NCBI GenBank assembly: GCA_001983475.1
Contig: LJHD01000038.1
Location: forward strand, 1-51,626
Source: Candidatus Epulonipiscium fishelsonii
Lineage (GTDB): Bacteria; Bacillota; Clostridia; Lachnospirales; Cellulosilyticaceae
Length of the DNA stretch: 51,626 nt
Direction of reading: 5' to 3'
Shown: in pieces, positions 1 through 51,626 of the stretch
Layout: every line of letters begins with the position of its first letter
How positions within the stretch are numbered: position 1 is the stretch's first letter
Position numbers and translations under genes: made by a program
Notes under the pieces: generated by a model
What the model was told of the DNA's origin: nothing
Seen by the model: only the letters and a program-made list of their open reading frames with translations
Database searches by the model: none

Positions 1-1
1 T

Positions 2-703
2 TGTGAATTTGTAACGTTTATGCCTGAAGCTCATTTGATTGAAGCAGTAAATACTTTAGCAGAAGGAACTACACTAGAAATTGGTTGTCAAGGAGTATAT
101 CGAGCAGATACTTCTGTTGGAGGAAATTTTGGAGCATTCACAACAAATAGAACTGCAAATGTTGCAAAAGAAATTGGTTGTCAAGGAGTTATAATTGGGC
201 ATTGTGAAGAACGAAATGATAAAATGGGACTTTTAGCAGAAGCTGGAGTTGTTGGAAAAGAAGCTACAAAAGTGGTAAATCGCATTTTAAATCAAGAAAT
301 TAAAGTTGCTCAAAAAGCAGGACTTAAAGTGTTGTACTGTATTGGTGAAAAAAGCGAAGAACTTGAAACTTGGGATAGTGTTCTTGGAGAACAATTAGAA
401 ATTGGTCTTGATGGAGTTGATAAAAACACCATTGTGATTGCATATGAACCAATATGGAGCATTGGCCCTGGAAAAACTCCTGCTGGTAAAGATTATATAA
501 CTAAGGTTGCTAAATTTGTAAAAGAAAAAACTGGTGGTATAGACGTTGTTTATGGTGGTGGCTTAAAATCTGACAACGCTAAAATGTTAGCAAGTATTGA
601 TGAAATTGATGGTGGGCTTATTGCTTTAACAAGATTTAGTGGTGAAATTGGATTTTACCCTGAAGAATATCTTGAAATCATCGATTTATATTTAAATGTA
701 TGA
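2..703 (+). CDS. Triosephosphate isomerase-family protein; 5' end lies outside the window
   Basis: The frame is open from base 2. GHCEER, IAYEPIWSIGPGKTP and YGGGLKSDN match the TIM signatures GHSERR, AYEPVWAIGTG and YGGSV. The variant residues (SIGPG) and its position in a sugar cluster suggest a paralog rather than glycolytic tpiA. Confidence 0.7.
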   Translation, partial: CEFVTFMPEAHLIEAVNTLAEGTTLEIGCQGVYRADTSVGGNFGAFTTNRTANVAKEIGCQGVIIGHCEERNDKMGLLAEAGVVGKEATKVVNRILNQEIKVAQKAGLKVLYCIGEKSEELETWDSVLGEQLEIGLDGVDKNTIVIAYEPIWSIGPGKTPAGKDYITKVAKFVKEKTGGIDVVYGGGLKSDNAKMLASIDEIDGGLIALTRFSGEIGFYPEEYLEIIDLYLNV

Positions 704-747
704 GTAAACGATGTCTATACAATGATTTAACTAAAGGTGGATAAAAC

Positions 748-1776
748 ATGACTCTTAAAGAAATAGCGAATAAAGTTGGAGTATCTATAACAACTGTGTC
801 TAGAGTCATTAACAAAAATGATACAAAATGTGCTTCTAAAGAAGTTAGAGATAGGATTTGGGATGTTGTTAGTGCCTCTGAGTATACTCCAAATAAGGAA
901 GCCCAGGCATTAAGACAAACTGCCTCGGGTACAAAGATAAAAGAATTTGTTAAAAATAAAAATATTGCATGTTTTTTTGCTCGTACCCCAGATGTTAATA
1001 GTGATCCATTTTTTAACTATATTTATCGTTCAATAGAAAAAGAGGCATTTAAACTTGGATATTTTATTAAATGTTCATTATCTTTTAATCAGTTAAATAA
1101 TTCTCCTACTAAAGAATTACTTTTAAACAGCGGTTTAGATGGGCTAATTATTTTAGGTAAGTGTGATAACAAACATTTAAAGTATTTATGTAATAATTTT
1201 AAAAATATTATTTATATAAGTCTAGCGGAAGCCGAGGCTCCTATTGACCAAATTATTTGTGATGGTTATAAAATTGCAAGAACCGCTGTAAATTATTTAA
1301 ATTTTCTTGGACACACTAAAATTGGCTATATTGGAGAGCAAAATGACGAAATTCGTTATAAAGGATTTTGTGATGAGTTAAGTAGCTTAAATCTTGACAT
1401 AAATCCTTTTTTTTGCATAAATTCAAATCTTAGTGCAGAATGTGGATATAAAGCTATGCAAGATTTAATTAAAATTAATATTTTGCCAACAGCTATAGTT
1501 TGTTGTAACGACCTTACTGCAATTGGAGCTATAAAAGCTAGTAAAGATGCATCCATCAAAGTGCCCCAAGATATATCTATTATGGGGATTGATGATATAG
1601 AAATAGCATCTTATATTGAACCTTCTTTAACTACTATAAGTGTTCCCAAGGATGAAATGGGTAAAATAGCAGCAAAACTTTTATTTGATAAAATCAATAA
1701 CGAATATAATTTACCCATTAAAATAGAATTTCCTTATAAGCTTCAAATTAGACAAAGTTGTAAAAATTTAAATTAA
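748..1776 (+). CDS. LacI/GalR-family transcriptional regulator
   Basis: N-terminal helix-turn-helix (MTLKEIANKVGVSITTVSRVINK) followed by a periplasmic-binding-protein-like sugar-binding fold. RBS AAAGGTGGA upstream. Confidence 0.85.
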   Translation: MTLKEIANKVGVSITTVSRVINKNDTKCASKEVRDRIWDVVSASEYTPNKEAQALRQTASGTKIKEFVKNKNIACFFARTPDVNSDPFFNYIYRSIEKEAFKLGYFIKCSLSFNQLNNSPTKELLLNSGLDGLIILGKCDNKHLKYLCNNFKNIIYISLAEAEAPIDQIICDGYKIARTAVNYLNFLGHTKIGYIGEQNDEIRYKGFCDELSSLNLDINPFFCINSNLSAECGYKAMQDLIKINILPTAIVCCNDLTAIGAIKASKDASIKVPQDISIMGIDDIEIASYIEPSLTTISVPKDEMGKIAAKLLFDKINNEYNLPIKIEFPYKLQIRQSCKNLN

Positions 1777-1909
1777 ACATATGTTGCACTGTTAAGTTAA
1801 AACAAAAAATTAATTTGAGATTATAGAAATAAAATTTTACGAGAAGTCTCCGATAAAGTATCTTTGATAAATTAACTTAACAAGACCTATGTATAACAGG
1901 AGGAAAATA

Positions 1910-3400
1910 ATGAAACTTAATTTTGAATATGGAACTGGAACAATGACAGCAGAATTACCTGATACAACTGATGTATTTATTCCTGGCGAAACAGTAAAAG
2001 ACCCTGATTGCCTGGAACAATCTTATGATAACTTATATAAAGCTACATTGGAAAGTGTAAGAAATCCTATAGGAATGCCTCCGCTTACAGAATTGGCAAA
2101 TCCAGATAGTACTGTTGTTTTTGTTGTCCCAGATATTGTAAAAGGTGGAAATCAAGAAACTAGCCATAGAAGAATGACAATACGTGTTTGTCTTGATGAA
2201 TTATATTCAAAAGGTGTAAAAAAAGAAAATATTATGATTCTTATTTCTAATGGACTACATTCACGTGCTACTATTCCAGAGATGAGAACTATTTTAGGAG
2301 ATATATTTGAAGAATTTTATGTAGATGATAGAATTACTTCTCATGATAGTGAAGATTATGACCACTTAGTATATTTGGGGCTTGCTCCAAATAGCGACCC
2401 TGTGTATATAAATAAGTATGTTTATGATGCAGATATCGCTATTATGGTTGGCCATACTCAAGGAAATCCTTATGGCGGATACTCTGGTGGATACAAACAT
2501 TCAGCCACAGGTATTACTCATTGGAGAAGCATTGCAACACACCATGTGCCAAAAGTTATGCACAAAGATGAGTTTGTTCCTGTCTCTACCAACAATACTA
2601 TGAGAAGTAAATTTGATACTCAAAGTATGTTTATGGAAGAAAAAATGGGTAAAAAATTCTTCTGTGTTGATGCTGTCCTTGACACAAAAGCAAGACAAAT
2701 TGCAATATTTAGCGGATGGGCAAAAGAAATGCAACCAAAATCTTGGGAAGTTGCTGATAAAAGAACTTATGTTCATTGGGCTGAGAAAAAGTATGATGTA
2801 GTTGTATTTGGTATGCCTACAGGATTCCACTATGGAGACGGTATGGGGACTAATCCAATTCAATTTATGCAAGCTCTTTCTGCTCAAGTTATCAGACATA
2901 AACGTGTTTTAAGTGATAATTGTGTTTTTATTGTTTCTTCTATATGTGATGGTTGGTTCCATGATGAAGTTTGGCCATATGCACAAGAAATATATGAAAT
3001 TTTTCAAAATGACTCAAACAATATTTTACCTGATGTAAATAGATATGGTGAATATTTTGCAACTAACGCAGAATATATAAGAAAATATCGTTTTGCAAAT
3101 GCTTTCCATCCATTCCATGCATTTAGCATGATGAGCTGTGGACATTTGGCCGAAAAACACACTTCAGCTATATATATGGTTGGTGCTAAAAAACCAGGAA
3201 TTGCACGAGGGATGGGATTGAAAACTAGAGCTACTTTTGAAGAAGCCTTAGAAGATGCTAAGCAAAAATATGTTGGTGATAATCCAAATATATTAGCATT
3301 GCCACTAACATTTAAAACAGCGTCTGTTCATTTATGTATGAAAGATCCTTCACAAAATAGCCACTCCAGAGATAACGCAAGAGGCGGATGTTGTGGTTGA
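1910..3400 (+). CDS. LarA-like (DUF2088) nickel-pincer-dependent racemase/epimerase family protein
   Basis: ILISNGLHSRATIPEM matches LarA ILVATGFHRPSTHEEL. GHTQGNPYGGYSGGYKHSATG matches LarA ...HFFAGFSGGRKSVLPG. Start moved to the ATG at 1910, behind AGGAGG. Confidence 0.65.
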   Translation: MKLNFEYGTGTMTAELPDTTDVFIPGETVKDPDCLEQSYDNLYKATLESVRNPIGMPPLTELANPDSTVVFVVPDIVKGGNQETSHRRMTIRVCLDELYSKGVKKENIMILISNGLHSRATIPEMRTILGDIFEEFYVDDRITSHDSEDYDHLVYLGLAPNSDPVYINKYVYDADIAIMVGHTQGNPYGGYSGGYKHSATGITHWRSIATHHVPKVMHKDEFVPVSTNNTMRSKFDTQSMFMEEKMGKKFFCVDAVLDTKARQIAIFSGWAKEMQPKSWEVADKRTYVHWAEKKYDVVVFGMPTGFHYGDGMGTNPIQFMQALSAQVIRHKRVLSDNCVFIVSSICDGWFHDEVWPYAQEIYEIFQNDSNNILPDVNRYGEYFATNAEYIRKYRFANAFHPFHAFSMMSCGHLAEKHTSAIYMVGAKKPGIARGMGLKTRATFEEALEDAKQKYVGDNPNILALPLTFKTASVHLCMKDPSQNSHSRDNARGGCCG

Positions 3401-3431
3401 TTTTAAATCTGTTATAATTAAAAGTTGAAAA

Positions 3432-3455
3432 AGGGGCACAATGTGCTCCTTTTTG
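3432..3455 (+). terminator. Rho-independent terminator after the LarA-like gene
   Basis: Stem AGGGGCAC / GTGCTCCT (one G-U pair), 3-nt loop, then a T-run. Confidence 0.6.
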
Positions 3456-3507
3456 TTATTCATCAAATAATATTAGGAATATTCCTGAACTATTGAATGT
3501 ATATTAA

Positions 3508-3860
3508 GCGTACTTATAACATCCGTTTGCTAGCCCCATAGGAGCTTTCCACCATATAAAGAATATCGTACATATGATTAGATCTTTTAATACCTACCTT
3601 ATGAACAATTTGACACTCCCCATAACTAAAGCTAGGGGCTTTACGGCGTGTTTGGTAAAGTTGTAACAGAAAATCTAGACTTAGCATTACTACAAAATAG
3701 CAAAACCTTTAAAAGTTGGTAAACTATTGAAATGCCAGCACTAAGACCTGATGGAGGCCTATTACCTTTGATAAAAAAAGATGGCAGTCCTCTATTTTCA
3801 AATTGGTCTGAAGCTTGGATTGCCAAAGAATTTTATAAATGTGGATAAAATAGAAGATTT
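3508..3860 (-). mobile_element. Decayed IS200/IS605-type (TnpB 3' end / omega-RNA-like) remnant with repeat modules G and A
   Basis: No intact ORF. Carries a family-A copy at 3611-3660 (TGACACTCCCCATAACTAAAGCTAGGGGCTTTACGGCG) and a divergent G-type module at 3508-3560. The minus-strand reading ...RRKAPSFSYGE resembles TnpB C-terminal/omega-RNA overlap regions as I recall them. Confidence 0.3.
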
Positions 3861-4087
3861 TTTAAACGACCAATGTAAATACACATGAATATCTTACAAG
3901 TACATATAGTTTATGATATGGTGGGCATAATAGTGCATTTTATATGCAAAGTATGGAAGATTCATTTAAAATGCATAGTAAAAATTTTGATAAGTTTATA
4001 TTAGATAAAAATTAATTTTCTAAGAGATATTTCTAAATTATAAATTGGAGGGGCGAATACTTTTCGTCCCCTATATTAAGCTTTCAT

Positions 4088-4759
4088 TTATAACACTCTA
4101 ACAATATGTTTGTTTTTCACTGTTATATGTCTTAAATCAGTAGTTATAAATTCTGTTGTTTCTTCATCAATCTTATTAAGGTATAGAGCAATATATGTTG
4201 ATTCAAAATTGTTTGCTTTTAAACTAATATTATAAAGCAGATTTTCTTTCATTCTTATTTTTTTAGGATCTAAGTTAGATATATTTTCAGTATTAAAAGG
4301 ATTGTTTGTTAACTCCCCATTCATAGATTCATCCATATAGCTTTTTAATTCGTTTTTAATTTCAGTCGCATCTTCTTCTGTAATAACATCTAATATAATT
4401 GTAACCTCTATAAAAACTATTCCATACTTATAACCTTTAAATGAGCTTTCTTCTGAGCTTTTTTTAACAAAACAAGATATTATATTACTTTTAGGGATTT
4501 CAATTATACTCATTGGGTCAGGATAATATTCATTGCTTGAACCTTCGATAAAATAGAATTTTTTATCAATTTCAACTATTTTTGCAGCATTACCTTCAAA
4601 CAAAATTTTCCCTATACAATTGGTTAAAATTATCTTATATTCACAAAAAAAACCACCCCAATAATCTTTTTCTGGTATTATTAAAAACGTCTCACTTCTA
4701 TACTCGTTTTCTATTAAATCTTTTAACTTTTCCGTAACTGGCAATTTTTTAAAACTCAT
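4088..4759 (-). CDS. Hypothetical protein (223 aa)
   Basis: Long ORF with a GGAGAGAG RBS. No motif recognised. Confidence 0.55.
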   Translation of the reverse strand: MSFKKLPVTEKLKDLIENEYRSETFLIIPEKDYWGGFFCEYKIILTNCIGKILFEGNAAKIVEIDKKFYFIEGSSNEYYPDPMSIIEIPKSNIISCFVKKSSEESSFKGYKYGIVFIEVTIILDVITEEDATEIKNELKSYMDESMNGELTNNPFNTENISNLDPKKIRMKENLLYNISLKANNFESTYIALYLNKIDEETTEFITTDLRHITVKNKHIVRVL

Positions 4760-5020
4760 ATTTAACTCTCTCCTCTTTTCTTTATTAATATGTATTTACC
4801 AGAAATATTCAATAAATCTGATATGGCTTACTAATAATTATATGTCTAAATGTTAATAGTAAGTACACTTAAATTTATCATAACTTAAATTGAATAATTA
4901 TTTTATACTCATATTTCTGAGACTATAATAACTTTTTCTATTTGATTTGTATAATTCTTCCATATGAATATTATACTTTATACTTACAACCAATACAACT
5001 TTTTATAAAAAAATATCGCC

Positions 5021-5069
5021 TTATATCCACATAGCTAAAGCTAGGGGCTTTACGGCGTTTTTGGTAAAA
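5021..5069 (+). repeat. Family-A interspersed repeat copy
   Basis: TTATATCCACATAGCTAAAGCTAGGGGCTTTACGGCGTTTTTGGTAAAA is near-identical to 3611-3660 and related to 27951-27990 (reverse), 28488-28532, 28862-28904 and 31117-31180. Confidence 0.75.
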
Positions 5070-5137
5070 ATAATATTTTTTATCACAGACCACATTATTT
5101 ATCTGTGGTCTATTTTGATGTGATTATTTTTTTGAAA

Positions 5138-5163
5138 CATAGAGTACTATCCTTTTATATAGT
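5138..5163 (+). repeat. Family-B interspersed repeat copy (AGAGTACTATCCTTTTATATAG)
   Basis: The same roughly 24-nt sequence occurs at 39610-39632 (reverse) and 41934-41959. A degenerate copy is at 41640-41665. Confidence 0.7.
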
Positions 5164-5283
5164 TTATAATAAATTAAAAAAGTACTCTGAAATAGTTGTA
5201 ATTAAATTTGATGTGTTGCGAAGCTCCTGTTGGAGCTCCCAACCTCTTGTTTCATCTTGAGTACATTTATAAACAGCTCATTA

Positions 5284-7097
5284 TTATACTTCCTCAAATT
5301 GACTGTTATACAAGTCTGCATAAAATCCATTTTGCTTTAATAATTCAACATGAGTTCCATTTTCAATTATATTCCCATCTTTCATAACTAAAATTAAATC
5401 TGCATTACGAATTGTAGATAGTCTATGAGCAATTATAAAAGAAGTCTTTCCTTTAGATAAACTGTCCATAGCTTTTTGTATTAAAATTTCTGTTCTAGTG
5501 TCCACTGAGCTTGTTGCCTCATCCAAAATAAGTAACTCTGCATTTTTCACCATAGCTCTAGCAATTGTAAGAAGTTGCTTTTCTCCCACAGACATAGTAG
5601 CTTGACTTAAAATAGTATCATATCCATTCGGAAGTGTTTTAATCATATGGTGTATTCCAACAGATTTACAAGCATTTACAATTTGTTCATCAGTAATATC
5701 AACTTTATTATAAGCTATATTTTGCTTTATAGTTCCCTCAAAAAGCCATGTATCTTGTAATACCATAGCAAATATATTATGAAGCTGTTCTCTTGTAATC
5801 TTAGAAATTGGAATTCCATCAAGAAGGATTTCACCACCATTTAGCTCATAAAAACGCATAAGCAAATTTACTAAAGTTGTTTTTCCTGCTCCTGTTGGTC
5901 CAACAATAGCAACTTTTTGTCCTGCTTTTATCTCTATACTAAAATTTTTAATAATAATTTTATCTTTATTATAACCAAACTCAACATTTTTAAATGTTAC
6001 ATCTCCTTTGATAGTTTTTCATCAGATATTTCTGGTGAAAGTTCTTCCTCTTCTAAAATAGCAAACACTCGTTCACTTGCTGCCACTGCAGATTGTAAAG
6101 TTGTTGCAGCTTGTGCTAAAGTTGATAGTGGTTGTGTAAACAGACGAATATATACCATAAATGCAACAATTGTCCCAAACTCAGTTTTGCCTTCAATTAC
6201 CAAAAATGCTCCTATTATACAAACTACAACATAAGATAAATTTCCTACAAATCCCATAACAGGCATCATAAGTCTTGAAATATATTGAGCTTTCCAAGAA
6301 TTTAAAAATAACTTATTATTCATTTCTTCAAATGTTTTTATTTCTTGAATTTCTGCATTATAAGCCTTTATTACAGTGTGTCCTGTAAATGTCTCTTCAA
6401 TATGGCCATTTAAGACTCCTAATTGAGCTTGTTGCTGCCTGAAAAATTTTTGAGAATTTTTTATTATTATTCCCATCAACATAAATCCTGCCCATGTTGC
6501 TACAAATCCTCCTATAGCCATAGTCCAGTTGGTCCAAAGCATAAGTACTAATGAACCTATAAAAGTCAATAGACCACTTAAAACTGAAGATAGACTTTGA
6601 TTTAAACTAGTTCCAATTGTATCAACATCATTTGTTACTCGGCTTAGTATATCACCATATGTTTTAGTGTCAAAATATGAAAGTGGTAACTTATTTAGTT
6701 TAAGTACAATATCTTTCCTTAATCTCTTAGATATTCTTTGAGAAATTGTTGTCATAATAAATGCTTGGGCATACCCAAATACTAAACTTAATACATATAT
6801 GGTAAGTAAAAATTTTGATATTTGTACTATTTCTTGTGTATCAATGGTACTATTCATTCCATGTGTAATCAGATTTGTCATCTCACTTAATTTATTTGGG
6901 CCAATGAGAGAAAATATTACTGCTATACTTGACAATATTAAAGCTATAATTACTGCAGGAATGTATTTTCTTGAATATATAACCAGTTTATTTAAACCTT
7001 TTTTAAAATCTTTTGGCTTTTCCCCTATAGCAATTCTTCCTGGTCCGCCACCCATATTTTGTGGTGGTTTTTGTTTAGCTTCATTTAACTTGCTCAT
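5284..7097 (-). pseudogene. ABC exporter half-transporter (fused TMD-NBD), interrupted by a 1-nt frameshift in a homopolymer
   Basis: The TMD ORF (7097 down to 5997) ends ...SDEKLSKEM*. The next frame reads KTIKGDVTFKNVEFGYNKDKIIIKNFSIEIKAGQKVAIVGPTGAGKTT (Walker A) and continues into ORF 5284-5865 (LSVGEKQ signature, Walker B ILDEATS). The switch must occur in the A5 run (plus-strand T5 at 6015-6019). Start at 7097 behind AAAGGAGG. Confidence 0.8.
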
Positions 7098-7309
7098 AAA
7101 TGCCTCCTTTTTATGTAACAAATTATGATATAAAAATTTTTCATAATTATCATAAATCATGCAACTGAATTTTATAAGGGAGTAATTTATACCCCCTATA
7201 TAAACTTTTTATTACTTCTGTGACATGTCTAACTCTTCTTCAGGTTTATAATTTCTTTTAAAGCATTCATTTATTGCTCCAATGATTGAGGAAATAACAC
7301 CTAAAGCTT

Positions 7310-9055
7310 TTACGCAGATAATTCATCTTTAGACAATTGTGATTCAGCTATTTCACGATATATATCACAATTATTTAGTAAATCTATATGAGTACCATTA
7401 GCAACAATTTTTCCTTTATCTAAAACTATAATTTGGTCAGCATTTTTAACAGTACTAATTCTTTGTGCAACAATAAGTTTTGTAGCATCATTTGTTTTTT
7501 CTTCCAATGCTTTTCGTAACATCTGATCAGTCTTATAATCTAAGGCTGAAAATGAATCATCAAAAATATATATTTCTGGGTTTCGATATATTGCTCTAGC
7601 AATGCTCAATCGTTGTTTTTGTCCACCAGACAAATTAGCTCCTCCTTGAGAAACTGCTCCTTCAAGTCCAATATGTTCAATAAATTCTTTTGCTTGTGCA
7701 GTTTCAATTGCATTATCTATATGGTGACTTTGTGGATCATTTTGAGCCCCATATGTAACATTTGAAGTTATGGTTCCACTAAATAAAGTTGCTTTTTGTG
7801 TAACTAAACCAATCTTTGCTCTTAAATCTGCCTGTTTATAGTTTTTTACATCAATTCCATCAACTAAAATTTGACCACTTTGAACATCATAAAATCTAGG
7901 AATAAGATTTATTATTGAAGTTTTTCCACTTCCCGTTGCTCCAATAAAGGCTACAGTTTGCCCTTGATCTACTTTAAACGAAATATCTTTTAACACTGGC
8001 TCTTCTCCGTTATTATAAGAAAAACTTACATTTTTAAATTCTACAGTCCCATTTTGAGTTGGTATTTCACTTCCTTCTCCATCAATAATTTTATTTTTCT
8101 TATTTAAAACTTCTAAAATTCGCTTAGCTGCAACCGATGAACGTGGCAATATTGTAAGTGTCATAGTTAATATCATGAATGCCATTATTATATGCATAGC
8201 GTATGAAGTAAATACAACCATTTCCGAAAATATTAGCATCTTCTCTTCTCCAGCAACTCCATTTATAAGGAAAGCACCAATCCAATATATAGCTAGTGTT
8301 AATGTTGTCATTAAAAACATCATATATGGTTGAATGAAAGCTGTTACTCTATTTACAAACAAAGTAGCAGAAGTCACATCATTATTTGCTTCATCAAACT
8401 TATCTTGTTGATACCCTTCAGCATTATATGCTCGAACAACACGGACTCCATTTAAGTGTTCTCTTGTAACTAAATTTAATTTATCAGTAAGTTCTTGAAT
8501 TTTTTGAGATTTTGGTAATGCTAAAACTAAAACAATTACAATTGCTATAAATAAACATAATACTGCTCCAGCCGTCGCTAAAGTAAAAGACATGTTTTTT
8601 CCTGAAATTTTTATTATTGCCCAAGCAGCTGAAAGTGGCGCTCTAATAAAAGCAATCATTCCAAACATAATAAACATTTGCACTTGATTAATATCATTTG
8701 TTGAACGTGTAATTAAGCTTGCCGTTGAAAACTGATTTATTTCTTCCATAGAAAATCCTAATGTTTTATTATATACTTCGGTTCTTAGGTTTCTTGAGAG
8801 AGTTGCAACAACTTGAGCTACAAAATATTCTGATATAAATGCCATGCTTAAACTTCCTAGTGCACATCCCAACATACCCATTCCTGCTATGGAAATATCT
8901 TTAATTGCAGAATTTGGTGTTTGTAATAACATTGTTATGTTACTCATATAATCTGGCAATTTTAAGTCAAACCATACTTGAACAGATACTATCATAAATA
9001 TTATACCAACAAATCTCTTTTCTCTTGTGTTCAAATATCTTAAAATCTTTAACAT
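7310..9055 (-). CDS. ABC exporter half-transporter (fused TMD-NBD), likely heterodimer partner of the downstream gene
   Basis: Six-TM domain, then Walker A GATGSGKTS, signature LSGGQKQR and Walker B IFDDSFSALD. Start moved to ATG 9055 (MLKILRYL) behind AAGGAGG. Confidence 0.85.
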   Translation of the reverse strand: MLKILRYLNTREKRFVGIIFMIVSVQVWFDLKLPDYMSNITMLLQTPNSAIKDISIAGMGMLGCALGSLSMAFISEYFVAQVVATLSRNLRTEVYNKTLGFSMEEINQFSTASLITRSTNDINQVQMFIMFGMIAFIRAPLSAAWAIIKISGKNMSFTLATAGAVLCLFIAIVIVLVLALPKSQKIQELTDKLNLVTREHLNGVRVVRAYNAEGYQQDKFDEANNDVTSATLFVNRVTAFIQPYMMFLMTTLTLAIYWIGAFLINGVAGEEKMLIFSEMVVFTSYAMHIIMAFMILTMTLTILPRSSVAAKRILEVLNKKNKIIDGEGSEIPTQNGTVEFKNVSFSYNNGEEPVLKDISFKVDQGQTVAFIGATGSGKTSIINLIPRFYDVQSGQILVDGIDVKNYKQADLRAKIGLVTQKATLFSGTITSNVTYGAQNDPQSHHIDNAIETAQAKEFIEHIGLEGAVSQGGANLSGGQKQRLSIARAIYRNPEIYIFDDSFSALDYKTDQMLRKALEEKTNDATKLIVAQRISTVKNADQIIVLDKGKIVANGTHIDLLNNCDIYREIAESQLSKDELSA

Positions 9056-9098
9056 CTTAGCCTCCTTATTATTGGTGTTGTTAAGAAATGTCCTTTGT

Positions 9099-9140
9099 CT
9101 TGCTTTTGGGTTCAGGGTCCCAGACCCCATACCCCATAAA
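9099..9140 (-). repeat. Family-F G/C-rich leader module
   Basis: In sense orientation it reads TATGGGGTATGGGGTCTGGGACCCTGAACCCAAAAGCAAG. Homologous to 31926-31976 (same orientation relative to its gene) and related to 35476-35506. Confidence 0.6.
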
Positions 9141-9234
9141 AATTTATTTCTATAATCGTAAAACAAATTTTTATTTTAACTTAACAGAGCCATTTTTTAG
9201 ATTGTAAAGGAACATATAGTACTCACTTTCAAAT

Positions 9235-10410
9235 TTACATATCATTAAGTATATCATCAATATTTAAGGCTTGTTCTGTTGTAATTGATTGTTTTCGAGA
9301 TGAAAATTCAGTTAAAACATCTTGTTGCATTGATTTTGTAGAATCAAATACAATTTTTACAACTTGATCTGTTGAAAGAAGCTCCACGTCTTCAACATTT
9401 TGAAGATAAATTTGATTGGTTAAATCTTTTACTTCAAAAGCTATGTCTAAGATTTCTTTTGTGTTTGGTAAGATATTTTTATTTAATTGTTTAATAAGCA
9501 CTGGAAACACTAATGCTGGATTTGAAGTTTTTTCAAGGCTTATAATTAAATCTTGTACAACTGTAACAAGTTCCACATACTTGTCAAAAAATTGTTGTGT
9601 GCCTTTAAAAATTGGTTCCATTATTTCATCTCCAGACGCAATTGTTCCATATGTGTTGTCAAACTCACCAGCTATTTGTATCACATTATTTTTTAAAGGT
9701 TCAAAATCATAGTTTTTAATATTGCTTAAATTTTTTAAAGGTTCAATTAGCGGACGTAAACTATCAATAATATATACTTCCATTTGATGAGCACATCTTT
9801 TTTGTTCCTTTAAAATAGGGTCTTGTTCTTTCATATAATATACATATCCATCCAGAAAGTAATTATCAACTAAATATTTAGCAATATTATATTTCGATGA
9901 ATCATCTTCTTTAAATAATGATTCTAAGTTTTCAACTTCTAAAGTTTGCTCTTCTATAACTAAACTATCATTTTCCACTAGCTCTGAATTATTTTCTATT
10001 ACTTCTACATCTGATTTTTGTATCTCTACATTTTGCGGTCTTATTGGTGATGATTCAAAAATAATCTCTGCTTCTGCAGAAGATGCATTTGGTTCTACTT
10101 TAGCAATCTCTTGCTCTATGTCTTCTATTTTAGCAATCTCTTCCTCTGCATCCTCTGTTTGAATATCAGTCTCTTGCTTCAATTCCACGTCTTCTGTCTG
10201 AATATCAATTTCTTCTTGCTCCAAAGCAACTTGTATTTCTTGCTCAATTTCATACATTTTTTGTTCAACTTGTTGTTTTATAAGTGCATCCACAATGGTT
10301 TGCTCTCTTAAATTCACTTGATCAACCATATGCTTTATGGATGAACCTGCAATTTCAAGAGATACAATTGTCACTATTAATAAAATTCCAAGTTTTAATA
10401 TGTTTATCAA
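9235..10410 (-). CDS. Membrane-anchored hypothetical protein with an acidic E/Q/I-rich repeat region
   Basis: N-terminal TM helix (LGILLIVTIVSLEIAG), then EQEIQVALEQEEIDIQTEDVELKQETDIQTEDAEEEIAKIEDIEQEIAKVE. Apparent TTG start behind GGGGGA. Confidence 0.5.
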   Translation of the reverse strand: MINILKLGILLIVTIVSLEIAGSSIKHMVDQVNLREQTIVDALIKQQVEQKMYEIEQEIQVALEQEEIDIQTEDVELKQETDIQTEDAEEEIAKIEDIEQEIAKVEPNASSAEAEIIFESSPIRPQNVEIQKSDVEVIENNSELVENDSLVIEEQTLEVENLESLFKEDDSSKYNIAKYLVDNYFLDGYVYYMKEQDPILKEQKRCAHQMEVYIIDSLRPLIEPLKNLSNIKNYDFEPLKNNVIQIAGEFDNTYGTIASGDEIMEPIFKGTQQFFDKYVELVTVVQDLIISLEKTSNPALVFPVLIKQLNKNILPNTKEILDIAFEVKDLTNQIYLQNVEDVELLSTDQVVKIVFDSTKSMQQDVLTEFSSRKQSITTEQALNIDDILNDM

Positions 10411-10500
10411 AAAAGTCCCCCATTCTTATAAATTTTGTGTCTTTAATACTGTTTGATACTTATCAAAAAAATTTAACGCTAATTGAAAAACTACCTTCAA

Positions 10501-10580
10501 AATAGTAACCGGACTTATAAGTTTGAAGGTTTTATAACTTCACTCCTGCACCACGACATTCAAATTTAGTTATTACTATA
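10501..10580 (+). repeat. Family-G MITE-like element (about 75-80 bp)
   Basis: AATAGTAACCGGACTTATAAGTTTGAAGG...CTCCTGCACC...TCAAATTTAGTTATTACTAT, with short terminal inverted repeats AATAGTA/TACTAT. Other copies at 41798-41878 (reverse), 42340-42402 and 47641-47714. Partial copies at 12749-12768, 5221-5265 and 51614-51626. Confidence 0.7.
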
Positions 10581-11313
10581 TCTTTTTATTTAATATAAAG
10601 TCTTTTTTCCGAACTAACATCAAACAAAGCTTGATCTGCCAAATTAATATAATTATAAAAATTATATTTTGTAATAACATAAATTCCAAAGGTCTTTTAT
10701 TTAATAGCAAGTTAATAACAATTCCAGCAAGTAACGTTACAAATAATGTTATAGCTTCTTTATTTGTTAATAACGCAATAAATATAGTTAATATTCCAAG
10801 AACTAAGTATATTATAAAAAGTGAAATTATTTCTAAACCTATAGTTATTATAGGAGAGTTAGCAAAACTTACTACACTTTGGCCATTCATTACCTGTATG
10901 TTAATAAAATCTGAACTCCAATTTTTACTGTAGTTAAACCCATCCAAACTTATTGAAAAGTTAATCCATATTAAAACTATAAAGTATACTATTGTGTAAA
11001 TTGCCAATGTAATCATTTTTTTTACTAACCATTTTGTACGTGTTTCACATTTAACAATTTCTATTCCACCAAAATTATCATCAAACATAATTCCACATAT
11101 TAAAAACAGATACAATGGCAAGTATATATATGTTATATTGGTTTGATCTTTTAAAATAAGATATAAATTTTCTAAGGCCGAAAAAGTAATTGAAGTTGTA
11201 TCTGCTATTTGAATAAATTTTGCAACACTCACAATTGCAACATATGCAATCGTTATAATAAATGTGCACCATCTTAACAAGTTAAAATGTTCCCAGATAT
11301 TATATTTTATCAT
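10576..11313 (-). CDS. Multi-pass membrane protein, probable ABC-2 type permease component
   Basis: About six predicted TM helices. Third gene after the ABC ATPase and another permease. Confidence 0.5.
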   Translation of the reverse strand: MIKYNIWEHFNLLRWCTFIITIAYVAIVSVAKFIQIADTTSITFSALENLYLILKDQTNITYIYLPLYLFLICGIMFDDNFGGIEIVKCETRTKWLVKKMITLAIYTIVYFIVLIWINFSISLDGFNYSKNWSSDFINIQVMNGQSVVSFANSPIITIGLEIISLFIIYLVLGILTIFIALLTNKEAITLFVTLLAGIVINLLLNKRPLEFMLLQNIIFIIILIWQIKLCLMLVRKKDFILNKKI

Positions 11314-11382
11314 TTTATCACCTCATATTCAATTATAGGAAAAATATTATCAATTTCCTATTAACATCAAGCAAAAGTATTT

Positions 11383-12093
11383 CTATTTTAATATACTATA
11401 TAAATTATACAATACTCCATAAACCATCCCTAATATACCAAATCCAATCAAAATTACAAATTGTATTATAATAGCTGCTATATCAGTTTGATGAACTAAA
11501 AGCCAAGGAGCATACGATAAAGGCGGATAAAATTTGTCCAAATTTAAATATGGCAAAGAATAAGTTAGAAGTAAATATACTACTTGTGGAGCAACATTGG
11601 GTATATATCTTTTATTATTAAAAAATGTTAAGCCATAAGCAGCTGTTGCATAGCTCAGCCCAAATCCAAAATCTAGACATATGACCTTTATTATTTCATT
11701 TACTTGTACATAAGGCGAAATAAATCTACACACTACTAATAAAATAAGCAAAGGAAAAGTTAAAGTAATTCCACCAACAACTCCATTGCTTATAAATCTC
11801 ATAACCACATATTTAGTATATCCAGTTCGATATACTATCAATTTCCTATAACCACTATCTTGTTCTAACATATTCATGCTACTATAAGGCAAGCAAACTA
11901 AAAGTGGTGCAACAAACGGAATAATTAATGATTGTATTGTGATAAAGGCTTCATCTGCAATATACATTTTATTTGTTGTAAAATAATATATTCCTGATAT
12001 TATCATAATACATAACAAAATCAAAATTGAATGAAAAAATGTTGGTTCAGTAAGTCCTCTTTTTATATCACTTAATACTTTTCTCATATACAA
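11383..12093 (-). CDS. Multi-pass membrane protein, probable ABC-2 type permease component
   Basis: Hydrophobic, about six TM helices. Overlaps the 3' end of the ATPase gene by 10 nt, suggesting translational coupling. Confidence 0.55.
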   Translation of the reverse strand: MYMRKVLSDIKRGLTEPTFFHSILILLCIMIISGIYYFTTNKMYIADEAFITIQSLIIPFVAPLLVCLPYSSMNMLEQDSGYRKLIVYRTGYTKYVVMRFISNGVVGGITLTFPLLILLVVCRFISPYVQVNEIIKVICLDFGFGLSYATAAYGLTFFNNKRYIPNVAPQVVYLLLTYSLPYLNLDKFYPPLSYAPWLLVHQTDIAAIIIQFVILIGFGILGMVYGVLYNLYSILK

Positions 12094-12725
12094 CTCTCGC
12101 TTATATTTCCAGATTTAATATAAAAAATTTTATCACACAAAGATACTATGTCATCTTTATTATGACTAGCTAAAAGAATGGTAACTTGTTTTTGCTTAAG
12201 TGAATTAAAAAATTCTCGCATTTTTAAAACGCTATCTTCATCCAAGCCATTCATTGGTTCATCTAAAATAAGTAGTTCTGGATCATTCATAATCGCTTGG
12301 GCAATTCCTAGTTTCTGTTTCATTCCCAAAGAATATGTACGTGTATGTTTTTTACTTTCAGGGTTAAGCCCAACAATAGACATACTTTCTTTTATTTTTT
12401 TAGTAGAAACTTTAAAACTAGATAGGCTATTTAAAATCTTTAAGTTTTTTAGACCGCTATAATGAGGTATAAATCCTGGTGTTTCAATAAGTATTCCCAT
12501 ATTCTGTGGAAATTGCTTTGTTTTTGTTAAATTAACTTTATTAATATAAATATTTCCCGTAGTAGGTAAAATGAGCCCAGACAGTAACTTAAAAATAACT
12601 GTTTTTCCAGATCCATTCCTCCCCACAAATCCGTATGTTTTTCCTTTATCAATTTCAAAGTCTATATTTTTTAAAACTTCTTCATTACTAAATTTTTTAC
12701 TTACATTTTCAAATTGAATATACAT
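12084..12725 (-). CDS. ABC transporter ATP-binding protein
   Basis: Walker A GRNGSGKT, signature YSLGMKQK and Walker B LILDEPMNGLD. RBS GGAGG. Confidence 0.85.
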   Translation of the reverse strand: MYIQFENVSKKFSNEEVLKNIDFEIDKGKTYGFVGRNGSGKTVIFKLLSGLILPTTGNIYINKVNLTKTKQFPQNMGILIETPGFIPHYSGLKNLKILNSLSSFKVSTKKIKESMSIVGLNPESKKHTRTYSLGMKQKLGIAQAIMNDPELLILDEPMNGLDEDSVLKMREFFNSLKQKQVTILLASHNKDDIVSLCDKIFYIKSGNISESCI

Positions 12726-12841
12726 TTTTCCTCCATAATTAACTTTATTAATTTTAGTTACTACTATATATATTTCCTTGTAAATCTTAAATTATGCCTA
12801 AAGTCCATTCACAGTTTCCAAAAATTTTTGTTTAAATAACG

Positions 12842-12886
12842 AAAAAATCTTCTGCTCTATTATTATATAATAAAGTAGAAGATTTT
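12842..12886 (-). terminator. Rho-independent terminator downstream of spo0A
   Basis: Minus-strand stem AAAATCTTCTAC / GCAGAAGATTTT, followed by a T-run. Confidence 0.55.
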
Positions 12887-12913
12887 TATACCAAATTTAT
12901 TTAACAATACATA

Positions 12914-13729
12914 TTATGATACTTGCATTTCTAATCTTAATTTGTCTGCAATTAACGCTATAAATTCACTATTTGTTGGTTTTCCTTTTCCGTTATTTAC
13001 AGTGTATCCAAATAGTTTATCTATTGTGTCCATCTTTCCTCGACTCCAAGCAACTTCAATTGCATGTCTAATCGCTCTTTCAACTCTACTTGGTGTGGTG
13101 TTATATTGTTTTGCAATAGAAGGATAAAGTTGTTTTGTAATAGAATTTAAAATATCCATATCATTTATTGCCATAATAATTGCATCTCTTAAATATTGAT
13201 ATCCTTTAATATGAGCTGGAACCCCAATTTCATGAATTACACTGGTAACTTCTGTTTCTAATGTATGTTTAGTCATTGGAGATTTATAATGTGTAAGAAT
13301 TGATTCATGATTTAATATATTTTGGCTGGGTGAAAGTCTTGAACTATTAAAGTCATTTTTCAAATGTCTTATACGCATTACTAAAGTTTCCATATCGAAA
13401 GGTTTAACAATATAATACTCTGCTCCCAAACTTAAAGCTTGTTCAGTAATTCTATCTTGACCAACTGCAGAAAGCATAATTACCATTGGTCTTTTTTCAA
13501 GATTTATTGTTTTTAATTTTTCTAATACAGCTATTCCATCTAAATGTGGCATAATCACATCTAAAATCATAACATCAGGTTGTTTTTCTAATATTAACTC
13601 TACAGCTTCTTTTCCGTTTGAGGCAATACCTACAACTTCCATATCACCTTGCTTATCAATAAACACCTTTAAAATATCTCTAAAATCTCTATTGTCATCT
13701 GCCAATCCTATCTTAATTTTTGACTCCAT
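12914..13729 (-). CDS. spo0A: Sporulation master response regulator Spo0A
   Basis: Receiver domain (DVIMPHLDG) plus the Spo0A-specific C-terminal domain with [18 protein letters not shown] and [19 protein letters not shown]. Confidence 0.95.
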
Positions 13730-13777
13730 TTAAATTCCCCCACAATCATTTTCAAATTTATTCCAAAATATAATATT

Positions 13778-13806
13778 ATTATACTTAATTTTCGGATAAA
13801 ACGCAA
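13778..13806 (-). promoter_or_regulatory. Putative sigma-A promoter of spo0A
   Basis: The minus strand reads TTGCGT-17 nt-TATAAT. The spacer contains ATCCGAA, a 5/7 match to the 0A box TGTCGAA. Confidence 0.35.
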
Positions 13807-13845
13807 TGTATTTTTTGTAACTTTTCTGTAAATTTACAATTGACT

Positions 13846-15081
13846 CTATTTTATATCAAGATTGATCATATTTTCTACAAATATTCCATATCCTTTTGTG
13901 GGGTCTTGAACAAACACATGACTTACTGCACCAATGAGTTTATCGTTTTGGATTATAGGACTTCCGCTCATTCCTTGAACAATTCCTTCGGTAAGATTTA
14001 ACAATTCTTGATCAACAATTTTAATAACCATTCCTTTAGAGGGCTCAGAAGTGTATTTTGCTACTTTTTGAATTTTAACTTTATACGAAGCGACACCATC
14101 TCCTTCTAAATCAGCTAAAATAAGGGCATCTCCTTCTTTAACTTCATTTTGGCAAGCAATGGGTATTGCTTCTTTTTTCATTTTATCTAAATCTTCCTTA
14201 TCAATCGTTCCAAAAATACCTCTTGCATTATTTTCTTCAATATCTCCAACATGTTCTCTTTCGTTAGTATTAATTACTCCACTAAGTTCTCCAGGGTCTC
14301 CAGCTTTTCCTTTTCTTATACTATCAATTTTAGCTGTCATAATACTACCTGTTGATATTGGAATAATTTTTTCAAATTCAGAATCTGTAATGCCATGTCC
14401 CAAAGCTCCAAAAGTGCTACTTTCTGGATCAATATATGTCAATGTTCCTAAACCTTGAATTGTATCCTTTATCCAAGCACCAATTTTATACGTGTTTTCT
14501 TCGTCACAATATCGGGGTAAAATTTTTGCCTCAATTGTCTTGTCATTACGCTTCACTTTTAAATTAATAAATTTTTCTTCATCTACTTCAATCACTTTTT
14601 TAAATTCTTCTTTTGAATTTATTTTTATTCCATTTACTTCTATAATTCGATCTCCTTTTTTTAAACTATCTTTACAAGGATTAACTTCCTTTCCATTTGA
14701 ATTAAAGCCACCTGTTCCAACAACACATATTCCTTCGGAATGCACTTCAATACCAATAATTTGTCCACCAGGGATAACTTCTTTGTATGGCATTGAAGAA
14801 ACAGCCACTGTTTTAAGGGGAATGCCTCCAAGAACAGACACCTCAAGTTCCGCTTTTCCTTCTTGTTCTAAAATTACAGACATCGGTTCCTTAATTTTTA
14901 TATTTTTTTTTGATGTTACCTGCACTGGCAAGGGTAAATTTAAATCTAAAGTTTGTTCTTCTCCAACTATAAGTTTAATCTCGTCTGGTACATTTGAATA
15001 GGATATCCCCAACAATCCAATTGGTAATATTATAATCATTAAGGTTAAGCAATACCAAAGAATTTTTACTAATTTCTGCAC
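13846..15081 (-). CDS. spoIVB: SpoIVB signalling serine peptidase (S55)
   Basis: N-terminal TM helix, PDZ-like region, GTLTYIDPESSTFGALGHGI and the catalytic-Ser region GMSGSPIIQNDKLIGAVSHV. Apparent GTG start. Confidence 0.9.
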   Translation of the reverse strand: MQKLVKILWYCLTLMIIILPIGLLGISYSNVPDEIKLIVGEEQTLDLNLPLPVQVTSKKNIKIKEPMSVILEQEGKAELEVSVLGGIPLKTVAVSSMPYKEVIPGGQIIGIEVHSEGICVVGTGGFNSNGKEVNPCKDSLKKGDRIIEVNGIKINSKEEFKKVIEVDEEKFINLKVKRNDKTIEAKILPRYCDEENTYKIGAWIKDTIQGLGTLTYIDPESSTFGALGHGITDSEFEKIIPISTGSIMTAKIDSIRKGKAGDPGELSGVINTNEREHVGDIEENNARGIFGTIDKEDLDKMKKEAIPIACQNEVKEGDALILADLEGDGVASYKVKIQKVAKYTSEPSKGMVIKIVDQELLNLTEGIVQGMSGSPIIQNDKLIGAVSHVFVQDPTKGYGIFVENMINLDIK

Positions 15082-15313
15082 ATAATCACATCCTGTCTAT
15101 TCTTTTAACTTGCTTATCTTTAAAGTTTCCTTTTTATATATTGTTTATGCAGTTTGAAAAGCGGTATTATTTACAAAAAAAATACCATATACCAAATTTG
15201 TTAAATGTTGACATACAGACTATAAACAAACCTCTACCAAATACCCCTTTAAACCCTCCATATTCAACTTTAGACATTTGGAGTATTACCGTTTTAATAT
15301 ATAACAACACAGC

Positions 15314-15354
15314 ATAAAAAAGCCCTCCTTATTAATTATTATAATGGAGGGCTT
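15314..15354 (-). terminator. Rho-independent terminator after the 1542-aa gene
   Basis: Minus-strand stem AAGCCCTCC / GGAGGGCTT, followed by TTTTTT. Confidence 0.7.
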
Positions 15355-15398
15355 AAACTATATAAAGTTAAATTTTTTCTTATTTCATATATTCCGTC

Positions 15399-18300
15399 TT
15401 ATTTTCCAGCCACTTCAAATTGTGGACCGTCATCTTCTTCCTCTTCTTCTTCTTCTACTTCAGGTTCCTCTTCTTCCTCTTCTTCTACTTCAGGTTCCTC
15501 TTCTTCCTCTTCTTCTACTTCAGGTTCTTCTTCTTCCTCTTCTTCTACTTCAGGTTCTTCTTCTTCCTCTTCTTCTACTTCAGGTTCCTCTTCTTCCTCT
15601 TCACGTTCTTCTTCTTCACGTTCTTGCTCTTCTCTTTCACGTTCCTCTTCTTCTTCTCTTTCACGTTCCTCTTCTTCTTCTCTTTCACGTTCTTCCTCTT
15701 CTTCTCTTTCACGTTCTTCCTCTTCTTCTCTTTCACGTTCTTCCTCTTCTTCTCTTTCGCGTTCTTCTTCAGACATCATTGAAATAGAAGGTATTGCAGG
15801 TACTTGCATATTCCATCCAGCATTTATTGATTGTGCACTTCTACCTTTTGTTCCAGCTTGAATAGCATTTTCAAAATCACCAATAGCACTTTCTAAAGCT
15901 ATTACCGCAGCATCTAACTCATCAGCAGTTTTATTTTTATCAGCTAAAACTTTTTTAGCATTACTAATAGCAGTACTCAATGCTGTAAAGGCACTGTCTG
16001 GAGCCCAATCATCACGTGGGTCAACATTTGCCCCATCTATACTTCTTATAATACCTCTTGTTGCGTCTCCTGCGTCATCAATTGCATCTTCTAAATCAGC
16101 TCTTGCTGCATCTACATCTTCTTTAGTTCCCTCTTGTGCTATGTCGTTAAATGCGGTTATTGCTGCCTCTAATGCAGATGTTTCAGCAATAATTGCCCCT
16201 GGTGTAACTGATTGTTCTTTATATAGATCATATGCTTTATCATAAGCCATATCTAAAGCCTTCAAAGGAGCTATTGATCCATCAGTAGTTGAATAAGGTA
16301 CCCATTTGTATCTGCTTGAAATATCTGTTCCACCATATCTACTTGTTTTTGTAGAAAGCAATGGTTTAACTAAATTTATTTGAGCTAACAAATCAACTTT
16401 TGCACTTACTGTCTCACCTTTTAATCCAGGTGCACATGCTGCTACAAATAAAGCTTGAGCACTTGTTAAAGAATCTTTAGAAGCTGTTAAGTCTGCTACT
16501 GTTGATTCTTCTTCTTCCCATACTTCCATTGCAACATCAAGTGAATCTTCAAATTTATCAAGATCTTTTGATGTACTCCATTGTAAAGACGCATCCACAT
16601 CTGTACCATTTACAGAGCTTTCTCTAAACGCAGTTGGAGCTATAAGAGCTTTTGAACTTGTAATCAAGGTACCTAAATCTGTATATAATTGGTCAAAGGT
16701 TTCTTTTGTTCCGTGACCGTTTCTGGTAGCAGCAGCGTTTATTGTTGCTGTCGCTGTAGCTAAAGTTGCTGTTGCTTTGGTTAAAGAAGCAGCATTTTTA
16801 GAGGAACTGATATATGCTTTTGCAGCTGTATCAATAGCTTTTTCATATGAACTAAATTGAGATGGTGTTACCCATAGGTTTGCCTCAACTACATCTGTTC
16901 CTGTTCCAAGTTCACTTTCGGAAATAATTGCAGATGGACTTGTAGCAGCACCAGTTCCCACTGTTTTAGATACATTAATTAATGCGTAAGCTGTATTAAC
17001 TGCTTCGCTTAATGCTGTTTCTGCAGGTATAAATGTTCCCAATCCCGCTTTTCTTACTGCTTCAAAATCTCTAAGTATTTCTTTTAGCTCTTCATTAGCT
17101 TCATCAATTTTTTCTTTTGTTGTTTTACCTTCTGCAGCCAAGTCTGCAACCGCTTGTGCTGCTTTGATTCCCGCTTCTAATTCTTCCATCATATCTTCAT
17201 CTACCCAGAATGCACCTGTTTCTACATCTTCACCTTTTAGTGCACTTACTGTAGTATAAGAACTTCCACTAGTAACATATGCTTGAGCTGAAGTAATAGT
17301 TGCAGTTATATCTGTAGTACCATCGCCTAGACCTAATTTAACTTTTGCAGTTTCTAGAATAACTACGTCTGTTGAAAGTGATCCATCAGTTGTTCCAAAA
17401 AACACTTTACTTGCTGCTTGTAATTCTTTTTCTGCATCTTTAATTTCATCTAGTTCTAATTTATATAATTTAGCTGTAGCTTCTTCTTTTTTAGCTGTAG
17501 CTACCGCAGATTTTACTTTACCTATATCAGATGAAAGTGCCCAATATTCAGCCTCTGCTACACCGACTCCACCCAAGGAATTCGCTGCAACACTAGTTAC
17601 ATTAGTTTCAATATTTTTTATTAATGTTGAAAAGCTTCCTGAAGTACTTACTAGTGCTTCAAATTCTGTTTGTTGCCCACTTGTTACTAATTTTTCAAAG
17701 GCAATTTTTTTAGTTGCTAATGTTGAAATTGCAGATTTTATTGATGTTAAATTTGCTTTAGGATTTGTATATACTTCAATTGCATCTTCAATTACATCGT
17801 TATAATCTTCAATATCATCTGGTTCTGCCCATTTTTTGGAATTTTCCACGTCAAATCCAAAGTGTTCATTTTCAAAATAAAGTTGAGTACCAGAAACTGT
17901 AGTTGCATAACTTCCTGTTGAAGTTATTTGTGGTCTTCCAATTGCATCTTTTTCAGCATTAATATTGTTAAGTAAAGTATCTTTGCTAGTTAAAAGCTCA
18001 CCTTTAGTAGTTGTTTCTTGAATGCCAAGTGTAAATGCTGATGTTGCTAAAGTTAAAGAATTTGTTGTTCTCTCTACAATAGCTTTGGTTGATGCTTTGT
18101 GATCTCTTACGTCTATAGCATCTTCGATTGCTTTTTTATAACTATCCATAGTGAATTTAGTTACCCATTCTATATTTGTATCAAGTTCAGCTCCATTTAC
18201 ACTTACTACTACAGAAGTGGTAGAATCAGTAGCTGCAACTATTTGATCATGTAAAACTTTTTTTATATTACTTATTGGTTCAGCGCTAATAGTTGTAAAG

Positions 18301-20027
18301 GTAGTTGTTGCATTTTCTATTTCTGCTTTTGCTGCTTGAATATCCTCTAATGGCATTATAGCTATTGATTTTAATGCTTCTGTTGCTACTTCAATTGCTT
18401 CTTCAAACATTTCTTGCTCTTCTTCAGTTACCCATTTTAATACATCTTCTGCTGGTGGATCAACTTTTGGATCTGTTAGCAAGTCTAATCCATCATATTC
18501 ACTAACTAAAATTTTCTTATTTGTTAAATTTTCTTTTGCTGCCTCAATTGCAGCTTCCAAAGCATCCCCTTCGGCACCAAATGTATCTTTAAGACCAGTT
18601 GATAAACCAGCCAATGTTGTTTGTAAAGCTGTTAAATTAGCTATTTCAATAGAAATTTGGGTTGTTGTTGCTTCTTTATCATCATAAACATCTTGAGCTG
18701 TTTCAATTATTCCTTTATAAATCTCATATGGTCCTTTTGTCGTCCACTTATCGCTAGAACTTACATCTGCACCATTTGCACTTAATTTTACCCCTTCAAA
18801 TATGTCTCTAGTCTCATCAAGTTCGGTTTCTAATTCTGCTTTAGCGGTTTTAATATCTGAAGCTGCTCCAGTTCCATTTGCAGCAATTGCATCTGTAAAA
18901 GCAGTAAGTGCAGTTTCTAAAGCTAAAGTCGCTCCTGATGTAATATCTACAGAGTTTGCTTTTGCTTCTTTAACTGTATCATGTTTTGAATATACGCTTT
19001 CTGCTACTTTAAGTGCTGATTCTAATGCCTTATACTGTTCTTCTGTTACCCAAGTAGTCCATGCATCCATTCCATCTTCACTTACCATTGGAGGATTTAC
19101 TTCTATTGGATCAGTTTCAACACCATTTGCTCTTTGAGGAGCTTCAACTGCTGGAGCGGAAGTACGTTCAGTTTGTGGAATTTCCGTTAAGTAAGCTTTA
19201 ACCTCTGATATTAAATTAAACATACCATCTTGAGCCACTACCAAAGTTCCTTGGCCAGATGTTATTTCAATTGCAAAATGTGAAGTTGCTGCACTTAATT
19301 CATTATAAGCATCTACTAAAAATTGTTCTGCTGGAACATCAGCAACCGTTGATATTGAAGCAAATGATACTGGATTAACTGGGGCATCTCCATAATTTAT
19401 TTTTTTAGACTTTTCATCGTATACATCTTGAGCTTCTTCAATTGCTTCTTCAAATGTATCCCATGCGTCTTGAGTTACCCATGTTTCACTAGTAGTAATT
19501 TCAATACCGCCAATTTCACTTATGTTTGGTGCTACTGGAGCTCCTTCACCAATACCAAGTAATCCTTTAGCCTCTGTTATTTTTTCATATAACTGATTCA
19601 CTGCGTTTTGGTATACATCATTTATTCCAGCTTTCTTTAAAGCCTCATATTTTGCAGTTAAATCTGTTAGTTCAGTGATTGCATCTTCAATCATTTCTAC
19701 AATTTCATTTACTGAATCATCATAATCTTCTTTGTCATCCATTGGAACCCAAAAATTAGTATTATTTATATCTGCTCCTTTTTCATCACTGCCCAAAACT
19801 TGGTCTCTTAATTCAATTGCTGTCACAAGCAAGGCATCAATTTCTACCGCTGCTGATGATACTGTTGCAATATCATAATTTCCCATTGGCGACATATATG
19901 ATGTCGCTCCCCCATTTCGTTGCATACTATACATCCCATACTCTGCTGCAGATGTTATAATTGGTGTTGTAGTAGCAATTGTTGCCAATGCTAATGCTAA
20001 TCTTTTTCTGAATTTGTTAATAGCCAT
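15399..20027 (-). CDS. Giant secreted repeat protein (1542 aa) with helical FIVAR-like modules and a C-terminal Glu/Arg low-complexity tail
   Basis: Signal-peptide-like N-terminus MAINKFRKRLALALATIATTTPIITSAAE. At least 13 modules of the type (G/A)xD(V/I)...W(V/A)Txxxxxx(F/Y)xxAIxxAxxVY. Tail (RER-EEEEE)n, then (PEVEEEEEEE)n, ending DDGPQFEVAGK. RBS CAGGGGGAAG. Confidence 0.85.
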   Translation of the reverse strand: MAINKFRKRLALALATIATTTPIITSAAEYGMYSMQRNGGATSYMSPMGNYDIATVSSAAVEIDALLVTAIELRDQVLGSDEKGADINNTNFWVPMDDKEDYDDSVNEIVEMIEDAITELTDLTAKYEALKKAGINDVYQNAVNQLYEKITEAKGLLGIGEGAPVAPNISEIGGIEITTSETWVTQDAWDTFEEAIEEAQDVYDEKSKKINYGDAPVNPVSFASISTVADVPAEQFLVDAYNELSAATSHFAIEITSGQGTLVVAQDGMFNLISEVKAYLTEIPQTERTSAPAVEAPQRANGVETDPIEVNPPMVSEDGMDAWTTWVTEEQYKALESALKVAESVYSKHDTVKEAKANSVDITSGATLALETALTAFTDAIAANGTGAASDIKTAKAELETELDETRDIFEGVKLSANGADVSSSDKWTTKGPYEIYKGIIETAQDVYDDKEATTTQISIEIANLTALQTTLAGLSTGLKDTFGAEGDALEAAIEAAKENLTNKKILVSEYDGLDLLTDPKVDPPAEDVLKWVTEEEQEMFEEAIEVATEALKSIAIMPLEDIQAAKAEIENATTTFTTISAEPISNIKKVLHDQIVAATDSTTSVVVSVNGAELDTNIEWVTKFTMDSYKKAIEDAIDVRDHKASTKAIVERTTNSLTLATSAFTLGIQETTTKGELLTSKDTLLNNINAEKDAIGRPQITSTGSYATTVSGTQLYFENEHFGFDVENSKKWAEPDDIEDYNDVIEDAIEVYTNPKANLTSIKSAISTLATKKIAFEKLVTSGQQTEFEALVSTSGSFSTLIKNIETNVTSVAANSLGGVGVAEAEYWALSSDIGKVKSAVATAKKEEATAKLYKLELDEIKDAEKELQAASKVFFGTTDGSLSTDVVILETAKVKLGLGDGTTDITATITSAQAYVTSGSSYTTVSALKGEDVETGAFWVDEDMMEELEAGIKAAQAVADLAAEGKTTKEKIDEANEELKEILRDFEAVRKAGLGTFIPAETALSEAVNTAYALINVSKTVGTGAATSPSAIISESELGTGTDVVEANLWVTPSQFSSYEKAIDTAAKAYISSSKNAASLTKATATLATATATINAAATRNGHGTKETFDQLYTDLGTLITSSKALIAPTAFRESSVNGTDVDASLQWSTSKDLDKFEDSLDVAMEVWEEEESTVADLTASKDSLTSAQALFVAACAPGLKGETVSAKVDLLAQINLVKPLLSTKTSRYGGTDISSRYKWVPYSTTDGSIAPLKALDMAYDKAYDLYKEQSVTPGAIIAETSALEAAITAFNDIAQEGTKEDVDAARADLEDAIDDAGDATRGIIRSIDGANVDPRDDWAPDSAFTALSTAISNAKKVLADKNKTADELDAAVIALESAIGDFENAIQAGTKGRSAQSINAGWNMQVPAIPSISMMSEEEREREEEEEREREEEEEREREEEEEREREEEEEREREEEEEREREEQEREEEEREEEEEEPEVEEEEEEEPEVEEEEEEEPEVEEEEEEEPEVEEEEEEEPEVEEEEEEEDDGPQFEVAGK
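15420..15775 (-). repeat. In-frame coding tandem repeats (30-nt PEVEEEEEEE units and 24-nt REREEEEE units)
   Basis: Direct tandem periodicity is visible in the DNA. The plus-strand ORFs 15344-15787 and 15420-15782 are mirror artefacts of this tract. Confidence 0.9.
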
Positions 20028-20070
20028 TCAACTTCCCCCTGTTTTTCAAATTTTTTACTCTACAATATAT

Positions 20071-20097
20071 ATATCGTTTAATTTTTAATAACATTTA
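20071..20097 (-). promoter_or_regulatory. Sigma-D/FliA-like promoter candidate for the 1542-aa gene
   Basis: The minus strand reads TAAA-TGTTATTAAAAATTAAA-CGATAT. This gives the spacing of the Bacillus sigma-D consensus TAAA-N15-GCCGATAT, and it lies about 45 nt upstream of the ATG. Confidence 0.4.
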
Positions 20098-20402
20098 TAT
20101 AACATTTTTCATATATTTTTTTTTGCATTAATAGTTGTTTTTGGATTTATATCCTGATATATATAAATTAGTTTCATATTTTGCTATAAATTAGTCAAAT
20201 TAATTATATATTTTTAGGATATAAAAAAAATTTATATCGAGCAAAATGTTTTAATCAATAAAAATTAAATCTCTACTAAATTGTTAAATAGATAAATCTC
20301 TAATTTCTCATAATTTATAAACACAACTTTTAATGGTTTCCCTACACCTAAATGCTTTTATAAAAGAAAATAATGGCTCAATTGCAACTCTATAAAAAAA
20401 TG

Positions 20403-20439
20403 AAAAAAAATACTAGAGATTTTTAAAAAATCCCTAGTA
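20403..20439 (-). terminator. Rho-independent terminator after the 2000-aa gene
   Basis: Minus-strand stem TACTAGGGATTTTT / AAAAATCTCTAGTA (one mismatch), followed by a T8 run. Confidence 0.65.
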
Positions 20440-20521
20440 TTAATTCAATATTTAGATTAAAATAAATTTAATTTCCTGCCATTTCAAATTGAGGCCCATC
20501 ATCTTCCTCTTCTTCCTCTTC

Positions 20522-20965
20522 TTATACTACAGGTTCTTCCTCCTCTTCTTCTTCTTCTACTTCAGGTTCTTCCTCCTCTTCTTCTTCCTCTTCTTCAGGT
20601 TCATCTTCCTCTTCTACTTCTTCCTCTTCTTCAGCCTCTTCACGTTCTTGTTCTTCTCGTTCTTGCTCTTCTCGCTCTTGTTCTTCTCGTTCTTGTTCTT
20701 CTCGTTCTTGCTCTTCTCGTTCTTGTTCTTCTCGTTCTTGCTCTTCTCGTTCTTGTTCTTCTCGCTCTTGTTCTTCTCGTTCTTGCTCTTCTCGCTCTTG
20801 TTCTTCTCGTTCTTGCTCTTCTCGTTCTTGTTCTTCTCGCTCTTGTTCTTCTCGTTCTTGCTCTTCTCGTTCTTGCTCTTCTCGTTCACGTTCCTCTTCT
20901 TCACGTTCCTCTTCTTCTCGTTCCTCTTCTTCTCGTTCCTCTTCTTCACGTTCTCGTTCTTCTTC
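20522..20965 (-). repeat. In-frame coding tandem repeats (15-nt REEQE units and E-rich units)
   Basis: CTCTTCTCGTTCTTG-type 15-nt periodicity. ORFs 20489-21019(+) and 20614-20949(-) are frame or mirror artefacts. Confidence 0.9.
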
Positions 20966-23900
20966 AGATGTTATTGCAAATATAGAACTATCTCCAATAG
21001 GCTCTCCATCCATTATTAATGCAGAAATATCTAAGATTGAATCTTCAAACGGATCATTTCCTGACGTAGGTTCCGTATCAGTTCTTCCAGAGTGATATTC
21101 AAACCATTGAGTTGCATTATAAAGAACACTTCTTATCCCAGCAGTAGTAGTTGTTGAACCAATAGCCTCATATCTTTTGCCAAGTACAGCTGCTGTTGGT
21201 TTGCTTTCTGTCACAGTACCATCATTATTAGGAGTATACATTGTTCCTTCTACAGATGCATATCTATTGATATAAACAGCATTTGCTTGATCAATTATTT
21301 CTTCAAAGTCTCTAATTGCAAACGGAGATAGATAATATTTGCCATCTTCTTTACCACTAATACTTGTGCTTGAAATAGTGTAACGTAACAATAACTTAGC
21401 TGCATCCATTTCTTTTTTCAAATCAGCTTTTGCTAAAAGTGTGTCTTCTTTATTTCCTTTATAAGCATAGGCATCAACTTCGTCTATTAAAAGTTTTAAA
21501 TCATTTGTTACTTTTAGCAATTCTTGTTCAGCATAAGCTCCCTTTCTAGCTCTGCTCATTGAATTTGCTATGTTATATGCCGCACTGATTTCTTCTATTA
21601 TTGTTTTTCCACTTGCTCTATCTAAACTACTTACCAAGGTATGAGTATTTGAAACATCTGATCCAGTCCCTAGTGGTGTTATTTTTATCATAGCCATAGT
21701 GTTTTTTGCCCTTGCTACCAAGCTATTTAATGCTGCTATAGTTCCATCTATATCTGTTGCTCCAGCAGTATAATATTGTGGTGCATAATCTCCCCTATCT
21801 GCATAGTCTCCATCAGCATTTGCATCAAGACCAACAAATTTGTCGTTTGCTAATTTTAAAGCAGTAATTGCTTTTTCTAAGTTAATTTGTGTAATATCAA
21901 TATCTGAAAATGCTTTCATTGCAGCATTAATTGCATTTGTAAATGTAGCAGTGTTAGATTTAGATGCCCAAGCTGTTCCAGCATCTACATCAGTTCCTTT
22001 TAGATCACTAATTTGGAATGTTGTTCCACCATCACTAATGTCAAACCCAGTACCATCTGCATTAATAGCTGCTATTTTTCCAATTAATGCATGTGAATCT
22101 ATAATTAAAGTACTAATAGTAGTTCTTAAACCATCAAGATTATCTTTAGTTCCTGCTCCAGATTTTATCCCTGCTGCAAGCCAAGTTGCAATGTTCTTTT
22201 CAAGAGTTTCAATATATTTACCCATAACAGTTAAATCATAACTTGGATTTGAGTAATATCCTCTGTGTAATTTAAGAGTATTTTCCATTCCACTAAATAC
22301 CGCAGCACTCATCCATAAATACTTACCTTCAACGTCAACTCCGTTGTTATAAACACTTTTTCTAATACCTTCCATTGCAGCAGGTATTTTATCTTTAATT
22401 TCCTGTGTAATAAAGTCTTTATCAGCAAATGCTAATTGTAAATCTGTAATTGCTGTTCCAGCTACAGTGGTAAAGTCTGTAGAAGAATCAATTACATCAT
22501 AATTTGGTAATCCAACAATATCATTCACAAAGTTCATTAACGTAATATACTCTGTTTTCACTGGTGCAAGTAAATCTGATCCATTCATAGCAATATCAAT
22601 ATATTGTTTGAACACGTCTACAGCTTTTTGTAAGTTTACTTGAGCTGTGTTAAAGTATGACATATTGAACATTCCTGCTGGTACATATGTTGGAAGTAAT
22701 AATCCACCAGTTGTACTTCCTGTATATCTAAGCAATAAAGCTTCTGCTGTTTCAATTGCTTTTTTGAATGCATCATAATACTTAGCATCAACCCATTTAT
22801 CTCCTGCGGCAACATCTTGACCGTTTATTGCACTACGTTTAACAGTTAAAAGAAGTGCATTTGCAGCTTCAACGTCTAACACTAGTGCATCGTCTTCTCT
22901 TTCTTTAAATCCTTTTTGAAGTTTTCCTACAACCTCTGGTGTGTCACCTGAAGCTGGTACTCCAAAGAAAATATCATATGCTGCTTTGAAAGTATCATAT
23001 GCTGCTTTAAATTGATCATGAGTTAATTTATTTATTGCTTCATTTTTAAGTGCAAGGTCAGCGGCTTTAATTGCGTTATTTATAGCACCAATTGAAGCTG
23101 CATCAGTCCAATCCACAGTGTTCTCAATATCTGCTCCGTAGTATCTTGATATTAAAATTTTGTATCCTTTACCCCAAATAATGTTAGCTGGATCATTATA
23201 TACAGCTGTTGCTGCAGTATTATATAAAGTTTCAAATTCTGTTCTTAATGTTGCTGCAGATGTTGCTCCAACAGCTGTCTTAGCTGTTAAATCTAAGAAC
23301 TTAGTAATCTCTGTTTGTAAAGTAACAATTGCTTTTGATATAGTCGCATCTGTTGGTCTTGTAGATTTCCAAGCAGTTTCTGCAACTGCAATTTTTGATA
23401 TGAATGTTCTCATTTCAGCTTCTGTTACCCATTTATCTCCTGCATTTAAAGGTTCTTGAGTAGTAATTTCTACACCATTAGAATCAGTGGTAACTGCAAG
23501 TTTATTTTTACCATTGTCTATACTTGTATAAACAGAAGTTGTTACTTCTGGAGTTTTATCATCAATATATTCAACATCTAAATGAGTATTTCCTATAATA
23601 AGAGCTTTTGCTTCATTTACTTTATCTGATAATTCATTCATTTTTGGAACAAGTGTACCAACACCAGGTGCAGTTATAAATTTAGATTTTGCTAATTCAA
23701 GATCTATAATTGCTTTTTCAACAGTTCCACTTTTTTCAGCTGGACCAGGATATATTTTTTGATTGTTTAATGCAACAATAGCTTTATCAACTGCTGAGTC
23801 AAATGCAGCTTTAACTGCAGGTGTTGCCCAAAATTCATCAGGTTTAACTTCAACTCCACCTACATTACTTACTTTAGTATTTCTTAATTCACTAGCATAT

Positions 23901-26524
23901 CCACTATTTCCATCTTCTCCATAAATTAAGTTAAATAATCTAGATTTAACATCAGTTGGAGTTTTTGCTGCACTGTTAAAGGCAATAACTGCTGCATTTA
24001 ATGCTTCCATTGCTCTTTCAACTTCACTTGGTAAAGTAGTATTTCCTACTCCAAGTTTTTCATTTTTAAATTCTTGTGCAACAAATATAGCATCAATTAA
24101 AGCTTGCATATTGTCTTTAGAAATATATTTCACTGAATCTGTTGTTACCTCATAAGTTTTTATTGAACCTGTTGTTGTTCCGTCAATATTAGTTACTGTT
24201 GTTGTTGTTGTAAGTAGGTCCAGACCTTCATATATGCTAATTGAAGCTGTTGTTGTTAGAGCCATTGCTTTCTCAAGTAAAGCATTAAATTCAGTTGTAT
24301 CTTCCTCTTTTCCTTCTGAGCCTGAACTCATATAAGATTGTTTAAATTCGCTAGTTGCAGCATATAATTCTTTTGCTTTTTGTTCAATATATTTTAATCT
24401 GTCTTTATACTCAAAAGGTTCCCCTGATGGTAAAATTTGATTTTCAATGTAAAGTGGAGTTGTAACTTCTTGGTCTTTAATCTCTTCAATTGCTTGAACT
24501 ATTTCAACATAAGCTTTATAAGTTTCTGTAGCCACCCATTGTGATGGAGACGTTACATCTGCACCTTCAATTGAGCTTGGTTTTACTGTAAATGTTGAAT
24601 CATCTGTTGGTCCAGATAATACACCATTTTCAACTTTAGCATCACCAATTTCAGCTCTTGCTGCAGCAACTACGCTTAACAAGCCTTTAGATTTTAAATC
24701 CGTCTCTACACCCATTACTTCTGCATAATCTTCTTTAAAGCCTTCTTCTATTTTAGTCGCGAACTCTAGTGTTGCATTTTCAATAGCTATAACACCATTT
24801 TCATAATCTAATAAATCATGTGCACCAGTTGTTGCATCATAAAGAGTTTTAGCTGATGTAATAGCTGTATCCAATTTAGTCCAATCTATTGTTGATACCC
24901 ACATATAAGCTTCTGAAGTTTGTGTACCATGCTTATCATCTTGTTGTACTACAAGACTTATATCAGCATTTGCAACTCCACTAGTTGTGTATCCTCTTTC
25001 CAGTTGAGCCTCAAAGATAGCTTTTTGTAATTTTTCTTTTTCTTCAATAATTTCAGGCATTTGCCCTTCTTCATAAGAATCAATAAATTTATTTAATGCT
25101 CTTTTAAGAATATTAATTGCTTTATCAATAGTCTCGGTTGTTTCATGACTTGTTTCACTTTCATCAGTTGGAGCAAAAACTCCATCAACTATACCGTCAT
25201 TAGCCTCAAAAGCAGCTTCAGCTATAGCTACAGCGGCCGTTAAAATATCTACATCTGCTGTAGTTACCCAAGAAGCCCACAAATCTCTTCCTTCAATATC
25301 ACTTACTAAAACATGAGTAACAGTTGCTGTTGTAACACCTTCAGGGAAAGTATCGTCTTCTTCTTTAGCCAAATAATATTCATTGTTTGGATCAATATAA
25401 TAAGGATGGCCACTTGTGTTATATAAAAATCTTGTATTATCTTCATCAGTATCCTCGGTAATAGTAAGATCCGCAGTTGTAACATTATCTATCCATTCTT
25501 TATTAGCTGTTGTAACATTTAAGTGTATATTTGAAACGTCTATTAAACTTTCAAGTCCTTCTCTTGCAATAACAATTTCACCATCTTGCATTTGTCCAGC
25601 AAATGCATCTTTAAATGCCAAAGCAGCACCAATTGCAGTATCCACTGTGTTTGCTACATATGTATCACCAGATGTTTGGACTCCATATAAATTATTAGCC
25701 ATTTCAAGAATTTTTTCTCTAGAGATATCAGGATTCGCTACAGGTATGCTTCTTGCTATTAATCCAGGTGAAGTTGACCTATATACTTTAGTTAAATAGT
25801 CTTTTGCTTCATCAATTGCCACTTTAAATGCATCATAATCTGCTTTGCTTATCCAACCTTTACCTTTTTCAACATCTTTTCCATCAGTTGAACTTATCAT
25901 ATATTCGCCATTTGTTGTTGCTTGTGTAATAGCTGATTCTGTTGTTGCAATAAGTTCTTCTGCTGCAAGTATAGCTCTATATAATCCATCAACATGTCCT
26001 TGATATGATACAGAGATACCTGTTGTACGACTTAATTCAGTGGTAATTGGAGTAATTGCTGCATTTACTGCTGTCATATCCATTCCTATTGTTTCATCTG
26101 ATCCTTGAACAATAGAAGCTCTTGTTGTACTTACGTCTGAATCTGCATAGTTATTATTTAATTTAATCAATGCATTTTGAGCAGCTTCAATGATAGCTAA
26201 AAGTTCTGTAACTTTTGAATCATATGTAGTTTTCATTTCTGTAGTGGTCCAATGATATGCTTGATCTGTTGCTTTTCCATCAACATCTGAACCATCGCTA
26301 TCACTTGCAATTGTACCTCCTACCAAATTATGTGCATTAATAATTGCATCTTCTAAGTGGCCAAAATCATAAGTAGTAATCTCCGTTATATCTGTTATAT
26401 CTGTATGTTCCTGAGTAATATTAAAATCATGATTAAATTGTTCAGCCGACACCATTATCGGTGTTGCACTAGTTATCATTGCCATAGCTAGTGACAATCT
26501 TCTACTAAATTTTTTGTTTGCCAT
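20522..26524 (-). CDS. Giant secreted repeat protein (about 2000 aa), paralog of 15399-20027, with a C-terminal Glu/Arg/Gln low-complexity tail
   Basis: Start moved to ATG 26524 (MANKKFSRRLSLAMAMITSATPIMVSAEQ) behind CAGGGGGAAG, the same RBS context as the paralog. It has the same W-x-T...F-x-x-A-I modules. Tail (EEEER)n, then (EQERE)n for about 20 units, then EEEEEPEV-type units. Confidence 0.85.
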   Translation of the reverse strand: MANKKFSRRLSLAMAMITSATPIMVSAEQFNHDFNITQEHTDITDITEITTYDFGHLEDAIINAHNLVGGTIASDSDGSDVDGKATDQAYHWTTTEMKTTYDSKVTELLAIIEAAQNALIKLNNNYADSDVSTTRASIVQGSDETIGMDMTAVNAAITPITTELSRTTGISVSYQGHVDGLYRAILAAEELIATTESAITQATTNGEYMISSTDGKDVEKGKGWISKADYDAFKVAIDEAKDYLTKVYRSTSPGLIARSIPVANPDISREKILEMANNLYGVQTSGDTYVANTVDTAIGAALAFKDAFAGQMQDGEIVIAREGLESLIDVSNIHLNVTTANKEWIDNVTTADLTITEDTDEDNTRFLYNTSGHPYYIDPNNEYYLAKEEDDTFPEGVTTATVTHVLVSDIEGRDLWASWVTTADVDILTAAVAIAEAAFEANDGIVDGVFAPTDESETSHETTETIDKAINILKRALNKFIDSYEEGQMPEIIEEKEKLQKAIFEAQLERGYTTSGVANADISLVVQQDDKHGTQTSEAYMWVSTIDWTKLDTAITSAKTLYDATTGAHDLLDYENGVIAIENATLEFATKIEEGFKEDYAEVMGVETDLKSKGLLSVVAAARAEIGDAKVENGVLSGPTDDSTFTVKPSSIEGADVTSPSQWVATETYKAYVEIVQAIEEIKDQEVTTPLYIENQILPSGEPFEYKDRLKYIEQKAKELYAATSEFKQSYMSSGSEGKEEDTTEFNALLEKAMALTTTASISIYEGLDLLTTTTTVTNIDGTTTGSIKTYEVTTDSVKYISKDNMQALIDAIFVAQEFKNEKLGVGNTTLPSEVERAMEALNAAVIAFNSAAKTPTDVKSRLFNLIYGEDGNSGYASELRNTKVSNVGGVEVKPDEFWATPAVKAAFDSAVDKAIVALNNQKIYPGPAEKSGTVEKAIIDLELAKSKFITAPGVGTLVPKMNELSDKVNEAKALIIGNTHLDVEYIDDKTPEVTTSVYTSIDNGKNKLAVTTDSNGVEITTQEPLNAGDKWVTEAEMRTFISKIAVAETAWKSTRPTDATISKAIVTLQTEITKFLDLTAKTAVGATSAATLRTEFETLYNTAATAVYNDPANIIWGKGYKILISRYYGADIENTVDWTDAASIGAINNAIKAADLALKNEAINKLTHDQFKAAYDTFKAAYDIFFGVPASGDTPEVVGKLQKGFKEREDDALVLDVEAANALLLTVKRSAINGQDVAAGDKWVDAKYYDAFKKAIETAEALLLRYTGSTTGGLLLPTYVPAGMFNMSYFNTAQVNLQKAVDVFKQYIDIAMNGSDLLAPVKTEYITLMNFVNDIVGLPNYDVIDSSTDFTTVAGTAITDLQLAFADKDFITQEIKDKIPAAMEGIRKSVYNNGVDVEGKYLWMSAAVFSGMENTLKLHRGYYSNPSYDLTVMGKYIETLEKNIATWLAAGIKSGAGTKDNLDGLRTTISTLIIDSHALIGKIAAINADGTGFDISDGGTTFQISDLKGTDVDAGTAWASKSNTATFTNAINAAMKAFSDIDITQINLEKAITALKLANDKFVGLDANADGDYADRGDYAPQYYTAGATDIDGTIAALNSLVARAKNTMAMIKITPLGTGSDVSNTHTLVSSLDRASGKTIIEEISAAYNIANSMSRARKGAYAEQELLKVTNDLKLLIDEVDAYAYKGNKEDTLLAKADLKKEMDAAKLLLRYTISSTSISGKEDGKYYLSPFAIRDFEEIIDQANAVYINRYASVEGTMYTPNNDGTVTESKPTAAVLGKRYEAIGSTTTTAGIRSVLYNATQWFEYHSGRTDTEPTSGNDPFEDSILDISALIMDGEPIGDSSIFAITSEEEREREEEEREEEEREEEEREEEEREREEQEREEQEREEQEREEQEREEQEREEQEREEQEREEQEREEQEREEQEREEQEREEQEREEQEREEQEREEQEREEQEREEAEEEEEVEEEDEPEEEEEEEEEEPEVEEEEEEEEPVV

Positions 26525-26577
26525 TTTATCTTCCCCCTGATAGTAATTTCTTCCATAATAATTTCTTAACAAGAAGT

Positions 26578-26604
26578 ATATCGTCATTTTTTTTTATTAT
26601 TTTA
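26578..26604 (-). promoter_or_regulatory. Sigma-D/FliA-like promoter candidate for the 2000-aa gene
   Basis: The minus strand reads TAAA-ATAATAAAAAAAAATGA-CGATAT, the same TAAA-N17-CGATAT architecture as at 20071-20097. The -10 region GACGATAT matches GCCGATAT at 7 of 8 positions. Confidence 0.4.
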
Positions 26605-26808
26605 TATTATATTTTTCACAAATTTATTTTTGGTTTAATGTTTAAATTCATGCTTTAATACCAATCTTTATAAGTTTGTCTTATATTTTTATATTTTTAA
26701 TTAGATTAGTTGTACATTTTTATTATATAAAAAAAAGTAATATCATGTAAAAATAATATTATATAAAACGATATAACAAAAAAAATAATATTATATAAAA
26801 TGATATAA

Positions 26809-26847
26809 CAAAAAAAGTAATATCATATAAAATTACATGATATTACT
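26809..26847 (-). terminator. Rho-independent terminator after the TDT transporter gene
   Basis: Minus-strand stem AGTAATATCAT / ATGATATTACT, followed by a T-run. Confidence 0.6.
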
Positions 26848-26904
26848 CAACATTTTTTTAAATAAACTCCTGTAATACTTTGTTTAATACTCTAAGCCTC
26901 CCAA

Positions 26905-27858
26905 CTAAAGCGATGAGGTTCTACTATTTTTTATGCTATTTAATAGAAGAGATGCAAATTTAAACACTACAAATCCAATTATTGCTGTTGTAAAATAAAT
27001 TTGTATTCCAAAGATTTGTGTTACAATCTCACTTAAGTCTTCATATCCTTTTGTCATCAAAAATCCAGCCATTTTATTAGAGGCAACACAAGCAATTGCT
27101 AGCGGGAATGTAAGTCCAGCAAATCCAGGATGAAATTCAAAAGAAAAGAACTTTGGTAAGTTAATTAAAATATATATCAATGTAATTAAAAGTACCACAT
27201 ACATAATATAAAGTAAAAGCGACCAAGGATTTTTAAATACATTTATACAACTTACAATAAAAAGGCTCGATGGTGCTGCCAAAATTGCTTTTGTCATAAA
27301 CAGCGGACCAGTTGTGATTGGATAATTTTTTAAACGATATACCATCATTGGTAAAACAATAAACGCAGGAATAAACCCATAACATACTACAAGAACACTA
27401 ATAAATGGTTCATTCATTGGTCCACCTACAACTGTTGCTACCATAATGCCCGCAAGAGTTACAAACCAACTTGGTACAAAATTATCTATATTAAAATTTT
27501 TATATACATTTTTATATACAAAATAAATTAAATGTATTGTATGTAGAGCTAATCCAGTTGCCCATATGGCTTTTCCTACAGTTGGGTAAAATTCAAAAAT
27601 ATAACTCCCAACAATCATAGTTAACATGGTAAATCCCGCATATAAACTTGCTGGTACAACTGCAGAATACTCAGTTTGTATAGTTTTAAAGTGACAAATA
27701 ACTTTTGCAATATAAAAAAGTAATACTATTATACTTGCCCACATACAAATGTGTCTAATTATAGAATAACCCATAATTGTCCAAACATTGGATAGCGTTG
27801 CTAAACCAACCATAGTTGGTAACAATGGAACAGGTATATTTTTTAGTTTTTTTATCAT
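26905..27858 (-). CDS. TDT (TehA/Mae1, SLAC1-like) family anion/dicarboxylate transporter
   Basis: About 10 TM helices. N-terminal KNIPVPLLPTMVGLATLSNVW. Clear paralog of 42461-43423. Confidence 0.7.
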   Translation of the reverse strand: MIKKLKNIPVPLLPTMVGLATLSNVWTIMGYSIIRHICMWASIIVLLFYIAKVICHFKTIQTEYSAVVPASLYAGFTMLTMIVGSYIFEFYPTVGKAIWATGLALHTIHLIYFVYKNVYKNFNIDNFVPSWFVTLAGIMVATVVGGPMNEPFISVLVVCYGFIPAFIVLPMMVYRLKNYPITTGPLFMTKAILAAPSSLFIVSCINVFKNPWSLLLYIMYVVLLITLIYILINLPKFFSFEFHPGFAGLTFPLAIACVASNKMAGFLMTKGYEDLSEIVTQIFGIQIYFTTAIIGFVVFKFASLLLNSIKNSRTSSL

Positions 27859-27950
27859 ATTATACTCCTCCCAATAAATATATTTTAGTATATTATATCA
27901 AAAAAATTGATAGTTGAAAAGAGTAATTTGTATTATAAATCTATTTTATC

Positions 27951-27990
27951 AAACAAGCCGTAAATCCTCTTACTTTAGCTATTTGGATAT
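27951..27990 (-). repeat. Family-A repeat copy (reverse orientation)
   Basis: AAACAAGCCGTAAATCCTCTTACTTTAGCTATTTGGATATA is the reverse complement of the A consensus (...CATAGCTAAAG...GCTTTACGGC...). Confidence 0.6.
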
Positions 27991-28022
27991 AATGCTATTA
28001 ATTCATGCTAAGGGAAAAAGCT

Positions 28023-28075
28023 AAAAAAAAGATAAGATAATTTCCAATACAGGTAATTATCTTATCTTTTTTTTA
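28023..28075. terminator. Bidirectional hairpin terminator (downstream of tRNA-Gly on the minus strand)
   Basis: 13-bp stem AGATAAGATAATT / AATTATCTTATCT, flanked by an A8 run and a T9 run. Confidence 0.7.
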
Positions 28076-28178
28076 GTTATTATAACAAATTTAAGCACAA
28101 CGTAACTAAATCTGTTATTTCTATACAGGTACTTTTTTCAGTATCCTCATATAGAATTCCTTTTCTATACCAAACATA

Positions 28179-28249
28179 AGCGGGTGATGGGAATCGAACC
28201 CACGTAACCAGCTTGGAAGGCTGGTGTTCTACCATTGAACTACACCCGC
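28179..28249 (-). tRNA. tRNA-Gly (anticodon UCC)
   Basis: The minus strand reads GCGGGTGTAGTTCAATGGTAGAACACCAGCCTTCCAAGCTGGTTACGTGGGTTCGATTCCCATCACCCGCT. Acceptor GCGGGTG/CACCCGC, anticodon stem CCAGC/GCTGG with loop CTTCCAA, T-arm GGGTTCGATTCCC. CCA is not encoded. ORF 28080-28292 is an artefact over it. Confidence 0.95.
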
Positions 28250-28487
28250 AAGTATCTTTTATGTTCCGCCATATGTTTCCCCTAGCTGACAAAATGTATT
28301 ATACAAAAGATATCTTTTTATGTCAACACTTTTTTAAAAAATTTTTATAAAATTTTAAAAAGACTAGTTTATCAATATAATATACGCAATTAGAAATTAT
28401 TCATAAAATATCCATCTAAAAAATTAATTTAAATATTAATGTGTGTTGATCTAATTTGCTTTAGTTATATTTTGTTCAGAATACTTG

Positions 28488-28800
28488 GCACTCCCCATAC
28501 CTAAAGGCAGGGGATTCTAAGGTGATTAAAGGACAAATTCATTTCTGCTACTCCAGTATGACCTTTGGTTTAGGGCATGCCATTATAGTTGGCTGATATA
28601 ATTTTGCCTTATATCAAAGACATTTAGTCTTTACGATGTTTTTACGACTTGTTCTTGTCGTGTTTCACTTTACTTTAGAAACATTTTCGATGCATTGAAT
28701 ATTCGCAATTAAAAATTGCTCAAAAGTTTTACACTAGAAATGACTACTTCTAGCAACCACCTATATCATAATTCAAAGAATTGTTCCCATGTATTCAGTT
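28488..28800 (-). mobile_element. Decayed IS200/IS605-family TnpB 3' remnant (with family-A module)
   Basis: There is no intact ORF. Broken minus-strand frames read ...IANIQCIENVSKVK (like D-x-NAA-x-NI) and ...GHTGVAEMNLSFNHLRIPCL*VWGV (a GHTG-type TnpB C-terminus). It ends in the A module at 28488-28532. Confidence 0.35.
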
Positions 28801-28861
28801 GTATCCGGATTATACAATAAATATTAAAATATAACAAGAGCTTTAAATAAAGATTTAATAG

Positions 28862-28904
28862 CCTTATATCCCCATAGCTAAAAGTTACGGCTTGTTTAGT
28901 AAAC
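28862..28904 (+). repeat. Family-A repeat copy (internally deleted)
   Basis: CCTTATATCCCCATAGCTAAAAGTTACGGCTTGTTTAGTAAAC aligns with 5021-5069. Confidence 0.65.
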
Positions 28905-29073
28905 TAGATAAAGTTTAATTACAATATTTACACAAAAAAAACATATTTTAACCATAATTTTCCCATATTTATAAAGTAATATAGGAAACAGGTTATTGAT
29001 ACTTCCCTCAAAATTTCAAAAACCTATACTAAAAAGACCATACTAAATGCACATATGTTAAATGGAGGCAATT

Positions 29074-29637
29074 ATGAAAAAATTAATATTAATAGGGATA
29101 TCAGTAATGATGTCAACAGGAGTGGTATATGCCACTGAAACAAAAGAAATTCCTGAAAGAGGACAAATTAAAAACTTTTCTGCTGAAGAGTTAGAAAATA
29201 TAAAAGCAGAACGTGAAGTCCAAAGACAAAATAAGCGAGAAGAATTTGTACTTAAAGAAGATATGCAAAAAGGTAGTAAAATGAAATTTTCTGATGAAGA
29301 AAGAAAAGAAAGAGTGTACGCAAAATTAATTGAATTAGGATATACTCAAGAAGAATTAGATGAAAATGCTGCAGAAAGAAAAGAACGATTATTAAATATT
29401 CTATCCAAATATAATGTAACTGAGGAAAATTTTGATCAATTACAAGCAGCTAAGAAAGAAGGAAAAGATAATTTCGAGGAAAAACTAGATGAATTAGGGT
29501 TAACAAAAGAAGTGATGAAGCAAATTAGAGAAGAAGTTCAGGCTGAAGGTTATGATTTATATCATGAATTTGAAAAAATAGAAAGATCTAGGAAAACAAA
29601 TGGGATGAAAAAATTACAAACATCTAAAGATGCTTAA
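29074..29637 (+). CDS. Secreted E/K-rich hypothetical protein
   Basis: Start moved to ATG 29074 (MKKLILIGISVMMSTGVVYATE, signal-peptide-like) behind GGAGG. The rest is a charged helical sequence. Confidence 0.6.
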   Translation: MKKLILIGISVMMSTGVVYATETKEIPERGQIKNFSAEELENIKAEREVQRQNKREEFVLKEDMQKGSKMKFSDEERKERVYAKLIELGYTQEELDENAAERKERLLNILSKYNVTEENFDQLQAAKKEGKDNFEEKLDELGLTKEVMKQIREEVQAEGYDLYHEFEKIERSRKTNGMKKLQTSKDA

Positions 29638-29797
29638 GATAATTACCTGATAAAATATGCACGAGTTTGCATAAATATGCATGTTGGAGTAATACCAATT
29701 GTATTGGACAACATGTGCTAGTGGGAAGAAATATATTAGGGTATTTTGTCAGTTGTATTTTGTTAGATATAGGTGTATACTTTAATAGTTAACCCGT

Positions 29798-29889
29798 GCG
29801 AAAAAAACAATTAGCAGAGTAATCGCGAAAAAATAAGTAGCAATTAGGCGAAAAAATAAGTAGTAGAGCAGACGCGAAAGAATAAGTAG
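29798..29889 (+). repeat. Four direct repeats of a 16-nt motif (GCGAAAAAATAAGTAG), iteron-like
   Basis: Copies start at 29798 (degenerate), 29825, 29848 and 29874, spaced 27, 23 and 26 nt apart. The region is noncoding. Confidence 0.8.
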
Positions 29890-30350
29890 TAACTGATTGA
29901 CAACAAAACTAAAATTAAGTAAGATATACTTCAAACATTAACATTAATGGAAAACCATGGCCATGGACCTTAGTTTAAATCAATATATAATACTGTTTAT
30001 AATCTCTTTAAAAAACTTAAATCTTGGATAATAAACATAAAGTATTGTTAATTTATCCTAACATAGTGTCATCTTATAATAATTGTACATTTGAGATTAT
30101 AAACAGGTTATGTAAATGCTAGTAAAGGAATTAAATTATAAGTATAATTGCTCACGATAAGTGGAATCATTCCTGCATCACGGAGTTATGAATAACATGA
30201 CTGAATCTGATATTCATGACACTAGAAAAAGACCAAATGAATTTTTATTTAAGAATATCACTGGTGACCTAAGACTAATGGGCCTATTTCTAGTATGGAA
30301 AAATATTTTGAAATGGATTGTGCAAGTTAACAATAAACTTTTTAACTAGC

Positions 30351-30680
30351 ACTCCACTCCCTAACCAAAATAAAATTCAGCTTTTTCATCCCATACCCAC
30401 TCCCTAAATAGAATTCAACTTTTCATTCATCATTCCGTTCCTAAATAGAATTCAGCTTTTTCATCTCATACCCACTCCCTAAATAGAATTCAGCTTTTTC
30501 ATCCCATACCCACTCCCTAAATAGAATTCAGCTTTTTCATCCCATACTACACTCCCTAAATAAAATTCAGGGTTTTCCTCCAATACTCTACTTCCTAAAT
30601 AAATTCAACTTTTTCATCTAGCATTCTGTTCCTAAATAAAATTCAGGGTTTTCCTCCATCATTCCGTTCCTAAATCCGTT
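30351..30680 (+). repeat. Tandem array, about 8.5 copies of a 38-bp unit (ACTCCCTAAATAGAATTCAGCTTTTTCATCCCATACCC)
   Basis: The AATTCA anchor recurs at 30374, 30412, 30449, 30487, 30525, 30564, 30602 and 30640 (period 37-39). The central copies are near-identical and the outer copies degenerate. Confidence 0.9.
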
Positions 30681-31206
30681 ATCATAAATAACAGGTTTAA
30701 TCAAATTGTTCCTGAAGTATAACTAATAATTTATAAATAGATAACATTTCTTTGTACAAATTGTACCTTAATAAGTTTCTTCAGATTAATTCAAGAATGA
30801 AAATCCAAAGATTTTTCAGCTTTTTTTTGTATAAATATTCATTCCTTATACATTACCTACGCAAAATATTTGCATGTATCAATACATTCACTTAACTGAT
30901 GCACTAATAGCAACTCACAGATAACCTTGAAAAGAAGCTTCCTTCGTATTCAATTTAAATAAATTATTAAAGAAAAAAGTATGAAATTTTAGCATTCAAA
31001 CGTTTAAAAAGCAAAACACCCGTAAGAAGGAACTAAGAAAAAGGAACTAAGAAATTGGATTAGCAAGCATAGAAATGAGCTTTTTATAAGCTGAAACTGC
31101 CACCCCTAAATGAGTTGCACCCATAAAGTTAGACAGAAGAAAGTAGACAGTTCACTAAAGGAGTGGACTTTACGCCCATTGATGTAAATCAGCAGAAAAA
31201 ATTAAA

Positions 31207-31234
31207 AGCTAGAATTTTAAATAAAATTCTAGCC
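31207..31234 (-). terminator. Rho-independent terminator of the C_GCAxxG_C_C gene
   Basis: Perfect 11-bp stem GCTAGAATTTT / AAAATTCTAGC, followed on the minus strand by a T-rich tract. Confidence 0.6.
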
Positions 31235-31407
31235 CGTAATATATTATAAATATGATATTAATTTATAGTAACATTAAATCGTTTATATTTTAATAATAAA
31301 AATTTAAATATGAGTATTATATTTATAGGGTAGCCGTTTTCAAAGTTATCTGATTGACACTCCCTACAGGAGTTTCCCACTATACTCAAATTGCACAATG
31401 TATTAAT

Positions 31408-31863
31408 CTAAATATATTTAGATACAACTTCACATGCTACTTCTACAGCTCTTTCACAATTACGTTTTCTTTCAACACCGTCAAAATTTTTATAGTTGTT
31501 GCACATATCAAAGCATATTGTTGAGCCAAATACCTTTTCAAAATCATCTGAGATGTTTTTAAATATTGGATAAACATCTTTATTTAATTGAACTGCTCTA
31601 TCACGTACAGTATCTTTTTCAAAAGGATCTTTTCTTCCATAGTTAAAACCCGCTACTATACATGCTGCTGATAATGCTCCACAGGTGTTTTTTCTGGTTC
31701 TTCCAATTCCACCACCAAATCCTGAAGATATAGTTACCAAATTACTGTCAAGTTCTGGATGTAAATCTAAATAGGCTTTTAATGTACATTCTGCACAATT
31801 TAAACCTTCTCTAAAATAATCTGTTGCACTCTTTACAAATAATTCTTTTTCATTTTCATTCAT
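31408..31863 (-). CDS. C_GCAxxG_C_C family redox protein
   Basis: N-terminal CAEC, then NTCGALSAAC (the CGAxxG motif), plus C-terminal Cys residues. Size is about 150 aa. RBS GGAGG. Confidence 0.75.
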   Translation of the reverse strand: MNENEKELFVKSATDYFREGLNCAECTLKAYLDLHPELDSNLVTISSGFGGGIGRTRKNTCGALSAACIVAGFNYGRKDPFEKDTVRDRAVQLNKDVYPIFKNISDDFEKVFGSTICFDMCNNYKNFDGVERKRNCERAVEVACEVVSKYI

Positions 31864-31925
31864 AATTAATCCTCCAATTAAAGTTTAAAGTCTTGTTAAG
31901 TTAATTGCTAGCAAAAGTATTTTAT

Positions 31926-31976
31926 CTTGCGTTGGAGTTCAGGGATAACGGCCCCACACCCCCCACACAAAATTTT
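31926..31976 (-). repeat. Family-F G/C-rich leader module
   Basis: In sense orientation it reads TGTGTGGGGGGTGTGGGGCCGTTATCCCTGAACTCCAACGCAAG. It aligns with the leader of the ABC exporter (9099-9140). Confidence 0.6.
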
Positions 31977-31986
31977 AAAATCTTTA

Positions 31987-32080
31987 AATCTAATAAATAA
32001 CCTTATTTAGTATGTTAAGAGTTGTTAACCAATAATCTAATAAATAACCTTATTTAGTATGTTAAGAGTTGTTAACCAAT
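31987..32080. repeat. Perfect 47-bp tandem duplication
   Basis: AATCTAATAAATAACCTTATTTAGTATGTTAAGAGTTGTTAACCAAT occurs twice, head to tail. Confidence 0.9.
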
Positions 32081-32217
32081 AAAAAGAGAAGCTAGTATGC
32101 TTCCCTTTATTCAGGAATTACGGATATAGGAACAACGTGACTAAATCTGTTATTCGTGGTAAGGAGAAAAGGTAAAAAATCTTTTTTCCTTATGTTATAT
32201 ATTTATATGTCAGAAAT

Positions 32218-34011
32218 TTACATGTCAGAAAGTTCAATCATTAAGTTACTAACAAACTCGTCATATAATTTCTTTCCTTCTATACTTTGAGCTTCTTCCG
32301 CTTTATTGATATAGTATGTTTCATCTTGTTTATTTACTTTAGCAACTCCATTAAAGAAATCACCAACATAATCATAGTCTAAAGAAATAACTTCTTTGCC
32401 CATTGGATTAATAAATCCATATTTCTTGTTTTTTTCAACTCTAGCAACCCCATCATAAAAATTCCATGCATAGTTATATATTATTGAAATAATTTCTTTG
32501 CCTGTTTTATCAACAAAGCCATATTTACCATCTTTTTTTACTCTAGCGAAACCGTTTATAAAGTTATTAGCATAGTCATATTTTACTGGAACAACTTCTT
32601 TACCTGTAGCATCAACAAATCCATATTTGCCATTTTTTTCAACTCTGCCAAGTCCATTACTAAAGTTATTAGCATCATCATAAATTACATTTGTTATACA
32701 ATCTTTGTTAACAAAGCCGTATTTACCATCTTTTTTTACTCTACCAGCTCCATCTTTAAAATCCCATGCATAATCATATATTGCTGGTGCTACTTCCTTA
32801 CCATCTTTGTCAACAAAACCATATTTACCATTTTTTTGAATTTTGCCAACACCATCACTGAAGTCCCATGCGTATTCATATTCTATAGGAGCTACTGCTT
32901 TACCAGATTTATTAAAATAACCATATTTACCATCTTTTTTTACTCTAGCAACATCGCCATTAAAATCCCATGCATGGTCATAGATTATTGGTACAATTTC
33001 ATTTCCTATTTCATTAACAAAACCATACTTACCATCTTTTTTTACTCTAATACTCCAGTTTTCTAAATCATCAACAGTTTTAAAACAAATGTCTTCAATG
33101 CTTTCAATTTTTTTAGTAATACCCCATGCCTGCTCTGTATCTATTTCAACTTTATTATTTGGAATATACGCAGCATCATAAATTACAGGGATAATTTCTG
33201 TTCCTGTTACATCAATAAAACCAAATTTACCATCTTTTTCAACTTTAAAAAGTCCGTTAAAAGGTTGAATACTATCATAAATTAAAGGTATAACTTTTGT
33301 TCCTGTAGCATCAAAATAACCACATTTGCCATCTTTTTCAACTTTAAAAAGTTTTTCACTGATAGAAATTTTATCATAATTACAAGGTATTACATGATTT
33401 GCTGCTCTATCAATATAGCCATATTTATTATCTTTTTTTACTATTGCGTGGTCGTCGGTGAATGTCCCTATTTTATCATAAACACAAGGTAATATTTCCT
33501 TTCCAGCTTTATTAATAAAACCATGCTTACCATTTAATTTAACTGAAATGAGCTCTTTAACTCCAGAATAACAAATACTTTCATATGTACAAGGAAGTAT
33601 TTCTTTCCCCTCGTTATCGATAATTCCATATTTTTCACCTTTTTGGACTAATATGAATTTTTTGGTAAAATTAAATACCCAATCGTAAATACAAGAAATT
33701 ATTTCTTCACCTTTTTTATTAATATAACCAAATTTACCACCTTTCTTTACTATTGCAATACCGTTTTTGAAAGAATATCCATACGAGCCATCCCACTCAT
33801 AGATAAAAGGTATAACTTCATTGCCATCTTTATCAATAAATCCTCCCTTACCAAATAGAGCATCCCAATCACTTAAACCTTCTCTTTTGTTAACACCCGC
33901 TAAACCTTCACTGAAATCTCTTACATCATCATATATACAAGAAATTAATGTTTTCCCTGATTTATCACTAAAACCAAATTTATTACCTTTTTTAAGTTTT
34001 GAAATTACCAC
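32218..34011 (-). CDS. WG-repeat (KWG/WG_beta_rep) containing protein
   Basis: About 14 repeats of the type KDGKYGFVDKDGKEVAPAIYDYAWDFKDGAGRV. Apparent GTG start behind AAGGGGGA. Confidence 0.8.
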   Translation of the reverse strand: MVISKLKKGNKFGFSDKSGKTLISCIYDDVRDFSEGLAGVNKREGLSDWDALFGKGGFIDKDGNEVIPFIYEWDGSYGYSFKNGIAIVKKGGKFGYINKKGEEIISCIYDWVFNFTKKFILVQKGEKYGIIDNEGKEILPCTYESICYSGVKELISVKLNGKHGFINKAGKEILPCVYDKIGTFTDDHAIVKKDNKYGYIDRAANHVIPCNYDKISISEKLFKVEKDGKCGYFDATGTKVIPLIYDSIQPFNGLFKVEKDGKFGFIDVTGTEIIPVIYDAAYIPNNKVEIDTEQAWGITKKIESIEDICFKTVDDLENWSIRVKKDGKYGFVNEIGNEIVPIIYDHAWDFNGDVARVKKDGKYGYFNKSGKAVAPIEYEYAWDFSDGVGKIQKNGKYGFVDKDGKEVAPAIYDYAWDFKDGAGRVKKDGKYGFVNKDCITNVIYDDANNFSNGLGRVEKNGKYGFVDATGKEVVPVKYDYANNFINGFARVKKDGKYGFVDKTGKEIISIIYNYAWNFYDGVARVEKNKKYGFINPMGKEVISLDYDYVGDFFNGVAKVNKQDETYYINKAEEAQSIEGKKLYDEFVSNLMIELSDM

Positions 34012-34167
34012 ACTATTTCCCCCTTGTTTTAATAATTATTATAAAAAATAAAATATCATTTTTTTGCATTCGTATATTTTATTTTAATGATAGTATAGTG
34101 CATTTTTTATAATTTTTCAACGCATGTTTAACATTTTAATAATATTTTTTTATTATTTCTTAATACC

Positions 34168-34196
34168 TTGTGAAAAATAAAAAAAATTGTTATTAT
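34168..34196 (+). promoter_or_regulatory. Putative sigma-A promoter of ilvA
   Basis: TTGTGA-17 nt-TATTAT, about 38 nt upstream of the ATG. Confidence 0.3.
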
Positions 34197-34233
34197 GAAA
34201 TTGTATCAAAATATTTTAACTGGAGGTAACATT

Positions 34234-35430
34234 ATGAATGAACAAATTGAGCAAGCATATGAAAATATAAAAGATGTTGTTGTGCAAACTCCACTACTTT
34301 ATAGCCAATTTTTGTCAAAAACGTATAAAAATAAAATTTACCTAAAATGTGAAAATTTACAAATTACTGGAGCGTATAAATTAAGAGGCGCATTAAATAA
34401 AATTCGCAATCTTACTCCAGAGGAAAAGAAAAAAGGAGTGGTGTGTGCATCAGCTGGAAACCATGCACAAGGAGTTGCCTATGCTGCTTCATCTGAAAAA
34501 ATAAAATCTATTATAGTTATGCCAAAAACAACTCCATTTTTAAAAGTTCAATCTACACGTGATTTTGGAGGACAGGTTGTGTTATATGGAGATTGTTTTG
34601 ATGATGCGTATCAAAAAGCAAAGCAAATTGAAAAAGAAGAAGGAATAACATTTGTTCATCCATTTGATGATATGGATATTATTAGAGGCCAAGGAACAGT
34701 GGCTCTTGAACTATTTGAGCAGCTTCAAGACATTGATGTAATTGTGTGCCCAATTGGAGGTGGTGGACTTATTAGCGGAATAAGCTTATACGCTAAATCC
34801 GTAAATCCAAATATAAAAATAATTGGTGTTCAAGCTGCTGGAGCAAATGCTATGGAAAAAAGTTTTAAAGCTAAAAAACTAATGGGTACTGACTCTGTAA
34901 ATACTATTGCAGAGGGAATTGCTGTTAAAAATCCAGGGATGTTAAATTTTTCGTTTATTAGTCAATTTGTGGATGATATAGTAACAGTAACAGACCATAG
35001 CATTGTGGAAAGTTTATTGACTTTAATGGAAAAGCATAAAATTGTGGCGGAAACATCTGGAGCTACTTCTATTGCGGCCTTAAAAAAGATAAATTATAGT
35101 GATAAGAACATTGTGTGTATTGTCAGTGGTGGAAATATTGATATGATTAAAATTTCTTCTTTAGTTAACAGTGGATTGGTCTCTAGGGGACGAATGTTTT
35201 GTTTTAATGTGGAAATTCCAAATACTCCAGGACAACTAGTAAAAGTTATATCATATTTAACCGAACTAGGGGTTAACATTATTAATCTTGATCATAATCA
35301 ATTTAAAGCTAAAAATAAAGTTCAAAATGTACAAGTGGAATTTACCATAGAAACCAATGGTTTTGAACATATTCAACAAGTTAAACAAACACTTGAAGAA
35401 CATGGATATTTTATAACTCAACAATATTAA
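34234..35430 (+). CDS. ilvA: Threonine ammonia-lyase (threonine dehydratase) with a C-terminal ACT-like domain
   Basis: PLP-lysine motif TGAYKLRGA, SAGNHAQGVAYAA and the GGGGLISG glycine loop. Start moved to ATG 34234 behind GGAGG. Confidence 0.85.
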   Translation: MNEQIEQAYENIKDVVVQTPLLYSQFLSKTYKNKIYLKCENLQITGAYKLRGALNKIRNLTPEEKKKGVVCASAGNHAQGVAYAASSEKIKSIIVMPKTTPFLKVQSTRDFGGQVVLYGDCFDDAYQKAKQIEKEEGITFVHPFDDMDIIRGQGTVALELFEQLQDIDVIVCPIGGGGLISGISLYAKSVNPNIKIIGVQAAGANAMEKSFKAKKLMGTDSVNTIAEGIAVKNPGMLNFSFISQFVDDIVTVTDHSIVESLLTLMEKHKIVAETSGATSIAALKKINYSDKNIVCIVSGGNIDMIKISSLVNSGLVSRGRMFCFNVEIPNTPGQLVKVISYLTELGVNIINLDHNQFKAKNKVQNVQVEFTIETNGFEHIQQVKQTLEEHGYFITQQY

Positions 35431-35475
35431 AAACATAACAAAACAAGGTATTAAATAAAGTAAATAACTTTTAAA

Positions 35476-35506
35476 GCGTGGGGTTGGGATCGCTCCTCAA
35501 CCCAAT
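35476..35506 (+). repeat. Family-F related G/C-rich hairpin in the proC leader
   Basis: GCGTGGGGTTGGGATCGCTCCTCAACCCAAT, with stem GGTTGGGA / TCCTCAACC. Confidence 0.5.
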
Positions 35507-35636
35507 TCTTAATCTTTTGTTATAAACAAATATTGCATTATAAAGAAATCAGCCTTAATAGTTGTACTAAGTGAAAATGAATTTTCCAACAACTTAACAA
35601 AAATATAATTTAGATGAAATTTAAGGAGGGATTTAG

Positions 35637-36434
35637 ATGATTGGATTTATTGGTATTGGAAACATGGGTGGTGCTATTTTGAAAGGAATGATTAATTCAA
35701 ACACAGTGCAAGCTTCAAATATATATGTTTTTGATGTTGATAAAACTAAGATGGAAGATTTAAAAAAAGAATACAATATAAACATGATAGAAAACACTTC
35801 AAAACTAGTAGAAACATGCAACATTATGATTTTAGCTGTTAAACCACATATTTGTGAAAAAGTTTTAGGTGAGATTAAACAATGTATTAAGCCAAAACAA
35901 ATTTTGATATCCATTGCAGCAGGATGGTCAACAGCAAAATTGCGAGTAGCACTTGAACATAAAGGGAAAGTAATAAGTGTTATGCCAAACACACCTGCTA
36001 TAGTGGGAGCTGGGGTTATAGCTTTAAGTAAAGACCATGATTTAGATATATCAGAGTTAGAAGAGGTAAAAGCGTTATTAAAAGGGAATGGATTAGTAGT
36101 GATGGTTGAGGAAGAAAAAATGGCAGCTACGACAGGGATTAGCGGGACAATGCCTGCTTGTGTAGCCATGTATATAGAGGCATTAACAGATGCTGGAGTA
36201 TCTAATGGATTAAGCAGAGATTTTGCTCTACAAATTGCTGCTCAAACTGTTATGGGTACTGCAAAAATGGTTTTGGAAACTAAAACACACCCTGCTATTT
36301 TAAAAGACCAAGTTTGTACGCCAGCGGGAATAACTATTGAAGCAGTTGTTGCTCTGGAGGAAGATGGTTTTAGGGGAACTGTAATTCGTTCTGTAAACCG
36401 TTGTACCCAAAAATGTCTAGATATGCTAAAATAG
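35637..36434 (+). CDS. proC: Pyrroline-5-carboxylate reductase
   Basis: Rossmann motif IGFIGIGNMGGAI plus the C-terminal P5CR dimerisation-domain motif (VCTPAGITIEA). The antisense ORF 35633-36169 is spurious. Confidence 0.9.
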   Translation: MIGFIGIGNMGGAILKGMINSNTVQASNIYVFDVDKTKMEDLKKEYNINMIENTSKLVETCNIMILAVKPHICEKVLGEIKQCIKPKQILISIAAGWSTAKLRVALEHKGKVISVMPNTPAIVGAGVIALSKDHDLDISELEEVKALLKGNGLVVMVEEEKMAATTGISGTMPACVAMYIEALTDAGVSNGLSRDFALQIAAQTVMGTAKMVLETKTHPAILKDQVCTPAGITIEAVVALEEDGFRGTVIRSVNRCTQKCLDMLK

Positions 36435-36465
36435 AAAATGAATAATTTAATTAATGGAGGTAACT

Positions 36466-37011
36466 ATGAAATATCTTATTTTTTCTGATATACATGGTTC
36501 AGCTGAAACAACTGAACAAATACTTAATATTTTTAAGGAAAAAAAATGTGATCAGATGATAATATTAGGAGACTATATTTACCATGGACCAAGAAATCCT
36601 TTAACTCAACAATATAATGCAATGAAGGTTGCAGAATTATTAAACGCTTATAAAGATAAAATTATAGGTGTAAGAGGAAATTGTGATTCTGAAGTGGATC
36701 AAATGGTACTAGACTTTCCTTGTGGAAATGATTATGCTTTAATTTGTGATAATGGAGTAAATATTTTTGCAACCCATGGCCATATATATGGCCCAAGTAA
36801 TTTACCAACATTTACTTCTATTGACTTATTATTATACGGACACACTCATGTTTATGAAATTAGTAAAAAAGATGATACTATTTTGTGTAATCCAGGGTCA
36901 ATTACCCTACCTCGTGGTGGAAATCCACCAACTTATGCTATCTATGAAAATAGGAACTTAACTATTTATGACTTTAATACTGATGAAGCACTTAAATCAA
37001 TAACAATATAA
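36466..37011 (+). CDS. YfcE/MJ0936-family metallophosphoesterase
   Basis: Motifs SDIHGS, LGDYIYHGPRN, GNCDS, THGH and GHTH. Start moved to ATG 36466 behind GGAGG. Confidence 0.8.
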   Translation: MKYLIFSDIHGSAETTEQILNIFKEKKCDQMIILGDYIYHGPRNPLTQQYNAMKVAELLNAYKDKIIGVRGNCDSEVDQMVLDFPCGNDYALICDNGVNIFATHGHIYGPSNLPTFTSIDLLLYGHTHVYEISKKDDTILCNPGSITLPRGGNPPTYAIYENRNLTIYDFNTDEALKSITI

Positions 37012-37016
37012 AAATT

Positions 37017-37039
37017 AAGGGTGAATACTGTTCACCCTT
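37017..37039. terminator. Bidirectional hairpin between convergent genes
   Basis: Stem AAGGGTGAA / TTCACCCTT. It overlaps the uvrB stop codon. Confidence 0.5.
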
Positions 37040-37377
37040 ATATTGAATTATATATTTGTTTTAAAGTTATAATAGTATCTCTTGTTTGAGCTGCATCTTC
37101 AAAACGTAGTTCCACCGCAAATTTTTTCATTCGTTTTTCTAAAGTTTTAATAGATTTTTCTAATTCTGATTTAGACATAGATTCAGGGTCTTTTTGTTCA
37201 AATAAATCTTTATTTGTTTCTTTAATAGATTTTGTAGCTACAATTAAGTCCCGTATATCTTTTTTTATAGTCTTAGGGATAATATCATGTTTAATGTTAT
37301 ATTGATTTTGAATTTCACGCCTTCTTTTAGTTTCTTCAATTGCAGCATTCATTGATCTAGTTATCTTATCTGCATAC
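37038..37377 (-). CDS. uvrB: Excinuclease ABC subunit B, exon 2 (C-terminal region including the UVR domain)
   Basis: YADKITRSMNAAIEETKRRREIQNQYNIKHDIIPKTIKK matches Bacillus UvrB YADTITKSMEIAIQETKRRRAIQEEYN. The C-terminal FEDAAQTRDTI is the UVR motif. The first base completes a split ATG codon. Confidence 0.85.
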
Positions 37378-37830
37378 CTGAACCTCCTACCCATAAAGAT
37401 GTGGAGGTTGTCGTTCACAATAAGACGCTACTCCTATTGCAGTTCTCTTAGAACTTCTTTAGCTTTCACTAAAGCACAGACTATATCTTCTTCTTCACCA
37501 TTACGTGTTAAGAGCCACCCACTTCCACCATCAATCACTTATGGTGTACGACCCTCAAGAGGTCTAGTCGTTGAAGTTTCTCCTGTTTGGAGCTTACCTG
37601 CTCATTACCCATTGCTATAGTACTTAGGATTTAACCATATACCATCCAATCAATTTTTTCTGCTTTCGCAACATTCACGTTTAGTTATATTTCATACTTG
37701 CGTTGTAGTTTGATTGGCTTTAGGGGTTTCAAGCAATTCAAGTGGTATATTGCAACGGTCAAGCCGTTGTCTACGTACTAGTTTCCCAATACGCTTACTG
37801 GATTGAGGAGGCTTTTCCTGCCCTTATCCT
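37378..37830 (-). ncRNA. ORF-less group I intron inserted in uvrB (boundaries accurate to a few nt)
   Basis: On the minus strand: P-like GAATTGCTTGAAACCCC (37723-37739) pairs with Q-like TAGCAATGGG (37608-37617). R-like TTCAACGACTAGACC is at 37561-37575 and S-like GAAGATATAGTCTG at 37477-37490, giving P7 ACUA/UAGU. Several 6-7 bp peripheral hairpins are present. The exon ends in U and the intron ends in G. There is no long sense ORF. Confidence 0.75.
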
Positions 37831-39473
37831 ATAATAACTTTCCCATTGGCATTTCTTGCACAGCGACCAATAGTTTGAATTAAAGAAGTTTCTGATCTTA
37901 AAAAACCTTCTTTATCAGCATCAAGAATTGAAACTAAAGAAACTTCGGGAATATCAAGACCTTCTCTTAATAAATTTATTCCAACTAGCACATCAAATAC
38001 ACCTAGCCTTAAATCTCTAACAATTTCAACTCTTTCTAATGTATTTATATCTGAGTGTAAATATTTTACTTTTACGCCCATTTCAGCCATATAGTCAGTT
38101 AGGTCTTCAGACATTCTTTTTGTTAGAGTGGTAATTAATACTTTATCCCCTTTCTGAGCTGTCAAATAAATTTCGTGCAATAAATTATCTATTTGGCCTT
38201 TTATGGGGCGAACATCTATTATGGGGTCAAGTAGCCCAGTTGGACGTATTAGTTGTTCTGCAATAGTGACAGAATGTTCCAGTTCGTATTGAGCAGGGGT
38301 TGCAGATACAAAAAGCATTTGATGTATTTGTTGTTCAAACTCATCAAAGCGAAGAGGTCTATTGTCTAATGCAGAAGGCAATCTAAATCCATAATCAACC
38401 AACACAGTTTTCCTTGCTCTATCTCCATTATACATGCCTCTAATTTGAGGGATTGTAATATGTGATTCATCCACAATAATTAAAAAATCATCTGGGAAAT
38501 AGTCTAGTAATGTAAATGGTGTGCTGCCTTCTTCTCTATCTGCAAGATGACGTGAATAGTTTTCAACTCCAGAACAATAGCCCATTTCTCTAAGCATCTC
38601 TATATCGAAATTTGTACGTTGTTCTAGTCTTTGTGCTTCAAGGAGCTTATCTTGTTGTCTTAGTTCTTTAAGTTGTTCTTCCAATTCCAATTCTATTTTT
38701 TTAATAGCTAGGTTAAGTTTTTCTTGTGAAACAGAATAATGAGATGCTGGAAAAATTGCAACATGCTTACGATACCCAATTATAGTTCCTGTAACGATAT
38801 CTATTTCTGAAATTCGTTCAATTTCATCTCCAAAAAACTCAATTCGCATAGCTTGCCCGCCACCTTCAACAGGAATAATTTCGACTGTATCTCCTCTTAC
38901 TCTAAATGTACCTCTTGAAAAATCGTGATCGTTTCTATCATATTGAATGCTAACTAGCTTTTTCAATACGTCATCTCTTTCTATAATCATTCCTTCTCTT
39001 AAAGAAACAACTTGATTGGCATATTCCTCTGGGTCTCCTAAGCCATAGATACAAGATACACTTGAAATTACTATTACATCTTTTCTTTCCATCAAAGCTG
39101 TTGTTGCTGAATGTCGCAACTTTTCGATTTCTTCGTTGATACTCGCATCTTTTTCGATGTAAGTATCACTATGGGCAACGTATGCTTCTGGCTGATAATA
39201 ATCATAATATGACACAAAATATTCTACAGCATTATCTGGAAAAAATTCTTTAAACTCACTATATAGTTGAGCTGCTAAAGTTTTATTATGTGCAATTATT
39301 AAGGTTGGCTTTTGTATATTTTGAATTATGTTTGCCATTGTAAATGTTTTACCCGAGCCTGTAACTCCTAATAATGTTTGAAATTTATTTCCTTCTGTAA
39401 GACTGCTAGTTAATTCGGTAATTGCTTGAGGTTGGTCACCCATTGGTTTATAATTTGATTGTAATTTGAACAT
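37831..39473 (-). CDS. uvrB: Excinuclease ABC subunit B, exon 1
   Basis: [15 protein letters not shown] (Walker A), DESH and helicase motifs through [15 protein letters not shown]. The ORF runs into an in-frame stop only 7 nt inside the insertion. Confidence 0.9.
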
Positions 39474-39609
39474 TTTTTCTCCTTGTTGTATTTTGAATTA
39501 ATAATTATATTTATATTATTGCCATAACATTAAAGTAAATAAACTTTTTAGAGTAGTAAAATAATCTGCTGGAGCTGTTAAGTTAAATAAGTTGTTTATG
39601 GTTACAACA

Positions 39610-39632
39610 CTATATAAAGGATAGTACTCTAC
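39610..39632 (-). repeat. Family-B repeat copy
   Basis: CTATATAAAGGATAGTACTCTAC is the reverse complement of the B consensus. Confidence 0.65.
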
Positions 39633-39775
39633 CTTTTATTGAAAAATAAGGCTAAACAACCTATTAAAATAAAAAATCACTAAATATTATAGAAATAAAT
39701 TTTTGTTAAAGAAATATTATTTGCACAAAAAAGGTAATATCTTTTTGGAGACATTACCTTTTTTAAATTTTTTAG

Positions 39776-40801
39776 TTATAAGATTAACATTGCATCACCA
39801 AAACTAAAAAATCGATATTCATTTTTAATTGCAGTTTTATATGCTTGCAGTATAGTTTCTTTTGTACAAAAAGCACTAACTAAAATAATCAGAGTTGACT
39901 CAGGTAGATGAAAATTTGTTATAATACCGTCTACACATTTAAATTTGTAACCAGGATAGATAAAAATATCAGTTTTTCCAGCACAAGCTACAATATAACC
40001 ATTTTCGTCTGAACAAGCTTCAAGTGTTCTTGTTGAAGTTGTTCCAACAGAAATAATTCGTCCACCACTATTTTTCGCATTGTTTATTATATCTGCATTT
40101 TCTTGTGTTACACTATAACATTCTGAGTGCATTGTATGATTTGTAATATCTTCAACTTTTACAGGTCTGAATGTACCAAGCCCAACATGAAGAGTTACAT
40201 AAGCAATGTCTACCCCTTTTTGCTTAATTTTTTTCAATAATTCTTTGTTAAAATGTAAACCTGCTGTTGGTGCAGCTGCACTTCCATTGTGTTTAGAATA
40301 TACTGTCTGATATCTTTCTTTGTCTTCCAATTTTTCATGTATATAGGGAGGCAAGGGCATTTCGCCAAGTTTGTCTAAAATTTCCTCCCAAATTCCATCG
40401 TATTCAAATTTAACTATACGTTTTCCATCATCAATAATTGTTTCTATCTGGGCTGTTAAAATTCCATTTCCAAATACAATTATATCTTCTTCTCTTACTT
40501 TTTTTCCAGGCTTAACTAAAACTTCCCAGTGGTTTTCATCAAATCTATTTAGTAATAAAAATTCTATTTTTCCACCTGTATCTTTTTTTTCTCCAAATAA
40601 TCTAGCTGGAATAACACGTGTGTCATTTAATACTAAGCAATCCCCTTTGTTTAAATAATCTATTATGTTCGAAAATTGCCTGTGTTCAATTTTGCCATTT
40701 TTATTATTAATAACCATAAGTTTTGATGCTGTTCTATCTTTTAAAGGAGCTTGGGCAATTAACTCTGAGGGTAAATCAAAATAAAACTCTGTTGTTTTCA
40801 T
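39776..40801 (-). CDS. queA: S-adenosylmethionine:tRNA ribosyltransferase-isomerase
   Basis: [38 protein letters not shown] and [10 protein letters not shown] are typical QueA motifs. Confidence 0.9.
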
Positions 40802-40817
40802 CTATTGTATGTCTCCT

Positions 40818-41600
40818 CTAAATTTCTATACTTTCTGTTCTTTCAAGAAAAGCTCTATATGAAGGAACAAGATATGTTCTTAATTTTTCTCTTATTATAA
40901 TTGGATTTTCTCCTGCTTGAATAGAAAGAATTCCTTCCATTATCATTTCTCTAAGCAATATTTCTTCGGCAGTTTTCTTTCTAAGGTTATTTGCAATAGG
41001 TAAGGCAAAAAAGTTTGCAATTATAGTCCCATAGAATGTAGTTATTAATGCCATTGCCATACTTGGCCCCAATGTTGTAGGTTCAGAAAGTCCAATTAAC
41101 ATGTTTATAAGACCAATCAGTGTACCAATCATTCCCCAAGCAGGGCCTAAATCTGCTACAGTTTGCCAAAATTTTTGTGGTTTAGAATGACGTTCTTTAA
41201 TTAATAATAAATCATTTTGTAAGATATCTCTCACAAGAGCATAATCTGTACCGTCAACAATCATCATAATGCCTTTTTTTAAAAACCTGTCATCAATGCC
41301 AGCCATTCTATCTTCCAAAGCCAAAAGTCCTTCTTTTCTTGATATTAAAGATAAATCTTCTAATTCCAAAATATAATGTGATATATCTTTATTAGTTTTT
41401 GAAAATACTATTTTTATTGCCCTTATACCTTCTAAACAGTCTTCAATTGAATAGGAAGTAATCAATGAACTTGTAATTCCTCCTACAACAATTAATATCG
41501 ATGGAAAGTTGTAAAAATTTTCAAGCCTTCCTTCCAAAAATATAGCTGATGAGATAAAAACTATGCCTAATAAAAAGCCTACTGGTGCACTTCTGTCCAT
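40818..41600 (-). CDS. motA: MotA/PomA-type stator channel protein (MotA/TolQ/ExbB family)
   Basis: 260 aa with 4 TM helices. LGPAWGMIGTLIGLINML matches the MotA plug/TM3-4 signature. RBS AAGGAG. Confidence 0.7.
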   Translation of the reverse strand: MDRSAPVGFLLGIVFISSAIFLEGRLENFYNFPSILIVVGGITSSLITSYSIEDCLEGIRAIKIVFSKTNKDISHYILELEDLSLISRKEGLLALEDRMAGIDDRFLKKGIMMIVDGTDYALVRDILQNDLLLIKERHSKPQKFWQTVADLGPAWGMIGTLIGLINMLIGLSEPTTLGPSMAMALITTFYGTIIANFFALPIANNLRKKTAEEILLREMIMEGILSIQAGENPIIIREKLRTYLVPSYRAFLERTESIEI

Positions 41601-41797
41601 ACTAAGTTCTCCTTATTAAAATATTTTTTTTATAATTAGAGAGAATACTATCCGTTATTTATAACTAAGGAAATAAAAACAAAGATCTTTTTTCTTTGAT
41701 TAACATTAATTATTACCAAGTTAAACCTAATTTAAACATGAACTATTTAAAATCTGTGCTGTTATAAAATGTGCTACGTTATAGTAAAGGTATTTAA

Positions 41798-41878
41798 AAT
41801 AGTAGCAACTAAATTTGATTATAGTAGTGCAGGAGAGGAGCTCTCAACCCATCCAAAAAATACTTCAGCTTATAAGTA
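41798..41878 (-). repeat. Family-G MITE-like element (reverse orientation)
   Basis: AATAGTAGCAACTAAATTTGATTATAGTAGTGCAGGAGAGGAGCTCTCAACCC...CTTATAAGTAC is the reverse complement of the G consensus. Confidence 0.7.
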
Positions 41879-41933
41879 CATATAATATAATAAAATATTT
41901 AACTAGCACAATTGGCAATTTACTTATAAAAAA

Positions 41934-41959
41934 GTAGAGTACTATCCTTTTATATAGTG
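41934..41959 (+). repeat. Family-B repeat copy
   Basis: GTAGAGTACTATCCTTTTATATAGTG. Confidence 0.65.
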
Positions 41960-42339
41960 TAGAGTAATTAAATATTAAGTAGATAGAACTGATGTTATCC
42001 CAAGATAATTATAAATAAGTATGCTAATCCCTTAATTTTTGTCAAGTACAGTAGTAATACTTGCTACTTAAATTAATATTACCCATTATGTTTTAAATTA
42101 TTATATATAATAAAGAATTATATTTTGCTAATAGAATTCTAAAATTATACATATAATTAAAAATGTATAGCTTGAATTTGTAAATTATTTTCTATAAATA
42201 TAAAAAAATTTTGTTGCATTTAAATGTTCTTAATTTAGGTGATACTGATCAAATTAAGGAAACATTATAATTATGAAATGTAAAGTAATATTGTAATAGT
42301 GGTCGTACGTAAAACTCAAAGAATATAACAAATAAATAT

Positions 42340-42402
42340 AAACATAAGAGGTCCAGGATTGATGCCCCTGCACCAGTATAATCAAATTTAGTTACTACTA
42401 TT
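42340..42402 (+). repeat. Family-G MITE-like element (5' part divergent)
   Basis: ...CCTGCACCAGTATAATCAAATTTAGTTACTACTATT. Its 36-nt end matches the reverse complement of 41798-41833 at 33 of 36 positions. Confidence 0.7.
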
Positions 42403-42460
42403 TAAAAGTGATATTACTATATTTAGCTAAATTATCAATTTTAATAAGGAGGCGGTTAAA

Positions 42461-43423
42461 ATGTTTAGTATTAAAAAAAGTTTAAAAAATATTCCTGTAC
42501 CTATTTTACCAACTATGGTAGGGGTGGATACTCTTTCAAATGTATGGATATTAGAAGAATTTTCATTAATTCGGCATATAAGTGTTTGGGCTGGAATTAT
42601 AATTTTATGTTTATATACTGGAAAATTAATTTTATACTTTGATGTAGCAAAATCTGAATATCTAGATGGAAAAATTTCAAGCTTACATGCAGGTTTTACT
42701 ATGTTAATAATGATAACAGGAGGATATTTTGTTGATTATTTTCCTGTCTTTGGAAAGACTATTTGGTTTTTTGGTATATTTTTACATATTATTCATTTAA
42801 GTTTATTTGTGTATCTTCATATAATAAAGAATTTTGAAGCTAATAATTTTGTGCCAACATGGCTTGTAACTTTTGCTGGACTTATGACAGCGACGGTAGC
42901 TGGAACATCAATGAACGAACCAGAAGTATGCACTGCTATTGTATGGTATGGACTTATAGTGCCTATTGGAATCGTGTGGCCACTTATGGTATTTAGACTA
43001 ATAAAAAATCCTATTAGAACCGGTTCTATAGTAATGTCAAAAGCTATTTTAGCAGCACCACCTAGTTTATTCTTAGTTAGCTATTTAAATATAGTTGAAG
43101 AACCCGTACATATAGTTATCTACATCGTATATGGGATTATTTTAACAGTTTTAGTATACATAATATTTATGCTAAGTAAATTTCTAACCCTTGGTTTTAA
43201 TCCTTCGTTTGCATCTTTAACTTTTCCATTGGCAATTGCCTGTTTAGCTTCTACTAAAATGATAGATTACTTTTATGAACAAGGACAATATTTTATAGCA
43301 CAAATTATCACTGAAATTCTAGGGATACAAATTTATATGGCAACATCTATAATTGGAGTTATAGCATTTAAATTTTTTACGTTAATTCCAAATCATTATA
43401 AACAAGAAAAAAAGAATGCCTGA
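42461..43423 (+). CDS. TDT (TehA/Mae1, SLAC1-like) family transporter, paralog of 26905-27858
   Basis: KNIPVPILPTMVGVDTLSNVW and colinear TM helices. RBS AAGGAGG. Confidence 0.7.
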   Translation: MFSIKKSLKNIPVPILPTMVGVDTLSNVWILEEFSLIRHISVWAGIIILCLYTGKLILYFDVAKSEYLDGKISSLHAGFTMLIMITGGYFVDYFPVFGKTIWFFGIFLHIIHLSLFVYLHIIKNFEANNFVPTWLVTFAGLMTATVAGTSMNEPEVCTAIVWYGLIVPIGIVWPLMVFRLIKNPIRTGSIVMSKAILAAPPSLFLVSYLNIVEEPVHIVIYIVYGIILTVLVYIIFMLSKFLTLGFNPSFASLTFPLAIACLASTKMIDYFYEQGQYFIAQIITEILGIQIYMATSIIGVIAFKFFTLIPNHYKQEKKNA

Positions 43424-43508
43424 ACATCTTTTAAAAAGTAACTAATTTTGGTATAATGTAATATAAGCAAATATTTTGCTCAATATAAGATGAAAGGAAA
43501 GTAAAAAC

Positions 43509-44039
43509 ATGGGAGAAACAGATCAATTAGAAGTAAAAGTAAAGTTAAAGGTAGCAGATGTATTTAGATATAATATGTACATTGGATATAGAGGATTATT
43601 AAACAAGATTTTTTTAGCTATAGGATTTGTATTAGCTGGGTATATTATATACAAATTTGGAATTAGACAAACAAGTGTTGCAGTATTTGCTTCTCAAAAT
43701 ATAGTATGGATTGTTCTTAGTGTATTTATGTTAATTGGAAAACCACTTAAAATTTGGAAAATTACTGCTATACAAATGCAATTACCAGTGTTTTCAGGTA
43801 TTTCAACATATATATTTAAAAAAGAATCTATTTATATTGAAGTTGGAGATTTAAAAGATACTGTACCTTGGGAAACATACAGTAAAATAATTGAAACAAA
43901 AAAAGACTTTAGATTATTTGTAAATCATGTACAAGCGCAGATAATCCCGAAACATCTTATGAATTCTGATCAAATTAGCAAATTGAGAGAAATAATAAAA
44001 CAAGCAAACCCGAAAGAAATTTATATACTAAAAGGATAA
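43509..44039 (+). CDS. Small membrane protein, possibly YcxB-like
   Basis: Two central TM helices followed by a soluble C-terminal domain. The assignment rests on architecture only. Confidence 0.4.
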   Translation: MGETDQLEVKVKLKVADVFRYNMYIGYRGLLNKIFLAIGFVLAGYIIYKFGIRQTSVAVFASQNIVWIVLSVFMLIGKPLKIWKITAIQMQLPVFSGISTYIFKKESIYIEVGDLKDTVPWETYSKIIETKKDFRLFVNHVQAQIIPKHLMNSDQISKLREIIKQANPKEIYILKG

Positions 44040-44043
44040 ATAT

Positions 44044-44946
44044 ATGGAAAAACTATTTCATTTTACAACTTCAACTAGATGTTTACAATGGTTTAATAAT
44101 GATTGGACAGAAATTGAAGATTTTTTACAGAAACATAATTTAAACGGGATTGAGCTGGGATTATTCCCAGATTATCCTATAAAACACATACCAAAACATG
44201 TTGCAACGGGAATTCATCTTTCATTTTATCCAGAATGGCTGGAATTTGATAAAGAACCTATGATAGCTTCATATAAGTTGCAATATCAGAAAGCAAAGCA
44301 ACTTGGAGCAAAATATATGGTATTTCATGTGAGTCATGTTAGACCTGTTGATACATTTACATGGAAATTTGATTATACTGATGAAGTAGTAGTTGATGCT
44401 ACCATAGATCTATTAAATTGTATTTTTCCTCAAGACGAAGACGGGCCCATGTTATTGTTTGAAAATTTATGGTGGCCTGGATTAACATTTTTAGATAAAA
44501 ATATATGTCGAAAATTACTGGATAAAGTTAAGTATAAAAATAAAGGATTTGTTCTTGATATATCTCATTTAATCTTGATGAATAAAAGTATTGATAGTGA
44601 TGATAAAGCTTATAATTTTATAAAAAAAGTTATGAGTAATTTAGAAACGTTTAAATCATATTTTAAAGTTATTCATATAAATAAGACTCTACCAAAACAC
44701 TATATGAAACAGAATCATATGTATAAGTTGGAGAGTTATAATTTAGCTAAAGATGAATCTATAAAGAAGAAAATCTTATTGAGTCATATAAAAAAAATGG
44801 ATCCTCATTTACCTTTTGATAGTCCATTTATTAATGACATTGTAAATTTAGTTGACCCTAAATTTTGTGTTTATGAAACGAGCCCTAAAGATATATATGA
44901 ATTAAATTATTTTGTAAAAACACAAAATAGTTTTTTTAGTTCATGA
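44044..44946 (+). CDS. Xylose isomerase-like TIM-barrel (sugar phosphate isomerase/epimerase) family protein
   Basis: GAKYMVFHVSH and MLLFENLWWP resemble the conserved H and E-N motifs of the AP-endonuclease-2/xylose-isomerase-like fold. Only 4 nt separate it from the upstream stop. Confidence 0.45.
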   Translation: MEKLFHFTTSTRCLQWFNNDWTEIEDFLQKHNLNGIELGLFPDYPIKHIPKHVATGIHLSFYPEWLEFDKEPMIASYKLQYQKAKQLGAKYMVFHVSHVRPVDTFTWKFDYTDEVVVDATIDLLNCIFPQDEDGPMLLFENLWWPGLTFLDKNICRKLLDKVKYKNKGFVLDISHLILMNKSIDSDDKAYNFIKKVMSNLETFKSYFKVIHINKTLPKHYMKQNHMYKLESYNLAKDESIKKKILLSHIKKMDPHLPFDSPFINDIVNLVDPKFCVYETSPKDIYELNYFVKTQNSFFSS

Positions 44947-45001
44947 ATCACTGATTTAACTAAACATAAATAAAATTTTTTAATATATTGTGAAAATTTT
45001 A

Positions 45002-45034
45002 AAAAGTGCTATATAAATATAGCACTTTTTTTTC
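45002..45034 (+). terminator. Rho-independent terminator
   Basis: Stem AAAAGTGCTATA / TATAGCACTTTT, followed by a T-run. Confidence 0.8.
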
Positions 45035-45256
45035 GTTTTATTCACATTTATTAATTAGATATTAACTAATTTTTAAATCAAAACAGTAATATAAACATAA
45101 AAATTTAAAAATTAGTTATTAAACAAGCTCTTTTATTATAAATATATAATAAGAACATTATCAATATAGCAAGCCTAACCTACAATATAAAAAGTTAAGG
45201 TTAGCATTAAAACAATTAATAATTGAAATAAAACATTGGAAAGGGAGAAGATTATA

Positions 45257-46213
45257 ATGAGAAAAAAAATTGCATCAATTACTATGGCAATGGCGATGTT
45301 ATTTCCAGCAACAATTTATGGTGATGTTTATGGAGAAGTAAATGTTAATACTTTAAATGCTAGAGAAAGTATCTCTGTAAATAGCAAAATTATAGCTCAA
45401 CTAGATAAATATGACAAAGTTGAAATACTTGAGCAAATTGGAGAATGGGTTAAAATACGAGTAAATAATGACGAAGCTTATGTTAAAAGTAATTTCTTAA
45501 ATGTAACCAATGTCATCGCAGAAGTTATAAGTAATGGGGTGCGATTAAGAAACTATCCAGATGAAAACAATTCTTTAATTTTATTAGAATTACATAAAGG
45601 TGCAGATGTAGTAATTGAGTATAAAGTAAATGATTGGTATAAAGTTAGATATAATAATACAGAAGGATTTATTCAAGAAAATTACATAACAGCACCAAAT
45701 TTAAGAGATGTGGATTCACAAAGTATTGGATATGTGAATGCAGTAGAAAGTTCTATAAACAACGTTGTATACAGTCCACAAGCAAGAACCTTTGCAAGCC
45801 CAAAAACGGTAGAATTAAAAACATCAGAATTTAAAACTTCCAATACTTATCTAGGGCAACAAATAGTTAATACCGCTTTAAGTTATAGAGGGATAACTCC
45901 TTACAAATATGGGGGAACCAGTTTAAAATATGGAGCAGATTGTTCAGGTTTCGTTCAACAAATTTATAAAATGCATGGAATTAATTTATCAAGAAATTCT
46001 GCTGCACAATATGCAAATAACGGGTATAACGTCAGTCAATCAAATATGATGCCAGGAGATTTAATTTTTTATGGAAATGGATCTGTTTCACATGTGGCAA
46101 TTTATATGGGCGGTGGTCAAGTAGTCCATTGTAGTGATTATGGAACCGATGTCATAGTTGGGTCTGCATATAATATGGGTAAACCAATTATAGGAGTTAA
46201 AAGAGTAATCTAA
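45257..46213 (+). CDS. Secreted NlpC/P60 cell-wall hydrolase with two SH3b domains
   Basis: Signal peptide MRKKIASITMAMAMLFPATIYG. Two SH3_3-like segments (GEWVKIRVNNDEAYVKSNFL; NDWYKVRYNNTEGFIQENYI). Catalytic DCSGFV and SHVAIYMG. Start moved to 45257. Confidence 0.85.
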   Translation: MRKKIASITMAMAMLFPATIYGDVYGEVNVNTLNARESISVNSKIIAQLDKYDKVEILEQIGEWVKIRVNNDEAYVKSNFLNVTNVIAEVISNGVRLRNYPDENNSLILLELHKGADVVIEYKVNDWYKVRYNNTEGFIQENYITAPNLRDVDSQSIGYVNAVESSINNVVYSPQARTFASPKTVELKTSEFKTSNTYLGQQIVNTALSYRGITPYKYGGTSLKYGADCSGFVQQIYKMHGINLSRNSAAQYANNGYNVSQSNMMPGDLIFYGNGSVSHVAIYMGGGQVVHCSDYGTDVIVGSAYNMGKPIIGVKRVI

Positions 46214-46276
46214 TATATTATTTTTCTTATAAAAATTAAAAAATATAAAACCAGGTTGTTAAATATCCTAAAAGCA

Positions 46277-46315
46277 AATAACAGATTTAGTCACGACCTG
46301 ACTAAATCTGTTATT
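46277..46315. repeat. Perfect 17-bp-stem palindrome built from family-H motif (ACTAAATCTGTTATT)
   Basis: AATAACAGATTTAGTCA-CGACC-TGACTAAATCTGTTATT. Single H arms are at 28096-28119 and 32130-32154, and a related arm at 30686-30702. It may also act as a terminator for the P60 gene. Confidence 0.8.
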
Positions 46316-46586
46316 TATACTTGAAATAAACTTGAACTTAAGATACAATTTAATTAACAAAAAAATTAAGCATAAAATTACTTTTATTATTACATAACAT
46401 ACGAAAAGCATTATAAATCTAAAAATACTTGCTTTGTATAAATGAACAAAATTAAAGTATGCAAAATTATTTCGGTTTAATATAATAATTTTATTATTTT
46501 AGTAGCAAGTACTTTAAAAATTTGGTATAATAAAATAGACAGGTATTTTAATAATTATTTGATCATTATTTTAAAGGAGTAAAAAA

Positions 46587-47624
46587 ATGCAAATCGATAG
46601 TAGTTATATGTTAAGGTGTTTCGAAGAACTTATAAAAACACCGAGTCCAGTTGGATATTTTATTCAAATTAATCCAATTGTTAAAAAACTTGCTAAAGAA
46701 TTAGGATTTCAAGTTACATATGATAGAAGACATACTGCTTATATTGAGGTTGAAGGTGAAGATAATTCAAAGACTGTATTGGTAGGTGGCCATCTTGATA
46801 CACTGGGAATGACTGTACGTAGAGTAGAAAAAGATGGGACAATTTTAGTTCGCCAATTAGGTGGATTAAATCATGCAAGTATTGAAGGAGAAACTGTAAC
46901 AATTCATACACGTTGCGGAAAAGAATATACAGGGGTGTATACTTGTAAATCTCATTCTGTCCATGTTTTTGATGATGCAAGAAGCTTGGAAAGAAGTATA
47001 GAAAGTATGATGATACTAATTGATATGCCAGTAAAAACAAAAGAAGATGTGTATAATTTAGGTATCCGTAATGGAGATATAATATCTATTGATCCACATT
47101 TTAGCATTACTCCAAATGGATATATTAAGTCAAGATTTATAGATGACAAAGGAGCAGTAGCTACAATTTTTACATCATTAAAATATCTTGTTGATAATAA
47201 TTTAAAACCAAAATATAGAACTTTGATAGCACTTCCTCACTATGAGGAGATAGGATATGGAGGTTCGTATATTCCAAGTGAAGTGGAGGAATTTTTAGCA
47301 ATAGACATTGGATTAATTGGCCCAGATTATGAGGGAAATGAATTTAGTGTATCTATATGTGCTCAAGATGCAACTGTTTTTTATGATTGGGATTTAACAA
47401 ATAGATTAATTGAATATGCAAAAAAAGCAAACTGTGACTATGTGGTTGATACATATTACAGATATGGAACAGATGCAGGTGCTGCTATTAAAAGTGGGCA
47501 TAATGTTGCTGGAGCAGTTTGTGGAATGGCAGTGTATAATACACATGGAGTTGAACGCACAAACATAAGAGGGTTTGAGAATACAACGAAATTAATAATT
47601 TCTTATTTAAGAGCAGAGTCTTAG
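46587..47624 (+). CDS. M42-family metallo-aminopeptidase (FrvX/endoglucanase-like)
   Basis: GGHLDTLG, FIDDKGAVA and EEIGYGG are metal-ligand motifs typical of M42. Confidence 0.75.
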   Translation: MQIDSSYMLRCFEELIKTPSPVGYFIQINPIVKKLAKELGFQVTYDRRHTAYIEVEGEDNSKTVLVGGHLDTLGMTVRRVEKDGTILVRQLGGLNHASIEGETVTIHTRCGKEYTGVYTCKSHSVHVFDDARSLERSIESMMILIDMPVKTKEDVYNLGIRNGDIISIDPHFSITPNGYIKSRFIDDKGAVATIFTSLKYLVDNNLKPKYRTLIALPHYEEIGYGGSYIPSEVEEFLAIDIGLIGPDYEGNEFSVSICAQDATVFYDWDLTNRLIEYAKKANCDYVVDTYYRYGTDAGAAIKSGHNVAGAVCGMAVYNTHGVERTNIRGFENTTKLIISYLRAES

Positions 47625-47640
47625 GTTTAATATAAATTAT

Positions 47641-47714
47641 AATAGACGTACTTATAAGTTTAAAGGTTTGGGAGCTTTGCTTCCACACCTCTATAATAAA
47701 ATTTAACTACTATT
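47641..47714 (+). repeat. Family-G MITE-like element
   Basis: AATAGACGTACTTATAAGTTTAAAGGTTTGGGAGCTTTGCTTCCACACCTCTATAATAAAATTTAACTACTATT, with a central hairpin GGTTTGGGAG / CTTCCACACC. Confidence 0.7.
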
Positions 47715-47851
47715 ATAATATGTGAAGTTCAATTTATATAAATTTGTATAATAAAATCTATTAAATTTGTATAAAACTAATATTGTAAAAAGAGCATATA
47801 ATAAAATTAGTTAATAATTTTACAATGCTCTTTTTATTTTCAAAAAAATAC

Positions 47852-47880
47852 TTGACAAATTCAACTAAAAAATGTAAAAT
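47852..47880 (+). promoter_or_regulatory. Sigma-A promoter of the 143-aa gene
   Basis: TTGACA-17 nt-TAAAAT, about 43 nt upstream of the ATG. Confidence 0.55.
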
Positions 47881-47922
47881 AGAGCAATTAGATATTGTAT
47901 TAAGAAAAGGGGGGTTAAGCAT

Positions 47923-48354
47923 ATGAATACTGAACTTATTTATCAAGTTATGAAAGAAATACAACAAAATGGCAAAACTTTACCAACATATATTTTAAGC
48001 AGACCATTGCATTGGACATCAAGAGTATACTTAGCAAGTTTATTAAATCAAGAAACTGAGTGCAATAAAATTTATAATATTTTAAAAGATATTTACGAGG
48101 AAAATACTTTTAGATATCATAAAGACATACATGGTGCATATGAAACTTATATTGAAGAGAAAGTTCAATTTTTACTAACTCTTGCTAGTTTGAACATCAA
48201 AGTAACAGGAAAAGTTAAAGGAAGCATTAAATACTTAGATGAAGCATTAACCATGTTGGATGCAGCAGAAAGTGTAAAACCATATATAAATTTAAGAGAA
48301 GTAAAAGAACTTAGGACAACTTACTTAGACATGCAAAAAGCTGCGAATGTATAA
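47923..48354 (+). CDS. Hypothetical protein (143 aa)
   Basis: ORF with RBS AAGGGGGG. No motif recognised. Confidence 0.55.
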   Translation: MNTELIYQVMKEIQQNGKTLPTYILSRPLHWTSRVYLASLLNQETECNKIYNILKDIYEENTFRYHKDIHGAYETYIEEKVQFLLTLASLNIKVTGKVKGSIKYLDEALTMLDAAESVKPYINLREVKELRTTYLDMQKAANV

Positions 48355-48380
48355 ATTGAATTTTAAATATCGATATTTTT

Positions 48381-48418
48381 AGGCATTCATATTGATTTTT
48401 ATATCAGTAAGAATGCCT
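48381..48418. terminator. Hairpin between convergent genes
   Basis: Stem AGGCATTC / GAATGCCT with a long (about 22 nt) loop, T-rich on both sides. Confidence 0.4.
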
Positions 48419-48498
48419 ATTATTATGTGTTTATTAATACTGAAAATAAACATTATTTATTGGTTACGATTGACGCTCCACATGCCAGAATCTGGCCC

Positions 48499-51408
48499 TT
48501 AAGGTTGTGGTACCTGTTCAACAGTGTAGTCTGGGAATACTCCCATCTCTGGAAGATATCCATCTGCAGGGTTGCCCATTCCAGAATCTGGCCCTTCAGG
48601 TTGTGGTACTTGTTCAACAGTATATTCTGGGAATATTCCCATCTCTGGAAGATATCCATCTGCAGGATTACCCATTCCATAGTCTGGCCCTTCATATTGA
48701 GGCACTTCTTCAACAGTATATTCATTTTCTGGAAATATACCCATTTCTGGAAGATATCCATCTGCAGGATTACCCATTCCATAGTCTGGCCCACTAGGTT
48801 GTGGTACTAATTCAAAGTTATATTCAGGTGCTTTATTCATTTGTTCTAATATCATATTTGCAGTCATGGCTAGATCTACAATAAGTGTTGTTGAAGCTAT
48901 TGTACTATCATCATTATTAGTTATTACAAGAGTATAGCTACCTGTTGTTACTAAAGACCCCGCAGGAATATTTATAATAAAGGTACTAGTGTCCATAGTT
49001 ACACTATCAGCAGCAATATTGGACCCATCAGGCTTAGTTATACTTGCTGAATAGTTTCCTGTAGTAACCCAGGTTCCTCCTGTATATGTTAAATTAAGTA
49101 CTATAGCAGCAGAAGTTGTTGTTACAGGGTCAGGACTCTCTAAAGTCGGTGGTGTACTAGGAGTTACACCTGATGTTGCACTTATAGCAAATGTTGTTGA
49201 AGCTGTTGTACTATCAGCAGTATTAGTTATTACAAGAGTATAACTACCTGTTGTTAATAAAGACCCCGCAGGAACATTTATAGTAAAGGTGCTAGTGTCC
49301 ATAGTTACACTATCAGCAGCAATATTGGACCCATCAGGCTTAGTTATGCTTGCCGAATAGTTTCCTGTAGTAACCCAGGTTCCTCCTGTATATGCTACAG
49401 TTATTGATGTTGATGTTGTTGTTACATCTGTAGGAGATGTTAATGTCGGCGGTGTACTTTCATCAGCAGGAGGAGTTACACCTGATGTTGCACTTATAAT
49501 AAATGTTGTTGAAGCTGTTGTACTATCAGCAGCGTTGGTTATTACAAGAGTATAGCTACCTGTTGTTACTAAAGACTCTGCAGGAACATTTATAGTAAAG
49601 GTGCTAGTGTCCATAGTTACACTATCAGCAACAATATTGGACCCATCAGGCTTAGTTATGCTTGCCGAATAGTTTCCTGTAGTAACCCAAGTCCCTCCTA
49701 TATATGCCACAGTTATTGATGTTGATGTTGTTGTTACATCTGTAGGAGATGTTAATGTTGGTGGTGTACTTTCATCAGTAGGAGGAGTTACATCTGTTGT
49801 TGCATTTACAGTAAATGTTGTTGAAACTGTTTTATTCTCAGCAGTATTAGTTATTACAAGAGTATAACTACCTGTTGTTGCTAAAGACCCTTCAGGAACA
49901 TTTATAGTAAAACTTTCTGTTGACATAGTTACACTAATAGTAGCAGCAATACTAGAGCCATCCTTAGTTATGGTTGCTGAATAGTTTCCTGAAGTATCCC
50001 AAGTTCCTCCTGTATATGCCACAGTTATTGATGTTGATGTTGTTGTTACATCTGTAGGAGAAGTTAATGTTGGTGGTGTACTTTCATCTTCATCTGTTCC
50101 ACTATCATTATTGTCGTCATCATCGTCATCATCGTCATCGTCATCATCGTCATCGTCATCATCGTCATCATCGTCGTCATCGTCGTCATTTGTATATTTT
50201 TCAAGCCTATCCCCTTCTAAAACCATTCCACCAACTACAACATCTATACTATTACTACTAACGTAAACTTTATTTGGAATAATAAAAGATATTACATCCT
50301 TTACATTTGACATAAGAGTACTAATCTTTCCTCCACCATTGATTTTAACTTTATCTTCAGCCATAATCCCTATAACTTGAGAAGAAGAGTCTATATTAAT
50401 ACTAGCTGCAGCCAATTCTGATAAATTAGATACATTTTTAATCTTCATCTCCGTAACCACTGCTTGTTCTAATTCCACTTGAGCACTACGATAAATTTCT
50501 ACATTACCAAATGCTCCTTGTAAAATAGATTTAGATTCTGGTTCAATTATAATATCAATTCCTATATTTCCTGTATTTACAATTCTAACAGAACTTATAG
50601 TGTTCATTTTAATTGGATTACGATACTTTCCTCCATTGACTTTAATGGTATCGCCTCCTTCGATAATTACTTCCCCCATAACTTCAACATTATTTAGTGT
50701 TATGTCGCCATTATCAATCCCTTCCGTAATATAAAGATTCCCAGCGATAATCATATTATTTAACACAACATCTTCTGTACTAATTAATAAGCTACCAGGA
50801 ACATTATCTGAATATACTCCCGATTGTGTAATCATTCCCGCTGTAAGTTTGTCTATCATTTGTGCAAATTCAGTTTTTGTAACTTTTTCAGATGGTCCAA
50901 GCTTAATGGCTTTAGCAAGATATCCCCGTGAATACATAGCTTCAATACTTTCTTCTGCCCATCCTGAAATTGCATCTACATCACTATATGGAAGCTTATT
51001 GTTTGAGTCTGATGATATATTGTAGGCTTGAGCTAGTGCATATATCATCTCCTCACGGCTTATTGCTCGGTCTGGCTCAAAAAATTTATCTGGATCATAC
51101 ATTACTTTTGCACTGCTAACTTTAGATATTGCCTTTGCATTGACATTTCCTGCAGTATCTATATATGTTACTGCTTTTGATACATCTTGGTATTCAAAAA
51201 TGTCTACTAAGTAGCTTGCAAATTCTCCTTTTGTTATTAGCTCATTAAGATTTCCACTTACAATTTGCTCGTTTTTCCAAGGATTTGGCCCCCAAGCTTT
51301 AACATCCACCCAGATTGGGGTTGTTATTGGTCCTGCAAAAATATTTGATGCAATTAAACTTGTTGCTACAATCATTGCTAATCTTGAATTTTTTAATTTA
51401 CTAGACAT
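48499..51408 (-). CDS. SLH-domain cell-surface protein with a poly-Asp tract, four Ig-like tandem modules and C-terminal GPDxGMGNPADGYLPEMG repeats
   Basis: Signal peptide MSSKLKNSRLAMIVATSLIASNIFAG (start moved to 51408 behind GGAGG). SLH-like YSDVDAISGWAEESIEAMYSRGYL...KVTKTEFAQMI. D-run at 50113-50187. About 98-aa modules ESTPPTLTSPTDVTTTSTSITVAYTGGTW... occur four times. The C-terminal roughly 33-aa repeat occurs about four times. Confidence 0.85.
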   Translation of the reverse strand: MSSKLKNSRLAMIVATSLIASNIFAGPITTPIWVDVKAWGPNPWKNEQIVSGNLNELITKGEFASYLVDIFEYQDVSKAVTYIDTAGNVNAKAISKVSSAKVMYDPDKFFEPDRAISREEMIYALAQAYNISSDSNNKLPYSDVDAISGWAEESIEAMYSRGYLAKAIKLGPSEKVTKTEFAQMIDKLTAGMITQSGVYSDNVPGSLLISTEDVVLNNMIIAGNLYITEGIDNGDITLNNVEVMGEVIIEGGDTIKVNGGKYRNPIKMNTISSVRIVNTGNIGIDIIIEPESKSILQGAFGNVEIYRSAQVELEQAVVTEMKIKNVSNLSELAAASINIDSSSQVIGIMAEDKVKINGGGKISTLMSNVKDVISFIIPNKVYVSSNSIDVVVGGMVLEGDRLEKYTNDDDDDDDDDDDDDDDDDDDDDDDDDNNDSGTDEDESTPPTLTSPTDVTTTSTSITVAYTGGTWDTSGNYSATITKDGSSIAATISVTMSTESFTINVPEGSLATTGSYTLVITNTAENKTVSTTFTVNATTDVTPPTDESTPPTLTSPTDVTTTSTSITVAYIGGTWVTTGNYSASITKPDGSNIVADSVTMDTSTFTINVPAESLVTTGSYTLVITNAADSTTASTTFIISATSGVTPPADESTPPTLTSPTDVTTTSTSITVAYTGGTWVTTGNYSASITKPDGSNIAADSVTMDTSTFTINVPAGSLLTTGSYTLVITNTADSTTASTTFAISATSGVTPSTPPTLESPDPVTTTSAAIVLNLTYTGGTWVTTGNYSASITKPDGSNIAADSVTMDTSTFIINIPAGSLVTTGSYTLVITNNDDSTIASTTLIVDLAMTANMILEQMNKAPEYNFELVPQPSGPDYGMGNPADGYLPEMGIFPENEYTVEEVPQYEGPDYGMGNPADGYLPEMGIFPEYTVEQVPQPEGPDSGMGNPADGYLPEMGVFPDYTVEQVPQP
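48880..50095 (-). repeat. Four roughly 295-bp in-frame tandem repeats (Ig-like modules)
   Basis: Long near-identical DNA blocks, for example CCTGTAGTAACCCAGGTTCCTCCTGTATATG, recur about every 295 bp. Confidence 0.8.
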
Positions 51409-51626
51409 ATAATCCTCCATTTATGTACTTTTTGTAAAGGCCTGTATTATTAGGCTCTATTACATAATATTTTGACAGCTTGTATAATTATTACTGGTTT
51501 CACTTAAAAAAAAGTTTGCAACATATATTCTCATTTCAAATGAGAGAAAAGACCAAAGTTTTTTTCTATTATCATGAATAACCAGTTATGCTAGGTAAAT
51601 ATTTTTTTGTAAGACGGACTTATAAG

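Follow-up and report, generated by a model that had tools for sequence, protein, structure and literature searches.

Paralogous giant FIVAR-like repeat proteins with polyanionic tails, putative surface fibres of the Epulopiscium group

Two giant genes and their surroundings

In the window (the whole stretch of 51,626 nucleotides that was analysed), two adjoining minus-strand genes, here called A and B, encode giant proteins composed of a signal peptide, a long array of helical modules, a linker and an acidic tail (Table 1). The B reading frame is open as far as position 26587, and its start was set at 26524 on the evidence of the RBS and of homologues. The two proteins align at 22% identity over 1095 amino acids (E 8e-23), N-termini included, and on sequence comparison they are distant paralogs. 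Both N-termini have the make-up of Sec-type signal peptides, from which we infer cleavage and export of both proteins. A preliminary description, drawn from the letters of the DNA, had pointed to two adjoining giant minus-strand genes with homologous signal-peptide-like N-termini and an identical RBS context; all of these were recovered, and the homology extends through the 5' regions for about 190 nt (71% identity over 188 nt). The 5' region of A also contains a conserved box, ACGATATA..TTGT, which is present in Epulopiscium Nuni2H.

The same description had placed the pair upstream of spoIVB and spo0A. Both of these genes do lie downstream, and the position of the giant genes next to them is conserved in E. 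fishelsonii. Given that each giant gene has its own terminator, this adjacency provides no functional link, and an operon with spoIVB was rejected on that ground.

Table 1. Coordinates of the features of genes A and B and of their downstream neighbours
Feature	Position	Strand	Description and basis
A 5' region	20062..20246	-	Homologous to B 5' region; sequence alignment
A RBS core	20032..20041	-	CAGGGGGAAG
Gene A	15399..20027	-	1542 aa: signal peptide, 13 FIVAR-like modules, linker, acidic tail, terminal motif; ORF, NCBI protein P0154
A signal peptide	19947..20027	-	MAINKFRKRLALALATIATTTPIITSA, predicted cleavage before AE; basic n-region, hydrophobic core, small-x-small site; read from sequence, aligns with B N-terminus
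A module array	15828..19868	-	13 FIVAR-like three-helix modules, aa 54-1400; module HMM, AlphaFold2, PDB profile search
A linker	15774..15827	-	INAGWNMQVPAIPSISMM; predicted disordered, AlphaFold2 pLDDT 34-39
A Glu/Arg segment	15585..15773	-	(REREEEEE)n, aa 1419-1481; AlphaFold2 helix
A Pro-punctuated segment	15435..15584	-	(PEVEEEEEEE)x5, aa 1482-1531; predicted disordered, pLDDT about 40
A C-terminal peptide	15402..15434	-	DDGPQFEVAGK, conserved
A terminator-like hairpin	15316..15354	-	Followed by T-run; read from sequence
B 5' region	26569..26752	-	Homologous to A 5' region; contains promoter-like TTTACA-18-TATAAT at 26722-26751
B RBS core	26530..26539	-	CAGGGGGAAG, 10 nt, identical to A core
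Gene B	20522..26524	-	2000 aa: signal peptide, 14 FIVAR-like modules, linker, acidic tail; ORF, P0003
B signal peptide	26444..26524	-	MANKKFSRRLSLAMAMITSATPIMVSA, predicted cleavage before EQ; sequence reading and alignment with A
B module array	21050..26422	-	14 FIVAR-like modules, aa 35-1825; module HMM
B linker	20969..21049	-	Last module to tail
B Glu/Arg/Gln segment	20636..20968	-	(REEEE)n then (REEQE)x16
B Pro/Val-punctuated poly-Glu end	20525..20635	-	…PEVEEEEEEEEPVV
B stop and in-frame remnant	20468..20524	-	TAA at 20522-20524, then EEEEEEDDGPQFEMAGN-stop (20468-20521); conserved family C-terminus after premature stop
B terminator-like hairpin	20409..20441	-	15 bp stem and T-run
spoIVB	13846-15081		Downstream of the giant genes
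spo0A	12914-13729		Downstream of the giant genes

Repeat modules, acidic tails and the family

A module HMM seeded on the G-x-D-[VI]...W motif defined and aligned 27 modules of about 100 amino acids, which are recognised in A and B with E-values of 1e-7 to 1e-22 per module and cover about 87-90% of the proteins. For a single module AlphaFold2 returned a confident helical bundle in the order helix, loop, helix, helix (pLDDT 95.3, pTM 0.85); for three modules the pLDDT remained above 85, with a pTM of 0.49 that leaves their relative orientation undefined. Against the PDB, the module profile matches S. aureus EbhA (2dgj, E 1.2e-5) and the FIVAR domain of C. perfringens NagH (2jnk/2ozn, E 1.7e-3), with Embp (6gv8) following at E 0.074. 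FIVAR is also the only Pfam family matched by several modules, weakly and in 5 of the 27 (best E 2.7e-5). Searches with the full-length proteins gave nothing over the cut-off in Pfam or NCBIfam (for FIVAR, PF07554, 17.6 bits and E 0.006 in A and no match in B, against a gathering score of 29.2 bits), and phmmer of both bodies against PDB sequences gave 0 matches. The more distant of the proteins found by the profile, for example P0007, P0012, P0021 and P0028 (87-215 bits, P0007 reaching 215), pass PF07554 at the matched positions, and the best Foldseek matches are FIVAR or three-helix surface proteins, none with E below 1e-3: NagH 2ozn_B, with the best single-module coverage (TMq 0.54), EngBF, Embp and EndoE. 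By profile homology, the modules of A and B are divergent FIVAR repeats. The earlier suggestion of a dozen or more FIVAR-type modules, for which profile and structure prediction on a single module had been recommended, is thus borne out, with 13 and 14 modules tiling the two proteins.

Like Ebh of S. aureus and Embp of S. epidermidis, A and B are very large acidic proteins, predicted to leave the cell by the Sec route, that have few cysteines or none at all and are built nearly throughout from FIVAR-type three-helix bundles in tandem; the profile also matches fragments of these two staphylococcal proteins. A and B differ from them in being 5-7 times smaller, in lacking the YSIRK-G/S motif (their N-termini begin MAINKFRKRLALALA... 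and MANKKFSRRLSLAMA...), GA modules, DUF1542 (Pfam) and a C-terminal transmembrane anchor, in the form of the modules, which at about 100 aa have an extra N-terminal helix and a long loop with the G-x-D-V...W motif, and in ending with a poly-Glu/Arg tail and a conserved terminal peptide. The likeness to the FIVAR-dockerin structures of NagH takes in the G-x-[DN]-V loop and both helices that follow it. In NagH, EngBF and EndoE, however, which are clostridial or enterococcal glycoside hydrolases, a single accessory FIVAR module stands beside a catalytic domain, whereas A and B are all modules and have no enzyme domain.

The tails, described earlier as nearly pure glutamate and about 125-145 residues long, comprise 124 residues in A (88 Glu, 14 Arg, net charge -75, or -0.60 per residue) and 148 in B, or 165 with the post-stop remnant (106 Glu, 23 Arg, net -86 over the 165 residues, or -0.52 per residue); the fraction of charged residues is 0.80-0.85. 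Among the repeat units reported for them, REREEEEE and PEVEEEEEEE stand at five exact copies each, while the roughly 20 copies claimed for REEQE come to 16 exact ones and are reached only if close variants are counted. Purines make up 86% of the tails' coding strand, which is built of 15-, 24- and 30-nt units of high identity, homogenised within each array, with a period of 30 nt in A (96% matches) and of 15 nt in B (86% matches, 21 copies). AlphaFold2 models residues 1420-1479 of A as one 60-residue helix (pLDDT 95-98); confident as this prediction is, a net charge of -0.5 to -0.6 per residue speaks against the stability of such a helix in isolation. Past 370-450 nt of repeats the reading frame arrives at a terminal peptide conserved in the family, DDGPQFE(V/M)AG. 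In B this peptide is encoded in frame directly beyond the TAA, so that '...EEPVV' is not the natural end of the protein, and the premature stop would be either a nonsense change (CCT GTA GTA TAA against an expected CCT GAA GTA GAA) or a sequencing error. Neither the terminal peptide nor the premature stop figures in the preliminary description. A degenerate DNA scan of JGI metagenomes for the terminal motif gave no match.

In staphylococcal Clf/Sdr proteins, which have Ser-Asp (SD) repeat stalks, and in LPXTG proteins with a Pro-rich region that spans the wall, what comes after the segment is a signal for sortase anchoring: LPXTG, then a transmembrane helix, then a basic tail. Like those segments, the A and B tails are long, low-complexity, acidic or Pro-punctuated C-terminal segments, putatively wall-proximal; unlike the Clf/Sdr stalks, they are made of Glu/Arg instead of Ser-Asp and lead to no LPXTG, transmembrane helix or basic tail. 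With ER/K single alpha-helix (SAH) domains they share a content of 80-85% charged residues, an Arg every 4-5 residues among Glu and, in A, a predicted lone long helix, but their charges are unbalanced (-0.60 per residue in A, -0.52 in B) and their setting is bacterial and putatively extracellular, so that the likeness is an analogy with no sign of homology. By analogy alone, PEVEEEEEEE resembles the E-rich, Pro-punctuated entropic-spring motifs of titin PEVK poly-E segments.

Close relatives of A and B were found only in Epulopiscium-group genomes, those of giant Clostridia of the surgeonfish gut, a restriction of which the preliminary description says nothing. A word-indexed homology search, which returned just 2 relatives for each query, underestimates the family; an exhaustive module-profile search found 2295 cluster representatives. 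A scan of a genome collection produced one true relative, and loci in Gaiellaceae (L005) and Oscillibacter (L006) were spurious and were ignored. The homologues are all annotated 'hypothetical protein', in keeping with the earlier view of the architecture as uncharacterised. B is 57% identical to P0004 of E. fishelsonii, and its body has a dN/dS of 0.54 at the same dS as spoIVB and spo0A (dN/dS 0.06-0.08; neighbours overall 0.06-0.15), which suggests the fast evolution of a surface protein. In other Epulopiscium genomes the paralogs occupy unrelated gene contexts. Sannino et al. (2023, PMC10756260) described large secreted proteins of Ca. Epulopiscium viviparus as lacking recognisable domains and as rich in Ala, Thr, Asp and Glu; the module profile matches one protein of this species, WP_010165964.1 (3238 aa), which thereby belongs to the same family and which fits that description, and the sections of the article consulted make no mention of the FIVAR nature of the repeats. 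The E. viviparus members cluster side by side in the genome, are about twice as long as A and B, and have acidic tails of the EEQFEE... type that finish with a short basic amphipathic peptide, ...NLFKRS, instead of DDGPQFE(V/M)AG.

The survey of homologues that had been proposed for the tail found it again in P0010, which comes from a second assembly of the same species, is 97% identical to A and has slightly different repeat numbers, and in two E. fishelsonii single-cell assemblies, where it is identical. Recurrence in independent assemblies, together with the E. fishelsonii orthologue, indicates that the tails are not assembly artefacts, the prospect that the preliminary description had named as fatal to its proposal. 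The junction ...PS(I/M)MSEEE at the A linker is likewise common to the E. fishelsonii orthologue, and the REEQE peptide pattern is kept across species while its Arg codon is not (CGA in 16/16 units here, CGT in E. fishelsonii). Acidic tails of unrelated sequence are present in 10 of the 19 paralogs with an Epulopiscium-type signal peptide and in 5 further profile matches without such an N-terminus, and in none of the other approximately 131 FIVAR-type matches; those of other paralogs are not GAA repeats (for example DEVIADE... and EEQFEE...). By these comparisons the tail is genuine and under selection. A homologue that is 32% identical to B, P0001/P0002, has a real stop right past its last module and no tail. 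Over the terminal peptide, 38/39 nt of the A coding DNA are the same as in the 3' end of the E. fishelsonii gene, and in that species recombination through the tails appears to have fused an A-type 3' end onto a B-type body.

Attachment and competing explanations

Searches of A and B against Pfam and NCBIfam found no SLH, CWB2, LysM, GW or other anchor domain, a regular-expression search found no LPXTG-like motif, and neither protein has a second hydrophobic or transmembrane segment beyond the signal peptide. The preliminary description had likewise seen no SLH, LPXTG or CWB2; an SLH domain is detectable elsewhere in the window, in a 973-aa ORF at 48499-51420. A sortase- or exosortase-type sorting signal was rejected because no transmembrane helix follows the terminal motif, a lipoprotein because there is no lipobox Cys, and recognition of the C-terminal peptide by the SpoIVB PDZ as speculative, the terminal residue not being hydrophobic. 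The further proposal of an anchoring role for the polyanionic tail itself is conjectural: P0001/P0002 does without a tail and the peptide of B is cut off by a stop, so that tail and peptide are not indispensable anchors for every member. Without cations to bridge them, a polyanion and the anionic polymers of the wall should also repel each other.

It is possible, although we consider it doubtful, that A and B act as multivalent adhesins like Embp, in which the FIVAR rods would be the working part and would hold on to mucus or matrix of the host, or to particles of algal polysaccharide, in the manner of Velcro, with the tail as a mere spacer and with either an uncleaved N-terminal signal-anchor or release from the cell. 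The homology of the modules to Ebh and Embp FIVAR, the binding of fibronectin by Embp F and FG repeats (PMC7587433, PMC9302970), the company of FIVAR modules with the glycoside hydrolases NagH, EngBF and EndoE, and a fast-evolving body that would suit a host- or ligand-facing surface are all consistent with such a role. The proteins have no ligand-binding domain besides the repeats, however; Epulopiscium cells are described as fast free swimmers and not as attached (PMC10756260); the signal peptide offers a favourable small-x-small site for cleavage; and the clade specificity of the acidic tails would be left unexplained.

The DNA of the tails invites another explanation, in which slippage and recombination expand GAA-rich polypurine repeats at gene 3' ends, and the tails arise as a side effect, have no function at the protein level and are tolerated because they lie at the C-terminus. 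The purine bias, the highly identical units homogenised within each array, the difference in repeat number between two assemblies of the same species and the apparent recombination through the tail in E. fishelsonii would all follow, and repeat blocks inside giant genes are reported across Epulopiscium genomes (PMC10756260). We nevertheless think this account unlikely, as every period is divisible by 3 and the reading frame is preserved as far as the conserved terminal peptide, the peptide pattern is conserved between species despite different codons, and other paralogs have acidic tails that are not GAA-derived. A role in the envelope of sporulation-derived offspring, with a functional tie to spoIVB-spo0A, has the conserved position in E. 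fishelsonii in its favour and is very improbable given the separate promoter region and terminator of each giant gene, the unrelated contexts of the paralogs in other Epulopiscium genomes and the lack of similarity to spore coat or cortex proteins in Pfam and NCBIfam. That the E/R tracts or the whole genes are artefacts of amplified single-cell genomes is barely credible: related records are indeed named as whole-genome-amplified single-cell assemblies, repeat counts differ slightly between A and P0010, and other genes in the window are interrupted (among them an ABC exporter with two in-frame stops), but the same tail architecture occurs in four independent assemblies of two species, identically in two, and both ORFs run uninterrupted, for 4.6 and 6.0 kb.

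A probable polyanionic surface fibre and its significance

We favour the reading, to which we assign a probability of roughly 0.6, that A and B form rod-like fibres at the cell surface, polyanionic and of the Ebh/Embp type, with the charged tail and the terminal peptide in place of the usual anchor. The repeats of Ebh and Embp are rod-shaped (PMC7587433), and by analogy, at about 3.5 nm per bundle, the module array would form a semi-rigid rod of about 45-50 nm. Beyond it would come a charged helical stalk of Glu and Arg, about 9 nm long in A; that of B could reach about 17 nm, provided that the unmodelled E/R segment of B is helical too. Next would come a Pro-punctuated poly-Glu spring and finally the terminal peptide. 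This C-terminal end may stand in for a conventional anchor by keeping the rod at the envelope non-covalently, whether through divalent-cation bridges to wall polymers or by the terminal peptide docking onto a partner. The outcome would be a dense, hydrated, strongly negative fibrillar coat with a net charge of about -200 per molecule. Since the FIVAR rods of Embp bind ligands multivalently, such a coat may, by analogy, bind glycans or host material as well.

Rather improbable, in our estimation, is the bolder proposal that the tail and terminal peptide constitute a new module for surface attachment or function: a gene-templated poly-alpha-glutamate 'brush', docked through DDGPQFE(V/M)AG or cation bridges, forming a polyanionic coat that would concentrate Na+, Mg2+ and Ca2+ at the envelope. 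The brush would be analogous to a poly-gamma-glutamate capsule, but encoded by a gene. The bioenergetics and motility of Epulopiscium have been proposed to depend on a sodium motive force (PMC10756260), in which light a coat that concentrates cations could be relevant. On the same proposal, recombination between tails would also shuffle whole paralogs, as in the chimera of a B body and an A end in E. fishelsonii.

Returning to the fibre reading, the analysis assigns a FIVAR fold and an Ebh/Embp rod analogue to a clade-specific family, and proposes two candidate replacements for an anchor, namely a selected poly-Glu/Arg tail and a conserved terminal peptide. This is an advance at the level of annotation rather than a demonstrated mechanism. 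Epulopiscium species are among the largest bacteria and are unculturable, and to our knowledge almost nothing is known about their envelope proteins. Finally, if the tail binds cations or wall polymers, proteins would be displayed at the surface in a new way, and polyglutamate capsules would have a counterpart encoded as protein.

The gene pair and its surroundings

The two long minus-strand reading frames reported in the preliminary description, here called A and B, are both present in the window, and the spoIVB and spo0A genes said to adjoin them are both found downstream of A. The start of B is set at the ATG given in the table because of the position of the ribosome-binding site and the agreement of all homologues. 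That A and B are paralogs holds at a considerable distance, with BLASTP identity of 22% over 1095 aa (E 8e-23) and N-termini that align separately; their common ribosome-binding context was likewise recovered, as the 10-nt core CAGGGGGAAG preceding both start codons. Some 35 nt ahead of the ribosome-binding site, both 5' regions carry a conserved box, ACGATATA(Y)(W)T(M)TTGT. It recurs upstream of a paralog in Epulopiscium Nuni2H (locus L003, about 1900-1950) and may be a promoter or leader element common to the three genes. A and B are each followed by a hairpin and T-run of their own. The AT-rich region upstream of B holds a tandem repeat reminiscent of the repeat blocks found between genes in E. 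viviparus (PMC10756260), and one of two SLAC1/TehA-type anion-channel paralogs lies directly upstream of B.

Elsewhere in the window, uvrB is interrupted by a group I intron (gathering score for RF00028, 50), and its exons when joined give an intact 660-aa UvrB, ...NANGKVIM running into YADKITRSM... at the junction. The intron contains no homing-endonuclease-sized ORF, and it was missed by the whole-window Rfam scan under default filters. Group I introns are uncommon in bacterial chromosomal protein genes.

Features of the window, with the matching segment of E. fishelsonii SCG-B11WGA-EpuloA1 (L004)
Feature	Position	Strand	Remarks
ABC exporter, split	5284-7160	minus	membrane domain 5997-7160, ATPase domain 5284-5865
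A 3' end and spacer	15388-15783 and 15082-15398		compared with L004 9656-10228
Gene A	15399-20027	minus	ORF, 1542 aa
Gene B	start ATG at 26524	minus	MANKKF..., 2000 aa; ORF itself extends to 26587
5' regions of A and B	20062-20246 and 26569-26752	minus	71% identity over 188 nt
Tandem repeat	26749-26832		32-nt unit, 2.6 copies, 94% matches
SLAC1/TehA-type paralog	26905-27858	minus	
SLAC1/TehA-type paralog	42461-43423	plus	
WG-repeat protein	32218-34011	minus	597 aa, 14 WG_beta_rep repeats (Pfam PF14903, 445 bits)
uvrB exons	37831-39473 and 37038-37377	minus	interrupted by group I intron
Group I intron	37378-37830	minus	453 nt; Rfam RF00028, 65.6 bits, E 2.7e-16
SLH-domain ORF	48499-51420	minus	973 aa; SLH match 37.5 bits; Ig-like or MG2-like stretches

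The repeat modules and their known counterparts

Although they stay below Pfam's own threshold for the family, the modules in A and B are FIVAR domains of a divergent and extended form. An HMM seeded with the G-x-D-[VI]...W motif and then iterated tiles 13 modules of about 100 aa onto A and 14 onto B, in line with the dozen or more originally counted. Pfam and NCBIfam scans of both proteins gave nothing above cut-off, FIVAR at 17.6 bits being the sole hint; across the 27 modules, it is the only Pfam family to match more than one. Searched against PDB sequences, the 27-module profile matched S. aureus EbhA (2dgj, E 1.2e-5), the C. perfringens NagH FIVAR-dockerin pair (2jnk/2ozn, E 1.7e-3) and Embp (6gv8, E 0.074), and against 1.84 billion cluster representatives it found 2295 proteins at E <= 1e-3, with 158 at E <= 1e-30. 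The best matches whose source was looked up all come from Epulopiscium genomes, while more remote matches exceed the Pfam FIVAR cut-off where the profile aligns, one of them combining SLH, Big_2 and FIVAR. AlphaFold2, given an alignment of the 27 paralogous modules, models a single module with pLDDT 95.3 and pTM 0.85. One short helix comes first and two long helices last; the long loop between them contains two short strands and the G-x-D-V...W motif. The top Foldseek matches (NagH, EngBF, Embp, Ebh, EndoE, CAMP factors and Fap1, none at E < 1e-3) are FIVAR-bearing or three-helix surface proteins. Taken together, these results uphold the FIVAR-type resemblance first guessed from the motif.

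Ebh and Embp are the closest characterised proteins. Like A and B, they are giant, acidic secreted proteins of repetitive build, with modules of the same type. Unlike them, A and B have no YSIRK, GA modules, DUF1542 or transmembrane anchor, and they possess a Glu/Arg tail that Ebh and Embp do not. A purely adhesive role of the Embp kind is unlikely. Large secreted proteins of E. viviparus (genes over 9 kb) are described in the accessible part of PMC10756260 as having no discernible domains and as enriched in Ala, Thr, Asp and Glu, a description that applies to WP_010165964.1 (3238 aa), a member of the family; that part of the source mentions neither the FIVAR assignment nor a tail-plus-peptide module.

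Acidic tails and the terminal peptide

The extreme Glu/Arg composition noted for the C-termini is borne out. The tail of A has 88 Glu and 14 Arg in 124 aa (net charge -75), and that of B is 148 aa long, or 165 aa with a 17-residue remnant after its stop, in which form it holds 106 Glu and 23 Arg (net charge -86). The repeat motifs also stand, at five exact units each of REREEEEE and PEVEEEEEEE and 16 of REEQE, or about 20 of the last with close variants; the DNA periods are 30 and 15 nt. What the preliminary description overlooked is a terminal peptide, DDGPQFE(V/M)AG, following the tail. By sequence comparison it is conserved in the A/B family, because it recurs at the end of A (...EEEDDGPQFEVAGK), at the end of the E. 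fishelsonii orthologue of B (...EEEDDGPQFEMAGDK) and in frame after the TAA of B (20522-20524), as EEEEEEDDGPQFEMAGN before a second stop. The stop site of B reads CCT GTA GTA TAA in place of the CCT GAA GTA GAA expected from the repeat, and B in the window may have lost the peptide through a premature stop. Real mutation and sequence error both stand as its cause, because the same contig carries an ABC exporter with two consecutive in-frame stops between its membrane and ATPase domains (between ...FTRNI and KTIKGDVTF...), itself a pseudogene or the product of a sequence error.

The tail is under selection at the protein level, because every repeat period is divisible by 3, because the frame is kept across 370-450 nt to the terminal peptide, and because the REEQE pattern is kept between species while its Arg codon differs (CGA in 16/16 units of B, CGT in all E. 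fishelsonii units). The codon pattern indicates concerted evolution within each array, with the peptide pattern constant. That expansion of polypurine repeats produced the tail as a tolerated by-product, as its repetitive DNA might suggest, is on this evidence distinctly doubtful.

A C-terminus was counted as acidic if its final 100 residues held 30 or more Asp or Glu. Such C-termini characterise the Epulopiscium clade: among the best 150 profile matches they occur in 10 of the 19 paralogs with an Epulopiscium-type signal peptide, in 5 more without that N-terminal signature (including P0010, a fragment of A from a second assembly, and one E. viviparus protein) and in none of the remaining ~131. 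Their sequences vary, from DEVIADE... in Nuni2H to EEQFEE... in E. viviparus, where a basic ...NLFKRS end comes after it. The Nuni2H gene upstream of the giant pair (L003 2-1462) ends in short repeats rich in Asn and Gln (NQENANHENAN..., QTEQTQQTEQ), a further low-complexity C-terminal tail in the group. In an AlphaFold2 run on the last three modules and tail of A, the modules exceed pLDDT 85, the linker is disordered, (REREEEEE)n forms a single 60-residue helix (pLDDT 95-98), and (PEVEEEEEEE)n with the terminal peptide is disordered (about 40). The helix is a prediction, not a finding, because true ER/K single helices are balanced in charge and the tail, at a net -0.5 to -0.6 per residue, is nowhere near that.

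Evolution of the locus and proposed attachment to the cell

Among 5.8 billion clustered proteins, close relatives occur only in Candidatus Epulonipiscium fishelsonii, and a genome-collection scan recovered L004, whose spoIVB and spo0A are ~90% identical to those of the window in DNA and 91.5% and 94% in protein. The window therefore belongs to a sister species of E. fishelsonii, among the giant Clostridia of the surgeonfish gut. Compared with E. fishelsonii, the body of B has a dS of 0.56, on a par with spoIVB (0.58) and spo0A (0.43), and a dN of 0.30, against 0.03-0.04 for the two sporulation genes; the dN/dS ratios are 0.54 and 0.06-0.08, with 0.15 for the neighbouring ABC ATPase. The rate of B is typical of exposed scaffold proteins constrained in the bundle core only. 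A link of the pair to sporulation, whatever its neighbours, is very improbable.

E. fishelsonii has one giant gene at this locus, with a B-like body (57% identical) and a last 39 coding nt identical at 38 positions to the 3' end of A, its orthologous counterpart; its spacer matches that downstream of A at 94% over 127 nt. A B-like body with an A-like end and spacer therefore points to recombination within the tail repeats, which either deleted the end of B, the spacer and the body of A in E. fishelsonii or inserted A in the window, so that a whole 5-kb paralog was lost or gained. No orthologue of A was found elsewhere in the databases. Paralogs are tandem or clustered also in Nuni2H and E. viviparus. 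In the latter (L007, ABEQ01000004.1, 1-29717) three giants of >2889, 3238 and >3324 aa have between them stretches of some ten ORFs each, 40-200 aa long and without Pfam match, which correspond to the 'islands of repeats with small ORFs' of PMC10756260. Downstream of its ABC genes, L004 carries two further genes (14881-16974; 347 and 335 aa) that are missing from the equivalent position of the window (about 10428-10575). That the tracts or genes are assembly artefacts can practically be set aside: P0010, 97% identical to A, shares the tail of A apart from small differences in repeat number, and identical tails occur in two independent E. fishelsonii single-cell assemblies.

A and B carry a Sec-type signal peptide and a FIVAR array, have a whole-protein net charge of about -200, and yielded no known anchor. 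The SLH-domain ORF indicates that SLH-type wall anchoring exists in the organism; A and B make no use of it. Both would be exported with cleavage of the signal peptide, and the module array would form a rod about 45-50 nm long, on the model of the Ebh and Embp repeats, which are rod-shaped (PMC7587433). The C-terminal stalk and terminal peptide might then provide non-covalent attachment or act as a spacer, and the outcome would be a fibrillar coat of negative charge. As for the proposal that the polyanionic tail is itself the functional or anchoring element, a role as sole anchor is disfavoured because a homologue 32% identical to B (P0001/P0002) is tail-less, ending at a real stop, and because B is without the terminal peptide. 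The interest of the family would be greater should the tail prove a new attachment or cation-binding device.

Follow-up and report, generated by a model that had tools for sequence, protein, structure and literature searches.

IStrons are composite elements in which a group IA2 intron is fused with a transposon of the IS200/IS605 or IS607 type (Tourasse 2014, PMC4227781). They reach their sites by transposition beside a short T-rich motif and are found in many unrelated host genes (PMC4227781). Group A members lie 3' of TTGAT, ATTAT or TTTAT and have TCAG at their 3' end; their IS cargo is placed past P9.2, behind a GAACGA-type motif whose position marks the start of the cargo, and inside a GC-balanced IR stem of 6-10 bp, and subterminal palindromes are present at both ends (PMC4227781). 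The only natural copies without ORFs to have been reported are those of the group B element BcISt1, where excision of the ORF region, leaving the IR stem alone, has been reproduced experimentally (PMC4227781). Engineered IStrons without tnpA and tnpB splice scarlessly, and truncation of their right end stimulates splicing (bioRxiv 10.1101/2023.11.20.567912). The element described here is a 453-nt insert in the uvrB gene of an Epulopiscium-lineage bacterium, found in a stretch of 51.6 kb that we call the window. We consider it, with a probability of roughly 0.8, to be a group IA2 self-splicing ribozyme that was originally a group A (CdISt1-like, IS200/IS605-family) IStron. Strictly, it is a deletion derivative within the known group A IStron family.

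The uvrB gene and all features of the insert described below lie on the minus strand. The gene is interrupted at 37831/37377 by the insert (37378-37830). Exon 1 (37831..39473, 1643 nt) supplies codons 1-547 and the first two bases of codon 548, and it ends just past helicase motif VI (QTIGRCARN). Exon 2 (37038..37377, 340 nt including the stop) starts with the G that completes ATG and encodes residues 548-660. Read past the junction, the exon 1 frame gives I-G-stop, the in-frame TAA (37826..37824) being nucleotides 5-7 of the intron, seven bases beyond 37831; the resulting ORF (37824..39473) holds the first 547 residues of UvrB. The UvrB frame picks up again at 37377 with (G)TATGCAGATAAG, encoding YADKIT. 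Joining 37831 to 37377 rebuilds the ATG within GKVIMYADKIT and gives a CDS of 1983 nt for a protein of 660 aa. This protein scores 1087.8 bits against the NCBIfam model NF003673 (cut-off 743) and aligns without gaps over the junction with the UvrB of Bacillus caldotenax (2fdc), which reads GHVIMYADTIT there. An earlier note on this DNA, made from its letters alone, had described a uvrB frame that breaks and resumes about 450 nt on, an ATG restored across the junction and a product of 660 aa, and this description holds throughout. The insert differs from the exons in base composition (41% GC vs 32%). A search upstream of uvrB for an SOS (Cheo) box gave a single match with one mismatch, which is at chance level.

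The boundaries of the insert are fixed by an empty site. Among the matches listed in a genome scan with the spliced protein, the closest species is Candidatus Epulonipiscium fishelsonii (locus L001), which is 91% identical at the amino-acid level and 87.6% at the nucleotide level. In this species uvrB is uninterrupted and has the sequence GTTATTAT|GTATGCAGAT at the site (in wider context ...GGAAAAGTTATTAT|GTATGCAGATAGG...), identical to the joined exons of the window, and the blastn alignment of the two loci breaks exactly at 37831/37377. The search for an intron-less uvrB in related genomes, suggested in the earlier note, thus yields the exact empty site, and the splice sites placed there, with an exon ending in U and an insert ending in G (37378), are the ones that it defines. 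The boundaries cannot slide, because the bases flanking each of them differ: the insert begins with A and exon 2 with G, and the insert ends with G and exon 1 with T. Judged from the same empty site, there is no target-site duplication. The insert is also seen in an independent assembly (GCA_002007285.1), which has its first 226 nt at the same site with 99.6% identity before the contig ends. Contigs of two assemblies other than that of the window end in or near the insert. Such contig ends could reflect a genomic repeat, or coexisting alleles with and without the insert.

The interrupted allele has no second example in the sequences covered. The best 80 genomic loci and the best 120 protein clusters all represent uninterrupted UvrB of about 660 aa, and none of the 396 intron- or IStron-bearing loci listed encodes UvrB. 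A uvrB of Streptococcus suis (L074) with a seeming 830-nt insert proved to be a tblastn joining artefact, the gene being intact. In the literature and supplements searched, no uvrB or other excinuclease gene is given as host of an IStron or a group I intron, in agreement with the earlier remark that no such case was known.

The insert matches the Rfam model Intron_gpI (RF00028) at 37457-37814 with 65.6 bits (gathering cut-off 50 bits; E 2.4e-16) over the full model, 1-253, covering P1-P9. This match was obtained only in a focused scan of 700 nt and bears out the proposed group I identity. Scans of the whole window, both at the gathering threshold and at a permissive E-value, returned tRNA only and missed the intron, presumably because its long peripheral insertions defeat the scan filters. 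No second intron core was found within the 51.6 kb. The peripheral loops of the insert are short structured RNA; open frames on the intron strand reach 43 codons at most, and no endonuclease of the LAGLIDADG, GIY-YIG, HNH or His-Cys box families that mark homing-type introns is encoded. The insert had been called an ORF-less group I intron. This stands as far as the want of a homing endonuclease ORF is concerned; the classical free-standing or homing type that the term suggests does not fit, since the insert is better described as the remnant of a group A IStron, as will be seen below.

The secondary structure can be followed from the 5' splice site. The target motif ATTAT (37831..37835) makes up the last 5 nt of exon 1. 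P1 arises where its UUAU (37834..37831) meets the internal guide sequence GUAAG (37794..37798), the pairs being G33 with U(-1), U34 with A(-2), A35 with U(-3) and A36 with U(-4). P1 has just 4 bp and is followed by an A/A mismatch. The P1 extension (37800..37829) consists of P1a (GGAU/AUCC) and P1b (GGGC/GCCU), closed by the loop AGGAAAA; P1a shows a compensatory change, G-C in the window and A-U in the related element L342, of which more below. P2, of 8 bp with a GAAA tetraloop, and P2.1, of 6 bp, occupy 37753..37793. The 5' strand of P3, P4, P5 and a long P5 extension (P5a-c) follow at 37599..37745, the extension containing the tetraloop hairpin GCGAAAGC and a canonical 11-nt receptor for GAAA tetraloops (UAUGG 37639..37635 with CCUAAG 37628..37623). 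There are three such tetraloops in the insert, L2, L5b and L9. P4 is formed by UGCUUG (37735..37730) and UGAGCA (37604..37599) according to both Rfam and covariation; the P/Q pairing AUUGCU/AGCAAU suggested for this helix in the earlier note is supported by neither. The R and S elements identified there, by contrast, do form P7 (GACUA 37569..37565 with UAGUC 37483..37479). The catalytic core (37479..37598) further comprises P6/P6a, J6/7 UUCAACGACUAG, P7.1 (37564..37550), P7.2 (37546..37526), the 3' strand of P3, P8 and J8/7 GAAGAUAUAGUC. P7.1 and P7.2 together are the signature of the IA subgroup. Their position between P7 and the 3' strand of P3, together with an extended P9 domain (P9 with a GAAA tetraloop, P9.1 and P9.2; 37417..37474), places the ribozyme in subgroup IA2. 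A P10 helix with exon 2 cannot be drawn from nucleotides 5' of the guide. A 6-bp pairing of exon 2 GUAUGC with GCGUAU was treated as chance, since the latter (intron nucleotides 37-42) is not on the side of the guide that P10 requires and overlaps P2. Absence of P10 is expected for IStrons because their 3' flanks vary.

Most of these helices are supported by covariation. The window and 27 diverse relatives (28 sequences), the relatives' cargo removed, were aligned with MAFFT and folded with RNAalifold, P3 being added as a pseudoknot. P2, P2.1, P4, P5, P5a-c, P6, P7, P7.1, P7.2, P8, P9, P9.1, P9.2 and the IR stem were all recovered. Most pairs overall covary, including 8 of 9 in P2, all 7 in P5a, all 5 in P7.1, 7 of 9 in P9.2 and all 4 in P3; covarying pairs are also found in P7.2, P9 and P9.1, and P7 is invariant in the 28 sequences. 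The window has canonical pairs in all helices; P2.1 is out of register in the alignment and perfect when folded from the window's own sequence. At columns conserved in at least 93% of the sequences, the window keeps the consensus in 151 of 153, as is typical of copies that bear tnpB. By this comparison the ribozyme looks intact, and from its conservation we infer that the insert is spliced from the uvrB pre-mRNA.

The state of the ribozyme and of the exons bears on whether uvrB still functions here. If the insert did not splice, the gene would be an inactivated pseudogene or would yield two separate polypeptides, and an in-frame ORF with ATG or GTG start (37038..37418) that spans exon 2 might be taken to encode the second of these. 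No Shine-Dalgarno sequence, however, precedes this ORF; an AGGAGG close by belongs to the conserved arm of the IR stem, and the ATG that follows it is out of frame. The break would also divide helicase domain 3, just past motif VI. Both exons are without frameshifts or stops, and their dN/dS values against the orthologue of the empty-site species are 0.07 (exon 1) and 0.17 (exon 2). By these ratios both exons are under purifying selection, although dN/dS is not strictly proof of selection after the insertion. Retention of nearly all conserved ribozyme positions and of every helix is likewise not expected in decaying DNA. These observations make a dead or divided uvrB very improbable.

The 3' part of the insert carries the marks of a group A IStron. 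The GAACGA motif (37411..37416) follows P9.2 directly, as it does in the related loci L222, L262, L307 and L342. Next comes the IR stem, AACCUCC/GGAGGUU (37378..37409), with 7 bp (4 GC and 3 AU) that enclose 15 nt (ACAUCUUUAUGGGUA) and are followed by UCAG. These 15 nt align with the right-end hairpin of L342, of which they are a shortened and imperfect palindrome. The 3' end reads ...GGAGGTTCAG|GTATGC, and L262 and L307 have the same terminal decamer; L342 ends in GGGAGGTTCAG, and GAACGACAACCTC recurs unchanged in L222 and L342. Guide and target change together in the family: among 70 unique relatives, guide GTCAG occurs with target TTGAT in 43 cases, and guide GTAAG with NTTAT in 21 of 21, the window included. 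Three of the four group A features are therefore present in the window element, namely the ATTAT target, the TCAG end and GAACGA with the IR stem. The fourth, the pair of subterminal palindromes, is not, the left-end (LE) one being replaced by the AGGAAAA loop and the right-end (RE) one being shortened. Such palindromes are the binding sites of TnpA, and the 5' one forms part of the P1 stem. Nor is there a tnpB in the window. The insert is accordingly classed as an IStron-derived intron, not as a complete IStron, because the IS genes and the paired palindromes are missing.

The relatives show what has been lost. Among the matches listed, the closest are L342 (82.7% identity over 417 nt), L262 (80%) and L222 (76%), and all three have a large ORF directly 3' of the ribozyme. 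These ORFs, which lie between the IR arms, contain the Pfam OrfB_IS605 and Cas12f1-like TNB domains, by which their products are identified as TnpB. L342 comes from Epulopiscium sp. Nuni2H_MBin001, a metagenome-assembled genome (MAG), so full-length members of the family live in the Epulopiscium lineage. A copy on a plasmid of Clostridioides difficile has 80.5% identity and an annotated IS200/IS605 tnpB following the ribozyme, and further named matches are in plasmids of C. botulinum, in the phages c-st and D-1873 and in plasmids of Enterococcus faecium. IStrons are known from these taxa, that is, from C. difficile, C. botulinum and its phages, and E. faecium. In L342, a GGGC...GCCCC stem encloses the left-end palindrome CCCACTGCTTTAGCTGTGGG, where the window has GGGC-AGGAAAA-GCCU; the LE transposase hairpin is present at the P1 extension in L342 and 20 other relatives, and is deleted in the window.

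The extent of the deletion was gauged from a clade-specific pattern search that picked up at least 120 metagenome loci and at least 50 viral loci. It gave 172 matches, of which 135 have a group I core just upstream; the remaining 37 or so are probably chance hits. A recognisable right end could be mapped in 92 of the 135. The cargo between the IR arms measures 1.27-2.0 kb in 88 of these 92, and these carry tnpB. Two shorter copies are L350 (JABLTL010078994.1), with a truncated tnpB in a cargo of 838 nt and situated in an enolase-like ORF, and L314 (OCJI01000016.1), with a cargo of 339 nt from which tnpB is deleted in part or whole; both retain the two hairpins and an omega-RNA-like segment. 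A third apparent short copy, L378 (372 nt by regex), was a false match, its true right end being 1738 nt downstream. With 31 nt and no tnpB, the window has the least cargo of the 92.

These comparisons also bear on two other histories that might be proposed for the insert. It might be a group IA2 intron of the ordinary free-standing kind seen in phages or Firmicutes, possibly once with a homing endonuclease, that is kin to the intron from which IStrons arose and was never borne by a transposon. Many viral contigs contain the core motif pair, the P5 extension (GUUGCGAAAGC, an A-run and GGUUAAAUCCUAA) occurs in at least 113 viral contigs, and more than 100 phage introns without IStron features have both core and extension. 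Solo introns that resemble those of IStrons also exist in Fusobacterium and Turicibacter (Tourasse 2014, PMC4227781), and C. difficile 630 has three (bioRxiv 10.1101/2023.11.20.567912). Solo introns are told from former IStrons by the absence of the IR stem-loop and by a 3' terminus that does not match (PMC4227781). The insert, however, has GAACGA, the IR stem and UCAG, all near-identical to those of L222, L262 and L342, and the 15 nt within its stem align with a transposon hairpin. All of its closest relatives among the matches listed carry tnpB, and homology of its 3' 40 nt to IStron right ends is for the most part seen over many taxa. An origin apart from transposons is for these reasons improbable, and IStron ancestry is the preferred reading.

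If the insert does descend from an IStron, it might still be mobile, as a non-autonomous mini-IStron (MITE- or PATE-like) moved in trans by a TnpA encoded elsewhere. Nothing is missing from the target motif or from either cleavage context (ATTAT| and TCAG|), a shortened right-end hairpin is still there, other assemblies have contig breaks at the element of the kind seen at repeats, and related full-length IStrons occur in Epulopiscium MAGs. Against mobility, the left-end hairpin to which TnpA would bind is gone and the right-end one is degenerate, unlike in L314 and L350, the other truncated derivatives, which keep both. The element is also present in a single copy in 51.6 kb, and no second copy of the short form was seen among about 135 members of the clade sampled. 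Continued movement in trans is thus unlikely. With its LE hairpin missing, what remains of the IStron is probably immobile and acts as a plain intron.

The history that we propose begins with a full-length element, comprising ribozyme, tnpB/omega-RNA cargo and subterminal hairpins, which would have transposed as single-stranded DNA to a position 3' of the ATTAT in uvrB. In IStrons, the transposon ends coincide with the splice sites. Later deletions would have taken the left-end hairpin and the entire cargo, the latter possibly between flanking AACC(T/C)C repeats. A closed RNA stem would then mark the place of each deletion, P1b for the one at the 5' end and the IR stem for the one at the 3' end. 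In the uvrB pre-mRNA, UUAU would pair with the guide GUAA to form P1, and an external guanosine held in P7 would attack after U(-1), at 37831. The terminal G (37378) would then dock in the place of this guanosine, and ligation of the exons would restore the ATG. The TAA at intron nucleotides 5-7 would stop ribosomes translating exon 1 ahead of the ribozyme. These splicing steps are assigned to the insert because they are established group I chemistry. We regard it as somewhat probable that the locus represents a natural end-state of IStron decay, in which the LE hairpin, tnpB and the guide-RNA region are lost while the ribozyme is fully conserved, and which has become fixed in uvrB of a giant, highly polyploid bacterium of the Epulopiscium lineage.

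With this insert, uvrB and the Epulopiscium lineage join the list of IStron hosts. If it splices, as is reasonable to suppose, nucleotide-excision repair in this organism would hinge on a ribozyme. The element would be the natural counterpart of the engineered minimal IStrons with which the conflict between splicing and TnpB guide RNA has been studied, and would illustrate how selection on the host can reduce a transposon to what the interrupted gene needs in order to function. If the proposed history is true, it offers one route from transposons to the ordinary group I introns without ORFs that occur in chromosomal genes of bacteria. In a 2023 comparison of giant bacteria, group I introns were given as absent in Ca. 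Epulopiscium viviparus and present in Thiomargarita (PMC10756260). The organism of the window is an Epulopiscium-clade species other than Ca. E. viviparus. On our reading the lineage would carry group I introns after all, overlooked by default Rfam scans. Whole-contig Rfam scans miss the insert, and the large protein collection searched has no called protein that corresponds to the 549-aa or the 126-aa product of the split ORFs, so such introns are probably under-counted. There is also a risk that annotation will turn this uvrB into a pseudogene or a pair of fragments.

The closest described systems are CdISt1 and the other group A IStrons of C. difficile, E. faecium and Fusobacterium (Braun 2000; Tourasse 2014, PMC4227781). 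The insert shares with them the IA2 fold with P7.1, P7.2 and P9.1/P9.2, a position 3' of TTGAT, ATTAT or TTTAT, GAACGA past P9.2, the GC-balanced IR stem and TCAG. Unlike them, it is without tnpA and tnpB, has no omega-RNA region and has lost the left-end subterminal palindrome. Its 453 nt fall short of the 482 nt of the smallest IStron in the Tourasse 2014 survey, in which neither an Epulopiscium-clade host nor uvrB appears (PMC4227781). Within the same clade, L314 and L350 have the same GAACGA/IR/TCAG architecture and a partly or wholly deleted tnpB, but in both of them the omega-RNA-like segment is still present along with the LE and RE hairpins, the target is TTGAT and the guide is GTCAG. 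The ORF-less BcISt1 of emetic Bacillus cereus resembles the insert in having lost its whole ORF region and kept the IR stem-loop; it is fixed at an orthologous locus, is vertically inherited, and lost its cargo via flanking direct repeats (PMC4227781). It differs from the insert in belonging to group B: the target ends in GG and the 5' exon in G, the IR is long and AU-rich, and the recombinase is the serine enzyme of IS607.

Outside IStrons, the intron in dsrA of Ca. Thiomargarita nelsonii is, like the insert, an ORF-less, phage-related IA2 intron in a core housekeeping gene (Flood 2016, PMC4853749). Its host is also a giant polyploid bacterium, and in both cases a second kind of mobile element is associated (PMC4853749). 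In Thiomargarita, however, this is a MITE inside the intron; the host belongs to a different phylum, and IStron hallmarks are not reported (PMC4853749). Introns of group IA are also known from recA, nrdE and nrdF in the Bacillus cereus group and from phage genes; like the insert they lie in DNA-metabolism genes, and they too occupy conserved sites and are in some cases ORF-less (Tourasse 2008, PMC2504315; Hausner 2014, PMC3984707). The rarity of the uvrB case had been argued from introns in recA, nrdE and flagellin, which are the wrong reference class for an IStron. For an IStron an unusual gene such as uvrB is expected and not exceptional, because the class transposes into many unrelated genes. 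Introns of the recA/nrdE/nrdF type spread by endonuclease homing to one cognate site, whereas the lineage of the insert moves by transposition beside a motif of 4-5 nt and bears IS ends.

The group I intron in uvrB (window 37378-37830) scores 65.6 bits in a 700-nt Rfam scan, the only Rfam scan to recover it, whereas the two whole-window scans, one at the gathering threshold and one at a permissive E-value, did not report it. The intron would probably be overlooked by standard genome annotation, with uvrB labelled as split or pseudogenised. Two other assemblies represent essentially the same organism (99.8-99.9% identity). In one (LNZN01000054.1), the contig ends within the intron, at window 37605, and in the other (MDSO01000564.1) it ends 63 nt short of the intron, at window 37893. 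Contig ends in or so near the intron hint at a repeat, or at intron-containing and intron-less alleles existing side by side.

The start of exon 2, GUAUGC (window 37371-37377), is complementary to GCGUAU at intron nucleotides 37-42 (window 37794..37789), which lies just 3' of the guide sequence and overlaps P2. This pairing was considered as P10 and rejected. Given this overlap and a location unsuitable for P10, the complementarity is probably due to chance, although it could represent an alternative pairing that forms prior to splicing.

Elsewhere in the window, also on the minus strand, are two neighbouring very large ORFs, of 1542 aa (15399-20027) and 2021 aa (20522-26587), and a single tRNA-Gly gene with anticodon TCC (28179-28249; 76.6 bits).

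Clusters of two or three group I introns, each cluster spanning 1-2 kb, occur on phage contigs (L136, 139-1720; L154, 619-1744; L196, 1795-2611), indicating that some phage genes are intron-dense. A 134-kb viral contig (L132) bears a related group I intron and also a match to RAGATH-18 RNA (13007-13068; 55.8 bits).

The element in uvrB is most closely related to a full-length group A IStron adjoining rfbA in Epulopiscium sp. Nuni2H_MBin001 (MDSQ01003385.1, L342, 5084-6944). This IStron is inserted after TTTAT, its left-end and right-end hairpins are near-identical, and it codes for a TnpB of 420 aa. The neighbouring accession series MDSQ and MDSP contribute more copies, in L378 and L339. Two other group A IStrons are naturally truncated but retain both end hairpins, one with a cargo of 339 nt (L314, OCJI01000016.1) and the other, which splits an enolase-like ORF, with a cargo of 838 nt (L350, JABLTL010078994.1).
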